Assembly (NCBI GenBank): GCA_044440125.1
Contig: JBITAJ010000003.1
Location: 64,001-128,000 of the forward strand
Direction: 5' to 3'
Length of the DNA: 64,000 bases
Source: Sedimentisphaeraceae bacterium JB056
GTDB taxonomy: Bacteria > Planctomycetota > Phycisphaerae > Sedimentisphaerales > Sedimentisphaeraceae
Below are positions 1 to 64,000 of this stretch, in pieces. The position numbers were made by a program, and so were the translations under genes. The notes below the pieces were generated by a model, which was given only the letters and a program-made list of their open reading frames with translations, was not told the DNA's origin and ran no database searches. How positions within the stretch are numbered: the first letter of the stretch is position 1; the number at the start of each line of letters is the position of its first letter.

Positions 1-1
1 C

Positions 2-610
2 ACAAAGGATGTAACCGGCATTATAATACGAAGTAATCTCTTCAACCTGATCGCCATCAACGGCCAAAACACCGCCGCAAACATCAAAACTGCCGTGAGA
101 ATTCATAAATATATCCTCGGCATTTATCGTGCCGCCGTTAAGCTCTAACACACCATAACCTACACCTGCATAATAAGCAGATGGTATAGATAAGTTAGTA
201 ACACCGGTTATTGTTCCACTATTGACAATAAGCGTTCCCGTACCTTGCGTTCCAACATTCATGTAGCTTGTCATACTTATCGTACCGCCGCTAATCGTAA
301 CCGTACCGGAGGTGTTAGCAGAATTCGCTATTTTGAGATTTGAAGGTAATAATGTACCTTCAATTGTAAGCGAAGCACCATCACCTGCAGCCCCAACTTC
401 AGTTGTGTTGGATGCGGCAGTATCACCGGAATATATTTTTACCGTATTAGTGTTGCTGATTGTAGCGTTTACACCACTGCTCGGCACACCGGAATCCCAG
501 TTGCCGGCAACCGTCCAATCATCATCTACACTTCCAGTCCAGTTAGTAGCCTGAACTGCAAAAGCTAACGTTAACACAAAACACATCATCGAAACCAGTT
601 TGATCTTCAT
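2..610 (-). CDS. Secreted Gly/Thr-rich beta-helix/passenger-like protein, 3' end outside the window
   Basis: Not in the ORF track; translated by hand from ATG at 610 (AAGGA upstream): MKIKLVSMMCFVLTLAFAVQA-TNWTGSVDDDWTVAGNWDSGVPSS...GTVTISGGTI...GTLIVNSGTI...LELNGGTI. Open to the window edge, with a signal peptide and repeated GG-T-I strands. Confidence 0.75.
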   Translation of the reverse strand, partial: MKIKLVSMMCFVLTLAFAVQATNWTGSVDDDWTVAGNWDSGVPSSGVNATISNTNTVKIYSGDTAASNTTEVGAAGDGASLTIEGTLLPSNLKIANSANTSGTVTISGGTISMTSYMNVGTQGTGTLIVNSGTITGVTNLSIPSAYYAGVGYGVLELNGGTINAEDIFMNSHGSFDVCGGVLAVDGDQVEEITSYYNAGYILC

Positions 611-658
611 TTGAAATATCCTTAAAAAAACTACATTAAATTCCCAACGCACCATGCT

Positions 659-1495
659 TTAGATGATATTCAAAAGCCATTGCCTCGCTCTTCTACGATA
701 GTCGCTGTCTTTGGACATCCAAAGATCGGTATGAGAAGAGATGAAATATTGATTTGGTATATCAAACAATTCCTCAACAGGCACATCTATAAAAGTAAAA
801 TCACCAAATTTATTTTTGTCTGAAAGATACTCACGAGTCTTTTGTGAAAACTCATCTTTATTAGCGCATATCAGTTGTCTTCTGCCGTCAAGCAGCTTTA
901 GCCTTTCAAGTGCAGACTCCCTGCCATTATCCTCGTACCGCCAATCTTCTTTTACACCGTCATAATGATCGTGAGTGATAAACCCCTTCCACATTGATGC
1001 GATTCTTTCATCAGCAAGCCCGATATAATTAACAGCAATAGCGCCTCTTGAAAATCCACACAAAAACAGAGAATCCATATCACCGCCAAAACGTTCACAT
1101 ATCCTCGGGATATTAATAGTGCAGTAATCGATAGCTGCCTGTTTATCACCCCACCATGTTACCTCATTGTGTTTATGATCTTTGGCAATAAACGGCAAAA
1201 CAACCCATATCCATCCCTTGGCTCCACACAATCCATAACCAAGATTCGCGTCCTCAACTTTACCGGTTGAACCACTGCCCGGATAATAATTGCCTGTATA
1301 CTCAACCATCACAGGATATTTTTTGTCGGGTTGCCAATCTAAAGGCAAATAAAGGCTATGATGAATGCACGTGCCTCGATATTCCGCAGCGACCTGCCTA
1401 ACACGCTTGCCGGAACCAGGTTCTCTACCTATCATTTCAGGAGGAAGTTCGATTTGATTAATTTCATCTACAGTTGTGGCTTTAATATTACTCAT
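659..1495 (-). CDS. Alpha/beta-hydrolase-fold protein (putative esterase)
   Basis: YLP..W..KYPV motif and GFSRG nucleophile elbow; ATG at 1495 preferred over TTG at 1510. Confidence 0.65.
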   Translation of the reverse strand: MSNIKATTVDEINQIELPPEMIGREPGSGKRVRQVAAEYRGTCIHHSLYLPLDWQPDKKYPVMVEYTGNYYPGSGSTGKVEDANLGYGLCGAKGWIWVVLPFIAKDHKHNEVTWWGDKQAAIDYCTINIPRICERFGGDMDSLFLCGFSRGAIAVNYIGLADERIASMWKGFITHDHYDGVKEDWRYEDNGRESALERLKLLDGRRQLICANKDEFSQKTREYLSDKNKFGDFTFIDVPVEELFDIPNQYFISSHTDLWMSKDSDYRRRARQWLLNII

Positions 1496-1577
1496 GTGAC
1501 AATATTTCAAGAATTACGCCAATTGAATTTAAGACACGTTATACATATCAAAACGGCTAAACACTAAACCTTAGATC

Positions 1578-1657
1578 ATTACAATAATTACAATAAAGAA
1601 AACAGAACACACAAAAGACCTTTAAACAATATTATCACATTACAATTGCAATACAAT
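1578..1657 (-). promoter_or_regulatory. Putative promoter (TTGTAT-N16-TAATAT) with paired ATTACAAT operator-like sites
   Basis: ATTACAAT at 1578, 1587 and 1639; the same arrangement recurs at 15207-15287. Confidence 0.55.
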
Positions 1658-1694
1658 ATCTTTTTTCAAAAAATCACATTTTCTCAGCTGCCAC

Positions 1695-1737
1695 AAAAAA
1701 AGGGAGCGATGGACTACTTAAAAGCTCACCGCTCCCT
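1695..1737 (-). terminator. Intrinsic terminator after the 15194-1776 operon
   Basis: AGGGAGCG (1701-1708) / CGCTCCCT (1730-1737) inverted repeat, followed on the minus strand by a T run. Confidence 0.7.
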
Positions 1738-1775
1738 GTATAAGGAACATTAAATTATCGTCGTATCAGATGATA

Positions 1776-4376
1776 TCAATTAAAGTCTCTGACTAATTTC
1801 TCGTCACCATTCTGGAGCGTTATAACTCCGCTCTTGTATGCCGATTTCATATATGGGCTGTCGAACGTCATTGGATAAAAATAATCTATATACTCTCCGC
1901 CAACAGTAGGCATTTCCATAGTCGCCGCATTGAAAGCAATTTCTTTTGCATCATTGCCGCATCCGGTATAGACCAATACATTATAGCCCGGCACAACTGT
2001 CTTATACAACGCTATCGGGTTGTCAAGAACGTCGGATATAAAATCTTCCAGCGTCGGATGATCGGCCTTGCGGGCGGCCTCAATAATTACCGGCGAGAAC
2101 CTGTCTTCGAGCTGAATAACTTTGTGATCGCATATCCATGAATAGGCCCCGTCTTTAATCTTCACGGTAGCATCATCCTTGGGGCTGTCAAAATACATTT
2201 GCGTAGTATTGCCCTTTTTAGCTCTCTTAGCCTTTTCATACTCTTCATCCCAAAGAATTGGCTTAATTGCTACATAAGCATTGCCCTTTTGCAGGAACAA
2301 CCACCCTTCTTTTTCTATCAGCTTGTCCCAATCCTTACCTACGAACACTCCCATGCCACGGTCAAACATAATGCCCGCAGGGAACCATTCTGGATTAACC
2401 TGAGTGATTCTTCTTGCCTGCTGAGTAATCATAACAGACTTGCTCTGCACCGTACGATAGTTAATGTGCATATCGTAGCCCTTTTTGCTCTTGACGTAGC
2501 CAGGCTCATCCTTGCCCGCCAACTGAATACCCACTGTAACAACACGGCTAAGTGGCGACTGAGCAAAGATCATGCCGTGCCAACGCTTGGTGAGGCTCAA
2601 ATGGCTATGTACAGCCCCAGGATGCTCCATCTGACATCCAAGCACATAGTCAGGAGTAACATAACTATACTTAACAAACCGCGACTCTGTATCGCAACAT
2701 ATACTTCTTTCCATACCCATCGGGCGAGGCCAAACACCTTCCTCTTCACCAACACCACGTGATATATACTCAAAACAACCCAGTCCCTGCCTATCAAGAG
2801 CCGTCTTCATCACAACAGGCGGCAACTGGTAGCCATTAATGAGCGACCAGTAATACCAGATATCAGGGGCACCAACACCACCTAAATAATACCGCATAAG
2901 GGTAGTGATCGAAGCATACCCGCCTTCGTAGTTGTGCCTGCCTTTCATGCCGCCGCGCAGTCCGGAAATCGACTCCTGGGCCCAGTCTGCCCAGACCAAA
3001 TCAAAGAAGTTGCCTACAATTTCCTTCAGCTCATCATCACCGCTGCACGTATAAACCAAATCGACAAAATTAAGCGTATGGTGCATATATCCATCAGCAG
3101 CACGTTCTACAAAGAATCCGCGCCTTGCACGTTCTGTAAAATACTCTTTCAAGAACCCGACCCACGCTTCATAATGGTCAGCAGCATTATACTCTTTACC
3201 ATCAGAAAGATTTGCTCGACCACCAAAGCTGCGGTCTAACTTCCCGTAATAGCCGGGATGCCCATAATGAAAACCTCCGCCAAAACCATAATCAGGATAG
3301 ATACGGTCTTTGTACTCTGGTTCATTCATAAAAATACGAGACGACACAAGATTACACGCCTTGCCGTTCAGATCATGATTTTCACTGCCGTCCATCCACC
3401 ATGTGCTCTGCTTTGACCAGTGTATATCATTCTTTTCATAAGTACGCAGCCAAAGAACCTCCAAAAGTTTTTCCTGAACCTCCGGTGTTAAGCGGCCCGG
3501 AAATTTATCCGACTTATCCGAAAAATTATCGTAAAGTCTGCATAGCATAGGGGTGAGAAATAAAGACCACGGATCATCAAGAACATCCGGCTTTTCCAAC
3601 TCTTCCATAATACCGGCATTCGCCTCTTCTATATCCATCCCAAGATAAAGTTTCGTAAAATAGTTCACATAGGGACTGCCCCACATTGTTTTTGTGGCAC
3701 GCTGCTGAGCGTCCAACATTCTTGCCGACCGAGTATTACGCTCTTCTTCCATTCGCTGCTCAAGAGTCTTATCCGTTACACCGATATACTTACCATCCTT
3801 TGAAAAATTGATCCCGTCAAGCCAGACAACCGTATCTTTTGGCATATCTATTTTGAACCTGCATTCTTTCACATTAGAATAATCAAAACCACTCTGGGCA
3901 TCAAAGTCTTTTAGACTAATACTCAACTGTTGCCATTTATTATTTTCCAGTGCCTCAATTGTTTTTCTTGCCTGCCTGCCCGCTTTATCCACCAGGGTAA
4001 CAATACCCTCGCCCGCAGAGGCCGAACCCTTTATCTTAATAAATAAATTAAGCGTAAATCCCTCATCCAACTGCCAGAGATCGCCCCAAAGACTCGATAC
4101 AAAACCAAAAGCTTTGTCGCTGCCGGCCTTTGCAGCATTGTAAACTATGCTAAGATCGCCTACCTGCTTATCGGCATGATCTGCTTTAAAGTAAGGTGAA
4201 CTATAGTTAACATTCAGCCTCTTGCTTAAGTCGTGATACAAATCCTGCGAATCGGCTGCAACAGTAAAAAGCCGTGGCTCTTCATCCCAAAAATCCAAAG
4301 TTTGCGACTCACTCATACATATTGACGGCAGTAACCCGCTAACAACAAAAAACAGCAAAATAATTTTCAATTTCAT
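1776..4376 (-). CDS. Secreted protein: N-terminal CBM-like beta-sandwich plus uncharacterised helical lyase-like region
   Basis: Signal peptide; WQQLSISLKDF...VWLDGINF resembles CBM11/CIA30-type domains; SENH and E..ADGY..HTL motifs in a helical region recall heparinase-type toroids; GAGG RBS. Confidence 0.5.
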   Translation of the reverse strand: MKLKIILLFFVVSGLLPSICMSESQTLDFWDEEPRLFTVAADSQDLYHDLSKRLNVNYSSPYFKADHADKQVGDLSIVYNAAKAGSDKAFGFVSSLWGDLWQLDEGFTLNLFIKIKGSASAGEGIVTLVDKAGRQARKTIEALENNKWQQLSISLKDFDAQSGFDYSNVKECRFKIDMPKDTVVWLDGINFSKDGKYIGVTDKTLEQRMEEERNTRSARMLDAQQRATKTMWGSPYVNYFTKLYLGMDIEEANAGIMEELEKPDVLDDPWSLFLTPMLCRLYDNFSDKSDKFPGRLTPEVQEKLLEVLWLRTYEKNDIHWSKQSTWWMDGSENHDLNGKACNLVSSRIFMNEPEYKDRIYPDYGFGGGFHYGHPGYYGKLDRSFGGRANLSDGKEYNAADHYEAWVGFLKEYFTERARRGFFVERAADGYMHHTLNFVDLVYTCSGDDELKEIVGNFFDLVWADWAQESISGLRGGMKGRHNYEGGYASITTLMRYYLGGVGAPDIWYYWSLINGYQLPPVVMKTALDRQGLGCFEYISRGVGEEEGVWPRPMGMERSICCDTESRFVKYSYVTPDYVLGCQMEHPGAVHSHLSLTKRWHGMIFAQSPLSRVVTVGIQLAGKDEPGYVKSKKGYDMHINYRTVQSKSVMITQQARRITQVNPEWFPAGIMFDRGMGVFVGKDWDKLIEKEGWLFLQKGNAYVAIKPILWDEEYEKAKRAKKGNTTQMYFDSPKDDATVKIKDGAYSWICDHKVIQLEDRFSPVIIEAARKADHPTLEDFISDVLDNPIALYKTVVPGYNVLVYTGCGNDAKEIAFNAATMEMPTVGGEYIDYFYPMTFDSPYMKSAYKSGVITLQNGDEKLVRDFN

Positions 4377-4405
4377 TTCATTTACCTCTTTCTATATAAT
4401 ACTAT

Positions 4406-6799
4406 CTATTCAGAACTCTTTTGTAATGTATAAACCGTTAAACCGGTAATATCTTTTTGTTTTGCCGGTATTACTATGCTCACCAGATAACCAACCACAT
4501 AACAGGCGACAACGCCAACCGCAGGATATGCGAGAAAATGCATATGCGTATAGTTCATAACATAATAAGTAGCAGCCAATGAAGCAATTACGCCGGCAAC
4601 AGCTCCTGCACTATTTGTTCTCTTTGTAAAGATACCCAAAGTATATATTCCCGTGATAGCGCCAAGAAGCACGCCGAATATAACCATGCACAAATCCCAT
4701 ATTGAGGTCAAATCAGTTTTGACTAAAAACAAAGCTGAAACCGTACCAAACACACCGAGTGAAGCAGTAAGAATTCTACCGAGAATAACGCAACTATGAT
4801 CTGTCGCATCTTTTTTAAACCTGCGATAAAAATCCTCAACACCCAGATTTGCAACACTATTGAGAGCACTGGACAACGTTGACATTGTCGCAGCAAGTAT
4901 TGCCGCAATAACCAACCCTGCCAAACCGACAGGCAGATTCTGAGCCGCAAAAAGCGGAAAAATACCATCCGACTTCGTCGCAGGACTGAGCATCTCAGGC
5001 TTCTCCATATAGAACAAAAATAAAATGGTACCAAGACTGAATAATACTGCATTAAGAGGTACGGCGACCACAAGCGACATGATAATTGCCTTTTTAGATT
5101 CCTTCTCATTGGGCGTACACTGCATGCGTTGAATGAAATTTTGATCCCCTATCATGCCAAGAGTGTTTACAAGTATATTCAAAAACAATATAAAAGCACA
5201 AGGTTCAACAAATGAAATATTCCAATCAAACATATGCAGCTTATCAGCAGTCTGAATATTGCTCCAGCCCTGCGAAAAGCTCATATCAAGCCCCGTAATA
5301 GCCCATACAAGACAAACCACAACAGCCATAATCATTACTATTGCCTGAAGAACGTCCGTCCAAATCACACCTTCAAGCCCGCCAAGAAATACATAGCAGG
5401 TTGTAACGACACCCATAATGACTATACTGACCTCAATTGGTATGCCGGTTATACTGCTTATTGCTATCGCCGGCAAAATCATTACAGCCGACATTCTGCC
5501 CAATATCTGCAGAAACGACCATATTATACTTCCTGCAATTCGCAGAAAAATATTATACCTGCGTTCAAGATACTCATTTGCAGTCGCAACCTCCAATCTT
5601 CGTGCGATAGGCATATATAAATAAATAGCCAGCGGCGGAATGGTTATAATAGAGAAAACGGTTGCTCCAAAATAGAACCAATTATCCGAAAATGCCTTAC
5701 CCGGCACAGCCATCAAACTTATAGCACTTGCACCTGTAGCAAACATACTGAGACCAGAAGCCCACCAAGGCACGCGTTTGCCGCCGCGAAAATAATCCTC
5801 GCTGTTTTTCTCTCGCTTTGAAAGATACGCACCAACAAGCAACATTCCTACCATAAAGACAACGACAACGCCATGATCAACCCAGCCATACTTTGTTGCA
5901 GGCATTACAGCTTTGACGTTGACCGATGAATCAACGCCAATGATACCAAATTCCACATCATCAAATACAACACCCACCGGTTTGATTGACTGCGGCAACT
6001 CCCCCAAAATAACCCATTTATTCGTAAACGTGTGATACGCAAGAATATCATTACTCTGGCCGTATTTGGACAAAAAGACAATATGAGCCAAACCACAAGG
6101 AGCAGACACCATATTTGACAAGTCATAATCTGTTTGACCGAGCTGCTCAAAAATCTTATCGGGAGAAAGCCGCGACACTCTAAAGCCCTCATTATTGGTA
6201 AAGACAAATAATCTGCCCGAAACTGCAGCAACTGAAACAACCTTTCCATCGATGGGCTGCCATGCGTCCAATTTTTTCCATTTCCCATCTTTTGCAAGAA
6301 GGTCCATTGAAAACGCTGCTTCAGCGCCAACAGCATATATATGTCCGGAAGCCAATGCAGCTTTAACATCGGGAATAAATACGGGAAGCTCAGGCATTTG
6401 TTCCGAATGCAGCTTATCTTCCTCTATCCAATATCGAACTACCTCTTTCGTCTCAACATCATCTTTATAACCGCCGATGCAAATCACACCATCAGAGGTA
6501 CTTACGGCAGCTCCGCCATAGACACGATTCTGTAACGGTGAAATTTCCGCCCACTTTTGACCGTCTTCATCCAACATAAATACCGCATTGCTGGCAACCT
6601 GAGACTTGAAACCGCCAATAACTAAAAGATTTTCACCATCCCGCCCGACAAACGCTTTATCAAGTTCAGCGCCAAGCGGAGCAATTCTCTCAAACTCAAA
6701 GAAACCTTCCGTCTCTACACTATCAGCAACAGCCAAAGTGCAAACTGTCAGTATTAACAAAACCAAGAACACACATCTATTTACTTTCAAGTTTTTCAT
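4406..6799 (-). CDS. Kelch (NanM-like) beta-propeller fused to a sodium:solute symporter
   Basis: Signal peptide and Kelch GG repeats (VIGGF, CIGGY), then SSS motifs DYFRGG..VPWW, YLERRY, GGLEGVIWTD, DQNFIQR, AATMSTLSS. Confidence 0.85.
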   Translation of the reverse strand: MKNLKVNRCVFLVLLILTVCTLAVADSVETEGFFEFERIAPLGAELDKAFVGRDGENLLVIGGFKSQVASNAVFMLDEDGQKWAEISPLQNRVYGGAAVSTSDGVICIGGYKDDVETKEVVRYWIEEDKLHSEQMPELPVFIPDVKAALASGHIYAVGAEAAFSMDLLAKDGKWKKLDAWQPIDGKVVSVAAVSGRLFVFTNNEGFRVSRLSPDKIFEQLGQTDYDLSNMVSAPCGLAHIVFLSKYGQSNDILAYHTFTNKWVILGELPQSIKPVGVVFDDVEFGIIGVDSSVNVKAVMPATKYGWVDHGVVVVFMVGMLLVGAYLSKREKNSEDYFRGGKRVPWWASGLSMFATGASAISLMAVPGKAFSDNWFYFGATVFSIITIPPLAIYLYMPIARRLEVATANEYLERRYNIFLRIAGSIIWSFLQILGRMSAVMILPAIAISSITGIPIEVSIVIMGVVTTCYVFLGGLEGVIWTDVLQAIVMIMAVVVCLVWAITGLDMSFSQGWSNIQTADKLHMFDWNISFVEPCAFILFLNILVNTLGMIGDQNFIQRMQCTPNEKESKKAIIMSLVVAVPLNAVLFSLGTILFLFYMEKPEMLSPATKSDGIFPLFAAQNLPVGLAGLVIAAILAATMSTLSSALNSVANLGVEDFYRRFKKDATDHSCVILGRILTASLGVFGTVSALFLVKTDLTSIWDLCMVIFGVLLGAITGIYTLGIFTKRTNSAGAVAGVIASLAATYYVMNYTHMHFLAYPAVGVVACYVVGYLVSIVIPAKQKDITGLTVYTLQKSSE

Positions 6800-6895
6800 G
6801 GATTCCAATCTTCTTACCAATTGTGTATAAATTCAGCAAAGTTTATAAGTCATTTATTATACGGTTCAATCTGTCCTAATTGAAGTAACAAACTT

Positions 6896-9604
6896 TCATT
6901 TCGGCAATTCTGGTGATTTTAGCAATTCCATAACTTCGCAAGGAATTTCACGACCGGCAACCTTAACAATAGTTCCGCCTGCACGAGACGCCCACTTCAC
7001 CTTACCGTCTTGATCAAACTGCACATAAACGCAGCGAGCATCAGTCTCAACGTTACCTGCTATTGTGATTCCCTCGCCGTGAGATACAATAAAAAGTCCG
7101 GTCCCTTCTTCTGTAGCAATTCTGACAGCTCTTGAACCATCGGTAGACTCAATCAGTTTGGATTTGAGACTTTTTGCGTATGCTCCAGGACGACTCGGTT
7201 TTAGTATGGTAATAAATTCGGCATTGCCGGAAGTCTGTTGACGGTAAGACGGGTAAGTGGTATCGGTCAGCGGAACCGCATTGAATCCTTTACGAAGGAG
7301 CAATTCTAATCTCTTTGGATAAATGGGAATAATCTCCAGATTTGCATCCTGACTATTTGTAGTCCAAACACGGCAGGTTTTGGCATCTGTTTCATATGTA
7401 TTATTGGGATAGATGTGCCAACATTGATCATAGGTATGGCTCTTGCCATCGTTGGGTTTTAGCATATCTGCCACGAAATAGAGCCCGGCTTCCTTGAGGA
7501 AGAAAACTTTTCTTTCGTGGCGAACATTAGGATAGCCCTGCCCCCAGCCTTCCAAGAGACCTGCATTATCGGAGACAAATGCGCTTGTTCCGCAGGGACC
7601 ATCCACATAAGATTTCGGCTTCAAACGTGGGTAGCCACGTTCATCAACCTCCACTGTATTATGAGATTTAGTCTGATGCCGCTGCCAATCGAAATGAGGA
7701 TGGCGGGATTCATAAGAACTCATCCCGGTATCGTTAAGCAGCTTTTGTCCATAAGCAGAGAGGATGACGGCATTTTGATCCATATGATAATGACCACCGC
7801 CAACACGCGAAGACAAAAACAGAACATTGGCATCTGGCTGCCATGAATTACGCAAGATACCAATTTTAGCATTCGGGTAGCTGATATTTGTTACTTCCGG
7901 CGCATGACCTGTTTTGCCTTTACTGACCCACCACGTTAGCTCAGGATCGTTAAAGAATATCGCCGCACGTTTGATTGCTGGTGATGTAACAGAGCTTTTT
8001 GCAGTCCCTTCGCCCCAATTGGGAGGTGTCCCGTCGGGCAAGGAACAGAACATTAGATAGCGTGCCAATTGATGGGTCTTTGGTGCAAGTGCATCAGGCG
8101 ATTTCAAATCGTGTTCCTTGTAAAGTTCAAGCAGACTGACCATCTGGTCAAGAACCCCGTAAGGATAACCGAAAGTATGTTCAATATAAGCTCCATCATC
8201 AAGAACCATCGATTTAAGATTGAGCTTCAATCTATCATTGGCATCTTCAATCCATAGCTTGCTGTCTGCAAACTCTGGAAAGGTTACCGAAAGCAGAATC
8301 AAGGAACTAAACTTGCTCATACCCTGATTACCATAGTTCCCGCCACGATTCTTTGACGGATTGATATAGAGCATTGAACCATTTCGAACAGCGCCCTTGA
8401 GCAGTTCGACGCAATCACGCGGCTGGCATGCTTCCATGGAAAACAGGTGTGGGAATAACATTGAATAATAATATGCACGACCGGCAGCATTCAATTCATT
8501 TCCATCGGCATCTCTGCAATCCAGAGATGGTAAATCTGCCATAAAATCACAAATCAGGTCCAACGTAACCCTCTCTGCCTTCCTATCTTCGACCGACAGT
8601 GACCATGCCGTCATATTGTACAGCCAGTATAACCGCTGCGTCCAGTTCGGAAACTGGTTGTGCGCTCCTTTTGGCATATCCCAATCTACGCCGCCGGGCA
8701 GTCCTTCCCAAGAGTAGATATACCCCAGATTATTGTCCCAGGTAATTTCCTTCTCGTCAAAAACCGTCGGTTTAACCCAAAAGAGCACGAGCGATTGGTC
8801 TTCTTTCGTACTGAAGGCTTTCAGTTTCATTTTTACTGATTTGACACTTTTAACATCGACTTTCGAAAGGTCAAAGGAAATGAGCGACCACCTTGTGTTA
8901 TCATCAAATGGTTTTCCAACCTTTAAGCCAGAGTTGCAGACTTCCAACTTCTCTTCGGTTCCGTAGTTTATTTTACTGTATTTACCCGCACGAACGTAAG
9001 CATCTTCTACAGCCTTGACACTCACCGCCAGCCCATCATTAAATTGCAGTTGCAACATCGGCGGGTTTTCTGAGTTGCGTGAATCGACAAAACTCACCAC
9101 GCCATCTTTGTGCCTACCCATAAGCTTAAATGTCATCATTTCACGCCTTAAAATCCCCCTATTGATGCTGATGTAGTAATCTTCAGGCTGAGTTTTAAGC
9201 TCAAATGTGTCCAGAGCGGTAATTTGCTGGTCAAAGCCGAAAAATTTATCTTTCCTAAGTTTTACACGCAAAGTTTCTCCGCCTCTGGGCTTGGTTTTAG
9301 GATCTATTGGTCGATTCTGAAAATATTCCAAAAGCTCAACCCCTGCCTGCTCATAATCACCAACTTTAACAGCATCCTCAACTCTTCTTAACTTAGAGCT
9401 ATAGGCATAATCAACCATTGGCTTTTTAGCCCATCTTCCATTGATGAAAGATCCAAAGAAATCTGCATCAGTAATTTTCCGCTTACAATTATTATCGTAC
9501 AGTTCTTTGAGCTTCTCCGCAGACATCTCCGGCGATGCCTGAACAATAACACTCAGTATCAAAAAAACGAAAAACACGCATCTATTTAATTTAAAGTTCA
9601 TCAT
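6896..9604 (-). CDS. Heparinase II/III-family lyase with inserted DNRLRE/CBM96-like domain
   Basis: Signal peptide; EDAYVRAG..NYG..R.SLISFDLS; NQG, DGAYIEHTFGY, HYHMD, DTG..SY and SHNTVEVD motifs. Confidence 0.8.
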   Translation of the reverse strand: MMNFKLNRCVFFVFLILSVIVQASPEMSAEKLKELYDNNCKRKITDADFFGSFINGRWAKKPMVDYAYSSKLRRVEDAVKVGDYEQAGVELLEYFQNRPIDPKTKPRGGETLRVKLRKDKFFGFDQQITALDTFELKTQPEDYYISINRGILRREMMTFKLMGRHKDGVVSFVDSRNSENPPMLQLQFNDGLAVSVKAVEDAYVRAGKYSKINYGTEEKLEVCNSGLKVGKPFDDNTRWSLISFDLSKVDVKSVKSVKMKLKAFSTKEDQSLVLFWVKPTVFDEKEITWDNNLGYIYSWEGLPGGVDWDMPKGAHNQFPNWTQRLYWLYNMTAWSLSVEDRKAERVTLDLICDFMADLPSLDCRDADGNELNAAGRAYYYSMLFPHLFSMEACQPRDCVELLKGAVRNGSMLYINPSKNRGGNYGNQGMSKFSSLILLSVTFPEFADSKLWIEDANDRLKLNLKSMVLDDGAYIEHTFGYPYGVLDQMVSLLELYKEHDLKSPDALAPKTHQLARYLMFCSLPDGTPPNWGEGTAKSSVTSPAIKRAAIFFNDPELTWWVSKGKTGHAPEVTNISYPNAKIGILRNSWQPDANVLFLSSRVGGGHYHMDQNAVILSAYGQKLLNDTGMSSYESRHPHFDWQRHQTKSHNTVEVDERGYPRLKPKSYVDGPCGTSAFVSDNAGLLEGWGQGYPNVRHERKVFFLKEAGLYFVADMLKPNDGKSHTYDQCWHIYPNNTYETDAKTCRVWTTNSQDANLEIIPIYPKRLELLLRKGFNAVPLTDTTYPSYRQQTSGNAEFITILKPSRPGAYAKSLKSKLIESTDGSRAVRIATEEGTGLFIVSHGEGITIAGNVETDARCVYVQFDQDGKVKWASRAGGTIVKVAGREIPCEVMELLKSPELPK

Positions 9605-9620
9605 CTCTTTCACATCCCTA

Positions 9621-10934
9621 CTAATATTTATTCAGTTCTATCCCGCTCGCAACAAGTTTATTTCGCAAGACATCTATTTCTATATCCCGAACTTTTGTAT
9701 CTTCCATTGCAGCCAAAGCCGCCGCAACTCCCGCGGCCTGTCCCATTTGCGCGGCAACAGGTTGCACGCGGATTGCCGACATAGCGATATGGGTTGCACT
9801 TATACATCTTCCTGCGGTAAGCAATCCTTCATAATTTTTAGGTATTAAACTGCGGTAAGTAATGGCATGGGCTGGAAGCTGTTTTTCTTCACGCGAAATC
9901 TTTTCACCCCAAATATCAAGCCAATACTCTCCAACAGCTACTGTGTCATCAGGAAAAACACCAGACCTCTGGGAACATTCAGTTATAATATCCTCGCCCT
10001 TGATTCTTCTGGATTCTCTCACGCCAATCTTTGGCGGCAAATAAACCGCATATCCATTTTGTGAAAGCAAATCAATATCCGATTTCATTTTCTCGAACGC
10101 CTCGGTCTGGGTTTCACCAAGTTTAACATCATCGTTGACATCCTCGCACATGGCGGTAGCTCCCCAATGCAGATACAAGCCGGTTGAGCGATCATACACG
10201 CCTTGATCTGCTTTAGTGTGCCAGCCATGCCCGGATTCTATAAATCCCCTATGGTTGAGGCTGTTAAAGTCCAGACCGCTTTTGCCATTAAACTTACTAC
10301 TTATATACATCCACGTACAAGGCATAACTACACTGTCAGCTATATCCCGGGCATGAGGTTCTCCATAGTGGTCTTTGGATTCCCTTCCACACATAAATTC
10401 ACAACCCGCCAGCGAAGCAACCTCGCCATTACCCGTAGCATCTATTGTTACTTTCGCCTTGATTACAAGCTTTCTCTTACTGCGGTCGGTAACGGTTACA
10501 CCTTTTACCTCAGTTCTGTTTCCTGCATCTTCAGTAATAACACCGCTAACCCTGCAACCGGTCATAAGCGTGATATTTTCTTCAGCTCGTATCATATCAT
10601 TAAGAACGTATTCGTAGCTGCTTGGCAGATACCAAATCCCATGCCTGCCGCCATCAGGTTGCAAACCCGTATCGTTAAGCGAAAAGTTGTTCTGAAGCGT
10701 ATCGACCATATCCTTATATATACCCATGCTCGGCCATCCGCACGGCATGCATACAAAATTATCAACCGGCGCACCACCGATACTCAGATCTTCTTCCAGC
10801 AATACAACCTTCCCGCCACCCCTGGCGGCAGCTATCGCGGCCGGAATCCCGGCAGCACCGGCACCAACAACCGCGACATCGGCTATAATTTCACTATCAC
10901 CAGTTTTTATAACTGTCTTAAAATCATTTTTCAT
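9621..10934 (-). CDS. FAD-dependent oxidoreductase (PF12831-like)
   Basis: DVAVVGAGAAG, IDATGNG, GVRESRRIKG, GRCISATH and MGQAAG motifs. Confidence 0.85.
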   Translation of the reverse strand: MKNDFKTVIKTGDSEIIADVAVVGAGAAGIPAAIAAARGGGKVVLLEEDLSIGGAPVDNFVCMPCGWPSMGIYKDMVDTLQNNFSLNDTGLQPDGGRHGIWYLPSSYEYVLNDMIRAEENITLMTGCRVSGVITEDAGNRTEVKGVTVTDRSKRKLVIKAKVTIDATGNGEVASLAGCEFMCGRESKDHYGEPHARDIADSVVMPCTWMYISSKFNGKSGLDFNSLNHRGFIESGHGWHTKADQGVYDRSTGLYLHWGATAMCEDVNDDVKLGETQTEAFEKMKSDIDLLSQNGYAVYLPPKIGVRESRRIKGEDIITECSQRSGVFPDDTVAVGEYWLDIWGEKISREEKQLPAHAITYRSLIPKNYEGLLTAGRCISATHIAMSAIRVQPVAAQMGQAAGVAAALAAMEDTKVRDIEIDVLRNKLVASGIELNKY

Positions 10935-12526
10935 TACACATTTCCATCATCAGCTTTATATTTAACTCGAAGCTCTTTCAATTCATCTTTCAGCTCTTCA
11001 ATAATTTCTTTGTATTGTTTGCTATCATAGCAATTTTTCATTTCAGAAGGGTCTCTTTCCAAATCGTAAAATTCCCATTCGTTAAGATTATAAAAATGGA
11101 TAAGTTTATATTTTTTCGTAACAACACCTTCATGCTTTCGCACACTATGGGCACCGGGGAATTCATAATAATGGTAATAAAGGCTCTTTCGCCAATTCTC
11201 AGGCACCTGACCCTTCATCAATGGCACGATACTCTCTCCCTGCATATCAGAAGGCGGCTCAATACCCGCAACCGAAAGAAACGTCGAAGCATAATCTATA
11301 TTTTGAACCAGTTCCTTACTAACACTTCCAGGCTTTATAACCGATGGCCATCTTACCACAAAAGGAGTTCTGAAAGAAGTCTCATACATAAAACGTTTAT
11401 CAAACCAACCATGTTCACCAAGATAAAAACCTTGATCAGAAGAGTAAATGACTATTGTATTTTCGGCAAGAGCTGATTCATCTAAATAATCAAGTACTCT
11501 ACCAATATTATCATCGACAGAACGAATGCAACGAAGATAATCTTTCATATACCGTTGATATTTCCATTTAACAAGCTCTTTTCCTGAAAGATTAGAATCT
11601 AAAAACGCCTTATTCTTGTCATTGTAGGCCTTATCCCATGCCCTGCGCTGCTGATCATTGAGCCTGCCGTAACTTTTCTTCCATAGAGGTGTGCCTTTAT
11701 CCTCATCTTTCCATATCTTAAAATCCCAACCAAGTCTCATGGTATTGGAAATAGTCATATCCTGCTCTTTTGCGGCAGTCCCTCTACCTGAATTATCATC
11801 AAAAAGCGTATCAGGTTCTGGGATACTTACATCATCAAAAAGGTTAAGATATTTCATTGGGGGTTGCCAGTTACGATGCGGTGCTTTATGTTGGAGCATA
11901 AGCATAAACGGCTTTCCTGCATCACCGCAGGTTTCAAGCCATGAAAGTGCCTTGTCAGTAATAATATCTGTAACATAGCCCTCTTCACTTTTTTGACCTT
12001 CATCTGTTACAAAATCTGGATTATAATAGTCTCCCTGTCCGGGCAGAACTTCCCAATAATCAAAACCGGTAGGCTTACTCTTCAAATGCCATTTACCAAT
12101 GATTGCAGTCTGGTAATCGGCTTTTGAGAGTAACTTCACAAAGGTTTGCTGAGAACCATCAAACTCTTTCAAATTATCAGTAACACCATTAATATGGCTA
12201 TGCTTTCCGGTAAGAATACAAGCCCGAGCCGGAGCGCATATCGAATTAGCTACATAGCTCCTGTCAAACCGCATTCCCTCATTAATTATCCGGTCAATAT
12301 TAGGAGTCGGCGCAACTTTAGCCAGCCTGCCGCCATAACCGCTTATTGCCTGATAAGCATGATCGTCAGAATATATAAAGATAATATTCGGCTTTTTCGA
12401 AGATTCTCTTTTCGATATAACTGAACTGCCGCAGCCCAAAAGACTCAACGCAGTACAACTTGCACCTAAATATTTCAAGAAGCTTCGTCTTGATGAGATT
12501 AAAACATCACTTCTTTCCATTTCCAT
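10934..12526 (-). CDS. Formylglycine sulfatase (S1, GlcNAc-6-sulfatase-like) with Tat lipoprotein signal
   Basis: SRRSFLK plus LLGC lipobox; CAPARA, GKWHL, KAPHRNW and [16 protein letters not shown] motifs. Confidence 0.9.
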
Positions 12527-15194
12527 ATCCTTTTAATTCAACAAAATCAACTTCCTTGCCGCCAAATATCAGCTCTTCACCATTTAAAACCATAGCATAA
12601 TCAATCTTTTCACCCACATCAAACTGAATATAGGCAAATTCAGCTTTTATACTCAGGTTTGACACATTTATCGCATTTGCAGGATTAGTGTTATGCAGAT
12701 ATACCCCTTTACCCTGAGGCAATTGAATTTCAAAAGCGATAGCCTCTTCTGATTCTTCCAATAGTGTAATTTCAACATCCGACTTTCCTGCATCTTTTTT
12801 TGGATATAGTAAAGTGTAAAATCTTGCCTGCCCCGCTGACTTCTGGCGAAAACACGGATATTTCGTATCACCAAGCGGATTGGCATTAAACCCATCTCTT
12901 ACAAAACACTTTGCATCCTGCGGGTACAACGAAACAATTTCAATTCCAACGCCTGAATCAGTAGTACTTACTCTCGCTCCGTCAACTTCATAATCTAATA
13001 AAGGCGACAGATGCCAGCATTGATTATATGCATGTTCGATGTCATCAGAAGGCTGCATCAAATCAGCAACTATAAACAATCCCGGCTCCTTCAAATACAT
13101 CACGCTTCTGTTGTGTAAAACAGTCGGATAACCGGCGGCATACCCCTTGAAATACTCCACCTTTTCGCTTAGGTAAAGCTCACTCTTGCAATCTCCTTCC
13201 GGCGACATAGTTGCTCCGGGCATCTCAAGCCTTGGGAAGCCTTTTTCATCAACTTCAACAGTATTGTGTGATTTGGTTTGATGGCGTTGCCAGTCAAAAT
13301 GAGGATGAGAACCTGAATATGAACTCATGCCGGTATCAACAAGCAGTTTCCTGCCGTAAGCCGACAGTGAAATATGATTCTGATCAACATGATAATGCCC
13401 GCCTCCTACCCGTGGTGAGACAAAAATCGCAATCGCATTTTCATCCCATCCGCTTCTGAGCATTACGATCTTAGCATCAGGATAATTTAAACTGGTGTAT
13501 TTTGGAGCATAATCATTTTTTGTCAGCCCGCACCACCATTGAAGCTGTTCATCATCAAAAAACTCCGCCGCACGCTTTACCGCAGCATTTGTCTTTGTAT
13601 CACGAGGGCCGCCTTCTCCCCACGCAACCGGCACACCGTCAGGCATTGACACATTCATCAGGTATTTAGCAAGCTGATGCGTCTTTCTGGAAAAAGACTC
13701 TGGTAATGATGCGTTATGATCCTTGCAGTAATCAAGCAAATCGAGCATCATCTGTAAAACAGGGAAAGGATAGCCCATTGTGTGTTCAGTATACGAGCCG
13801 TCAGCCAAAACTAAATGATCCATTAAGTCTTCAGCTCTTGCAAAGGCATCCTCTTTCCATAAATTAGAATCGGCAAGTTCCGGGAAGGTTAAGCAAAGGG
13901 TAGTAATGCTGGAAATAAGTGAAAGCCCCATATTGTCATAATTATTCCTGCGAAGCTTTGAAGGATTGAGCCACATATACTCACCCTCTTTGCACAGAAA
14001 CTTCATTATTTCCGTGCAGTCACGACCAGTCATCACATCAAGATCAAATAAATACGGCAGATATGTAGAAAGACCGGTTAGACGCCCTAAACCGGCATTA
14101 AGCTCACCATTGGCACGAGACTGATAATTATACTCCTCAATAAAATCTCTGAGCATAGAGATAACCTTCTCACCAACCTCATTATCACCGTCTGTCACCG
14201 CGCATCTGCTTATATCGCCAAGCCAGTACAATCTTCGCACCCAGTTGGGATACTGCGAATGTGCCCCCTCAGGCCTGCCCCATTCAATGTCGCCATCCAA
14301 ACCTTCCCAGGAATACTGATAACCGAGCATATTGCCCCAATTATCCTCATCCTCATTTACAATCGTTGGATAAGAACGCCACAAAATCAAGGAATCTTCA
14401 TTTTTCTGGCTGTAGGCATAAATTTTGAGCCTTGCCTTTTCTGCTTTCTCAACCGGCACTTTCGATAAGTCAAAACTGATCAATGCTCTGGATGTATTGT
14501 CATCGAATGGCTTATTCGTTTTCAAACCGGAATTACATATCCTTAATAATTCTTCTTTGCCGTAATTATCATTCTTAAACTTACCGGCCCGTACATAAAC
14601 ATCAGCCGAAGCCGTAACACTAACCCACTCTTTATCAATCAAAAGCTCAAGAACAGGCTTATTAGAAACAGATTCTCGGGAATTAACAAAGCTGGCCGAC
14701 TCGTTCTTGTGCCGTCCCATAAGCATAAATACAACATCGCCGCGTCTTATAAAACCGCCGACATCAAGTATATACTCCGCCGGTTGATCCTTGATTTCAA
14801 AGACGGCCGCAACCTTTTCCTGCTGATCAAAGCCAATAATATTGTCCATTAGAAAGTCAACCCTTGTCTGATTCCAGCTTGAAGATATCTTCTGACGCTT
14901 AAAATCACGACTTCTGTAATACTTCAACAACTCATTTGCAGCAGACTCATAATCTCCCTTTTTCGCGCAATACTCAACAGCCCTTAACTTTCTGCTGTAA
15001 GAATAATCCAAAATCGGCCGATTGTTCCATGACCCATTATCCAAATTATATTGACCAAAGAAATCCTGATCTGAAATAACTCGTTTCTGATTGTTTTCCA
15101 CTCTTTTCAACAACTCTTCAGCATCAAAGGCGAATACCGTATTAAAAAATAACAAAACGAGAATAATACAATCAGTAAAAAAGCTATATCTCAT
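12507..15194 (-). CDS. Heparinase II/III-family lyase with DNRLRE/CBM96-like domain (paralog of 6896-9604)
   Basis: ATG 15194 with [20 protein letters not shown]; shares [11 protein letters not shown] and [21 protein letters not shown] with the paralog. Confidence 0.8.
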
Positions 15195-15206
15195 ACAAAA
15201 CACCTT

Positions 15207-15287
15207 ATTACAATTATAACAATAAGCCACAAAAAGGCCACAATAGCCCATCTAAAACAATCTTAAATCATTACAATTGAAATACAA
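15207..15287 (-). promoter_or_regulatory. Putative promoter (TTGTAT-N16-TAAGAT) with paired ATTACAAT operator-like sites
   Basis: ATTACAAT-T-ATAACAAT at 15207-15223 and CATTACAATTGAAATACAA at 15269-15287; the latter matches 1638-1656 at 18 of 19 positions. Confidence 0.55.
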
Positions 15288-15650
15288 GTTCTTTTAAAAA
15301 AATACTACAACAAGCAATTTTGCTAACATAGATTATAGTATCCAGAATAAGATAAAAGTCGAAATCACCTCAAAACCAATCTACCGTTCGGTATATTTTA
15401 AACAACAGCTTTTGTAATATTTAAATCCATGTTTTTAATAATTTTACAAAAGGCTAACAGTCGTCATAGAGTAAATTCAGGTTGTTAGGCAGAATTACAT
15501 ATAAACTTATTGCCAGTTCAACCGAGTATAAATCAAGCAGATTAACTTTAGACTCAATACATTCACATATTGCGATTCCTGTGACTTAACCAATTTTCAC
15601 GTTTTAACCTCTGACACACAATTACTGCTCAAAAGGATTAACGCCTTAAC

Positions 15651-15690
15651 TTGCCAATCAAATACCATCACTAACAATCACGAACTATCA
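15651..15690 (-). promoter_or_regulatory. Four adjacent 10-bp direct repeats (TGAT-N-G core), candidate DeoR operator
   Basis: Minus strand reads TGATAGTTCG TGATTGTTAG TGATGGTATT TGATTGGCAA, upstream of the DeoR gene. Confidence 0.6.
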
Positions 15691-15752
15691 ACAATACACC
15701 TTAAAAAACATCACAAAAAACCAACACTGCTAACATAATACCACTTAAATAC

Positions 15753-15781
15753 TTGACATATTGAATATTATAGCGTATATT
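15753..15781 (+). promoter_or_regulatory. Sigma70-type promoter of the DeoR operon
   Basis: TTGACA-N17-TATATT, followed by TGATTGATTG-TGATTTTTAA repeats and an AAGGA RBS. Confidence 0.7.
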
Positions 15782-15818
15782 ATTTATGATTGATTGTGAT
15801 TTTTAAGGAATAAACAAA

Positions 15819-16589
15819 ATGCTTCAGTCTCAAAGACAAGAAAAAATACTCAATTTCCTGACATATAATGATTACCTCGAACTTTCCAACGCTGTAGAAC
15901 TTTTCGATGCAAGCCCCGCAACAATAAATCGTGATTTTAACGATCTTGCCGACAAAAAACTCGTACAACGCGTAAGAGGTGGAATAAGGCCGCTAAAAAA
16001 ACAGGATGGAATGCTCCCTTTTGCATTCAGAGAATTGCAATATTCTAAGGAAAAAGAAAAATTAGCCCAAAAAGCCGCTACAATGATAAATCCAGGAGAT
16101 GTGGTATTTGTTGACGGCGGAACTACCACTTTCCATTTAGGAATGTCCATGCCCGACCTGAGATTCCATATAATCACAAACTCTTTGAGACTTGCAACTT
16201 TGCTTGAAGAAAAAGCTGCCGAACAGCCGGGAATTGAAGTTTCACTGACGGGCGGATATCTGCACAAACAGTCAGGCATATTGCTGGGGCCAAACACAAG
16301 AGCCTCCCTCGAACAATACAATGCTCATTGGGCTTTCATCTCAGTTGGGGGAATAACCGAGAATGGTATATTCAACACCAATGAACTTGTTACCGAGACA
16401 GAAAGAGCAATGATAAGAAATGCAGAAAAAACGGTAATACTGGCTGACCACAGTAAAATCGGCAAACTCGCTTTGTGTCATGTAGCAAACCTGAATGAAA
16501 TAGACATACTTATAACAAATACCAATCCAGATAACGACAAAAAACTTGACCAATATAGAGAAGCCGGGATTACCGTTATAACCGTATAA
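15819..16589 (+). CDS. DeoR/GlpR-family transcriptional regulator
   Basis: SPATINRDFNDL HTH, RVRGG, VFVDGGTTT, ITNSL and LADHSK motifs. Confidence 0.95.
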   Translation: MLQSQRQEKILNFLTYNDYLELSNAVELFDASPATINRDFNDLADKKLVQRVRGGIRPLKKQDGMLPFAFRELQYSKEKEKLAQKAATMINPGDVVFVDGGTTTFHLGMSMPDLRFHIITNSLRLATLLEEKAAEQPGIEVSLTGGYLHKQSGILLGPNTRASLEQYNAHWAFISVGGITENGIFNTNELVTETERAMIRNAEKTVILADHSKIGKLALCHVANLNEIDILITNTNPDNDKKLDQYREAGITVITV

Positions 16590-16619
16590 GACCTTAATCA
16601 AGGTGAAAGGTAGACCAAA

Positions 16620-17489
16620 ATGAGAAACCCACTATTTTCAATAACAATAATAACCATATCATTTTGTTTTTATGCAATTGCCGACTATGACAACGCCCCT
16701 CTTTGGGAAGATCAAACGGCATATACACACCAAAGCTGGGACTTTGGAGACAGTGGAGAATACGGAACACCTGATATGGTTACCGATATGAGTGCATTGC
16801 CTCTGGGACAATATACAGACGGCGAACCCAATGAATTCAACAACTATGGCACACCAACTCTCGATGCTTTCTATAACTCGCATTTCTTTATGAAAGGCTG
16901 GATGTATGTACCTGAGATAGCCCAAACAAGCAGAGTTGCTATGTATGGAGGAATGGGAGATACTTCTGTAAGCTTCACCGTACCAGGAATGCAGGCCGGC
17001 AGTGACTGGATAAGGCAGCTATGGGTGCAAACTATAATATACGCCAGAAAAGACGGCCAGCAAGCAGGTAAGATAGAAACAGCAAGAGATTCGCAATTCG
17101 CGGACAAAACCGGAATCACAGAAATAAGCGAAACCATTGAACCGCTTGCCGAAATGGAAGGCTATTCTGCCGCATGGTACAGGATGACATCAGTCTATGA
17201 GGTTACAGACAGCGACCAGAATGACTACATCAAAGTATGGGCTTATTTTGATCCCGAGCTGCCCGATCCCGAACGCCTGGGAGCAAGTATGATAGATAGA
17301 GTTGATATAGATACAAGGCTCATTCTCAAAGCAGATATCAACAGGAACGGCATCGTCAATTATGCCGACTTCTCTACTATGGCCTTTCACTGGTCAACTA
17401 ACAACGACCAAACAGACCTCACTAATGACGGAATCATAAATTCTGACGATTTGCTCTACCTCTCATCAATGTGGCTCGGAACAAATTAG
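16620..17489 (+). CDS. Secreted protein with C-terminal dockerin-like double EF-hand repeat
   Basis: Signal peptide; tail ADINRNGIVNYADF...W...DLTNDGIINSDDL...WL. Confidence 0.7.
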   Translation: MRNPLFSITIITISFCFYAIADYDNAPLWEDQTAYTHQSWDFGDSGEYGTPDMVTDMSALPLGQYTDGEPNEFNNYGTPTLDAFYNSHFFMKGWMYVPEIAQTSRVAMYGGMGDTSVSFTVPGMQAGSDWIRQLWVQTIIYARKDGQQAGKIETARDSQFADKTGITEISETIEPLAEMEGYSAAWYRMTSVYEVTDSDQNDYIKVWAYFDPELPDPERLGASMIDRVDIDTRLILKADINRNGIVNYADFSTMAFHWSTNNDQTDLTNDGIINSDDLLYLSSMWLGTN

Positions 17490-17507
17490 GCAGTAGATTA
17501 CCGCAGC

Positions 17508-18314
17508 ATGTCGAATAATATAAAAAATACAGAAGCTTTTACTCTGATAGAATTACTGATCGTAATCTCTGTCATAGCATTGCTGATATCGATTATAATA
17601 CCAGCTCTGGGCAGAGCGAAGGCCACAGCGAAAAAACTGCAATGTGCTGACAATATTCGCCAAATACGTATCGCAATGGACCTTTACTCCCATGATTATG
17701 ACAACTGTATAATAACTGCCCGGGAGATGCTTTTCGCCCATTCAATTGAAGAAGTCAAGGGTTTATGGCATGTAATACTGACTCCCTACATTGATCATTC
17801 TGAAATTAGGGACATGCTTGCCGATAAATATCCTAAACTATGGCGATGCCCTGAAGACCAAGACCCGTATCCAATGGGCTTCAGGGGATACCCTCATAAA
17901 ATCGGAATGACCAGCTATGCACTCAACGGTTACTATTCAAATACAGATAATACGGAAATACAATTCGGGCCGGCTGCAAACCTGAAATTTTCACAAATAC
18001 CAAGCCCATCAAAATGCATGCTGATGGCAGAGACAAGTTATTGCGGCCAGATATATGACGCAAAACATCCAAATACCTTAGACCCAAATATAAGACTTGA
18101 TGGACACCACCGCATGACAAGCGGATTCTATCATAACAGTGCAATGAATCTGCTTTTTGTGGATGGACATATAGAATCTTTCAAAGGAATTGATTGCGAA
18201 ATAGATGAGTCAATGATACCATGGCCATACAAAAATGGCGGGTTTATGTTTTGGCCGGACAAACGTCTGAAAACAGCAACTGAAGACCCCATATTTTGGG
18301 GACCAGGATATTGA
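17508..18314 (+). CDS. Prepilin-type N-methylation / H-X9-DG protein (DUF1559-like)
   Basis: AFTLIELLIVISVIALLISIIIPAL, C..NIRQ, CPED, SYALN and HNSAMNLLFVDG. Confidence 0.9.
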   Translation: MSNNIKNTEAFTLIELLIVISVIALLISIIIPALGRAKATAKKLQCADNIRQIRIAMDLYSHDYDNCIITAREMLFAHSIEEVKGLWHVILTPYIDHSEIRDMLADKYPKLWRCPEDQDPYPMGFRGYPHKIGMTSYALNGYYSNTDNTEIQFGPAANLKFSQIPSPSKCMLMAETSYCGQIYDAKHPNTLDPNIRLDGHHRMTSGFYHNSAMNLLFVDGHIESFKGIDCEIDESMIPWPYKNGGFMFWPDKRLKTATEDPIFWGPGY

Positions 18315-18403
18315 TACAGACTCAATCCTGCTACAATTTAAAACGTCATGCAAACAAGCAAAACATATTATATTTATTGCACAATATTACTTAAGTCTCA
18401 GTT

Positions 18404-20254
18404 TTAATCAAGAGAAGCAAAATCCAGACCTATCTTCGTGCCGTATTGCAGCACATTATCCAATCTTTCAGGAGACGTATGGTGGTATTTTGACTCTACT
18501 TCAATATTATGACCTAAAAGAATAACAGACTTATTCTCTTTTACGGCCTTATCGAGAAGCGTATATATATCCTCTTCAGTAATATCTTTCTTGTTTGAGT
18601 CAATGCCGGTAGCATAAAAACTGCCGCCATCTTCTATATCTTCAGGCTCATAGAAAATCATATCAGCTTTGCTGTAAGGCACACCGCTTCTAAGATACTT
18701 AAAATGCTCCAGCAGCATCCTATCGGTATTTTCATCGTTCTGACTGTTAGGATAAGCAAAGCATGCAGGATAAAAGCCATCCTTATTCATCATATCTATC
18801 GCCGGTTTAACGTCATCAAGGAAGTATTTTTCAAGCGAATACTGCCTTGAGTAATCAACCGCCTTCTCATGACGCAGACTATGGCATGCTATTGCATGTC
18901 CGGCTGCCTTGAGCTTTTTGAGGCCAGCAATTTGCTCGGAAGTATATTTATCATAATCAGTTACGCAGAACGTTGCTTTTGCTCCGTACTTTTCAAATAT
19001 AGGCATAGCTTCAATCCACTGCTTGACAAAAAAATCGTCAAACGTCAAATAAACCGTCGGTCGTGCTCCTGTCTTAATTTTCGCAATAAAGATAGAATTA
19101 TCACTGCCGTATTTACGGCAATGCTCTATGCCCGGCTTTCCGAAGCCAACATTATCATTCTGCATCCATTCGGCAACCGTCACCCATGACTCAGTATCAC
19201 TTATAGGTGTAATACCGAAATTACCCAGTCTTGCCCCCCTGTTAGGCACTACGATCTGCTCTGTATCTCTGATAACACATAACTTCTCTGTATCAACCTT
19301 AGCGATAAACAGCGGAGCCCTGTTTCTAAAAACATTATCATTATCCGATGTTTTTCTGGTATAAACAAGATACAGCCCATCCTTATGGCTTATCCAGTGC
19401 TGCTGGGTATTATAGTTCCCTAAAGGCTGGCCATCATCAAACTTCCAGTCAACAGGTTCACTGTAATTGAGCCCATCATTACTAACCGCAACATACCCCT
19501 TAATATCATTACGCAAAGTTAGGTAATACTTCCCCTCGTAGTAGGTTACTGAAGGTTCATAAAAGCCCCGCGGAACATCATGCTTAAGAGTATTACCACT
19601 CTTTATATATCTCAACTCATTGCCGTTAAATTCACACAACAATACTGTTACAGAATAAGGTCTGGCAGGATCGTAAACCTTATTTCTGTGATAGACAGGC
19701 ACTAATATCCTACCGTCAGGTAGATCATAACGTTGATTGCCTGCCCAACAGAGGGTATAAAAATCTTTACGTTCGGGCAAGTCAAGTTTTTCACATTTTC
19801 CCCACACTTTCTTTTCGTCATCAAAGACTGAATAAATTATATCTGACGGTCGCGGCTCAGGCTTGACATGATTACCCTGATAGAGAACTGTTGCACCTAC
19901 ACCAAGCAGCCTGCCGCTTTTTTCATGGTATTTAGGGACAATGTGATAACTAATATCAAGTTTGTCACTATATGCTTTTCTTCTGAGATTATCGGAAAGT
20001 ACTTCGGGAGCAGTCCAGGTTTTGCCGCCATCAGAACTTCGCATCTCATGAATATCAAAGAAAACATCCGAGGCGGTCAGTAAAAGCTTATTTACGGTAA
20101 TAAGGCAGTCACCATTTGGTGCTTTTGCCATACTGGGAGCAACAAAACAATAATCTCCTTCCATGCCGCTGCTTATAACTGTCGTTTCTACATTAATCGC
20201 CGCTATGCATGAGGCACTGATCATCAATAATAATGTACTTATCATTTTTTTCAT
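18404..20254 (-). CDS. BNR/Asp-box (sialidase-like) beta-propeller fused to NodB/CE4 polysaccharide deacetylase
   Basis: ATG 20254 gives a signal peptide; Asp-boxes SSDGGKTW and SNDGLNY; C-terminal LTFDDF, HSLRH, FAYPN. Confidence 0.8.
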   Translation of the reverse strand: MKKMISTLLLMISASCIAAINVETTVISSGMEGDYCFVAPSMAKAPNGDCLITVNKLLLTASDVFFDIHEMRSSDGGKTWTAPEVLSDNLRRKAYSDKLDISYHIVPKYHEKSGRLLGVGATVLYQGNHVKPEPRPSDIIYSVFDDEKKVWGKCEKLDLPERKDFYTLCWAGNQRYDLPDGRILVPVYHRNKVYDPARPYSVTVLLCEFNGNELRYIKSGNTLKHDVPRGFYEPSVTYYEGKYYLTLRNDIKGYVAVSNDGLNYSEPVDWKFDDGQPLGNYNTQQHWISHKDGLYLVYTRKTSDNDNVFRNRAPLFIAKVDTEKLCVIRDTEQIVVPNRGARLGNFGITPISDTESWVTVAEWMQNDNVGFGKPGIEHCRKYGSDNSIFIAKIKTGARPTVYLTFDDFFVKQWIEAMPIFEKYGAKATFCVTDYDKYTSEQIAGLKKLKAAGHAIACHSLRHEKAVDYSRQYSLEKYFLDDVKPAIDMMNKDGFYPACFAYPNSQNDENTDRMLLEHFKYLRSGVPYSKADMIFYEPEDIEDGGSFYATGIDSNKKDITEEDIYTLLDKAVKENKSVILLGHNIEVESKYHHTSPERLDNVLQYGTKIGLDFASLD

Positions 20255-20258
20255 AATA

Positions 20259-22442
20259 TCACTTTCCAATAGCTGAGACAACCATAAGTATTGCCAGAAC
20301 AACAAAGGCAAGAACTGTATACATAACAACACCCTTAATGTCTGTTTTATCAAACTTCTCGAATTCCCAGTCAGTATTGGGGAACATCTTTTTATAATCG
20401 AATCTTGAAGGATTTTCGTAGGAAAGAGCAACTTCCTTTTCATCATTTTCTTTGTCATCAAAAACAGGCGTTTTCAATCTCGCATAGAATCTGTCAAGTA
20501 CATCCTTATCCTCCGGCTTTGTAAGTTTTGAAACTATAAACAACACAAGGAATGGGAATAGTATCCTGATTATATAACGAATCGTTTCATTTAATGCATA
20601 AGGGTTCTTAGTCAGGTCAAATCCAAGTTTGTCCAAGATAATAAGCTCCACATTCACCATACCCTTGCCATAAGTATTGCCCTCTTCATCCATACCTAAA
20701 TCCTGCGTCCAGAAAACAGCCCTCGCAGGAACTATATATTCTTTATCGAACCGCTGGCCTACGTCCAGCATTTCCGGCTTTGCAACATCTGCCTTACCGG
20801 CTGCTGCAAGTTCTTCCCAAGTCGCAATAGCTTCTTCACGCTGCTCAACGTCAACTTCTCTGGCGACATAGCTGCGGCTGACAACCTTCTGCTCTGTTGT
20901 CTTACACATGTATTCACTGGTTTTCACTGAAGGTATCTGAGAAAGTATTGATGGGAGAATACCAAACAGAAAGAGCGTAATAAGCATTGATGCCCATGCC
21001 CCCTGATGATTGGCTCTACGCCACTTCATACCAAGCCAGAAGCTTGCCGCAAGCACTACATTGAACTCCCAAAGCATCTTCATCATATAAAAGAAGCTGT
21101 CAAAAAGATATATCATTCCAACTGCGCCTGCTATAAACAGAACACCGAAGAGACGTCCCGCCCAAATATAATGAGCCTGACTCTTGCCCTTTACTAAGAG
21201 AACGTAGAGATTGTTGGTTAAAAGACTTGAAACAGTAAGCATAAGACAATCAGCAGTACTCATAAGTGCTGCCATCAGACATGCGATCATAAGTCCAAGT
21301 AAGCCTAAATTAAGCGGCCCAAGAAGCTCCCGACAAGCCATACCCCAGATATAGTCAGGATCAACAGCCCTGTTGGCAAACAAGACTATTAAAATCAACC
21401 CTGTAACACCCCATATTATACAGACCACTCGCTTTATATATATACCGGCACAGAAACCAGCTCTTGCGGTATATTCATCTTTAGCCGAACCGCAGGCAAC
21501 AAGCTGATTGGGTTGAACAGCGACATTAAGAAACATCATTACGGCACTTGCCGCGATAAAATACCATGTAAAATCCAGCATTGCCGGTGAACCCCATAAA
21601 TCAAAGCTTGCCTGAGGAAGCTGAGACTTTGCCGCTTCTATTACACCAGTAATACCACTGCCGCCAAATACTTCATTAACCCGTATAAAGGCAAAAGGAA
21701 TAAGCAGAAGAGACAATATTATTATGCAAAATCCTTGAACTGTATCTGTAAGAAAAGCTGCTTCAAGACCTCCCATAACAGCATACAACAAGACTATTAC
21801 CGCTACAATTATTATCAGCAGATCCTCATTTATATAGGAATACATTATGCGAGGCTTCTCAAGACGAAGCTGTTCCATCCTTGCAATCTCGCTCTGACTT
21901 AACATTTTAACATCAGTCTTTTCGAGATTTTGGAGCTCTACCGCTTCATCGTATTCAAACCTCTCTTCTGCTGTAAGCTGATCTATAGGTTTTACAACTA
22001 TGGCAGATACCGTTTTACTAAGAGCAATAAAGCTGACCGAACAAACCAACATAAAAAACAATGAACACATAACTGCATAGAAAGCAGGCATCTTCTTTGA
22101 TTGATATCTTTCGGCAAAGAAATCGCCAAGTGTTAATGTACGCAATCTTCTATACCAAATACACGTTATCCAGTAAAAAGGTATGGTAAGGGATTGGGTA
22201 AATAAGCTCGAGAGCGAAGACATACCATTTCGATAAAGCATAACCGTTGTACCAACAGCACTGTCGGAAGATGTAGCCTGACCAAATGCTGCAAATGCCT
22301 GAACAAACTTACCGAAACGCCGGCCGCCAAGAAAATAGTCCTCTTCACTTTTTATGCGACGACTGGCCCAAACACCAATACCCAGAACAACTACAAAATA
22401 GCCAATAACAGTAATTATATCAATCAAATGTAATCCAAACAT
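20259..22442 (-). CDS. Sodium:solute symporter with large hydrophilic loops
   Basis: DYFLGGRRFG, FAERY, GGLEAAFLTD and AALMSTAD motifs; many hydrophobic helices. Confidence 0.9.
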   Translation of the reverse strand: MFGLHLIDIITVIGYFVVVLGIGVWASRRIKSEEDYFLGGRRFGKFVQAFAAFGQATSSDSAVGTTVMLYRNGMSSLSSLFTQSLTIPFYWITCIWYRRLRTLTLGDFFAERYQSKKMPAFYAVMCSLFFMLVCSVSFIALSKTVSAIVVKPIDQLTAEERFEYDEAVELQNLEKTDVKMLSQSEIARMEQLRLEKPRIMYSYINEDLLIIIVAVIVLLYAVMGGLEAAFLTDTVQGFCIIILSLLLIPFAFIRVNEVFGGSGITGVIEAAKSQLPQASFDLWGSPAMLDFTWYFIAASAVMMFLNVAVQPNQLVACGSAKDEYTARAGFCAGIYIKRVVCIIWGVTGLILIVLFANRAVDPDYIWGMACRELLGPLNLGLLGLMIACLMAALMSTADCLMLTVSSLLTNNLYVLLVKGKSQAHYIWAGRLFGVLFIAGAVGMIYLFDSFFYMMKMLWEFNVVLAASFWLGMKWRRANHQGAWASMLITLFLFGILPSILSQIPSVKTSEYMCKTTEQKVVSRSYVAREVDVEQREEAIATWEELAAAGKADVAKPEMLDVGQRFDKEYIVPARAVFWTQDLGMDEEGNTYGKGMVNVELIILDKLGFDLTKNPYALNETIRYIIRILFPFLVLFIVSKLTKPEDKDVLDRFYARLKTPVFDDKENDEKEVALSYENPSRFDYKKMFPNTDWEFEKFDKTDIKGVVMYTVLAFVVLAILMVVSAIGK

Positions 22443-22451
22443 TAAATACTC

Positions 22452-24065
22452 CTAAGAAGTTGCAATATTAACAAGATGGTTATCAATCATATCCAATATC
22501 CCCTCTGCATAAGGCTCATGAGGCATATGCCAATAACAGCCTTTATAAAGTGAAGATGAATACCTATTTTCCGAAAGACTAAGATAGTCTCGCCACAGTT
22601 CAATACATCGCCCCTCTTCTTTATAAATGATAAAGCGCCAAGCTTCCTCAATAAACCGAAACAGCTTCAACCCGTATTCTGCTGATGCATAAACATAATT
22701 ATACGTCTCAGAATCAGTAAAACTTATTGAATCAAGCTCCTTTAATGCCTGTTCCCATAGCTCCACAGACCTGCGTTTTTCATCCAACGCTTCTTCTAAA
22801 AGATTGTTTTCAAAAAGATACCGCAATACAGGCCCAAGCTGATTTATTCCGCCAAGCCTATCATCACGTGTCCAGTTATTTGTTGGTATAATGTTCAATG
22901 GACGATTCTTGTCAAACGCGCTGCAGTAGTGTCCTTTAAGCATCGCTTCATCACATAATTCAACAAACTTGCGGAAGCGTGCAGTATTATCAGCATCAAG
23001 ACCAAGATATGTCTGGCAATATTCATTGAAAATATCCAATTCTTCTCTTGATGTATCCTTGAACCAGCTAACAATAACATAAGCATTGAGCTTAGGCCAG
23101 AACTCATTCTTGATATAAGGACCATACCAGCCTCCGCCACGAGACCAACCGTAAAGCCCCTTTACTCGACTATCCTGAACAATATCCTTAAGCCCAACTT
23201 TTTGCTTTGTTTCAGGAAAACCATTTATGACTTTACCCATCACATACGAAGGATAAGCTCCTTTGCCCTCATACTCGCGCTGACACTGAACCTCGATTAT
23301 CTGATTATGCCTGCCCTTAGCAAGAGTTGGATTAATCTCTACATATCTCCAGAAATCAAGCTGAGTATGCTTGATCGAAAACAAAAGATTATCGTGTGGT
23401 TCAATATTATCAGTCACATCAAGATAATACTTCAAATCCGCATGGAAACGGTCTGGGAAGCAATCCCATGTCCTGAAAAACACCTTTCTGTCATGCTTAA
23501 CACAAACTTCCTCACGAAGGAATTTCAGAAGCTTTACAAACTGCTCTTTCTCTTCTTCAGAGGGCAAAGAATCATACTTCACAGCTCCATTGCCGCAATG
23601 ATAAGGAGTATCATAAAGATAAGTTTCACCAACACGGATAATAAAACCGTCTATCTCAGGAAAACGGCTGACAATCTCATCAAACATCACACGATGGATC
23701 TCAAGTGTAAGCTCTTTATCTAAAGACACTCTGCCTTGCCGGTCACAAATTCGAGAAGAACATTTTTCCACAAGTAATTTAGGAAGTACAAATAAGTCTA
23801 TATGATAATAGACGTCAAGACCACTCGCCTTGGCATGACGGATTTCTGCTCTGCGTTTAGCGGTGAAATCATCAAGCCATAAGCGTTGCTTTGAACCGGC
23901 AGGCCACAAATCAAGCCCAAGCTCATCAAAAGCCGTAACACAATTGATGTGCTTGAATACCTGTGAATTATAACCATAATCAGAAAGGTTACGGGAATCA
24001 CAGAAAGAAGAGACAAACTCTTGCTCACCTGGATTATGGTGCACCATATCAAAAAGAAAATCCAT
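22452..24065 (-). CDS. Uncharacterised cytoplasmic glycoside-hydrolase-like protein (distant GH67-like motif order)
   Basis: No signal peptide; DGFIIRVGE, FRTWD, KHTQLDF and EVQCQREYEGKG motifs; lies between GH38 and SSS. Confidence 0.45.
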   Translation of the reverse strand: MDFLFDMVHHNPGEQEFVSSFCDSRNLSDYGYNSQVFKHINCVTAFDELGLDLWPAGSKQRLWLDDFTAKRRAEIRHAKASGLDVYYHIDLFVLPKLLVEKCSSRICDRQGRVSLDKELTLEIHRVMFDEIVSRFPEIDGFIIRVGETYLYDTPYHCGNGAVKYDSLPSEEEKEQFVKLLKFLREEVCVKHDRKVFFRTWDCFPDRFHADLKYYLDVTDNIEPHDNLLFSIKHTQLDFWRYVEINPTLAKGRHNQIIEVQCQREYEGKGAYPSYVMGKVINGFPETKQKVGLKDIVQDSRVKGLYGWSRGGGWYGPYIKNEFWPKLNAYVIVSWFKDTSREELDIFNEYCQTYLGLDADNTARFRKFVELCDEAMLKGHYCSAFDKNRPLNIIPTNNWTRDDRLGGINQLGPVLRYLFENNLLEEALDEKRRSVELWEQALKELDSISFTDSETYNYVYASAEYGLKLFRFIEEAWRFIIYKEEGRCIELWRDYLSLSENRYSSSLYKGCYWHMPHEPYAEGILDMIDNHLVNIATS

Positions 24066-24075
24066 TTAAATTCTT

Positions 24076-26874
24076 TCAGCAAATAATTTCATAGCTTACT
24101 ATTTTACGAGAACCAATACAGATTTCAATTTCTGATTTATTCTTTAATTTCAGACCAGAAACTCTTGTCTCATCAAGACGTGTCAGAAAAGCTTCTTTTA
24201 TATCAAAACCAAGCCTGAGGCTTGTTTTAATCGTTTCATCAGTAGGATTGTACATCCTTACAACAATACCGTCAGTATTTTCTGCCTTCTTGATACAACT
24301 TAGAACCAATTGTCCTGACGCTATTTCAAAGAAGCTCTTCTCTAAAGGAAGAGTTCCCGATTGTTTTGATATCTGCGATATCCTAAGAGGCACATTAAAA
24401 GCCAAAGACTCTTTATATGCGCCCGCATTTTGCCAATCACCCTCATGCACAAATATACCATAACGAGTTGTATGTTTTCTAAGCGACTGCGTACTGCCAT
24501 CATCAGGATATTCAAGCCAGAACCGATTATCACAAGGTATCTTAAGCTCAACACCTCTTACAATACTTTGAGCAATCAGCCCTGTATTGTGGTTCAGTAT
24601 TTCATAATCTCTCAAAGAATCATTAAGAATAGTCAAACCATCAGTATCGTCATTAATACTCATAAACAAATGCTGCTGATGTCGCCGAAGCTCAGAGCCC
24701 TGCCATTTACCGTCACGGGAGGCAGCAGTTTTATGTTTCTCCGTATTGAATACCTCTGTCGAATAAGTGATATCAGATTTTATACCAGATTCAAAGCAGA
24801 CTCGTAGAAAATGATCCTTAACCTTATTATCAACAGTTGTCTCAATCTCAACAACAGGGCTGTCTTTCTTTATAGTAACTATCGACTTGATGGGAACCAC
24901 TGTTTCTTCGCTACTTCTCCTGTTCTTTGCCTGATCAAAATATTTCGGCAGCAACATCTCTGTCGCAATCTCAAATACAGCAAGCAAGTCGGTATTAATA
25001 GTAATCGCAATACTCGCAGGCTTACCAAGCGTCGTTATCACCTTATCAATTTTAGGCGGATAGCATCTCTGCTGATTACCATTCTGCCCCTCATCTAAGA
25101 AGTAATTAAGTTTTTTGTACTGTTTACCCGTCTTTTTATTAAGTATTTCAAGCGTCCCATCAGAAGCAATATAGAGTTTAAAATACTCATTCTCCGCATT
25201 TCTCGAATCGGAAGCTATAGGAGAATGAGGAATATTAACCTTATCAAATCCTTCATGCGGATACGGATACATAGCCTGCTCTTTATAATTTATCTTAACA
25301 GTCTTATATCCTACTGCCGGTATATCTTTAACATTCAGCAGTAAATGATATCTGTTCACATATATAGGCATATTCCTGCTTCTGGGATGATACAATCCGG
25401 CAGTCTTAGTAACTCTTTCAAGTTCATAGCAATCGATCTCTGTCCCAGATGAATCTGTGAACACAAGATTCTCAACATTCCAATCTCGCGGTATATCAAT
25501 ATACGCCTCTACAACATCACTGCGGCTAAAAGAGCTTGGATTATAAACAATAAGGAAAAGCTCTGAATCATCACAACCTGAAGTATCTATTTTTGCGGTA
25601 AGCTTCTGGATTGAATCAGTCGCCAAATTTCCAGCTATAATCTTTGCCTGAAGCAACCTATGCTCTACACCCGCACTTAATGTCCATGGGCCAACTCCCT
25701 GTATTGAATCATGAGCGTGAGACTTGAACATCAAATTCAACGCCTTTTCAATATACGTATTGGGATATTGGTATCCAAGCATCCATGCCGCCGCTGCAAA
25801 AGGTTCAGCCTGACGGAACAGCATATTTTCTGCCTCACTGTTTATTTTCTGAAGTTCTGGATGTACAGAAAGCACATCTGTATGAATAGAACCGGCCGGG
25901 CCATCTTTCATATGCCCCGTAATTGTATCTATATCCCTGTCTTTTAGTAAAGGCTTTATTGCTTTTATGTAGTCTTCAAGAGTTGAATGGACTATTTCAT
26001 ATTCATCACCAAAGATTTCTCTGGCATGTTCAAGTATTGAAGGCGTATCAGGATGCGGCTCGGTAAAATCTGTACCATCAAAAAATAGTAAATGCTCAGG
26101 CACAGCAGTATCTTTTAATGTTGCAAGCGTACGCTCAAAACCATGTTTAATATTTCCCTCATGGTAACTGGTCTGCGGCTCAGTTATAAAATGGAAATCA
26201 GAGTAATTATCAGGCTCACAAAAATGAAAGCTCTTACCCATCTCGCCAAACTTGTACTGCCAATCCTTATCCCATGGATCACGGTCATAAACAATCGGAA
26301 TGTGTCCCGCAAAGAAGAAATTCCAGCGTGCTTCACGACCAAGACGAGTAGCCAGGGCTTTTGTTCCATCAGGACCCTGCCAGATAAACTCATCATATCG
26401 GCTTCGACTTCTATCCATATGTTTATAAAAAATAATGGTGTCAATACCAAAACCGGCATAAACCTGAGGCAATTGGGATATTTGTCCAAAAGAAAAGACA
26501 TTATACCCTACTTCCATCGCCCCGCCGAAATCTCTTGATTTCTTCAGCCCCGTCATGAGATTTCGAATCAAAGATTCTCCGTTAACAGAAGAGCTGTCAG
26601 CAAGAGTATACCATGGACCTATTTGGAGCCTGCCATTCTTAACAAGGTCTTTAATCTCCTCTGTTCGCTCCGGTCTTATCTCAAGATAATCTTCAACAAG
26701 AATAAACTGCCCATCCGGCATAAAATACTTGAATTCCGCATTATTCCGCATTATTTCAAGTAGATTATCCCACAACCGAACCAGCCACATGCGGGTAGTC
26801 TCAAAATCAAACCGGAATTCCCTGTCCCAATGAGTATAGGTAACTATATGAATCTTCTTTTTTGCTGTTTTCAT
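24076..26874 (-). CDS. GH38 alpha-mannosidase / mannosylglycerate-hydrolase-like protein
   Basis: HWDRE, DGQ, IGPWY, SFGQ.SQLPQ and HDSI.G motifs; no signal peptide. Confidence 0.9.
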   Translation of the reverse strand: MKTAKKKIHIVTYTHWDREFRFDFETTRMWLVRLWDNLLEIMRNNAEFKYFMPDGQFILVEDYLEIRPERTEEIKDLVKNGRLQIGPWYTLADSSSVNGESLIRNLMTGLKKSRDFGGAMEVGYNVFSFGQISQLPQVYAGFGIDTIIFYKHMDRSRSRYDEFIWQGPDGTKALATRLGREARWNFFFAGHIPIVYDRDPWDKDWQYKFGEMGKSFHFCEPDNYSDFHFITEPQTSYHEGNIKHGFERTLATLKDTAVPEHLLFFDGTDFTEPHPDTPSILEHAREIFGDEYEIVHSTLEDYIKAIKPLLKDRDIDTITGHMKDGPAGSIHTDVLSVHPELQKINSEAENMLFRQAEPFAAAAWMLGYQYPNTYIEKALNLMFKSHAHDSIQGVGPWTLSAGVEHRLLQAKIIAGNLATDSIQKLTAKIDTSGCDDSELFLIVYNPSSFSRSDVVEAYIDIPRDWNVENLVFTDSSGTEIDCYELERVTKTAGLYHPRSRNMPIYVNRYHLLLNVKDIPAVGYKTVKINYKEQAMYPYPHEGFDKVNIPHSPIASDSRNAENEYFKLYIASDGTLEILNKKTGKQYKKLNYFLDEGQNGNQQRCYPPKIDKVITTLGKPASIAITINTDLLAVFEIATEMLLPKYFDQAKNRRSSEETVVPIKSIVTIKKDSPVVEIETTVDNKVKDHFLRVCFESGIKSDITYSTEVFNTEKHKTAASRDGKWQGSELRRHQQHLFMSINDDTDGLTILNDSLRDYEILNHNTGLIAQSIVRGVELKIPCDNRFWLEYPDDGSTQSLRKHTTRYGIFVHEGDWQNAGAYKESLAFNVPLRISQISKQSGTLPLEKSFFEIASGQLVLSCIKKAENTDGIVVRMYNPTDETIKTSLRLGFDIKEAFLTRLDETRVSGLKLKNKSEIEICIGSRKIVSYEIIC

Positions 26875-26915
26875 TCGTTTTTCTGCCAAATCAATTTACT
26901 ATAGCTTAAGCATTA

Positions 26916-26944
26916 ATTATAACAGAAAAGAATGCCAAAAACAA
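26916..26944 (-). promoter_or_regulatory. Putative promoter of the GH38 operon
   Basis: TTGTTT-N17-TATAAT with an extended -10 TG. Confidence 0.5.
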
Positions 26945-27046
26945 TACTTATTGTAATTTTAATTATACTACTTGTATCAAAAACACAAATCAATGTATAG
27001 AAAACAAGAAATGCCACCTATTTAGCCCCCCAATAAGATAAAAAGC

Positions 27047-27075
27047 TTTACAAGTTGTATTAAATCCCTTATAAT
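27047..27075 (+). promoter_or_regulatory. Promoter of the GntR/LacI gene, overlapped by the palindrome TACAAGTTGTA
   Basis: TTTACA-N17-TATAAT; palindrome at 27049-27059. Confidence 0.7.
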
Positions 27076-27086
27076 ATGTACTAATC

Positions 27087-28223
27087 ATGGATACATTAAT
27101 CAAATACAATAACAAAACGAATAAAGTAGCCTACAGCATTCTTGAGGATATTAAATTAGGCCAATATCCTCCAGGCAGGTTTCTGCCGGTAGAAAACACT
27201 TTGGCTGACAAATACAACACATCCCGAATAACAATCCGAAAAGTATTGGGAATACTCGAAACGGCGGGAGTGGTAGAAAAAGTTCCTTACAAGGGCGTTT
27301 TCGTCAAAGAAGATTGCGACTTGGTTAATGATCAGGAGCAAAAAAACAACTCGATAAGCAACCAGATAACCATAGGAGTAATATTTGCCGGCACAGACGA
27401 TTCTTTAATAGTCAATATTAAAGACGGAATACGTATGTATTCAGAAAGCAACAACATCACCGCCCAGTTTTTTGCTTCTCCAAATGGACATGATGTGGCA
27501 TTGGAAACATTAAGAAACATACCAGATATGAGTATGTCAGGAATAATAATATTCCCTCACCCAATGCCGGAATACAAATCGCTCTTAAAGCAACTGGCTG
27601 ACAAGAATTACCCAATAGTATGTATTGACAGACACTTTGAGGATATTTCAATTTCTTCTGTAGAATCGGATAATTCCGGTGGGGCCTACATAGCGACCCA
27701 ATACCTGATTGAAAAATATCACCAGCCTGTGTATTTTCTCGGCCATTCATGCGGCGAGGAATCATGCACCTCACGAATCAGCGGTTACAAACTGGCAATG
27801 CAGCATTCCGGCTTTGGCAGCAAGCTGAACAAGTATATACGTCAAAGCAATATTAAATCAGATGACACGGCATATTGGCCACTTGAGAAAAAAACACTGT
27901 CAAACCTGTCTATTGCTGAAGAGCTACTTGATAACTGCAAATTCCCGGCGAGTATATTCTGCGTTAATGATTACGCAGCTGCATCCTTATACGAGATAGC
28001 AAAGAGCAAAAATATCGAAGTAGGTAAAGATATACATGTAATAGGGTTTGACGATGCACCTATCGCGAAATTATTGGAACCAGGACTGACAACAATTCGC
28101 CAAAACCCCAACAAGATGGGGCAAGAGGCAGCCAGACTTCTACATGACACGATCTCAACTAATCTCAAGAATCCAATCAATATATCCTTGCCTGTTGAAT
28201 TGATAACAAGGGGGTCTGCCTGA
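27087..28223 (+). CDS. GntR-HTH / LacI-type sugar-binding regulator (AraR-like)
   Basis: LPVENTLA..SRITIRK..KGVFV wHTH; C-terminal IFCVND, VIGFDD, LTTIRQ, LITRGS. Confidence 0.9.
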   Translation: MDTLIKYNNKTNKVAYSILEDIKLGQYPPGRFLPVENTLADKYNTSRITIRKVLGILETAGVVEKVPYKGVFVKEDCDLVNDQEQKNNSISNQITIGVIFAGTDDSLIVNIKDGIRMYSESNNITAQFFASPNGHDVALETLRNIPDMSMSGIIIFPHPMPEYKSLLKQLADKNYPIVCIDRHFEDISISSVESDNSGGAYIATQYLIEKYHQPVYFLGHSCGEESCTSRISGYKLAMQHSGFGSKLNKYIRQSNIKSDDTAYWPLEKKTLSNLSIAEELLDNCKFPASIFCVNDYAAASLYEIAKSKNIEVGKDIHVIGFDDAPIAKLLEPGLTTIRQNPNKMGQEAARLLHDTISTNLKNPINISLPVELITRGSA

Positions 28224-28252
28224 TCAGGCTCTTATAAAACAGATTTATTCAC

Positions 28253-28293
28253 ACAAAAAGCGTGTTGCCTATATAAGACAACACGCTTTTTGT
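28253..28293. terminator. Bidirectional intrinsic terminator
   Basis: ACAAAAAGCGTGTTG / CAACACGCTTTTTGT perfect 15-bp inverted repeat between convergent genes. Confidence 0.85.
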
Positions 28294-28311
28294 TTAACTT
28301 ATGAAAATAAA

Positions 28312-28350
28312 CAGACTATTTCTCGATTTTGAAAGTCGAGAAATAGTCTG
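28312..28350 (-). terminator. Second hairpin, likely terminator of the 28364 gene
   Basis: CAGACTATTTCTCGA / TCGAGAAATAGTCTG perfect 15-bp inverted repeat; TTTATTTT tail on the minus strand. Confidence 0.75.
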
Positions 28351-28363
28351 AACCAATAACAAT

Positions 28364-31300
28364 CTAATCCAAGAATTCTGTTGTCCCAAGGGCTTGTCCC
28401 GATATCCTTATATTGTCAATTGCGCCATTGAACACTCGAAGATTCTGCCATCCGTAGCCTCTCCCTACAAGAAAATCAGGCATAGAAGATGAACCGGAAG
28501 TAAAACCAGTCAACTCATCTTCTTCAGCATAATCGACAAACAACTCATAAGTTCCCGAATCAGCAGAATGCCTTATCGCAACATGATGCCACTGCTGATC
28601 AGTAAAATCAGTTGTGCTTTCAGCAATCTGTCCCTGTATATTAAATTTCAACGTACCTGCAGAACGATCAAACGTAACCTGCCAACCGCCTGAAGAAGTA
28701 TACCCCTTGCTCATGACAAATTCAGTAGAGCTTTGATCTGGACCATCACCGTCACGACGTATGAAAAACTCAATAGTTTTATCCTCACTCTCTGCCCACT
28801 GGAAAGAAGCTGAATTAGCAAATGTAATAGCATTGTTGGCATTACCAAACTTCATCGCCAAAGTATAGCTGTCGAGACCCGTAATATATTCAGGTTTACC
28901 GCTGGCCAATGTAACGGTACCATCCAAACTTCCAACTAAATCTTCAATCCAGCCGGAAGTACTGATTGCCGTACCGGCTGAGCCAAGAGTATCGGTTCCT
29001 TCCTCAAAATTATAATAATTCTCAACATCAGGTGTGGATGCAGAAAGTCTGTAATACCCAACTTCAAGCGGAGCAAGTGTCATAGTATAAGATGATGAGT
29101 CTGGAACAAGATTAAGTTCATCATTCATCATCCAATTTCTTAAGGCAACATCTTTAGCCTTAAAAGTACATGACGAAGTACTCATATTAACCGCTGTAAG
29201 ATACCATATAGAATCAACCTCGACACTCTTATAGAACAAACCTGACAAAGGAGCACCGGAAGTATCAGTAAGAGTAATATCTGGAGCAATATTTAGGTCG
29301 CAAAGTGTATTAGAAAGTGAACTCCACAAGCCGCTAAAAGTAAAATAACTGAATGACTGGTAATTACTGCTTACAGTACTAAACGGATTGCTCCTGTCAA
29401 AACAATACTCTTCTTTAGAAGCAATATTTGAGCCAACACCTATGATTTTTATATCATAGGATGAAGAGAGACTTACAATCTGACTGTATACTTCATCAGG
29501 AAGATAAACACAACCCGGCAAGATTATTACACTCAAATCAGGTATCTTTGTAAGCAATTCATTATCGGCAACCATCTGTTCTGTACAGGCTACAGTCTGA
29601 ATACCAGTCTGATTCATCGCCTGGAATGTATCAAGGACATAATCAGAATAATCAGGATACCTTAATGCGGATGTTCTTGAATAAAGAACCGCAACTTTTG
29701 CATCCTTTTCCCTGAACTCAACAATCTGCGGCATAAGTCTCATCAAATCCATACCGGTTCGGGCATACTCTTCAGTAGCTCCAGGCCTATTCATCCATAA
29801 ACCAAGAAGATCTGAACTCATATTTCCGCGATCTCTGCCCCATATCCATGCAGCCGTAGCATCCATTCCACTGAGAGCCTGAAGCCATAAAGCTGAACGA
29901 ACCTGTCCAGAATCCACACTGTCGGTATTATTATCATAAATAACATGATTTTCAGAATTTATAACCGCTTTTTGAGACAGATTTTTCTGCAGCGAAAGAG
30001 ATAAGGTACCACAGGCACCATGACGCTGAACACTTTCCGAAGAACTCGTATCCCAAGGTGCCAATGCAACATCAGTACCGGGTAAATCAGTTACTCGTGA
30101 AAGTAAATCAATATCGCTTCCCTGCATTACGTTGAACTGACTATAAAATCTTTCATTCTGTTTTATATGCGTGTATAAAGAACTGTTTGCGGCCTTTATG
30201 TAAGTCTGAAGCCATACTGCCCAGTCACTTATCCTATTATCGTTAAATTTCATCCAGTCATATAATTCAGGATAAGATGCAAACGGAGTTGAAGGCGGAT
30301 AAAGATATTTAGTGATACTGCTCCATGTAGAATACGACTTATTCCAGTTGGAATTAGCAGCCGAAAGGCTGTTATTATAGAAATCCTGCAGATAATCAAC
30401 CCATAGATCAGATGTATCCAAATCAGCATTCCAATTAAAATAGCACGGCTCATTCAAAACACAGCAAGACCACAGGCCATCCACTGTTGACAAATCTTCA
30501 ATCATTAACCTGGATGTCCAGCCGATTATCTCTTTCACATCGGCTTGATTAAGTGTATATTTCATAAATCCGCCAAGATCAGCATAGTAGCTCGGATTAT
30601 TGGTAATAAACCAGTCCTGTATCCAGTGTGGAGAGATGTTCATGTCGGTTACAATACCATAATCGTTTGCATCGCTTACTGCAGATCTGTAATGCCACAT
30701 TATTCCTGAATCAAGACTGCTCTGAGATGGATCGGCAGCATCCCATAAACTTTCCTGAGGCATGACGTATTTCGGACCTGTAAACAACTGAAGATAATTA
30801 CATCCAAGGTCACTGCCGATAAACTCTGCATCAGCTCGGAAATTTTGCTGCTCAGCACAGAATCCATACAAAAACACGGGTCTTGTTTCCTTAGACCCGT
30901 CAGTCCATTCTACCTGCTGCTGCAAGTAGGTACCAACAGGTTCCGGCATTTGAGAAACAACCCTTCGGGGAGAATCAACAGTTGAGTAAGTATCCGCTAT
31001 TATACCCTGCAATCTTGCAGTCTCTTCATCAATCAAATCACCAAGATCAGAATAAGCATAAGTCGGTAAATCAGAAACCTGATCTACAAGATCGTCAATA
31101 TAATAATCAAGAAACTTGTCTATCAAAGCTATACGCATAACAGCGTATACATCAAGTTCATCGGAAGCTTCAAGTTGATTAGCAAGAGACTTGAGAGTTT
31201 CGTAATCATCAACTAATGCTGCGTAACCTGTTGGAATACCGGCAAAATCTTCAACATCAAGAACAGACCTTGAAATTCGTAATTCATCAATTGCACCGAT

Positions 31301-33298
31301 AAAATATCTCAAATTCTGCCAGCTATATCCTGTACCAATATACAAAGGCTGAGTATCTGTAGTGCCTGTCTGAGCATTTTCCAATATACCATGACAACGA
31401 TAATCGACATACAATTTCCATGTACCTGCCCCATCTGATGTAACAGCAACCTGATGCCAGTAACCATCATTTATTCTTCTGCTGCTTGTTATGACACCAC
31501 TTGAGATACTGAAACTCAGCAAACCTGTAGAATCATCCCAGTAAAGCTCATAACCGCCTGAACTGGGAAAACATTTCGATAAAATAAAATTCTTCACACT
31601 TGAGTCAGAACTGGCCCCGTCAACTCTGAGGAAAAACTCAATTGTTTTAGCCCCTGAAAACGCAGTAACAGGACTATGCGGCAGAGATATATAATCATCA
31701 GTACTGCCAAATTCTACGGCAGCCCTGCCATCAATCCACGAAAAGACATCTTCTGTATATTTAATACCATCATCAGGATTATTAAATGTACCAAAATCAT
31801 CAGAATTTGAAGGAGAATTATATTCTCTTACAACATCGCCGTCTCCAGGGACATAGTCATCATCTCCTGCTTCAAATCTGTAATACGCTAACAAACTGTC
31901 ATCACTGTCAATAGGCTGAAAATTTTCAGGAGTAAGAACTGAATCATAAACCCTTATATCATCAAGTACCCCATAGAAAGATCTCTGATACTGCCATCCA
32001 AAACCAGTACCAATAGCAACATATCCTGAAGATACATAACCGGTGCTGCCGCTGCAAGAACCTTCAAGAACATAATCTACGTACAGTTTATAGTTCCCCG
32101 AGTTATCAGATGTAACTGCAACATGATGCCACATATCATCATCCACTACAGTACTGCCGCTAATAACATTGCCTCCAATATTAAGAACTACTCCTCTCGT
32201 ACTTTCATCCCAGCAGATTGAATAACCGTTGCTTGTTGTATAATCTTTGCAGATCATATAATTTGCAGTAGAAGAGTCGGCGCTTGCACCATCTACTTTC
32301 ATGAAAAACTCTATGGTCTTGGTACAACCAAAGTTCCATATTGCAGAGTTTGCAACCTGTATTTCATCATTACCGGAACTAAATTCCATTGACAAAGAAG
32401 AAAAATCTTTAGCTGTATAAGTAGTATAAGCTGGCCCACCAGCAGTACTTGTAGTAACAGTACCATCATAACTGCCTGATATATTATCAATATGATCACT
32501 TGTAGTCGGAGCCAATCCGGTAGATCCACTGCCGTCTGAGCCTTTCTCGAAATTATAGCAAGCAACAGGCAAAACAGGTAAAGACTGAAAACTGCCACTA
32601 CTCAATACCGTATCTGATATTTTAATATCATCAACAGAACCGTTCAATCCGCGAGCCTCCATCCATCCATAACCACTGCCAATCGTTACATATCCGCTTG
32701 AGACATACCCCGTACTGCCGCTGCCTGAAACATCAAGATTATGATCAACATATAGATTATAAGAACCTTGATTATCCGACGTAACAGCAATATGATGCCA
32801 TGCACCGTCCAAAAACCCAATATCACTGCTGCCTGAAAGTGTGAGACTACCTATAGTAAAATTAACACTGTCATCAGATTCATCCCAATAACAGATATAG
32901 CCATTATTAACCGTATAATCTTTTGCAAAAATTATCTGCAAATCTGAAGGATCAAGCGTCTTACCATCAATTCTTACATACATTTCAATAGTTTTAGCAC
33001 TTCCAAAATTCCATACAGCATTATTAGCTATATAAAGACTCTCATCTTGAGGACCAAACTGCATGGAAAGAGAAGAACCGGAATTTGCATGGGCTGTAAT
33101 ATATTTTGGACCTACAGAAGTAGCAAGACCTACGGAAGCATCATTGCTTCCAACCGTATCATCTACTGTATGATTTAACCCGACAACATACGCACCGCCA
33201 CTACCATTAGAACCTTCTTCAAAATTATAGACAGCAACAGTAGAGCTCCAAACAACAGAACATAAAACAAACATAAAGAAAATGTAGACAGACTTCAT
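28364..33298 (-). CDS. Secreted modular enzyme: three LamG domains, GH42-like (clan GH-A) domain and a C-terminal LamG
   Basis: ATG 33298 with AGGAGG RBS; four WH(H/Q)(I/V)A / G.(I/V/L)D LamG units; SPHW, LNEP, YDW..F, NSENH and VAVLYS motifs. Confidence 0.8.
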   Translation of the reverse strand: MKSVYIFFMFVLCSVVWSSTVAVYNFEEGSNGSGGAYVVGLNHTVDDTVGSNDASVGLATSVGPKYITAHANSGSSLSMQFGPQDESLYIANNAVWNFGSAKTIEMYVRIDGKTLDPSDLQIIFAKDYTVNNGYICYWDESDDSVNFTIGSLTLSGSSDIGFLDGAWHHIAVTSDNQGSYNLYVDHNLDVSGSGSTGYVSSGYVTIGSGYGWMEARGLNGSVDDIKISDTVLSSGSFQSLPVLPVACYNFEKGSDGSGSTGLAPTTSDHIDNISGSYDGTVTTSTAGGPAYTTYTAKDFSSLSMEFSSGNDEIQVANSAIWNFGCTKTIEFFMKVDGASADSSTANYMICKDYTTSNGYSICWDESTRGVVLNIGGNVISGSTVVDDDMWHHVAVTSDNSGNYKLYVDYVLEGSCSGSTGYVSSGYVAIGTGFGWQYQRSFYGVLDDIRVYDSVLTPENFQPIDSDDSLLAYYRFEAGDDDYVPGDGDVVREYNSPSNSDDFGTFNNPDDGIKYTEDVFSWIDGRAAVEFGSTDDYISLPHSPVTAFSGAKTIEFFLRVDGASSDSSVKNFILSKCFPSSGGYELYWDDSTGLLSFSISSGVITSSRRINDGYWHQVAVTSDGAGTWKLYVDYRCHGILENAQTGTTDTQPLYIGTGYSWQNLRYFIGAIDELRISRSVLDVEDFAGIPTGYAALVDDYETLKSLANQLEASDELDVYAVMRIALIDKFLDYYIDDLVDQVSDLPTYAYSDLGDLIDEETARLQGIIADTYSTVDSPRRVVSQMPEPVGTYLQQQVEWTDGSKETRPVFLYGFCAEQQNFRADAEFIGSDLGCNYLQLFTGPKYVMPQESLWDAADPSQSSLDSGIMWHYRSAVSDANDYGIVTDMNISPHWIQDWFITNNPSYYADLGGFMKYTLNQADVKEIIGWTSRLMIEDLSTVDGLWSCCVLNEPCYFNWNADLDTSDLWVDYLQDFYNNSLSAANSNWNKSYSTWSSITKYLYPPSTPFASYPELYDWMKFNDNRISDWAVWLQTYIKAANSSLYTHIKQNERFYSQFNVMQGSDIDLLSRVTDLPGTDVALAPWDTSSSESVQRHGACGTLSLSLQKNLSQKAVINSENHVIYDNNTDSVDSGQVRSALWLQALSGMDATAAWIWGRDRGNMSSDLLGLWMNRPGATEEYARTGMDLMRLMPQIVEFREKDAKVAVLYSRTSALRYPDYSDYVLDTFQAMNQTGIQTVACTEQMVADNELLTKIPDLSVIILPGCVYLPDEVYSQIVSLSSSYDIKIIGVGSNIASKEEYCFDRSNPFSTVSSNYQSFSYFTFSGLWSSLSNTLCDLNIAPDITLTDTSGAPLSGLFYKSVEVDSIWYLTAVNMSTSSCTFKAKDVALRNWMMNDELNLVPDSSSYTMTLAPLEVGYYRLSASTPDVENYYNFEEGTDTLGSAGTAISTSGWIEDLVGSLDGTVTLASGKPEYITGLDSYTLAMKFGNANNAITFANSASFQWAESEDKTIEFFIRRDGDGPDQSSTEFVMSKGYTSSGGWQVTFDRSAGTLKFNIQGQIAESTTDFTDQQWHHVAIRHSADSGTYELFVDYAEEDELTGFTSGSSSMPDFLVGRGYGWQNLRVFNGAIDNIRISGQALGTTEFLD

Positions 33299-33359
33299 CT
33301 GTGCCTCCTGAAAAAAAATTAGAAAGTTAGAAAACAACCAAGCTTATTTTGAAATGGAC

Positions 33360-33397
33360 AAAAAAATATCGACAGCTTTTTTACAAGCTGCCGATAT
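33360..33397 (-). terminator. Intra-operon terminator-like hairpin after the PEP-CTERM gene
   Basis: Minus strand ATATCGGCAGCTT-GTAAAA-AAGCTGTCGATAT followed by a T run. Confidence 0.7.
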
Positions 33398-33403
33398 GAT
33401 ATT

Positions 33404-34195
33404 TTATTTTTTGCGTCTGCGAATCAGAATCCCACCCAAACCAAACAATGCTATTGTTGCAGGCTCAGGAATAAACTCATTAGTAGAAAGAACACTATCA
33501 GTTATACGGAATTCATCAATGGCTCCGCTAAAGACTCGCTGATCCTGCCAGCCGTAACCTTTTCCGACAGAGAATGCCGCACTTGTAACCGAACCGCTGC
33601 CGAAACCGTCAAGCGATCCTGCAAGTTCATAATCTACATAAAGATCATAATGAGCCGAATCAGCCGCATGAGTTACCGCAACATGATGCCACAGAGAGTC
33701 AGTGAATACCGAAGAACTTTCTATAGTTTCACCTTGTATTTGAAACCTTATGCTCCCCGCACTTCTGTTAAAAGTCATTTGCCATCCACCTGATGATGTA
33801 TAACCTTTACTCATTATAAACTCGGTAGTGCTTCCGTCGGGGCCGTTGCCGTCTCTGCGGACAAAGAATTCCACTGTTTTTGAGGCATTCTCCGACCACT
33901 GAAAATCAGCATCATTTCCGAAATCAACAGAATTCTGCTTCTGCCCGAATTCAAGAGCAAGATTTCCTGATGCCAGAGGTGAGACACTGTCTCCATATCT
34001 GGGATACCCGTTTACACTTGTTACAGTGCCGTTGCTCGAACCATAGCTATCTGTTACCCAACCCGAAGTTGTAGGAGCAGAACCAATGGCCCCATTGCCA
34101 TCGGAGCCTTCTTCGAAAGTATAGTAAGCGGCACCATTAACCAGGCTTACTGCTGCCAACAACAATACACAATTTCTATAAATAACATTCTTCAT
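33404..34195 (-). CDS. LamG-domain PEP-CTERM protein
   Basis: ATG 34195 with AAGGAGG RBS; one LamG; C-terminus IPEPATIALFGLGGILIRRRKK. Confidence 0.9.
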   Translation of the reverse strand: MKNVIYRNCVLLLAAVSLVNGAAYYTFEEGSDGNGAIGSAPTTSGWVTDSYGSSNGTVTSVNGYPRYGDSVSPLASGNLALEFGQKQNSVDFGNDADFQWSENASKTVEFFVRRDGNGPDGSTTEFIMSKGYTSSGGWQMTFNRSAGSIRFQIQGETIESSSVFTDSLWHHVAVTHAADSAHYDLYVDYELAGSLDGFGSGSVTSAAFSVGKGYGWQDQRVFSGAIDEFRITDSVLSTNEFIPEPATIALFGLGGILIRRRKK

Positions 34196-34206
34196 AATTG
34201 CCTCCT

Positions 34207-35838
34207 TTATGGCCAAATATTATCCTGATTCCATTGAGATGCCATCAAAGCAAAGTCATCCAATGTAACCATATAGTCTCCTGTAAGATCACCTTCCTGC
34301 TCACCCATTGGGCGACGAACATAAACTCTGATATCATCAATATAAATTGTGCCTGTTCCAGCATTACCTGTTGCTATTAAAGAAATATTCTGAATATTGG
34401 TAAGATCAACACCATTATAAAGACTTAGATCAATATTCATTTCATTCCACAAACCATCAGTAATATCGGCAAAACCAGAGTAGGTTACTGCTGAAGAATT
34501 AGTTCCATCTGATAACTCTACTTCAACATCTACAGAATCATTACTTACAGGTGCAAGTACATATATTGACATAGACTTTATGCCGTTATCCTGCCAGTTA
34601 GTATAGGAAGGAACAAAAGAAGCAATAGATGTGTCAGATGCTGAAGCTAAATCATAGACCATCTTAAGCCCTCTTTCACCATCATTATAGACATCTTCAT
34701 CTATGGACGCCAAATCTGATGACTGAAGATTATTAGGATCATCCTGTGATATAGTCCAACTTGTTTCGAGAGCAGCTTCATCAGCATAAGATTCAAAATC
34801 CTCAAGCACTACATAATCAGATGTTGTAAAACTCCATACATCGCCTGTCCATGGGCTGTCTTGAGACGAAGAGTTTACAGCATCAATTCTCCAGTAATAT
34901 GTAGTGGCAGGTTTGAGTACTGGTGTAGTCCAGGACAATGAACTTGTCTCTGTCTGGTAAGCAAGTGAGTCAGCAGAAGTTCCAAAATATACAGAATGTG
35001 TAACCGCAGAACTACCCGCTATCCACTCAAGAGTAGGAGTAAGCCCTGAAACAACAGTCGTATTACCCGGCTTAGGGAAACTTGCTGTTTCGATCTCTAC
35101 CTTAAGGAATTCAAAAGTAGACAATGCTGTATCAGAAAATCTCACCTCATCAATATAACCATTGAATGAACGCAATGACTGCCATCCGTATCCACTACCG
35201 ATATATAGAGGACCTTCGCTTACCGAACCAGAGCCATATCCGCTCAGTTCAGCCTCTTTTCTATAGTCAACAAACAGCTCATATGTAGCAGAATTAGCAG
35301 CATGAGTAACAGCTACATGATGCCAGCCGCCATCAGTAAAATCAGTAACACTGCTGATTATATGATTTCTTATACGGAAATTCAGCAAACCTGTATTACG
35401 GTTAAAATACATATCCCAGCCATTTGTAGTCCCATAGTCCTTAGACATCACAAACTCTGTTGAACTTGGATCAAATCCATTACCAGATCTACAAACAAAG
35501 AATTCAACAGTCCTGGAAGTATTCTCAGAAAATTGGTAAATACTTGAGTTACCTACTAATACATAACCACCTTCAGTACTGAACCGCAACGATGTGCTTC
35601 CCGGAGCAGAGACAGAAGATTCCGTAGAATACTCGGGAGAGGATAAGCTCAAAACAACAGTCCCATTATTATCCGAGTTGATAGAATCCAAAACCCAATC
35701 ATCAGTTTCCGGTACCGTGCCAACAGCACCATTTCCATCAACGCCCTCTTCAAACATGTAATACGACAGCGTAGTTGCCGCAACAGGCATGCTTATTGAT
35801 ACCATAATAATACTTATTACTAATAGAAATCTATACAT
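34207..35838 (-). CDS. Secreted LamG + FN3-like + CBM11-like protein with half-dockerin tail
   Basis: ATG 35838 with GGAG RBS; LamG; TYYWRID..VWSFT; EDFESY..IYIDDI; GDLTGDYMVTLDDF..W. Confidence 0.75.
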   Translation of the reverse strand: MYRFLLVISIIMVSISMPVAATTLSYYMFEEGVDGNGAVGTVPETDDWVLDSINSDNNGTVVLSLSSPEYSTESSVSAPGSTSLRFSTEGGYVLVGNSSIYQFSENTSRTVEFFVCRSGNGFDPSSTEFVMSKDYGTTNGWDMYFNRNTGLLNFRIRNHIISSVTDFTDGGWHHVAVTHAANSATYELFVDYRKEAELSGYGSGSVSEGPLYIGSGYGWQSLRSFNGYIDEVRFSDTALSTFEFLKVEIETASFPKPGNTTVVSGLTPTLEWIAGSSAVTHSVYFGTSADSLAYQTETSSLSWTTPVLKPATTYYWRIDAVNSSSQDSPWTGDVWSFTTSDYVVLEDFESYADEAALETSWTISQDDPNNLQSSDLASIDEDVYNDGERGLKMVYDLASASDTSIASFVPSYTNWQDNGIKSMSIYVLAPVSNDSVDVEVELSDGTNSSAVTYSGFADITDGLWNEMNIDLSLYNGVDLTNIQNISLIATGNAGTGTIYIDDIRVYVRRPMGEQEGDLTGDYMVTLDDFALMASQWNQDNIWP

Positions 35839-35900
35839 TTTTATCTCCATATTGTTTAGCTTAATTTTAGTTAAATTAAATAACAGTCAAACGTATACTC

Positions 35901-37541
35901 TTACGGCCACAATGTTGTATCAGCCCAATTGTCCACTATCACACTAAGATCAAGTATATCAACACGGCAGTCACCATTCATGTCAGCACTAAGAGCTTCT
36001 GTACAAATGCCCTGCAGTATATTAACATAATCAACATAGAGATACCCAGTACCGGTTGCATTAGTCAGAGAAATTGTAAGACCCTGTACATCTGTAAGAT
36101 CTAAGCCAACAAAATCATCAAGACTGACATATACAGCATGCCACTGGCCATCATTCAGAGAAGAAGAGTCTTCATATAAAACATCCACTGTCTGAGCAGA
36201 ATCGCTTATTGAAACGATAATATCAGCATCAACACTGCCAGCTTCGAACATAGCATAAAAGCTTAAAGCTCTTACATCGTCAACGGTCCAATCTGTAACA
36301 GCAGGAGAAAAAGAAGTAGATGAAACATCGCTTGTATCAGCAAGATCATAAGCTATCTGCATACCTTTATCGCCTGAATACAAGGTAGTAGCTCCAACAG
36401 CAGAATCAGATGACTGAAGATTGTTAGGATCAGCATCGCTGAAAGTCCAGGCAGCATCTATAGCACTCTCATCAGCATAAGACTCAAAATCATCAATAAC
36501 TATTAAACTTTGAACTGTAAAACTCCAAACCTCACTTGTCCATGGGCTTTCTGGATACGAATCGTTTATTTCGTCAACTCTCCAGTAGTAAGTTTGTCCA
36601 AGCTCAAGAGCAGGAGAATATTCATTTACAGAAACCTCTCCCATATATTCGTCTGAAACCTCTGTAGCATTCAATACCGCTTCATAATCAGTCCCAAGAT
36701 ATACCTTGTGAGTCAATGCAAAATCACCGGATGTCCAGCTCAATGTAACATTGTTAGCAATATTCTGTGAACCATCAGCCGGCTGTGGAGTATAAGCTGC
36801 AGTTACATTTCTGTAAACAAAATCGGCAGGAATCAATACTTCATCTGATATTCTGATATCATCCATAGCACCATTGAATACACGTTGATCCATCCAACCA
36901 TACCCTTTACCAACCAAGAGTGTTGGAGTTGTAACGGAACCGCTTGAAAAACCGGTTATTTCTGCTTCTTTCTCGTAATCAACGTATAATTCATATATTC
37001 CAGAGTTAGCCTCATGTGTAATGGCAACATGATGCCATACCATATCTTCAAATGAAGTAGTACTTTCCATTACAGCACTTTGAACCTGAAATCTTATGGT
37101 CTTAGCTGTGCGGTAGAAATATATTTGCCAACCGCCTGAAGAAGTATACCCCTTACTCATAATAAACTCAGTTGTACTTCCATCAGGGCCATTGCCATCG
37201 CGACGGATATAGAACTCAAGAGTTTTTGAGGCATTTTCCGACCATTGAACGGCTGCTGAATTAGGTATAGTAATACCGTTGTATTTAGCAGCAAACCTCA
37301 TACCCAAACTTCCCATAGAACGAAATGCAACAGTATCAATATAGGCAGGGTAACCACCACTTACTGCCGCTGTAGCATTATTACTGCCTGCAGAATCAAG
37401 GACCCAGCCAGATGTTGTCGGAGCTGTTCCAGTTGCACCAAGACCATTAAAACCTTCTTCAAAATCATAATATGCAACCGTCCCGGCAAAAAGCATAGTG
37501 CTTAGAACAGAAGATAACAAAATTGCTAACTTAAATTTCAT
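35901..37541 (-). CDS. Secreted LamG + FN3-like + CBM11-like protein with half-dockerin tail (tandem paralog of 34207-35838)
   Basis: ATG 37541 with GGAG RBS; same architecture; shared DPNNLQSSD and FESYADE; ADMNGDCRVDILDL..W. Confidence 0.75.
   Translation of the reverse strand: MKFKLAILLSSVLSTMLFAGTVAYYDFEEGFNGLGATGTAPTTSGWVLDSAGSNNATAAVSGGYPAYIDTVAFRSMGSLGMRFAAKYNGITIPNSAAVQWSENASKTLEFYIRRDGNGPDGSTTEFIMSKGYTSSGGWQIYFYRTAKTIRFQVQSAVMESTTSFEDMVWHHVAITHEANSGIYELYVDYEKEAEITGFSSGSVTTPTLLVGKGYGWMDQRVFNGAMDDIRISDEVLIPADFVYRNVTAAYTPQPADGSQNIANNVTLSWTSGDFALTHKVYLGTDYEAVLNATEVSDEYMGEVSVNEYSPALELGQTYYWRVDEINDSYPESPWTSEVWSFTVQSLIVIDDFESYADESAIDAAWTFSDADPNNLQSSDSAVGATTLYSGDKGMQIAYDLADTSDVSSTSFSPAVTDWTVDDVRALSFYAMFEAGSVDADIIVSISDSAQTVDVLYEDSSSLNDGQWHAVYVSLDDFVGLDLTDVQGLTISLTNATGTGYLYVDYVNILQGICTEALSADMNGDCRVDILDLSVIVDNWADTTLWP
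36952..37144 (-). repeat. 193-bp inverted repeat, copy 1 (within a LamG coding region)
   Basis: Reverse complement matches 39049-39241 with 9 mismatches (manual alignment). Confidence 0.9.
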
Positions 37542-37591
37542 ACTTGTCTCCATTAAAAAAATAACATTAAAAAGGCGCAAACTGCCTACCA

Positions 37592-38329
37592 CTATTGTCT
37601 ATCTTTTACATTTGACAAAAATCTGTCAAGACTGTAACCCACGACCGCCGGATCAACTTCAACTCCTTTAGATACAGAGCAATCAGAGAACGCAACATTC
37701 AAATCACCATTCATGGCATTATCACTATTTTCATTTGCTCCAGCGGCAACACTGGCAAAATGATTCCAATAGAAATTCATACCAGCTGTGTAGCCTTTTT
37801 CGTCAGAAATCAATGGCTTTGATGCATCAGAGAGCCTCAATGCTCGTTTCATAGGAGTTCTCGTTCCGTTATAGCAAGCAAGGAAATTATAGCCGATGCC
37901 TCTGCCCTGCCATCCCACTTTCTCTGGGGACCAGTCAGCTTTATTTTCTGCATCAAATTGCCTGTGCTTATCAAGCGGACAATAAAAAACAGTAGGATCC
38001 GACACATAACCTGGATATAACAAACTTAAATACAAATTAGGCCTGCAGAAGAAGCCTCCGAATTCACCCCAGTTCTCAGATGAAGATGTGCCTGTCCACC
38101 AATCTTTACCATCGGTCCTTCCAGTATAAATAAATTTACCATCGTAGTCTGCCGCGTATACAGCATTACCTAAAACAGATTGCCTTACATTATTGGCACA
38201 GATATTCAGCTTTGCAGATCGCCTGGCTTTTCTTAACGACGGCATCAGAACCGACATAAGCAAGGCAATTATCGATATGACCACAAGTAACTCAATTAGA
38301 GTAAAAGCTTTACGCCATTGTCTTTGCAT
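37592..38329 (-). CDS. Prepilin-type N-methylation protein (DUF1559-like) with variant H-X9-DG motif
   Basis: AFTLIELLVVISIIALLMSVLMPSL, C..NVRQ, FYCP; NH..LNVAFSDCSV; AAGGAG RBS. Confidence 0.85.
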   Translation of the reverse strand: MQRQWRKAFTLIELLVVISIIALLMSVLMPSLRKARRSAKLNICANNVRQSVLGNAVYAADYDGKFIYTGRTDGKDWWTGTSSSENWGEFGGFFCRPNLYLSLLYPGYVSDPTVFYCPLDKHRQFDAENKADWSPEKVGWQGRGIGYNFLACYNGTRTPMKRALRLSDASKPLISDEKGYTAGMNFYWNHFASVAAGANENSDNAMNGDLNVAFSDCSVSKGVEVDPAVVGYSLDRFLSNVKDRQ

Positions 38330-38375
38330 GACATAGTCTCCTTTGTCTATAGATTAATTCCAAAACGATAAATAG

Positions 38376-38404
38376 AGTGTAATAAATAAAAGACATATTG
38401 TCAA
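38376..38404 (-). promoter_or_regulatory. Promoter of the prepilin/LamG operon
   Basis: TTGACA-N17-TACACT. Confidence 0.6.
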
Positions 38405-38588
38405 CTTAAAAATACAACTTATCACCAAAAAAAGATATGATATTTGGGGACATCCTAAATGTTTTAAGAACAAATTAACCACATAAACGTATAAAAAACA
38501 AGGTTTTAACTTTAACAAATCTTATTAAAAACTATTTTTCTTAAATCTGACAAAAATAGACAAAGCAAAGATATCTTGTATTTTTTTG

Positions 38589-38617
38589 TTTACAAGTGAT
38601 AAAGAACATGATATCAT
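38589..38617 (+). promoter_or_regulatory. Promoter of the 38661 gene
   Basis: TTTACA-N17-TATCAT with extended TG; starts with the same TTTACAAGT as the 27047 promoter. Confidence 0.6.
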
Positions 38618-38660
38618 CACATCTCAGATGTAATCACTTTTATTATTTAATGAGGTAAAA

Positions 38661-41600
38661 ATGAAGTTCTTCGGATGGCTTGTATTATTTCTCTTGTCCG
38701 TACATTCTGTTATTTTCGGCAACACGATAGCTTTCTACGACTTCGAAGAAGGCTCAGACGGCACTGGAGGCACGGGGACTGCACCGGCACAGACAGGATG
38801 GGTATCAGATTCAGCAGGAGACAATCATGGAACACCTTATATATATGGAGACAAACCATACTATATTAAAAGCCAGGAATCAAATTTAGCTCTTAGTTTT
38901 GGAGTTGCCAAAAACGCAATCCAATTCAACAACTCAAGCGTATTCCAATGGCCGGAAAACTCATCTCGAACTATTGAATTCTTTATCCGCCGTGATGGCA
39001 ATGGTTCTGACGGCAGCACGACGGAATTCATTATGAGCAAGGGATATGCTTCTTCAGGCGGTTGGCAAATATATTTTTACCGTACAGCTAAGACCATAAG
39101 ATTTCAGGCTCAAAGTGCTGTAATGGAAAGTACTACTTCATTTGAAGATACGGTATGGCATCATGTTGCAATTACACATGAGGCTAACTCTGAAACATAT
39201 GAATTATATGTTGATTACGAAAAAGAAGCAGAAATAACCGGATACAGCTCAGGCTCAGTTACAAGCGCCGCTTTTTTTGTTGGCAGAGGCTACGGATGGC
39301 AGGAACTCAGGGTATTCAACGGAGCAATAGACAATATCAGGATATCTGATCAAAACTTATCGCCAGAGCAATTCCAACAATTGAACACTGACCTTCTCCT
39401 ATCTTTCGAAGAAGGTACTGACGGCTCAGGTACACAAGGCCAAGCCCCTTCTGACGCAGGCTGGATTGTAAGCACATATAACCCTGCAATAGCCTCAGCA
39501 ACTGCCTCTCCTGGTGGAGAAGGACCTATTTACAGCCATTACAATGAAACCCAATTATGCATGGAATTCACCGGCAACACCGCTGATTACATAACAATAC
39601 CCGACTCTGATATAATAGATATTTCAGAAGAGGAAAACATCACTATTGAACTATACTTCAAAGTTCTGAACGAAAATTTTGTCTCAAGTCCTCTAAATTG
39701 GCTAATGTGCAAAGGCTTCACTGACAGTTCAAGTAATGGCTGGGGAATATACTGGAACGAATCTGATGACAAGATCACATTCAATATCTCAGGACAATCC
39801 GTCACTTCTCAAACAACAATAAATGATGGATACTGGTATCACTTTGCTATTACGCATGAGGCTTCAACCGGAATTTACAACCTTTATATAGACCATCAAT
39901 TTCAGGGCAGAATAGAATCCAGTTATTCGGGAAGCCTTAATTCCGAAGACCTGATAATAGGCCGCGGATGGGACTGGCAGTACAATAGAGACTTCATAGG
40001 CAGTATAGATGAATTCAAGATCAGCAGCGAAGTATATAACGAGCAGCAATTCATGCCGTTGCCTGTAAAACAAATAGATCTTACGACACGAGTCAGTAAT
40101 CTCAACAAACTGGCAGAAAAACTCGAAACTGCGGGACAGCTTGACTACTACGGAAATATGAGAAACAAGCTTGTTCAAAAATTCTTGCCTTATATTGAGA
40201 CTCTTAACCAAGACGGAAATACTGAACTGGCCGACTATGCCGAGGCGGATATCGAAAGAATAACAACGGAAGAAACAAGCCGACTCGGTGCTATACTAAA
40301 TGGAGAGCTGCCCCAGACTTATACTCCCAGAAGAGTTGCAGACCAAATGCCTGTTCATACTAATGGGCATCTCCAACAGCAAGTTCAATGGCCTGATAAT
40401 ACGACAGAAACAAGACCCGTATTCCTATACGGCTTCTGCGCTGAGCAACAAAACTTCCGTCCGGATGCCGAATTCATCGGCAACGACCTCGGCTGTAATT
40501 ATCTTCAGGTATTTACCGGACCAAGGTATGTCATGCCGGACGAATCAATGTGGGATACAGACAATCCATCACAAAGCACACTGGATGCCGGAGTTATTGG
40601 AAGCTACCAAAGCGCAATAGCAGATGCCTACAACAACGGTATAATAACTGACCTCAACATCTCGCCTCACTGGATACAAAATTGGTTCATAGACAATCAC
40701 CCAGAATACTACGCTGATCTCGGTGGATTTATGAAATACACGCTGAATCAAGCCGAAGTAAAAGAAATAATCGGCTGGTCAAGCAGGCTGCTCATCGAGG
40801 AGTTAAGTACCCAAACAGGTTTGTGGTCGTGCTGCATAATGAACGAACCATGTTATTTCCGATGGACAGACGACCCGGACACTTCAAGTTTATGGACAAA
40901 TTATCTACAGAACTTCTACAGTAATAATATCGCCACTGCAAACTCAAACTGGGGCAAATCGTATTCATCATGGACAAATATAACCCAATACCTTTATCCC
41001 CCGTCAACACCATATCCGGCATACCCGGAGCTATACGACTGGATGAAATTTAACGATACGCGAATAAGAGACTGGGCATTGTGGCTGCAGACTTACGTCA
41101 AAGCGGCAAACAGTTCACTTTATACTCACATAAAACAGAATAACAGGTTTTATACACAATTCAACGTTATGCAGGGCAGCGACATTGATCTTCTAAGCAA
41201 ATGTACAGATTTACCCGGCACAGACGTAGGACTTTACTCATGGAACCCGTCATCACCTTCAAATACTGAGCTTTACGGCGTATCATCAACGCTGCCAATG
41301 ACAACGCAGAGAACCGTAACGGGACGACCGATAATCAATTCAGAAAACCATATACTCAGAGACAACAACTCTGAACCAATAGAACAAGGCCATGTAAGGG
41401 CCAGTATGTGGCTTCAGGCACTATCAGGCATGGACGCTATGAGTGCATGGATTTGGGGATATGACCCTACAGATGAATTATCAACAGGACTCTGGAAAAA
41501 TCGTCCCGGGGCAACCGAAGAACTGGCACGAACAGGTATGGACCTAATGAGACTGATGCCGCAGATTGTCGAATTCAGAGAAAAGCCTGCAGAGGTTGCT

Positions 41601-42413
41601 TTGCTCTATTCAAAAACCTCTGCATTACGCAGTCCATCTTACGAGACTGCCATATCGAATACTTTTGACGTTTTGAAAGAAATGGGCTTGCAAACGGCAG
41701 TAATAACGGAACAAACCATCACCGAAGGCAGTGTGCTTTCAACAGTTCCATCAATAAAGGCTATAATATTGCCAGGTTGCGATTATCTTCCCGATAACGT
41801 ACACGACATAGCCGTAAGTCTTGCCCAGGCTAACAGTATAAGCCTGCTGGGAATCGGAAGTGATATCGCAAAATACAACGAATACTGCTTTTTACGATCA
41901 GAAATATTCCCATCAACGGATTATAACCAAATAACCGATAGCACGCTGAACTCGCTTCAGACATCACTGCCTCAACACTTGGAAAGCCTGGATATCTCAA
42001 CTGATATTACTCCGGAAACTATCAATGGGACAAGATCTTTCGGCTTATACTACAATACAGCAAAGATAGACGGCAAAGATTACATAACCGCTGTAAATAC
42101 GACTCCAAGCACAAAAGAGATTATCTGGAAAGATGCTGACGGTAATCCAGTGGCAATCATTGATGCGATCAATCTGGTTCCAGAGACGACATCTGCGATA
42201 AATGAATACGAGCCGCTTGAAGTTATTTACGGACAGATGGTAAAAGCCGGAGACTCCAACGGAGACACATTCGTTGACATGCAGGATTTTGCAATTATTG
42301 CTAAGAACTGGCACGCTGACGGTAAAAACTGGCAAACAGGTGACTACAGCGGTGACGGATATGTTGATTCAGAAGATTTAATATTGTTCGCAGCTAACTG
42401 GTACAGTGAATAA
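38661..42413 (+). CDS. Secreted modular enzyme: two LamG domains, GH42-like domain and dockerin-like tail
   Basis: GAGG RBS; signal peptide; MNEP and NSENH; catalytic part closely resembles the 28364 protein; GDSNGDTFVD..GDYSGDGYVD..NW. Confidence 0.8.
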   Translation: MKFFGWLVLFLLSVHSVIFGNTIAFYDFEEGSDGTGGTGTAPAQTGWVSDSAGDNHGTPYIYGDKPYYIKSQESNLALSFGVAKNAIQFNNSSVFQWPENSSRTIEFFIRRDGNGSDGSTTEFIMSKGYASSGGWQIYFYRTAKTIRFQAQSAVMESTTSFEDTVWHHVAITHEANSETYELYVDYEKEAEITGYSSGSVTSAAFFVGRGYGWQELRVFNGAIDNIRISDQNLSPEQFQQLNTDLLLSFEEGTDGSGTQGQAPSDAGWIVSTYNPAIASATASPGGEGPIYSHYNETQLCMEFTGNTADYITIPDSDIIDISEEENITIELYFKVLNENFVSSPLNWLMCKGFTDSSSNGWGIYWNESDDKITFNISGQSVTSQTTINDGYWYHFAITHEASTGIYNLYIDHQFQGRIESSYSGSLNSEDLIIGRGWDWQYNRDFIGSIDEFKISSEVYNEQQFMPLPVKQIDLTTRVSNLNKLAEKLETAGQLDYYGNMRNKLVQKFLPYIETLNQDGNTELADYAEADIERITTEETSRLGAILNGELPQTYTPRRVADQMPVHTNGHLQQQVQWPDNTTETRPVFLYGFCAEQQNFRPDAEFIGNDLGCNYLQVFTGPRYVMPDESMWDTDNPSQSTLDAGVIGSYQSAIADAYNNGIITDLNISPHWIQNWFIDNHPEYYADLGGFMKYTLNQAEVKEIIGWSSRLLIEELSTQTGLWSCCIMNEPCYFRWTDDPDTSSLWTNYLQNFYSNNIATANSNWGKSYSSWTNITQYLYPPSTPYPAYPELYDWMKFNDTRIRDWALWLQTYVKAANSSLYTHIKQNNRFYTQFNVMQGSDIDLLSKCTDLPGTDVGLYSWNPSSPSNTELYGVSSTLPMTTQRTVTGRPIINSENHILRDNNSEPIEQGHVRASMWLQALSGMDAMSAWIWGYDPTDELSTGLWKNRPGATEELARTGMDLMRLMPQIVEFREKPAEVALLYSKTSALRSPSYETAISNTFDVLKEMGLQTAVITEQTITEGSVLSTVPSIKAIILPGCDYLPDNVHDIAVSLAQANSISLLGIGSDIAKYNEYCFLRSEIFPSTDYNQITDSTLNSLQTSLPQHLESLDISTDITPETINGTRSFGLYYNTAKIDGKDYITAVNTTPSTKEIIWKDADGNPVAIIDAINLVPETTSAINEYEPLEVIYGQMVKAGDSNGDTFVDMQDFAIIAKNWHADGKNWQTGDYSGDGYVDSEDLILFAANWYSE
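39049..39241 (+). repeat. 193-bp inverted repeat, copy 2
   Basis: 184 of 193 positions identical to the reverse complement of 36952-37144. Confidence 0.9.
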
Positions 42414-42538
42414 CTGAAACCACATTTCCCGATAAAACAGAAAGAAATAAGGCAAGGATGCAACCTGGCATTGCAGTAGCAGTGCTGACTCTTGCTATGT
42501 CAAAATATATGGAGAGTCGATATTTCAAAACAGATAAA

Positions 42539-42566
42539 TTGATCACTATGATCAGAATGTTATAAT
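42539..42566 (+). promoter_or_regulatory. Promoter of the 42600 gene
   Basis: TTGATC-N16-TATAAT with extended TG; TGATCA-CTA-TGATCA overlaps the -35 and spacer. Confidence 0.55.
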
Positions 42567-42599
42567 TTAATTTACATTAAAGTTGTTAAGAGGTTAGAA

Positions 42600-45500
42600 A
42601 TGAAATTAATGTTGAAATTGTTATTGGTAACAATATGTTGTATTACTTTTGCGGATGCTCAGCAATATCCCAAGCCAGAGCAGCTCAAAAAAGAATACGA
42701 ATCACTTGCAGAACTCTCTGATCGCGCGGCATCACAAGGCAAACTCGATCAATACGGAGTGATGCGAAAGATGCTTCTGGAAAGATTTATTGAGTATCTT
42801 CCAAATGACATAGAACAATACCCTGAATTATCAAGTTATGCAGCAAGGGATATACAAAAAATAATAGAAGATGAGAATCAGAGACTAAGAGACATCCTGC
42901 TGGATAAATACGAACCAGTCAAAACAGTCAAAAGAATACCAACAGAAAAGCCTGAAATATCAGACGGTCATTTTGAACAGACTGTAGAGTGGAGTGATGG
43001 AACTATAGAAAAAGACCGCCCTGTTTACATGTTCGGATTCGGTCATTTCCATAACATGAGAAACGATATTGAATGGCTCGGCAAACTTGGAATCAACTAC
43101 TGCGAAACAGAAATTGGACCAAGAGAGTCGCTAAAAAGCGAAACTGAAGTAAACGAAGATATGATAAAATACTACAGAAGTTTTGTTAATAAAGCATACG
43201 ACTCCGGCGTATTGGTCGACCTGCTTCTTTCCCCACACTACACACCAGGATGGGCCAAAGAAAAATATCCTGAGCTTTACCCGCACCTCGGAGGATTCCT
43301 CAGAATAAACATGTACAACCCGATCGTCAACAAAATAGTTGATAGACATATAGACAAGACACTGGGCATAATAGGCAAAGAGCCGGGTCTATGGACTATA
43401 TGTGCTTCAAATGAGCCTGTCGCGTTCCTATGGAGTAACGTCCCTGAAATGAAAGGTATGTGGCTAAGATACCTGAAAGACCAATACGGCAGTCTTGATA
43501 ATATCAACAAAAAATGGCAGACAGAATACAAAACATGGCAAGAAATACCGGCATATCTCACTCCTCCTTCTCGACCGTTTCCAGAAGAACCTGCCCTGTT
43601 TGATTGGATGAGATTCAATGATTCCAGCTTCGCCGCATGGCACGGATCGCTCGAGGAAGAGATAGACAGCGTATTAGATAAAAACAACTATGAAAAACGT
43701 CCTGTTCAAATTAAAATGATAGAACGTTCTTTCAGACAATACGATCTCATGCAAGGCGGAGATCCATACGAATTCGGAAAGTACTTCGACCTCAACGGCA
43801 TGGATGGCGGCAGTTATCCTTTTAAGGTTGATTCAGATGAAAAGATGGCATTAGGTATCCGTGGTGCAACTCTCAAAAACATTCTCCTTAGAAGTATAAA
43901 CAAACTGCCTGTCGTTAATACAGAAAATCACCTGCTTCGTGACAGATACACCAATGACATTCTTCCCGGTCATATAAGGGCAAGTATGTGGCTCCAGCTT
44001 CTTACTGGGCAGCACGGTTCAGTTGCATGGGCATGGGAACGAAGAGACAAAGAGAAAAGCAATATATTTAAGGGACTCTTTCAATACAGACCTCTTCAGA
44101 CAGAAGAATATATGCGAACAGGATTTGATGCAATGCGTCTGATGCCTTACATAACGGCAATTGCAGACTCTGAGCCTCAAATAGGTATACTCTACTCAAG
44201 AGCTTCATTACTTCGAAATGTAGAGGCTAAAGACGAATTGATGAACTGTATAGACGCAGTATATGAACTTGGTATTCCATTCGCATTGATACCGGAACAG
44301 ATGTTCGAAAATAACGAAATAGAAGCAAAACTTCCTGAAGTTAAAACAGTAATACTCGCAGGAGCAACTCACATAACCGATAAAGCAATGACCGGACTTG
44401 ACTATTACCTTAAAATGGGATTCCATGCTAATGAAGCATCTGCAATTGTCATAGGTGATAATATTGCTAAATACAATGAATACTGTCAACAGCGAAGAAA
44501 TGACATATTCAATGACACTGCTGTAATATCTATGTTCATAGATGAAAAAGAAGCTCATGAGCTCAAAAACGACCTGCGTAAAACTCTAAGTTCGATCGAT
44601 ATCTACCCTGAATACCAACTGGTATATGCAGACACACAGGAACCTGTAGAAGGCATGTTCTGGAGAACAGCAAAACTCGACGGCAAGCTCGCTGCATCAG
44701 TTGTAAATGCTACAAGGGAAACAGTAAAATGTATGTGGATAGATGCTGAAGGAAATAAAATGAGCTTCAAAGACGAAAGCTCTCTATCCGGCGTCAAAAC
44801 TTCTACTGTCATTACAATTGAACCGCTTGGAATAAACTGCGGCACTATTTCTGAAGCAAAAGATACTAAAATTAATGCAAAGATAAATCAAGAACCAACG
44901 TTCATGAACAATGAATACCTTGATGCCATACCCGGCAAATACAACCCAGAACTCCATCTTGTAGGCCTCGAATGGCATGGCCCCGGCTACCACTCAATGG
45001 TTCCAAACGGAACATGGGTTCACCGAGCTATCACATCACTAAACTATGCTCTATACCTTTACAAGACAGATATACCTGGAAACATAGAAGAGGCAAATAA
45101 AATAGTAGCCAAAGTAATATCCCTTCAGGACACAGACCCTATGAACAAAACGTTCGGCATATGGTCATGGCTTTACGAAGAGCCTCTAAGTGAAATGAAC
45201 CCACCAGACTGGAACCTCGCTGACTTCTGCGGAAAATGTCTCTGTGAAATATATATTCTTCACAATGAATATCTCCCAGACGAACTTTCAAAAGAAATAA
45301 AGACATCTATCTATAATGCGGCAATGTCTATATTCCGTAGAAATGTCGGACCTGAGTATACCAACATAGCGATTCAGGGTTCAGGAGTTTGTATCTGCGC
45401 AAGCGAGATTCTCGGAAACGAGTTTTTCTACGATTACGGTTTAGAAAAGCTTACAGCAGTTTTCGAGCGAGCAAAAGGACTTGGCGCTTACGATGAATAT

Positions 45501-46580
45501 AACAGTCCTAATTACACCGCATTTGTCCTGACTCTGTGCGAAGATTATAAAAAATTATTCACCACCCCTGAGGCACTTGACGTACTTGAAAACCTGAGAG
45601 TTTTTACATGGCATGATATCGCAAGTCATTATCATCCAGGAACAAATCAATGGGCAGGTCCATTCGCAAGAACATATTCAGACCGAATGAATCCTTCAAA
45701 TGCAGCCTGGATTTCTAAGGTAACCGGATTAGATATTAGACCGCACTATTCATTTACACACACTAAAGTAGCTAAAGATGCAAAATCCAACCTGAAATGT
45801 CCGGAAGAACATAAATCACTTTTCAAAGAGCTCCCATCAGACGAAGTTCTTATAAAGGGACAAAGCAGACGTGCAAGAATTGATGGAATACCTGTATCAC
45901 TTACAACATGGATGGTTGAGGATCTTTGTTTCGGTACTTGTGAGCGTGATAATATGTGGACTCAGAGAAGACCATTCCTTGCATACTGGAAAAGCGATAT
46001 TGAGCCTGCAGTATATCTTAAGGCAAGATTCATGAAGAATGATTATGATTTTGCGTCAATGATTATACACAACGCTCAGGATAGAAATAAGGCATTGACT
46101 TGCTTCTCACCTGTAACAGACAGATCGGATAAGCACGACACTCTTTACAGACCAGAAGACGGCGTATTCAAAACCACAGATATGAGAGCAAGATTTGAGA
46201 TCAACGGCAGAGGCGTAAAAGCTGAGAAAATCAATAACTCTACCTTCCGTCTTTATGACGATGCTTATCAGGCTGTATTCCATGTCAGTGATTCTTATTT
46301 TGCTGGCAAGAAAGTAAAATGGGAAGTCGGCCACGATGAAAACAACACAGCATACCTTGATGCAGTTTGCTATGAAGGCAAAGAAACTGGATTTGATTTC
46401 GACAATCTCAAAGACACATACTTAGTATGTTCTGTTGAAATAATCAAGTCTGACGACAAGCCGGAAATTAAGAGCGGCCCTGTTGTTGAAAATAACAATG
46501 GAGAAATAACCGCTGAATGGCAGACAAAAGACCAGAATCTTAAAATCGAATTCCCAGGATACTGCGTAAAATATTATTGA
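42600..46580 (+). CDS. Secreted bimodular protein: GH42-like domain plus uncharacterised helical lyase-like module
   Basis: Signal peptide; SPHY, SNEP, NTENH and IGILYS; second half has DWNLADF, YTNIA, EYNSPNY and AGPFARTY. Confidence 0.65.
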   Translation: MKLMLKLLLVTICCITFADAQQYPKPEQLKKEYESLAELSDRAASQGKLDQYGVMRKMLLERFIEYLPNDIEQYPELSSYAARDIQKIIEDENQRLRDILLDKYEPVKTVKRIPTEKPEISDGHFEQTVEWSDGTIEKDRPVYMFGFGHFHNMRNDIEWLGKLGINYCETEIGPRESLKSETEVNEDMIKYYRSFVNKAYDSGVLVDLLLSPHYTPGWAKEKYPELYPHLGGFLRINMYNPIVNKIVDRHIDKTLGIIGKEPGLWTICASNEPVAFLWSNVPEMKGMWLRYLKDQYGSLDNINKKWQTEYKTWQEIPAYLTPPSRPFPEEPALFDWMRFNDSSFAAWHGSLEEEIDSVLDKNNYEKRPVQIKMIERSFRQYDLMQGGDPYEFGKYFDLNGMDGGSYPFKVDSDEKMALGIRGATLKNILLRSINKLPVVNTENHLLRDRYTNDILPGHIRASMWLQLLTGQHGSVAWAWERRDKEKSNIFKGLFQYRPLQTEEYMRTGFDAMRLMPYITAIADSEPQIGILYSRASLLRNVEAKDELMNCIDAVYELGIPFALIPEQMFENNEIEAKLPEVKTVILAGATHITDKAMTGLDYYLKMGFHANEASAIVIGDNIAKYNEYCQQRRNDIFNDTAVISMFIDEKEAHELKNDLRKTLSSIDIYPEYQLVYADTQEPVEGMFWRTAKLDGKLAASVVNATRETVKCMWIDAEGNKMSFKDESSLSGVKTSTVITIEPLGINCGTISEAKDTKINAKINQEPTFMNNEYLDAIPGKYNPELHLVGLEWHGPGYHSMVPNGTWVHRAITSLNYALYLYKTDIPGNIEEANKIVAKVISLQDTDPMNKTFGIWSWLYEEPLSEMNPPDWNLADFCGKCLCEIYILHNEYLPDELSKEIKTSIYNAAMSIFRRNVGPEYTNIAIQGSGVCICASEILGNEFFYDYGLEKLTAVFERAKGLGAYDEYNSPNYTAFVLTLCEDYKKLFTTPEALDVLENLRVFTWHDIASHYHPGTNQWAGPFARTYSDRMNPSNAAWISKVTGLDIRPHYSFTHTKVAKDAKSNLKCPEEHKSLFKELPSDEVLIKGQSRRARIDGIPVSLTTWMVEDLCFGTCERDNMWTQRRPFLAYWKSDIEPAVYLKARFMKNDYDFASMIIHNAQDRNKALTCFSPVTDRSDKHDTLYRPEDGVFKTTDMRARFEINGRGVKAEKINNSTFRLYDDAYQAVFHVSDSYFAGKKVKWEVGHDENNTAYLDAVCYEGKETGFDFDNLKDTYLVCSVEIIKSDDKPEIKSGPVVENNNGEITAEWQTKDQNLKIEFPGYCVKYY

Positions 46581-46631
46581 TTCTTATTAGTGCAGAAAAC
46601 ACTCAAGAATCAGATCGTAATAGCTTTTTGC

Positions 46632-46668
46632 TTTACTGCTGGCCCAAAATAAGCGGGCCAGCAGTAAA
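46632..46668. terminator. Strong hairpin between convergent genes
   Basis: TTTACTGCTGGCCC / GGGCCAGCAGTAAA perfect 14-bp inverted repeat; no clear U-tract on either strand. Confidence 0.55.
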
Positions 46669-46725
46669 TATAAGAACGATATTCTCAAGTTTGCCCGCAA
46701 CAGTACCAAGATCAACTTAAGTGTT

Positions 46726-48468
46726 TCAAGGAGCAAACACTGCGATATTAAGCGATGCTGTATCGGAGCCACCATTACTGTCTGTAACCTGTACCTCAAA
46801 CGTATTCAGACCAACATCACTGGAAGAAGGCGTACCTGAAAGTCCGCCATTTGAAGCAACGCTAAGCCAGGCAGGACCTGATATCTTTGAAAAAGTCAGA
46901 GTATCGTCTTCATAATCTTCGGCATCATCTGCCAAAGTAGAACTGTACGCCTGACCATAAGTTGCGTCAGTCTCATTAATATAGCCTGTTGCTATCTCAT
47001 CAGCAGGCATATCCGCAGACGCCAAATCCCAAACCTCTTCAGGACTGATAACAGTATCAAAAACTGCAAAATCATCGACAACACCATCATAGTGATAAGT
47101 CCCCCCAGCCCTATTACATAATCCAAACCTGAAGCCTCCCTGCAGATACTGCATGCTGCTATCAGAATCAACCTCATAACCATTAATATAGAGCTTCCCT
47201 GTGCCGGTATAAGTACCCGTCCCTGATGTAACCTCGTAAGTATAGGCAATATGATTCCACTGATACTGAACAATAACTTCATCTGAAATAAGCGTCCCAC
47301 CAGTTCCGCCATAAGTGCTAACTCTCCAATTACTGCCGGATGTATACAGTGCATACCCCCCTGTCAGAGAAGCCGGCATCGATAAAGCCATAAATGAGCT
47401 CGGCGCATGAGATGATGCCCAGAAAACAACACTGTGAGATCCATCAGGGTATATCGCCGGAGAGGTATCAGAAAGCTTAATATCATAACCATTGGTCGGA
47501 TTAAAATTACCCGAACCACCCCATATTCCATTAGAATAATATGCTGGCGAAGTAGTGTAATTAGTCAATAAATCATTGCCGTTTCCTGAATCATCAGAGG
47601 CTAAGTCAGAAGAATCATCAAAACTATAATAAGCAGAAGGACTTAAAAAATCATTACTGATAAAATACGGCGAATAATTTTCACCATCTGCGGGGTCAAC
47701 ATCTGATAAACTTGTGCCATAGGCAACAGCATCATGGTAAACAATACGTTCATCAGAATCGGTGGCAGATGTATCCCATGTACTTTTATAAACACCCCAC
47801 TTAAAGTAGCCTTCATTCTGATTTATAAGATTCAGTCCAGAATAATTAACAACTTGAGTATAAGAAGGATTCTGTGCTTCCTTATACCATAATTGTGTAA
47901 TACCGGTATTACCAGATTCCCACTCAGGTACAACTCGCAAGACAAAATCATACCACTTACCTGTCTCATACGGACATAAATCAACAAAAACAGATTCATC
48001 AACTACGTTATCACCATTACCACTATCATCATATTGATAATGGGCAACAAGTTTACCCTCATCAGATAAAACAGAAAAGAAAGGACCTGCACTGAATTGT
48101 TTTATCTGAAACAAAACATCAGAATTGGTATCATACTGATAACCAGGTACAAGGAGCAGGGAAAAACCAAACCACCTCTCAACTCCCGGCACTATCGCAT
48201 TTGGAGTAAGAGACATAGCATCGCTTTCCGCCCTTGAGCCAAATGCTGTCTGATCGCCATAAACAAGCCTTGTCTTCAATGACCATGAACCTATTCTGGC
48301 ATAATCCTGACTCGCCTGTATTCTGTCGGAATAGGCTTCCACAACACCTATAAGTGAATTATTATCATCATCATAGCCAGTCTCATAACCTGCTTCAAGA
48401 AGTACAGATGCACTTGCGCAACTGTAAATGAACAAAAACACCAATAGACTTACACTTACTTTAACCAT
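46726..48468 (-). CDS. Jelly-roll polysaccharide-lyase-like domain + LamG + Ig/cadherin-like domain
   Basis: AGGAG RBS; RAE, WFGFS, FQIKQ, GKWYDF and YFKWGVYK; LamG; GPAWLSV..G.LSGTP..F.VQVTD. Confidence 0.7.
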   Translation of the reverse strand: MVKVSVSLLVFLFIYSCASASVLLEAGYETGYDDDNNSLIGVVEAYSDRIQASQDYARIGSWSLKTRLVYGDQTAFGSRAESDAMSLTPNAIVPGVERWFGFSLLLVPGYQYDTNSDVLFQIKQFSAGPFFSVLSDEGKLVAHYQYDDSGNGDNVVDESVFVDLCPYETGKWYDFVLRVVPEWESGNTGITQLWYKEAQNPSYTQVVNYSGLNLINQNEGYFKWGVYKSTWDTSATDSDERIVYHDAVAYGTSLSDVDPADGENYSPYFISNDFLSPSAYYSFDDSSDLASDDSGNGNDLLTNYTTSPAYYSNGIWGGSGNFNPTNGYDIKLSDTSPAIYPDGSHSVVFWASSHAPSSFMALSMPASLTGGYALYTSGSNWRVSTYGGTGGTLISDEVIVQYQWNHIAYTYEVTSGTGTYTGTGKLYINGYEVDSDSSMQYLQGGFRFGLCNRAGGTYHYDGVVDDFAVFDTVISPEEVWDLASADMPADEIATGYINETDATYGQAYSSTLADDAEDYEDDTLTFSKISGPAWLSVASNGGLSGTPSSSDVGLNTFEVQVTDSNGGSDTASLNIAVFAP

Positions 48469-48572
48469 AACAAATCTCCTGTAAAAATATTAATAATAGG
48501 TAAATATTCAAAATTTCATCAAAAACACTATTGTTTTAGCAAAACTTCTCTACCTTCAAATAGTCATTTAAA

Positions 48573-49607
48573 TCAACAATCTCTGCACCCCTCAATGATC
48601 TCTATTAATCTTCTTGACTCTTCAATACCAACAAAAGGTTTCTGATTGCAGGCGAAATATTCGTAACATTTTTGATAATAATCAACAGGTTCAAAATCAG
48701 AGAGTCTGAATTCCTGAAGCCGCCACGGTATCTTTTCTCCATTAGTGTAACATCTGCCCTCTGCTGCAAGTTCTTTATTTATAGAAACGTTCTTTAGTTC
48801 TTCAGGCATAAAGTATTTAACTCGCCAAACATTTGAACTCTCATCAAGCACAGCACTGCCGCAACTTCCTAAAACCATCCACGGACGCATCTCAAAGGCT
48901 GCAGCCATATTTATATCGATATCAAGAATTATGCCGTCTGATGTTTCGAAAACAACCTTAACAACATCATCGGCATCTCCAAGACATGCTATGTTTTTAG
49001 TAATACATTGCGTTGAAACAATATTGCTTCCAGCAAGATAAAGTAGTTGATCTATGTAGTGTGCCCCATAATTATTCAGCATTCCGCCTCCATTAGACAA
49101 AAATGCCTGCCAATCATTACGTCGTCTGAATTCACTGCAGGCTCGCTTTATCATGTATATATCGCCAAGAACTCCTGATGATATTATATGCTGAAGCCCC
49201 ACCATATCACTGAAACCTCTATGAGGCTGATATGCCATAAATTTACGATTCAATCGTTTTTGAGCACCAATAATCTGATCTATCTCTTTTGTAGAAGGGG
49301 CTACAGGTTTTTCACAGAAAACATCACTGCCATGTTCAAATGCCTCGATGGCCTGTTTACAATGAAACTTTGTAGGAGAAGCAATAACAACCAAATCAGG
49401 CTTTTCAGTCCTAAGCATTTCGCTGTAATCAACATAGCCTTTGACAGTGAAAGTTTCCCGGGCTTCCAGAAGTCGTTCTTTCAAAGGATCAACAACAGCA
49501 ACAAGCTTGAAGCTGTTATTTGATATTATTTGCGGCAAATGATATTGCCATCCGATTCTGCCTAAACCAACCACTGCCGTCCTTAGCTGTCTATTATCAT
49601 GCTGCAT
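48573..49607 (-). CDS. Gfo/Idh/MocA-family oxidoreductase
   Basis: VVGLGRIG, IASP..H, CEKP and GGMLNNYGAHYID motifs. Confidence 0.9.
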   Translation of the reverse strand: MQHDNRQLRTAVVGLGRIGWQYHLPQIISNNSFKLVAVVDPLKERLLEARETFTVKGYVDYSEMLRTEKPDLVVIASPTKFHCKQAIEAFEHGSDVFCEKPVAPSTKEIDQIIGAQKRLNRKFMAYQPHRGFSDMVGLQHIISSGVLGDIYMIKRACSEFRRRNDWQAFLSNGGGMLNNYGAHYIDQLLYLAGSNIVSTQCITKNIACLGDADDVVKVVFETSDGIILDIDINMAAAFEMRPWMVLGSCGSAVLDESSNVWRVKYFMPEELKNVSINKELAAEGRCYTNGEKIPWRLQEFRLSDFEPVDYYQKCYEYFACNQKPFVGIEESRRLIEIIEGCRDC

Positions 49608-49659
49608 ATTTTTCTCTGATTCTCATAAAGTTATTTATCTGTAAAAATCAAGTTTTTAC

Positions 49660-52600
49660 TTATTTATCGGTATCAAGTATACTTTGAATAAAAGGTGCCA
49701 GCTTATCAGCTATCATGTAATAGCCTCTGTCGGTCAAATGAACACCATCAACACTCGGATGGTCTCCGCCGGCCTTGATAATATCTCCGGCATCAAATAT
49801 ATACACATTCTTATCACCTTCATCCTTCAAGTTCTTATATGTCTTATGGAGAGCATTATGCTGTCTCTTATAGAAATCAGCTGTCATCCAACTTCCATAA
49901 GGTTCAATTTCCCGTGCATAATGAGGCTTTGTCATAAGTATAATCGGTGTTTCTGGACGTTTATCTCTCACTATACTCACAAATTTTTCGTATCGGTTAT
50001 CCATAAGTTCAGGAGTCATGTTAGCTACCTGATCAAATATATAAACGGAAGCATCAATCTCCGCTATAAGTTTTGCAACTTCCGGCTCGCTGCATCCGCT
50101 TCCGGAAAAACCAAGATTAACAACATCAGCCCCAAGCCTACGGCCTATCTGCGCAACGTAGCCATTTGAGCCTCTGCTTGAGCAGCCGCTCTGCGTAATT
50201 GATGTGCCGTAAACGACTATAGGCTTTTCGATCAAATACTTGTCGGGTTTTAATACTTCACAATCAACATCTAAACCTATCTCAAGACTTTTAAGCGGAA
50301 TATAAGTTGGCAGATACAATGTATACTGCCTAATCTTTTTGGGTAAATTCTCAAAATATACATGCTCATATACCCCATTGGCTTTCTGAGGGCGGGTCAC
50401 CTTCCAGAAATCAGGATCTTTGACGCCGCCGATATACAAATCTATTCCACTGACACCAACAGAGCTCATATGATACATATCAAGGCTGTCAGGATTACTC
50501 TGTCCATGATTTATTTTAAGCCTCATAGAAGTTGAGTCTGTCTTAAAACGAACTCTTGCCGTACTGGGGCAAAGACTCTGTACCCAAGCTTTATGTGTTA
50601 TATTGGCTTCTTCATCAAGCGGAAGTCTCACAAAAGCACCATCATTATATTCAAACCATGCAAGGCCGTTTACTTCAACAGATTTATCTTTTGATACATC
50701 TATCCACTTCAAAGCAGATTTTTTATCAACATCAGCCTTTTGGTTTTCAAGGTCATACGTAAAGACATATTCTTCAGAATCAATTGCAATACTAACCTCT
50801 GCATGTTTACCCCCTGCTTCTGAGAGTGATTCTATACTAACCTGCGGTACTTCCAGCGTTTCATAGGGTAATACAACAGTTACGAATCTTACCGCATCTT
50901 GAGTTGACTTATGAATACTGTATGCAAATGCGGGTCTGGCAGTTTTCTTTCCGTACTCATAAGAAACCCAGCCGTCTTCCTGTTCAAGAGTCAAGCCTCC
51001 TTGCGGCAATCCCGCTACAAGCAAATTCGCTCCCTGCTCAAAATCTGTTCTTGCAGCTAAGTCCTCAAATACAGCCTTGCAGGGTTCAAAGGCATAATGC
51101 AAACGTAAGTCGCCCTCAGCCTTTCCGATAGCATCATCTACAATTACAAAGAAGTCTTTGTTAAAAAAAACGGCCCTGCGATGTTTCAAGTCTTTATAAC
51201 TCTGGTTTTCTATAACAAGAACATCAAGTTCATCACTTGTATTCCATAATAACAAATTTGGCTTGCATGCGATATTTTCGTTATTCAGTGTTAATGTCTG
51301 ATGTGATGCAGTGCGTCGAAACCAGTTTCTTTCTTTATCATTTCCACTGTAAATAAAACAGCCAGAATCCGGCATAAAATGTCTGCCTTTAGCGTAGAGT
51401 TCGAAAGAACCGTTGTCCGGCTGAGCATGAAAATAACCTTCCGGACCACACTTCAAAATCATAGCCGTCGCATTCTGCCCCCATCCATTTCGCATAGTGT
51501 AAAAACCGCCATTTTTGAGAGCGATAGAAGTTTGCTGCGGGGCTTTGCCTTCTGAGCCTTTTGTCGCAAAGTAGAGGAAATCATCTCTATCGTAAGCATC
51601 TGCCCATTTACGGAAATAATTACTGAGCTTATCCTGCCCGCCTTTCCACGCGTCACCAAACTGTGCAACGGTAAAGTCGGGCAGGGAAAATACATAGTTA
51701 GCAACGATCATCTTTTCTATAGTATCACTATAGCTTTCAGGAAATTCTCCCGTATAGCCGTTACTGCCTGCAATAGTAAATGCGTTGAGAAAAGTATTAA
51801 TCGCACCAGAATGATAGCTTGGCGAAAGTTCAAAGTGCATACCGTCATCAAATGCCTGCAGCTTTATCTCTTTATTAAACAGCCCTATTGCACTCTCACG
51901 CCACGAAGGTGCATCCTTGAACTCATAGAAGCAAACACCCGCATAGATAACCCCCTGAGCTTCAAACAAGGCATGATTACCAATAGCACTGTAATTTTTC
52001 GTCACATATTCAGCCTGCTCATGATAACTTTTAAGGAACTGCATGAGTACTTTGGGTGTAAATTCAGGAGAACTTACGAAATACTGGAATATATTGGCCC
52101 AACTGCGGAGCCTGCTGCCGACCTCAAGCGGTCTCCAGGCGATTTTTTCATCCTCAACACAAGGATTATCTTCTATCCAGTCGAGAAGCTGAAATACCCA
52201 TTCAGCCGCATATTTTTCATCGCCGCTGCTCCAGTAGGCTTTACCCATTGACGGCCACCAGTACATCCGATGCAATTGCCATATCCATTCTTTATCCGAA
52301 ACCGGATTTTTCAACCAATCGATATCTTTGCCAAGAAAGTATGCCGGATAAGACTTCTGGCCTACAAGTTTACGCTCTAATGCATTGCTTGCCCATTGTG
52401 TATCAGTCTCACCAAGCGGTTTACCCAAGGCTTGCTGTTTGTCAGATTTATCAACAATGCCTTTAACTGTACTTCTGCTTCTATAATATCTTAGCAACTC
52501 CTGAGCGGCAAGGTCATAGTCTTCTTTTTCGTAAGCCTGCTTAACTTCTTTTAATTCAGGTTGAGTTAAATCAAGCAGGTCAAAGACGATCTTATATTCA

Positions 52601-52698
52601 TTTTGGAAATTGGCTGATTTTGAGATATTTGCCTGTGCAGAAAATCCGAAGACTATAAGCAGCAACCAAATAGAAAATAACTGTATTCTATATTTCAT
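49660..52698 (-). CDS. PL12 (heparinase III-like) lyase fused to an SGNH/GDSL esterase
   Basis: WQLHR, NHALFEAQ, ELSPSYH, HAQPDNG.FEL and PDSG; C-terminal GIDLY, YGTSITQ, NLGFSG and DGVH. Confidence 0.85.
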   Translation of the reverse strand: MKYRIQLFSIWLLLIVFGFSAQANISKSANFQNEYKIVFDLLDLTQPELKEVKQAYEKEDYDLAAQELLRYYRSRSTVKGIVDKSDKQQALGKPLGETDTQWASNALERKLVGQKSYPAYFLGKDIDWLKNPVSDKEWIWQLHRMYWWPSMGKAYWSSGDEKYAAEWVFQLLDWIEDNPCVEDEKIAWRPLEVGSRLRSWANIFQYFVSSPEFTPKVLMQFLKSYHEQAEYVTKNYSAIGNHALFEAQGVIYAGVCFYEFKDAPSWRESAIGLFNKEIKLQAFDDGMHFELSPSYHSGAINTFLNAFTIAGSNGYTGEFPESYSDTIEKMIVANYVFSLPDFTVAQFGDAWKGGQDKLSNYFRKWADAYDRDDFLYFATKGSEGKAPQQTSIALKNGGFYTMRNGWGQNATAMILKCGPEGYFHAQPDNGSFELYAKGRHFMPDSGCFIYSGNDKERNWFRRTASHQTLTLNNENIACKPNLLLWNTSDELDVLVIENQSYKDLKHRRAVFFNKDFFVIVDDAIGKAEGDLRLHYAFEPCKAVFEDLAARTDFEQGANLLVAGLPQGGLTLEQEDGWVSYEYGKKTARPAFAYSIHKSTQDAVRFVTVVLPYETLEVPQVSIESLSEAGGKHAEVSIAIDSEEYVFTYDLENQKADVDKKSALKWIDVSKDKSVEVNGLAWFEYNDGAFVRLPLDEEANITHKAWVQSLCPSTARVRFKTDSTSMRLKINHGQSNPDSLDMYHMSSVGVSGIDLYIGGVKDPDFWKVTRPQKANGVYEHVYFENLPKKIRQYTLYLPTYIPLKSLEIGLDVDCEVLKPDKYLIEKPIVVYGTSITQSGCSSRGSNGYVAQIGRRLGADVVNLGFSGSGCSEPEVAKLIAEIDASVYIFDQVANMTPELMDNRYEKFVSIVRDKRPETPIILMTKPHYAREIEPYGSWMTADFYKRQHNALHKTYKNLKDEGDKNVYIFDAGDIIKAGGDHPSVDGVHLTDRGYYMIADKLAPFIQSILDTDK

Positions 52699-52799
52699 TA
52701 GATAACTTTTCAAAAAAACTTTTTTAGATTAAACCTTTTGGGCTTACAACATGTAATTCATCCAACTCCTGCAGACGACAATTAGCCCAATATTGTTGA

Positions 52800-54380
52800 T
52801 TAAATTAAATTTCCAAAAGGATGATCTCCCAATTTCATCAGTTTCTCTAACATTATTTTCTTCATCTGAGCCAAAACCTTTTCATATTGAGGGTCATTGG
52901 CCAAATTTGTTGTTTCATTTTTATCGTTTTCCATATCATACAGTTGATCTTCATCCCAAAAATCCGGATGTTTGAGTAACGAATTATGCTGATGAGGACG
53001 CATTTTTTCATAATGATACAGATGCTGGCTATTTTTTTTCTTGCCAATAGCATCCCTGCTATACCGCAGTGCTATGTATTTCCAGCGTTTTGTGCATACG
53101 GCACGAGTCCAGCCAATCTCAAAATATAGACTATTATGTATCGTCTCGTGCTTTCCAAGTAATAACGGCATCAGACTTTTCCCATCCAATCCCATCTCTT
53201 CCGGTTTTTTTATATTACAGGCATCCATGATTGTTGGCATAAAATCAATATTCTGCACAAGCTCATTGCTTACCTGATGCTGTTTAATCTTGTCTGGATA
53301 TGAAATTATCAGAGGAACGTTTATTCCACCCTCGTAAAGTGTCACTTTATCTAAAGTCTGATTATCACTGCTGAGAATAATCAGCGTATTCTTATCCAAT
53401 TCCAGCTCTTCAAGTTTATTTACAACTGCCCCAATTCCTTCATCCAACCATGTCAAGTATGCTGTCTCCACCGGATAGCCTTTCGATTTAACCTTCTCCA
53501 AGATTTCTTGACGCGAGGGCATTACATCAGGTTCCTTGTCAAGATATCCTGCAGACGTGATTTTGGGGTCTGCTTTCAATAATGATTGCTGAGGATGAGG
53601 GATATGATTCAAAGTTGGAGCCATATATAAGAAAAACGGCTCATTTTTGTTTTGCTCTATAAATTCTACAGCCCCCTCAACAATCCATTCGTGGTTGTGT
53701 ATGTTCATTGAATGCAGATTGAAACTCTCTGGATTTGTAGCGTAAATTCTATCGGCATAATCAAATCCAAATTTCTTTATTTCATCCTGCCAAAATTGAT
53801 GATTTTCTTTAAGAGCAGCAGAGAATTCTGGAGACTTAACGTCCGGTTGGTTATCAGATCCGCTCCACCCATCAAGCCAATCATCAGAACGAATAACGGG
53901 ACAGCCAGCCTTTTGACTTGCCGAAATATCACTCAAATGCCATTTCCCAACCATTCCAGTTGAATACCCGGCCTCTTTCATTACCGAGGCTAAATTATAA
54001 CGGTCGTATTCCAAAAGCGTATTAAATCCAACTTCTGTCTGGATACCCTTTGGAAACTGGTCTAAAAAAGTTGGATGACTACATCGACTTGGATATTTGC
54101 CGGTAAGACAGCTATAGCGGCTTGGAGTGCATATTGAAGTTGAAGCATATCCTCTCGTAAAGCGGATCCCCTGCTTTGCAAGCTTATCCTGATTCGGAGT
54201 GTAAGCCTTAGCACCATAACAAGCAATATCTTTAAAGTTTTGGTCATCATTATAGATTATAATGACGTTTGGCTTTCGCGCAGACTCATTAGATATTGTT
54301 GGTGTTATCGGCAAATTCTCAGCAAAGGCTAATCCTGTCGAAATACCAAAGCTTAATTTCAAAAAAAATCTTCTATCCAT
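52800..54380 (-). CDS. Formylglycine sulfatase (S1) with Tat signal
   Basis: MDRRFFLK; KPNVI..DDQ, CTPSR, GKWHL, SDN and LYEGG motifs. Confidence 0.9.
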   Translation of the reverse strand: MDRRFFLKLSFGISTGLAFAENLPITPTISNESARKPNVIIIYNDDQNFKDIACYGAKAYTPNQDKLAKQGIRFTRGYASTSICTPSRYSCLTGKYPSRCSHPTFLDQFPKGIQTEVGFNTLLEYDRYNLASVMKEAGYSTGMVGKWHLSDISASQKAGCPVIRSDDWLDGWSGSDNQPDVKSPEFSAALKENHQFWQDEIKKFGFDYADRIYATNPESFNLHSMNIHNHEWIVEGAVEFIEQNKNEPFFLYMAPTLNHIPHPQQSLLKADPKITSAGYLDKEPDVMPSRQEILEKVKSKGYPVETAYLTWLDEGIGAVVNKLEELELDKNTLIILSSDNQTLDKVTLYEGGINVPLIISYPDKIKQHQVSNELVQNIDFMPTIMDACNIKKPEEMGLDGKSLMPLLLGKHETIHNSLYFEIGWTRAVCTKRWKYIALRYSRDAIGKKKNSQHLYHYEKMRPHQHNSLLKHPDFWDEDQLYDMENDKNETTNLANDPQYEKVLAQMKKIMLEKLMKLGDHPFGNLI

Positions 54381-54457
54381 TTAGATTTCTCACGAATTGG
54401 GATTATACTTTACAAGCATAAATGATTATAATGCAGCTTCAGCGGAATATAGTTATT

Positions 54458-55918
54458 CTAATACTTTTTCGTAATTCCATCAACGAAATCCTGGGTAGTT
54501 GCCAGTTTCCATGTCCTTCCGTCTTCGCTCATAATAACCACAGGATCATGGGCATACAATTTTTTATCAGGATCTGGATTACCCGGCCATTTATCTTTAT
54601 ACTCCTGCTTTTCTTCATCGCTAAGCCATGCTGCATAGTAAAAATAAGACAGGAAAAGCCTTCCCTTTTTATCAACCGTTAAATTATGGTAATAAATATT
54701 GTAACCCAATCTGTCAGGCTCCATTATCCTGCCCATATCCTGCCAGTCTTTGCCTTTTTCCTTACGCAAATGATGAAGAGCATATTTAAGGGGTACTTGA
54801 CCTCCGTTGAGTCTTGACACAAGATGAATTGTATCATCCTTATCGGTTACAAGTGCCGGATATGTCCCACCATACATAGATTTTATATCTTCAGTTTTGG
54901 CCCAGGTTTTACCGTTATCAGTGGAATAGGTATATTTTAACGCTCTGCCGTGCGAACCAAGCACAACATGCAGAGTACCTTCACTGTCAACCGTTATAGC
55001 CGGTCCGTTATGTGAATCAGGTGTAAGATTAGGTGAGGTCGTAAAGCCAAGATATACCGGTTCTGAAAAGGTTCTGGTCTTATGATCGTAACAGGTATAG
55101 TTCTGTTTTGTACCAAATTCTCTTGGTGTAATTTCACTTAGGTCAATATACACTATATGTGTTTTATCGCCAATAGTAATAAATGCATTGCCCGCCCCTG
55201 AATGCTGAGGAACATACGTCGATTCTTTAACATTAACATCAATATCCAGAGACTTTGACACAGAAAGATTGCGTGAATGTTTATTTATAAACGCGATTTC
55301 TGCTCTTGGTGCGACGAATCCCATAACAGGAGTGGTTTCGATCGGATTGAAACTGTCATATTGCTCAAGAATAGCATTGTCTTTTATCTTACATATTGAA
55401 AATGTCTCAAGCTTATCCCCTGAATAGAAAAGGTAAGAAGAAGACGGGTTTTGTGATTTTGCAATAAAATACATTCCTCCTTCATCATCAAAACAGATCT
55501 TCTCACTCAGATGTGTTCCACTGTAGAATTGGGTTTTCTCAAGATCAGGAAATTTAGACTTAAGCAGATTATTCAAATCACACACAACCCATTTACCTTC
55601 ATCATTCAGCGTTTGTACATAAACATCCGCCCAATCATGCGTAGCATAATAGTCATCAAAAACGCCCGTTATCATATAAGGATGATTATCATTATCAAAG
55701 GTAACCGCAGCAGGGATATATCGTGGATTATATCCATACAATTCTCTCTCTCGTATTGTAATACCTTTATAATGGATCGGGGCTTTCCCCGGTACAATTG
55801 TTACTTCTTTTGATAATTCTTTTTGGCCATAGTCCCATTTTGATTGTTCAAAAAAGTCAGCCAAAGCAATCTGGAAAGTTAAAATCAAAGCGAGGGTCGT
55901 CAGCAACATTCTATTCAT
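54458..55918 (-). CDS. BNR-4 repeat beta-propeller (PL24/PL25-like candidate)
   Basis: ATG 55918 with GGAG RBS; DSHNGPAITVDSEGTLHVVLGSH, STDNGKTW, TYP and IYYH motifs. Confidence 0.65.
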   Translation of the reverse strand: MNRMLLTTLALILTFQIALADFFEQSKWDYGQKELSKEVTIVPGKAPIHYKGITIRERELYGYNPRYIPAAVTFDNDNHPYMITGVFDDYYATHDWADVYVQTLNDEGKWVVCDLNNLLKSKFPDLEKTQFYSGTHLSEKICFDDEGGMYFIAKSQNPSSSYLFYSGDKLETFSICKIKDNAILEQYDSFNPIETTPVMGFVAPRAEIAFINKHSRNLSVSKSLDIDVNVKESTYVPQHSGAGNAFITIGDKTHIVYIDLSEITPREFGTKQNYTCYDHKTRTFSEPVYLGFTTSPNLTPDSHNGPAITVDSEGTLHVVLGSHGRALKYTYSTDNGKTWAKTEDIKSMYGGTYPALVTDKDDTIHLVSRLNGGQVPLKYALHHLRKEKGKDWQDMGRIMEPDRLGYNIYYHNLTVDKKGRLFLSYFYYAAWLSDEEKQEYKDKWPGNPDPDKKLYAHDPVVIMSEDGRTWKLATTQDFVDGITKKY

Positions 55919-55938
55919 CACTATCTCCAATTACCTAT

Positions 55939-55982
55939 AAAAAAAGACTCGGCTACAATACAATTATAGCCGGAGTCTTTTT
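55939..55982. terminator. Intra-operon terminator-like hairpin
   Basis: AAAAGACTC-GGCTA / TAGCC-G-GAGTCTTTT inverted repeat with A and T tails. Confidence 0.7.
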
Positions 55983-55997
55983 ATTAAATAAATCAAG

Positions 55998-58265
55998 TTA
56001 CTCAGTTACAAGCCAGTTCTGCAAAAAGTCAACAAGATCTGCAGAGTTTACAATACCGTTACTATCCATATCGCCACTAAGCGTTAATGGCAATAAAACT
56101 GTTGCTGGAGTCGCAGTCTTATTTGCAAGGCTTATTATCTTACTCTGGTCAAGAGCACCTTTGAAAACAGCTACCTCATCAAGTAAACCTGTGAAATGTT
56201 CTGTACCACCAGCTCTATTTGCGAGACCAAATCTAAATACCACAGGATTATAGTCCGCAGAAGCAGAACCTTTCAATTCTCCGTTTATATAGCAAGACAA
56301 TGTACCTGTGTATACGCCATTAACGGCATCGCCATCAGCCTGGAATACAAGAGATATATGAGCCCAGCTTCCTAATGCAGCAACACCTGTATTGAATCCG
56401 CCACCACTGCCGCCATATGTAGCGACACGATATGTGCCATTATCAATATAGATACAGAAACCGCCATCATTCGAAGAAGGTCTACTGACAGAAACAAAGG
56501 TGTCTGTCAGAGTAGGTTTTGCCCACATCGAAATTGTAAATGAGCCATCAGGATATATAGATGGATTTGAGTCAGATATTCTCAGATCGAAACCATCATC
56601 AATACCATTGAATACGGCAGCACCATCAACAGCACCATTGGCAGTATAATCCGGCAATTGTGCATAGTTATTCTGAAGATTATTACCATTTCCACTGTAA
56701 TCGGCAGCTAAAGCACTTGAATTGTCAAAACTGTAATAAGCTGTCAAAGAGGTGATATTATTTACGAAATCAGCAGTAGTAGCCAAATGCCAGCTCGCAC
56801 CGCCATCATTACTTGTCAGCAATGAACGGTCGTGGGAATATATCGCAGTTGCAGGGTCTTCCGCAGGCCATTTAGCTTCGTGTTCTGTTATTTCTTCAGA
56901 AGTAAAGTCCAGAATTAAATAGCTGTAGCTTAGATAAAGGTTGCCCAAGCGGTCAGTAGTCAGCTTATGATAATAAACACTGTAGCCAATCTTGTATGGC
57001 TCAACAAGACATCCAACATCTTCCCAAGGCTGTCCCAATTCCTTTTTAGCATACCACAAACGATACTTGTATTCATCGTTTATTGAAGAGTTCTTCCTGT
57101 AAACCATATGAATGGTATCATCAGGTGTAGTGCAGATGCTTGGATATGTCGCATCATTGAGTATGTCTGTAGCAGTTGACCACGAATCTCCGTTGTCAGT
57201 AGAATACACATATTTCATTGTTGTGCCGTGAGCACCTAAAACTACATGTAGAGTTCTGTCTTTACTCACTGTTATTACAGGACCATTATGAGTATCAGGT
57301 GAGCCTTCGTTGGGAAGTCCTACCGTTGAGCCTAAGAATACAGGTGTCGAAAATTCGTTTGTCAGCTTATTATAGCGAACATAATACTGGGCAGTCTCAT
57401 CTACTCCTATAAGATTATCGAGATCAAGATAAACAATATGAACATAGTTACCAAGTGTTACTGCAGCATTTACTGTTCCAGTCTGCATCGGAGCAGGTTG
57501 AATTCTGTCACCAATCAATATGCCAGCTGAATTTGCCGAAAGGCTTCCACCTGCATTTGTAACCGGATAGAGTTTCATTTGACTGCTGCTGTTGCCGATT
57601 AATGAAGGCACATCAAAGTCGCTCGTAAATGTATCTGGTACTTCAAAGAAATATGAGCCGTTGTAAAGCTGCGTATAACTCCAGTTTTCAAGATCATTGA
57701 CGCTTCCGCCCCAAACCCTTCTGATAAAAGAAGCAGCGGTTGTGTTAAGCATAGGCTGTTCTACTGCTGTAAAATAAATATAACCATTGCTGTCAAAAGC
57801 CACTCTGTTTACATTTGAAAAATCACCTGTATAAAAATTGAAGTCTGTATAAGCTTCATTTCCAGGTATAGCAGCCGATATTTCTTTAAAATCGATGACT
57901 ACCCATTGACCGTTATCATCAATTGTCTGGATATAACAATCATCAAAGAACTCATATTTAGGAATCCTGAAAGTATTATCAGCAGGAACTTCACCTGTTT
58001 CTTTACCAACATAGATATAGGGTCTGTTGTTGTAATCAAAAGTTACCATGTTAGGCTTATATCTTGGATAATAGCCATATAATTCTCTTTCGCGTGAAAA
58101 CGTGCTGCCAGAATAAATTAAAGGCGCACTGCCTGGGATTACAGTTGGAGCCGCCGTCCCAACTTCGTCTGAAGTATGCTCCCAAGGGGAGGTATTGACT
58201 ATAGCCGCATTTATTGTTTGTATGCAAACTAAAAATATAACTGCACTTATAATTCTGTTAAACAT
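55998..58265 (-). CDS. BNR-4 beta-propeller + LamG + half-dockerin tail (paralog of 54458-55918)
   Basis: ATG 58265 with GGAG RBS; RERELYGY.PRY and PDTHNGP..LHVVLGAH; LamG; GDMDSNGIVNSADL..WL. Confidence 0.7.
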   Translation of the reverse strand: MFNRIISAVIFLVCIQTINAAIVNTSPWEHTSDEVGTAAPTVIPGSAPLIYSGSTFSRERELYGYYPRYKPNMVTFDYNNRPYIYVGKETGEVPADNTFRIPKYEFFDDCYIQTIDDNGQWVVIDFKEISAAIPGNEAYTDFNFYTGDFSNVNRVAFDSNGYIYFTAVEQPMLNTTAASFIRRVWGGSVNDLENWSYTQLYNGSYFFEVPDTFTSDFDVPSLIGNSSSQMKLYPVTNAGGSLSANSAGILIGDRIQPAPMQTGTVNAAVTLGNYVHIVYLDLDNLIGVDETAQYYVRYNKLTNEFSTPVFLGSTVGLPNEGSPDTHNGPVITVSKDRTLHVVLGAHGTTMKYVYSTDNGDSWSTATDILNDATYPSICTTPDDTIHMVYRKNSSINDEYKYRLWYAKKELGQPWEDVGCLVEPYKIGYSVYYHKLTTDRLGNLYLSYSYLILDFTSEEITEHEAKWPAEDPATAIYSHDRSLLTSNDGGASWHLATTADFVNNITSLTAYYSFDNSSALAADYSGNGNNLQNNYAQLPDYTANGAVDGAAVFNGIDDGFDLRISDSNPSIYPDGSFTISMWAKPTLTDTFVSVSRPSSNDGGFCIYIDNGTYRVATYGGSGGGFNTGVAALGSWAHISLVFQADGDAVNGVYTGTLSCYINGELKGSASADYNPVVFRFGLANRAGGTEHFTGLLDEVAVFKGALDQSKIISLANKTATPATVLLPLTLSGDMDSNGIVNSADLVDFLQNWLVTE

Positions 58266-58300
58266 CAGTATTTCTCCGAATAAAATTTTATTTTGAATAA

Positions 58301-59068
58301 TCAACGAATAGACGGTTTGATTTCAGTTATAGAACCACCGGAAAGAAAATCTTCGACCAAAAAGTCGTATTCGGCAAATTCTAAATGTCCATCAGCGCAG
58401 AGATAATGACTGCCGCCCCGATGCCTGTCGCTATAATAATATTTTCCCGGCACGGTTGATAGACCACCCCATGCATATATATAGGGAACATCCCATCTGT
58501 TTTCGCCAAGAATTGCAGAAGTCGAAGCATTCTTGATCATTGAAGATCTTCTCGGCTTCCACCAGTTGCCTTGATAACTGCTGTCATACCTATAACCGGC
58601 ACTACGCCAATTCCAGCCAAAAGCCAGAGATTTCACTCCATTTGTATCTTTAGCACTAAGAGAAGGACAGCTTAATATTTTGGGAGCCTCATAACCTCTC
58701 TCACTTGCCTGTTTGGCATCACCGGCAACAGATCGATCCAGATAATCTGCATATGATGAATCATAATCAAGATATGAAGCAATATCTACATACCAATACC
58801 CTTTATGAGGATATTTCCCTTCATAAGAACTGCCGCTGAATCGCCCTCCATCATACATAGGCAACCAGTCATCATTATCTATCCCAAATTGGGCACAAGC
58901 CATTCCGATAGAACGGGAATTAGAACCGCACAACGTCTTCTTAGCCTGATCTCTGGCTACAGATAATGCCGGCATCATAATCGACATCAGTATTGCGATT
59001 ATAGAGATAACCACCAGGAGCTCTATCAAAGTAAAGGCGTTTCTTTTTTTGTTACTTTTCAAATCCAT
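58301..59068 (-). CDS. Prepilin-type N-methylation / H-X9-DG protein (DUF1559-like)
   Basis: AFTLIELLVVISIIAILMSIMMPAL, CGSN, CPS and HRGGSHYLCADG. Confidence 0.9.
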   Translation of the reverse strand: MDLKSNKKRNAFTLIELLVVISIIAILMSIMMPALSVARDQAKKTLCGSNSRSIGMACAQFGIDNDDWLPMYDGGRFSGSSYEGKYPHKGYWYVDIASYLDYDSSYADYLDRSVAGDAKQASERGYEAPKILSCPSLSAKDTNGVKSLAFGWNWRSAGYRYDSSYQGNWWKPRRSSMIKNASTSAILGENRWDVPYIYAWGGLSTVPGKYYYSDRHRGGSHYLCADGHLEFAEYDFLVEDFLSGGSITEIKPSIR

Positions 59069-59096
59069 TTTAATTTATCCTGATAAATCAATCGTA

Positions 59097-60623
59097 TTAT
59101 TTATTGCTTAATAACCAATTAGCGGCTATCTCAACAAAATCTACAAGATCAACAATACCATCATCATTAAAATCGCCCGGAATCGTACTGATAGAAGGTA
59201 TACTCATAGAATCATATTCTTTACTTGCTAATCCGGCGATCTGGTCTGCATTGAGTACTGTTTGCCAGATAGTGAATTCATCAATCATTCCATTGAAGTG
59301 GTTCGATCCACCTGCCCTGTTTGCCAAACCAAACCTAAATACATAAGGTGCGTAATTAGCGGCAACAGAATTGATAAATACACCATCAACATAGCCAGAT
59401 AGGGTACCTGTATAATTACCATCAACGGCATCACCATCAGCTTCAAAAACCAAAACCACATGTGCCCACTGCCCAACGGTAGCGGTTACTCCAGTATTCA
59501 AACTTGCATTTGAACTTCCATAGGTACCCATACGATATGTACCGCCATCAACATAAATAACAAATCCACCTGTAATGCCTGAAGGCATTGTTATTACTGA
59601 GAAGCCATCAACAACAGACGGGTTAACCCATGCAGCAGCGGTAAATGAACCATCAGGATATATAGGTGGATTTGAATCTGAATACTTAAGATCAAATCCC
59701 TGATCGACACCGTTAAATACAGCCGCTCCACCAACAGCACCATTATCTGTATGAGAAGGCAAGCTGGCGTAATTATTCTGAAGATTGTTTTCATTGCCCG
59801 AACTGTCTAACTGCAGACCGTAAGTCGGCTCATTAGGATCGTCAAAGCTGTAGTAAGCTACCGGTACAAGGCTTGGATCAGGAGCAGTGTAACCTAATAC
59901 ATCAAGAATTGTTGTGCTTAGAGTTGCCAATCCCGTAATTTGCTCTGTTGTGAGGTTGCCGCCAAAAATAGCGACTTCATCCAATGTACCTGCAAAATGA
60001 CTTAATCCGCCGGCTCTATTTCCAAGACCAAATCTAAATATGTCAGGTTTGTAATTAGCTGCAGCGGAATTTGCATATACTCCATTAATGTAGCAAGTCA
60101 AGGTTCCTGTGTATTCACCCGCTACCGCATCACCATCGGCCTCAAACTGCATAACTAAATGAGCCCACTGACCAACTGTCGCAGTTACGCCTGTATTAAA
60201 ACTTGTAATAGAACTGCCATAAGAAGCTACTCTATAGGTACCGGCATCAATATAGACACAAAAACCACCTGCTGTTGAGGAAGGCATAGATATTGCAGAA
60301 AAACCATCTGCATTAGAAGGCTTTATCCACATAGATACTGCGTATGAACCATCAGGATAGATCAAAGGATTTGAATCTGAAGTCTTTAGATCAAAACCAT
60401 CATCAACACCATTAAAAACAGCTGCACCACCAGCCATACCCGAAGCAGTGTAGTCAGGCAACTCAGCATACCCGTTCTGCAAATCATTACCATTTCCAGA
60501 GTCATCCGCATTCAATAGTGTAGAACTGTCAAAACTGTAGTACGCCACAAGTTCAGTTGCTGAAACTTGTGAAATAAATGCTGCAATGACTAAAGTAACT
60601 AATAAAACTTTAATCGCTCTCAT
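59097..60623 (-). CDS. Secreted tandem two-LamG protein with half-dockerin tail
   Basis: ATG 60623 with AAGGA RBS; two similar LamG units; GDFNDDGIVDLVDF..NWL. Confidence 0.8.
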   Translation of the reverse strand: MRAIKVLLVTLVIAAFISQVSATELVAYYSFDSSTLLNADDSGNGNDLQNGYAELPDYTASGMAGGAAVFNGVDDGFDLKTSDSNPLIYPDGSYAVSMWIKPSNADGFSAISMPSSTAGGFCVYIDAGTYRVASYGSSITSFNTGVTATVGQWAHLVMQFEADGDAVAGEYTGTLTCYINGVYANSAAANYKPDIFRFGLGNRAGGLSHFAGTLDEVAIFGGNLTTEQITGLATLSTTILDVLGYTAPDPSLVPVAYYSFDDPNEPTYGLQLDSSGNENNLQNNYASLPSHTDNGAVGGAAVFNGVDQGFDLKYSDSNPPIYPDGSFTAAAWVNPSVVDGFSVITMPSGITGGFVIYVDGGTYRMGTYGSSNASLNTGVTATVGQWAHVVLVFEADGDAVDGNYTGTLSGYVDGVFINSVAANYAPYVFRFGLANRAGGSNHFNGMIDEFTIWQTVLNADQIAGLASKEYDSMSIPSISTIPGDFNDDGIVDLVDFVEIAANWLLSNK

Positions 60624-60684
60624 TTGCTTTCCTTCCAATACATAAAACCAATAATAAAAACAGTAAATTAATACAATTATCCGA

Positions 60685-61767
60685 TTACATACTTCTTATA
60701 ATTTCAGGTTCAAGTTTAAGAACCACTCTTCTTGCGTTAGGATTATCAATCCTCCACATTAAATGCCTAATTGCTAAACGTCCGATTTCCTCGGTACACA
60801 AATCTATTTCGACCGGCCTTGGACTGATACCTGCGGCAATCTCGGTTTCACTGCAGGTTATAATCTGAACATCCTTACCGATATCTAAACCTTTAGCTGC
60901 TAAGAAATTATGCACAACGCTCGTCAACATTTCCGAGGCAAGGAAAATAATCAAAGGCAACTGTGAATTATCAACAATATCATCGACCCATCTCTTGACA
61001 AGATCATAATCAAGATGCTGTTCAAACTCTCCCAATATCAAAGCATCATAGCCTTCAATACTCGTTGCGGTATATCCATTCGATTTAATATATCCATTAA
61101 AGACATTATACCTCTCTGATCCTACAATTGGATCAACATTTATATTTGCGTAACTATTGAATCCAGCTTCAATCGCATATTTTGCGGCTATAGTACCGAT
61201 AGAAATATTATTGTAAGTGAAATGATCTCCCCATCTTTTATCCGGCCCCATAACCCATACTGCAGGTTTGCGACCGACGAATTGCTTCAAATTAGGAGTT
61301 CTGTCGTCACCAAGCATCAGAAAACCATCGGAATTGCTGCATATATCATTTTCCTCTATCTCTGCCGAATCCCGTAAAAATGACATAAAAAAGTTGCATC
61401 CTGCAATGTCAGCCTCTTTTTCCATGCCATATATTAAACGGCTGTAAGCTGAAGAAGACGCAATATGACGCTTAATACCGCAAAACAATAGAGAAAGAGT
61501 CAAGCCCTCTTTAGTTATCTCATCAGAATAATCAAATGAACTGTTTACATACACACCAGCTCCACGTCGACTATATAATAAGCCCTGCTTGCAAAGTATG
61601 TCAATTGCCTTACGAATAGTGATATATGAAGTGTCATATTTAACTGCAAGCTCACGTAATGGCTGCAAACGAGCTCCTTTTTCAAGCTTAAGCTCTTTAA
61701 TATCTAATTCAATCTTTTTTGCTACCGCCTCTATAGATAAGCCTTTATTTTCAGCAACTATCGCCAT
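60685..61767 (-). CDS. GntR-HTH / periplasmic-binding-fold regulator
   Basis: RELA..SYITIRKA..GAGVYV wHTH and a LacI-like C-terminal domain. Confidence 0.85.
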   Translation of the reverse strand: MAIVAENKGLSIEAVAKKIELDIKELKLEKGARLQPLRELAVKYDTSYITIRKAIDILCKQGLLYSRRGAGVYVNSSFDYSDEITKEGLTLSLLFCGIKRHIASSSAYSRLIYGMEKEADIAGCNFFMSFLRDSAEIEENDICSNSDGFLMLGDDRTPNLKQFVGRKPAVWVMGPDKRWGDHFTYNNISIGTIAAKYAIEAGFNSYANINVDPIVGSERYNVFNGYIKSNGYTATSIEGYDALILGEFEQHLDYDLVKRWVDDIVDNSQLPLIIFLASEMLTSVVHNFLAAKGLDIGKDVQIITCSETEIAAGISPRPVEIDLCTEEIGRLAIRHLMWRIDNPNARRVVLKLEPEIIRSM

Positions 61768-61830
61768 TTAAGCACTCTCAATTCTATTTACTTATTACTA
61801 ATAAGATTCAATCCGAACTAATCACCAACT

Positions 61831-61859
61831 AATTTAACTTAATACACAAAACTCCGCAA
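61831..61859 (-). promoter_or_regulatory. Possible promoter of the 61767 operon
   Basis: TTGCGG-N17-TAAATT. Confidence 0.35.
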
Positions 61860-61961
61860 CTTTTTTATATCTTTTTAATATTAGACTGGCGCACTTAACT
61901 TTCATGCTTAAAAACCACTTAATTAAGTATTCGTACTAAACAGGTAGCTGCAAAACATAAC

Positions 61962-61997
61962 AAAAGAGCCTTATAAGCGATTAGCTTACAAGGCTCT
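61962..61997 (-). terminator. Intrinsic terminator
   Basis: Minus strand AGAGCCTTGTAAGC-TAATC-GCTTATAAGGCTCT-TTTG. Confidence 0.65.
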
Positions 61998-62154
61998 AAA
62001 AAAGCAAAACCAAAGAACTATAGTAAATATACTAAGATTAAAAACTTAGATTAATATCTTTCTATCTCATTAAACCCAAGTAGAAGGATAAAAACATACA
62101 AATTCACCAATATCCCTATTCTGACAATGCCAGTTAGATACATTTTATAAAAAT

Positions 62155-62459
62155 CTACAGAGGGTCTTGCCCTGACAAACAAGTCTCAACTGCCTGCCGT
62201 TCGGTGTCATTTAAAGCCCTGTTGTATATAATAACCCTTGCGATTTTGCCATCAAACCCACTGCTTCCGGTGACAAGTGCTCCGATAGCCGTCTTTTGAT
62301 GATAAAATGGCTGCGAAGTAACACCATTAACGCTGTTAATCAAAGAACTATCAATATATTCTTTAATATTCTCACCACTGCGAACCGCTGAAAGCAAAAC
62401 CCAATCAGTACTCACCGTTCCACCTGAAGCACTGCGGATAATGCTCGTTAAAAAGCAAT
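62155..62459 (-). pseudogene. Remnant of the C-terminal half of a LamG domain
   Basis: GFDGKIARVIIYNRALNDTERQAVE is a typical LamG end; no signal peptide or N-terminal half; the frame abuts the stop of the upstream gene. Confidence 0.6.
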
Positions 62460-63386
62460 TCAGCTGAAAAACTCAGGTATTTTGTTTATTGCTGAAACTC
62501 TCAGCTCCTCTATGCAATCTTCCTTTATACCTTTATAGGGCCAGCGAAGCCTTGGGGTAATCCTGCACCAGCCGCCAACAGATGCCAGCAGCTTATCAAC
62601 GGCCATATTTGAATATCCCTGTTTCAGGAACGGAACTATATTTTCATCCATAAACTCACAGATTCTTCCCTGAAGCTCAATCGCCGAATCAATGTCAGTT
62701 TTCATCTGCTGATACCATTTCTGCGCTACGCCGGGATGAATACAGGCGACATTAGAATAAGCCCCGTGTGAACCACTCTGAATACCTGTGGCCAAATGAT
62801 GGCCAGGGACAAAAACAGACAAACCTGCTGCAAATTCTCTCATCTGCCTATACCAATTCTCATCACCATCACAAACCTTTACGCCAACAAGCGAAGGAAC
62901 TGTATCCTTGAGAATTCCTATCTGTTGAGGTGTAAGCACTCTCTTAGCATGAGGCGGATTATACAAAACAATCCCAACAGGTGCGATTGCATCTGCAATT
63001 CGCGACAGAAATTCTACGTCCTCCTCAATAGTCGGAACAAACCAATCCGGCAAAATTACCTGTATCGCACTTGGCCGCAACTTGGAGGCTCTTTTTGCAC
63101 GTTCCAAAGAGATAGCCGGACTCATCTGACTTGCCCCCAATTGATACGGCATAGAGGCTTTTTCACAACGCTGGGCGAGAATTACGCTTACTTTATCAAA
63201 CTCTTCTTCCGTCTGGTTATAAAACTCACCTGCACTGCCATTGGAATAGATGCCGTCAACACCACAGGCAATGATTTGGTCTATTTCCTCGGTTAAGAGT
63301 ACGTAATCAATACTGTCATCAGAATTAAGCGGTAAAAGGAGCGTTGCCCAATTGCCAAATATCTCACTGCTATTTAACGGATTCAA
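62460..63386 (-). CDS. DapA/NanA-family aldolase or dehydratase
   Basis: GSAGEF, LYNPP and Schiff-base GVK motifs; start overlaps the SSS stop, with an AGGAG RBS. Confidence 0.85.
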   Translation of the reverse strand: MNPLNSSEIFGNWATLLLPLNSDDSIDYVLLTEEIDQIIACGVDGIYSNGSAGEFYNQTEEEFDKVSVILAQRCEKASMPYQLGASQMSPAISLERAKRASKLRPSAIQVILPDWFVPTIEEDVEFLSRIADAIAPVGIVLYNPPHAKRVLTPQQIGILKDTVPSLVGVKVCDGDENWYRQMREFAAGLSVFVPGHHLATGIQSGSHGAYSNVACIHPGVAQKWYQQMKTDIDSAIELQGRICEFMDENIVPFLKQGYSNMAVDKLLASVGGWCRITPRLRWPYKGIKEDCIEELRVSAINKIPEFFS

Positions 63387-63999
63387 CTTTATCTCCTAAA
63401 TTTACAGAAAAAGATGGAAGAAAACTTGCAATATATCCTACAGTAACACATGACAATATACCAACAGGAGCATACAGCATGAAAGATATGCCGGTTTGAT
63501 TTTTAACGTATAACAACGCCAAGACACCAGCCAAAGCACCAACAACAGCCGATGCACCATTTACCCGCTTTGTAAACATTCCTAACAAAAACAATCCGCA
63601 CATCGGGCTGCCGAAAAGCCCTATTATAGCAATAAAAGACTCCCACAACGATTTGATATCGGCTTCAACAAAAGCTAAAGCAAGCAATGTACCTATAAGG
63701 CCGAAGACAAAGGTTAGAAATTTAGCAACGACAAGCTGCATATTTTGCGTTTTGGTGATATTAAACCGCTTGAGCATATCAGTGACCAAGACAGTTGAAA
63801 TACTGTTCATACTGGTTGAAACAGTTGACTGGGCCGCTGCAAAAACACCGGCAACTACAAGGCCCGCAATACCAAAGGGTAATTTTTGTGATATGAACAT
63901 AGGAAAGATTGCGTCCGTTTGATACTGAGGGTTCAGATCAGCAGGAGCAGATTTGTAATATACGTATAAAGCAGTACCTAAAGAGAAGAACAGGAACGT
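63370..63999 (-). CDS. Sodium:solute symporter, C-terminal part (5' end outside the window)
   Basis: DAIFPMFI..LP.GIAGL..AAAQST.S..NS and GLFLLGMFTKR; resembles the SSS domain of 4406-6799. Confidence 0.85.
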   Translation of the reverse strand, partial: TFLFFSLGTALYVYYKSAPADLNPQYQTDAIFPMFISQKLPFGIAGLVVAGVFAAAQSTVSTSMNSISTVLVTDMLKRFNITKTQNMQLVVAKFLTFVFGLIGTLLALAFVEADIKSLWESFIAIIGLFGSPMCGLFLLGMFTKRVNGASAVVGALAGVLALLYVKNQTGISFMLYAPVGILSCVTVGYIASFLPSFSVNLGDKVESVK

Positions 64000-64000
64000 T

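Follow-up and report, generated by a model that had tools for sequence, protein, structure and literature searches.

Two divergent genes, encoding secreted proteins that bind sugars, in a polysaccharide-utilisation cluster of Phycisphaerae (Planctomycetota) share a nearly identical patch in inverted orientation, which raises the questions of how the patch arose, which gene supplied it and whether the DNA between its two copies can flip. A sequence-only reading of the window (the whole 64-kb stretch of DNA analysed) had regarded the patch as a recent gene-conversion tract donated by the minus-strand gene.

Genes at the locus

The Laminin_G_3 (concanavalin A-like lectin/glucanase) profile PF13385, with a curated cut-off of 27.6 bits, matched g35901 at 66.8 bits and g38661, in two stretches, at 118.8 bits (Table 1). 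The central region of g38661 shares 34% identity with a GH42-like neighbour at 42600-46580. The true start of g35901 is likely the ATG at 37541 (MKFKL...), which has GGAG ahead of it, and L013, a metagenomic ortholog of g35901, has the same start region. Synteny of the prepilin gene and g35901 is conserved in L013; in the predicted prepilin, PF07963 (N_methyl motif) scored 27.1 bits over residues 6-28 (cut-off, 21.2). The promoter-like sites of the intergenic region are consensus matches only, the total for the region (26) being not above that of shuffles (18.7, sd 5.6).

Table 1. Positions of genes, comparator domains and repeat elements at the locus
Feature	Position	Strand	Description	Basis
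bigC, C-terminal LamG domain	28367..29032	-	Unconverted comparator; ORF 28364-33337	
g33404	33404..34216	-	Paralog, LamG and PEP-CTERM; unconverted comparator	
g34207	34207..35850	-	Paralog, architecture as g35901; unconverted comparator	
g35901	35901..37592	-	Signal peptide, Laminin_G_3, Ig-like and further beta domains, dockerin-like C-terminus	Profiles
Tract arm, probable donor	36952..37148	-	Codons 149-213 of ORF 35901-37592 (g35901)	
Longest exact stretch common to the arms, 41 bp	37043..37083		Partner 39110-39150	Arm alignment
Segment between arms, 1,896 bp	37149..39044		Both N-terminal gene parts, prepilin gene, intergenic region	
Prepilin-type N-terminal methylation-motif protein, 245 aa	37592..38329	-	Directly upstream of g35901	PF07963
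Divergent intergenic region	38330..38660		Promoter-like site on each strand: + 38589-38617, - 38404-38376	
g38661, 1250 aa	38661..42413	+	Signal peptide, two Laminin_G_3 domains, central region, dockerin	Profiles
Tract arm, probable acceptor	39045..39241	+	Codons 129-193 of ORF 38661-42413 (g38661)	

The inverted repeat

The near-identity of the inverted arms noticed earlier was borne out, with 184 of 193 bases identical between 36952-37144 (minus strand) and 39049-39241 (plus strand). A repeat search returned the inverted repeat in a longer form of 296 nt at 89% identity (263/296), with arms at 36952-37247 and 38946-39241 and a spacing of 1698 nt. The lower edge of the minus arm is sharp, nine of the ten bases just below 36952 being mismatched, and beyond 37148, at its upper edge, a mismatch occurs every few bases. 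The arms differ at 9/193 bases (4.7%), or at 11/198 over 66 codons, with a dS of ~0.16. A third copy of the tract was not found in the 4.54-Mb genome, where the remaining matches are 66-71% identical. In the predicted model of the LamG domain, a beta-sandwich, the tract corresponds to six consecutive strands (residues 110-174, pLDDT blocks 79-92), and the reading frame is intact in both genes.

Evidence for a conversion tract

Comparison of the five paralogous LamG domains in the genome (10 pairs) revealed that g35901 and g38661 form a mosaic, with nucleotide identities of 61% upstream of the tract, 94% within it and 53% downstream; the other nine pairs are 49-67% identical in every region. 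Among degenerate codons for identical amino acids, 52 are identical and 5 synonymously different in the tract; the corresponding counts for the rest of the domain are 31 and 54 (Fisher p=2.7e-11). Synonymous identity is thus far from uniform along the domain (pS of 0.148 in the tract vs 0.80 and 0.86 in the flanks), and the domains around the tract are saturated at synonymous sites. For example, the peptide just upstream, RRDGNG(P/S)DGSTTEFIMSKG, is almost the same in both proteins, but of its 19 codons only 6 are identical, with 12 synonymous differences and 1 non-synonymous, as the sequence-only reading had remarked.

The GENECONV-type check suggested with that reading was run as a permutation test of our own implementation, in which none of 10000 shuffles reached the maximal segment score of 97 (highest, 39); the nine other pairs scored 14 or less. 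In addition, the tree of the tract conflicts with that of the flanks: the flanks group g35901 with its ortholog L013 (support of 85% for protein and 46% for nucleotide sequences), and the tract groups g35901 with g38661 (98% and 89%). Synonymous sites, permutation and trees all support the conversion proposed earlier, and it is likely that the patch represents an interparalog (ectopic) gene-conversion tract of ~195 bp within LamG domains, passed from g35901 to g38661. General homogenisation of the LamG domains, which had also been suggested, is not supported, since the tract is present in only one of the 10 paralog pairs.

Without recombination, the two stretches could in principle be kept alike by selection at the nucleotide level, acting on an RNA or regulatory element within them, or by convergence in codon choice. 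We found no point in favour of either, and consider them extremely improbable: a search of 35500-42500 against Rfam found nothing with E of 0.1 or below, the predicted RNA folding of the tract does not stand out (z=-1.23), and nucleotide identity over the same stretch is 57-64% for the other three paralogs of the genome and 72-74% for L013.

Direction of transfer

In amino acid sequence, L013 is 69, 74 and 63% identical to g35901 upstream of, within and downstream of the tract, and 55, 73 and 63% identical to g38661. For g38661 and L013, dN is 0.40 and 0.32 in the two flanks but drops to 0.19 within the tract. Of the residues specific to the g35901 lineage, the g38661 tract has 5 of 5, and its flanks have 2 of 13 (p=0.0025). 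Two caveats apply: in the tract tree, L013 joins the converted pair with a support of only 47% (54% for protein), and the L013 tract is also 68% identical to bigC. An unconverted ortholog of g38661 was not found in the collections searched.

Codon bias in the window is strand-specific, which offers a means of telling donor from acceptor and of asking if the segment between the arms ever lay in the other orientation. T/(T+C) at third positions is 0.46-0.57 in all six plus-strand genes and 0.63-0.81 in all 26 minus-strand genes. We found that the value for the g38661 tract is 0.82 (28/34), level with the highest minus-strand genes and exceeding all six plus-strand genes, versus 0.48 in the remainder of the gene (p=8e-5), with T3 of 0.45 and C3 of 0.10 in the tract and 0.23-0.28 and 0.30-0.32, respectively, in its flanks. 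The richness in T-ending codons, described earlier as resembling minus-strand genes and not the tract's own flanks, is therefore real; the codon score of the tract is reached by 1.2% of 333 plus-gene windows and by none of 224 windows from g38661 itself.

The whole-codon log-likelihood ratios of the two tract copies, +1.7 and +0.5, lie between the expectations for minus usage (+7.2, sd 3.7) and plus usage (-7.2, sd 3.75), and so do the scores per codon, +0.043 and +0.001 (plus genes, -0.158 to -0.078; minus genes, +0.058 to +0.186). In addition, A/(A+G), with values of 0.86 for the copy in g38661 and 0.85 for that in g35901, lies above the minus-gene range of 0.44-0.71 and does not fit a minus-strand origin. 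Because of this misfit and the intermediate log-likelihood, the codon-usage argument for the donor is weaker than the T-ending codons alone would imply. Windows of 65 codons are, on the other hand, noisy (sd ~4.5 units), which places the intermediate score within ~1.5-1.8 sd of minus usage. Overall, g35901 is probably the donor and g38661 the acceptor; the earlier choice of donor is favoured by L013 and the T-ending codons, with whole-codon usage only intermediate. The sequence comparisons favour a non-reciprocal transfer, in which the g35901 copy would be native and the other would have been overwritten.

A point against conversion is that the flanks are only 53-61% identical at the nucleotide level, leaving short conserved blocks as the sole anchors for homologous recombination. 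Recombination despite flanks of ~55-60% identity would be explained if the tract were the last core of a longer region undergoing continuing bidirectional concerted evolution ever since the paralogs were duplicated, from which the flanks escaped and diverged, so that there would be no single donor. Such a history would agree with the codon signature between plus and minus usage in both tract copies and with the presence in the genome of at least 10 other neighbouring pairs with cores of 84-95% and flanks of 49-59% identity. We nevertheless regard it as unlikely: both boundaries are very sharp, without shoulders of intermediate divergence, the arms have drifted by 4.7% since the last event, their longest exact run being 41 bp, all five g35901-lineage residues are present in the tract, and the window noise given above reduces the weight of the intermediate score.

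In the single transfer from g35901 that we prefer, six consecutive core beta-strands of a LamG domain would have been copied into an old divergent paralog by homologous recombination or templated repair without crossover. The mechanism may have been strand invasion of the RecA type or a template switch, for which short conserved stretches, for example the 29-nt KGYTSSGGWQ block at the 5' edge, would have been the anchors. The 193-bp, 95% identical inverted repeat would then be a by-product that could occasionally mediate inversion. The patch is real but of an ordinary kind, and leaves general understanding unchanged; it offers a clean, well-bounded case of conversion between old paralogs in the little-studied Phycisphaerae, in a cluster that is specific to the lineage and encodes secreted proteins of LamG and glycoside-hydrolase-like type, and indicates that, within a polysaccharide-utilisation locus, binding proteins and enzymes can exchange the cores of their domains.

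Age of the tract and assembly support

The genome is a metagenome-type assembly of 33 contigs, many of them repeat-ended, and the contigs of the probable source run (X1) break within the 41-bp exact core of the repeat, as might be expected if an assembly chimera or a strain mixture had produced the shared patch. Such an artefact is nonetheless hardly credible, as the arms differ at 9 sites and both genes are in frame. Moreover, the independent assembly of X1 joins each half-arm to its own unique flank with 0 differences and at equal depth (47-49), and a related strain in a metagenome from another study (X2, ~4% divergent) has one contig covering the whole minus arm in the reference orientation and a second containing the unique g38661 flank and no more than 47 nt of the tract, with 9 differences in 253 nt overall. 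Conversion patches of this kind create inverted repeats at which assemblies break.

Divergence between this genome and the related strain is 26/623 and 10/197, equal to the 4.7% between the arms. The tract junction in the plus-strand gene is also already present in X2. The term 'recent', used in the sequence-only reading, is overstated and applies only relative to the age of the paralogs. The transfer may have taken place at or just before the split of the two strains, now ~4% apart.

Orientation of the segment between the arms

A hypothetical crossover between the arms would invert 37149-39044, yielding in-frame chimeras of 543 and 1253 aa and placing the prepilin gene ahead of the enzyme chimera. 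The geometry described earlier, including the in-frame swap of N-termini, is thus correct; the inversion itself is without support from recombinase content, the 41-bp limit on exact identity or strand signature. If the repeat were retained as a functional invertible switch, flipping of the 1.9-kb segment would give the binding protein and the enzyme each other's promoter, signal peptide and N-terminal half-domain, and would re-couple the prepilin gene. Besides the geometry, which permits in-frame chimeras, two observations would agree with a switch: among the genome's nearby repeats of 100 bp or more, no other inverted one lies on a large contig (of 29 nearby repeat pairs, 6 are inverted, 5 of these on the 7.6-kb contig C33), and the independent X1 assembly has the middle piece, of 2,086 bp, as a contig by itself, so that its orientation is not fixed by that assembly. 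The X1 contigs, broken in the exact core, do not link the two sides, and no reads of X5, the sole raw-read run, aligned.

Several findings make a retained switch very unlikely. No site-specific recombinase was found among the 32 ORFs of at least 200 aa in the window, and no tyrosine or serine recombinase lies within ~77 kb; the whole genome has six tyrosine and two serine recombinase matches, the nearest PF00589 match being a 75-aa fragment at C3:179747, ~77 kb off, and the PF00239 matches being only on other contigs. The arms are only 95% identical, with no more than 41 exact bases, and either chimera would join LamG half-domains that are ~55% identical. In addition, the strand signatures inside and outside the inter-arm segment are alike in the same genes (-0.122 vs -0.127 and +0.168 vs +0.133), and the prepilin gene scores +0.077; the inner segment carries the codon-strand signature of its present orientation. 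The comparison of orientation in relatives recommended with the sequence-only reading gave the same picture, L013 being collinear with g35901 across the arm and the minus arm of X2 having the reference orientation. The locus has probably kept its present orientation over evolutionary time.

A recombinase-independent (RecA-type) switch, in which rare cells flip the 1.9-kb segment and repeated two-way conversion keeps the patch alike, would explain the intermediate codon signature, and we consider it similarly improbable. If it did operate, a GH42-like enzyme and a binding protein that is not catalytic would trade promoters, signal peptides and N-terminal LamG halves, with the prepilin gene brought ahead of the enzyme, amounting to promoter and domain shuffling in a polysaccharide-degrading planctomycete like that of the sap locus discussed below. 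Only if inversion were shown would the locus matter more.

Comparison with known systems

The tuf genes of Salmonella are inverted relative to each other. One account of the duplicate genes tufA and tufB gives 12 differences in 1185 nt and conversion about once per 10^5-10^6 generations, walking ~1000 nt, with shorter tracts in the presence of mismatch repair (PMC5485169). Both systems involve two paralogs on one chromosome, with transfer in continuous blocks that leads to local homogenisation; here, too, the transfer was probably non-reciprocal. The tuf genes, however, are kept nearly identical over their full length by ongoing conversion, whereas here one 195-bp island has decayed to 95% and the rest is 53-61% identical.

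Invertons, including intragenic and partially intergenic ones, are described as segments flipped by site-specific invertases on short repeats, with an 11-position example (bioRxiv 10.1101/2023.03.11.532203). The present locus resembles them in that its inverted repeats are coding and enclose a stretch that, on flipping, would alter proteins and relocate promoters, but the repeat is a 193-bp homologous coding patch, a recombinase gene is not near and inversion was not observed.

The nearest model for the proposed inversion is the sap (S-layer) locus of Campylobacter fetus, where inversion is reportedly RecA-dependent. In that locus, paralogs in opposite orientation begin with conserved 5' coding regions, which recombine homologously to bring about inversion, and a promoter is moved between the paralogs; the repeats, several hundred bases long, are essentially identical, cassettes lacking promoters depend on a single one, and the reported frequency of inversion is high. 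Here, in contrast, the two genes have separate upstream regions, the arms of the repeat are short and 95% identical, and a stable orientation is favoured by the strand signature.

Sequence identity and boundaries of the tract

The inverted repeat described in the sequence-only reading was confirmed, with 184 of 193 positions identical between 36952-37144 (-) and 39049-39241 (+), and a repeat finder lengthened the arm pair to 296 nt at 89% identity. In the codon alignment the tract comprises codons 149-213 of g35901 and 129-193 of g38661, the two LamG genes carrying the arms. Its 65 codons comprise 55 identical ones, 5 with a synonymous difference and 5 with a non-synonymous one, compared with 26, 35 and 47 codons, respectively, upstream and 9, 19 and 17 downstream. 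Degenerate codons for the same amino acid are identical in 52 of 57 cases in the tract versus 31 of 85 outside (p=2.7e-11), and the Nei-Gojobori pS is 0.148 (dS 0.16) versus 0.80 and 0.86 for the flanks, whose synonymous sites are saturated. The peptide just upstream, RRDGNG(P/S)DGSTTEFIMSKG, had been noted as nearly the same in both genes despite different codons, and indeed 6 of its codons are identical, 12 differ synonymously and 1 non-synonymously.

The arms, 95% identical, contain exact runs of 41, 28, 25, 22 and 20 bp. The boundaries of the tract are sharp: 9 of the 10 bases below 36952 differ, and above 37148 a mismatch occurs every few bases. No third copy was found in the genome, the remaining matches being 66-71% identical. 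A structural model (mean pLDDT 65.8, core of the domain well predicted) places the tract on six consecutive core beta-strands (model residues 110-174), and the end of the tract coincides with the end of a beta-strand.

Coordinates of features in the window, with examples of direct-repeat pairs elsewhere in the genome (C, assembly contig)
Feature	Coordinates	Strand	Description
bigC	within ORF 28364-33337	minus	C-terminal LamG domain of the ORF
g33404	33404-34216	minus	LamG domain
g35901	35901-37592	minus	likely start ATG 37541; LamG domain, further beta domains, dockerin-like C-terminus
Tract, minus arm	36952-37148	minus	in g35901
Prepilin gene	37592-38329	minus	prepilin-type N-methylation-motif protein, 245 aa; directly upstream of g35901
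Intergenic region			331 bp, between prepilin gene and g38661
g38661	38661-42413	plus	1250 aa; two LamG domains, central region, dockerin
Tract, plus arm	39045-39241	plus	in g38661
GH42-like gene	42600-46580		neighbour of g38661
LamG protein, second module	55998-58304		also with BNR_4
Prepilin-type protein, second module	58301-59068		N_methyl + DUF1559
LamG protein, second module	59097-60638
Direct-repeat pair	C18:85224-98166
Direct-repeat pair	C29:171151-174283
Direct-repeat pair	C10:3336-8971
Direct-repeat pair	C32:46313-48937
Direct-repeat pair	C21:305994-311079
Direct-repeat pair	C27:144790-149526

Gene conversion versus divergence of an old family

In a permutation analogue of GENECONV (448 polymorphic sites, five paralogs, 10000 shuffles), the segment of the focal pair scored 97 versus a shuffle maximum of 39, and the nine other paralog pairs scored at most 14. 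Outside the tract, g35901 and g38661 are 61% identical upstream and 53% downstream. The best 20-codon window reached 0.98 in the focal pair versus 0.73-0.85 in 14 other pairs, including those with L013, a metagenomic contig carrying a g35901 ortholog. In flank trees g35901 grouped with L013 (support 85% for protein, 46% for nucleotide), whereas in tract trees it grouped with g38661 (98% and 89%). Since every other pair is 49-67% identical in all regions, and since the trees differ between tract and flanks, the data are best explained by transfer of one patch, a real and cleanly resolved gene-conversion tract. The broader suggestion that LamG domains are being homogenised does not hold, because a single patch has moved and the family at large has not been homogenised.

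Direction of the transfer

A metagenome scan, from which 78 loci were kept, yielded L013 (66%) as the sole useful relative; another locus, L079 (47% identity), was set aside, having no synteny and no inverted repeat. L013 is a 2,368-bp contig, ending 27 bp upstream of its prepilin gene; next to that gene it encodes a protein that shares 66% identity with residues 1-522 of g35901, and it therefore represents a syntenic ortholog from another species. Amino-acid identity between L013 and g35901 was 69, 74 and 63% upstream, in the tract and downstream, with no fall in the tract; for g38661 the corresponding values were 55, 73 and 63%, with a rise in the tract, and dN between g38661 and L013 was 0.40 and 0.32 in the flanks and 0.19 in the tract. 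Residues specific to the g35901 lineage, defined as common to g35901 and L013 and missing from the three other paralogs, are present in g38661 at 5 of 5 sites in the tract versus 2 of 13 in the flanks (p=0.0025). Against this, the split in the tract tree setting L013 beside g35901 and g38661 received support of only 47% (nucleotide) and 54% (protein).

Codon usage had also been cited in favour of g35901 as donor, on the ground that the plus-strand tract is rich in T-ending codons. Across the 32 ORFs of at least 200 aa in the window, each of the 6 plus-strand genes has a third-position T/(T+C) of 0.46-0.57 and each of the 26 minus-strand genes one of 0.63-0.81, a strict strand-specific bias usable as an orientation clock; A/(A+G) is 0.68-0.80 and 0.44-0.71, respectively. 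This argument stood in part. T/(T+C) in g38661 is minus-like in the tract (28/34, 0.82) versus 0.48 in the remainder of the gene (p=8e-5), but A/(A+G) and the whole-codon score speak against it. The former is 0.86 in g38661 and 0.85 in g35901, higher than the range of minus-strand genes. The whole-codon log-likelihood ratios of the tract were +3.3 and +0.4 with the first training set, values of at least +3.3 occurring in just 1.2% of 333 plus-gene windows and values below +3.3 in 16% of 1442 minus-gene windows. A stricter training set gave +1.7 and +0.5, where minus-strand usage predicts +7.2 (sd 3.7) and plus-strand usage -7.2 (sd 3.75). The whole-codon signature of the tract is thus intermediate. 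On the combined evidence, g35901 was probably the donor.

Immediately beyond the tract on its 3' side (39242-39300), g38661 reads GSVTSAAF, matching g33404 and not g35901, and the highest identity found in any flank was that between g38661 and bigC downstream (0.67, nucleotide). These observations hint that, before the conversion, g38661 resembled g33404 and bigC more closely in this part of the domain.

Age of the conversion

A relative about 4% divergent is present in X2, a metagenome run from a different study. One X2 contig (36834-37456; 26 differences in 623 nt) covers the entire minus arm; within the tract it differs from g35901 at 10 positions, three of which (37023, 37110 and 37116) carry the letter of the plus arm. 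The minus arm, the plus arm and the X2 minus arm are roughly equidistant, with 9, 10 and 13 differences in 197 nt. Another X2 contig aligns across 253 nt (38843-39095) with 9 differences, passing from unique g38661 sequence into 47 nt of the tract; judging from the divergence of the flanks, about one third of those 47 positions should differ in an unconverted copy. As this contig enters the tract from g38661 with few differences, both strains must have inherited the junction from their common ancestor. The event, previously called recent, is young relative to the paralogs only, and dates to about the time of the 4% strain split.

Possible mechanism

Non-crossover homologous recombination, or templated repair, between the inverted paralogs most probably made the tract. 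A block of 29 nt encoding KGYTSSGGWQ, lying within a region of 81/101 identity, is exactly shared by g35901 (37126-37154) and bigC (28680-28708); the block overlaps the tract's 5' edge, and the g38661 version of it has 2 differences from g35901. The match to bigC may reflect either conservation of the block or a micro-conversion; this strongly conserved segment is a candidate homology anchor. No obvious anchor was found at the 3' edge. On this reading, flanks only about 55-60% identical make the start of recombination hard to explain. The initiation problem would be accounted for if the tract were the shrinking core of a continuing bidirectional conversion, as would the intermediate codon signature; we consider such a history unlikely, however, as the sharp edges and the lineage-specific residues (all five of those in the g38661 tract) suit it less well.

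Orientation of the segment between the arms

The geometry of a crossover is as had been proposed: exchange within the exact core of 41 bp would flip the segment 37149-39044, with in-frame chimeras of 543 and 1253 aa as the predicted products and the prepilin gene placed before the enzyme chimera. The nearest model for such an inversion is the sap locus of C. fetus. Neither in the window nor up to about 77 kb away was a tyrosine or serine recombinase found, the whole genome having 6 and 2 matches, respectively. Strand-specific codon scores, which range from -0.158 to -0.078 in plus-strand genes and from +0.058 to +0.186 in minus-strand genes, were -0.122 inside the segment versus -0.127 outside for g38661, +0.168 versus +0.133 for g35901, and +0.077 for the prepilin gene. 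L013 is collinear with g35901 through the arm, and the X2 contig crosses the minus arm in the reference orientation. Together, the recombinase search, arm identity, codon scores, L013 and X2 mark the present orientation as the long-term one.

Contigs from X1, the probable source run, match the window with 0 differences at a depth of 47-49 in three pieces (35000-37072, 37054-39139 and 39121-41000). Because they break in the 41-bp core, this assembly does not independently set which way round the 2,086-bp middle piece lies; its present orientation is supported by composition, L013 and X2. No reads from X5, the one raw-read run, aligned to the locus. Runs X3 and X4 contained only small shares, and the few short pieces from X3 underlie none of the conclusions drawn here. 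The hypothesis of a functional inversion switch is unsupported by the sequences compared here. The X1 joints flagged as "opposite strands" or "goes back" are secondary alignments among the paralogous LamG domains of one long contig (one joint examined had 81/101 identity and the 29-nt exact block), and are no evidence of rearrangement.

Similar patches in the genome and known systems

A megablast search of the genome for neighbouring pairs (at least 85% identity, at least 100 bp, within 20 kb) returned 29, among which the focal pair is the sole inverted one on a large contig. In ten direct pairs examined, cores of 138-956 bp are 84-95% identical and the 300-bp flanks just 49-59%. Patchy identity among neighbouring paralogs is thus common in this genome, and the direct pairs may be more conversion patches or shared modules. 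Conversion between paralogs is well known, as described for the tuf genes of Salmonella (PMC5485169). The tract represents a familiar type of event at a new location. Invertons within genes, as described previously (bioRxiv 10.1101/2023.03.11.532203), are driven by invertases and are unlike the focal repeat in both repeat type and enzyme.

Many contigs, among them C13/C14, C10/C2, C17/C8 and C18/C25, have at an end repeats that are 88-99% identical to other contig ends (C13 versus C14, 88.5% across 2.7 kb); diverged multi-copy elements are where the assembly breaks.

Gene neighbourhood

Secreted proteins built of Laminin_G_3 (LamG) domains are clustered at 28.4-46.6 kb of the window, with three more domains of the same subfamily (g33404, g34207 and bigC) just upstream of the focal genes, all on the minus strand. 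The ORF ending in bigC encodes 1657 aa with four LamG stretches and is a full-length paralog of g38661 (49% identical), the central region of which is 34% identical to the GH42-like neighbour. The remaining genes encode sulfatases, heparinase II/III-like lyases, GH38, a polysaccharide lyase, sugar symporters and regulators, and the window is a polysaccharide-utilisation region. Of the sequencing runs, the one that matches best carries the label algae metagenome. An RpoB fragment from this genome shares 70% identity with a Sedimentisphaerales MAG, the other matches listed being mostly from Phycisphaerae or Planctomycetota.

No ortholog of g38661 was found among 40 related genomes (best match outside its own genome, 24-31% identity) or among 5.8 billion proteins, where matches above 30% identity were paralogs from the same genome only; the LamG and GH42-like cluster (28364-46580) is lineage-restricted. 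A promoter scan at the locus gave scores not above those of shuffled sequence, and an RNA family search and folding of the tract revealed no family match and no unusual fold.

A second prepilin/LamG module is present at 55998-60638, in which the prepilin-type protein is flanked by LamG proteins on both sides. This suggests that pairs of prepilin-like and LamG genes recur, and such a pair is also kept in L013.
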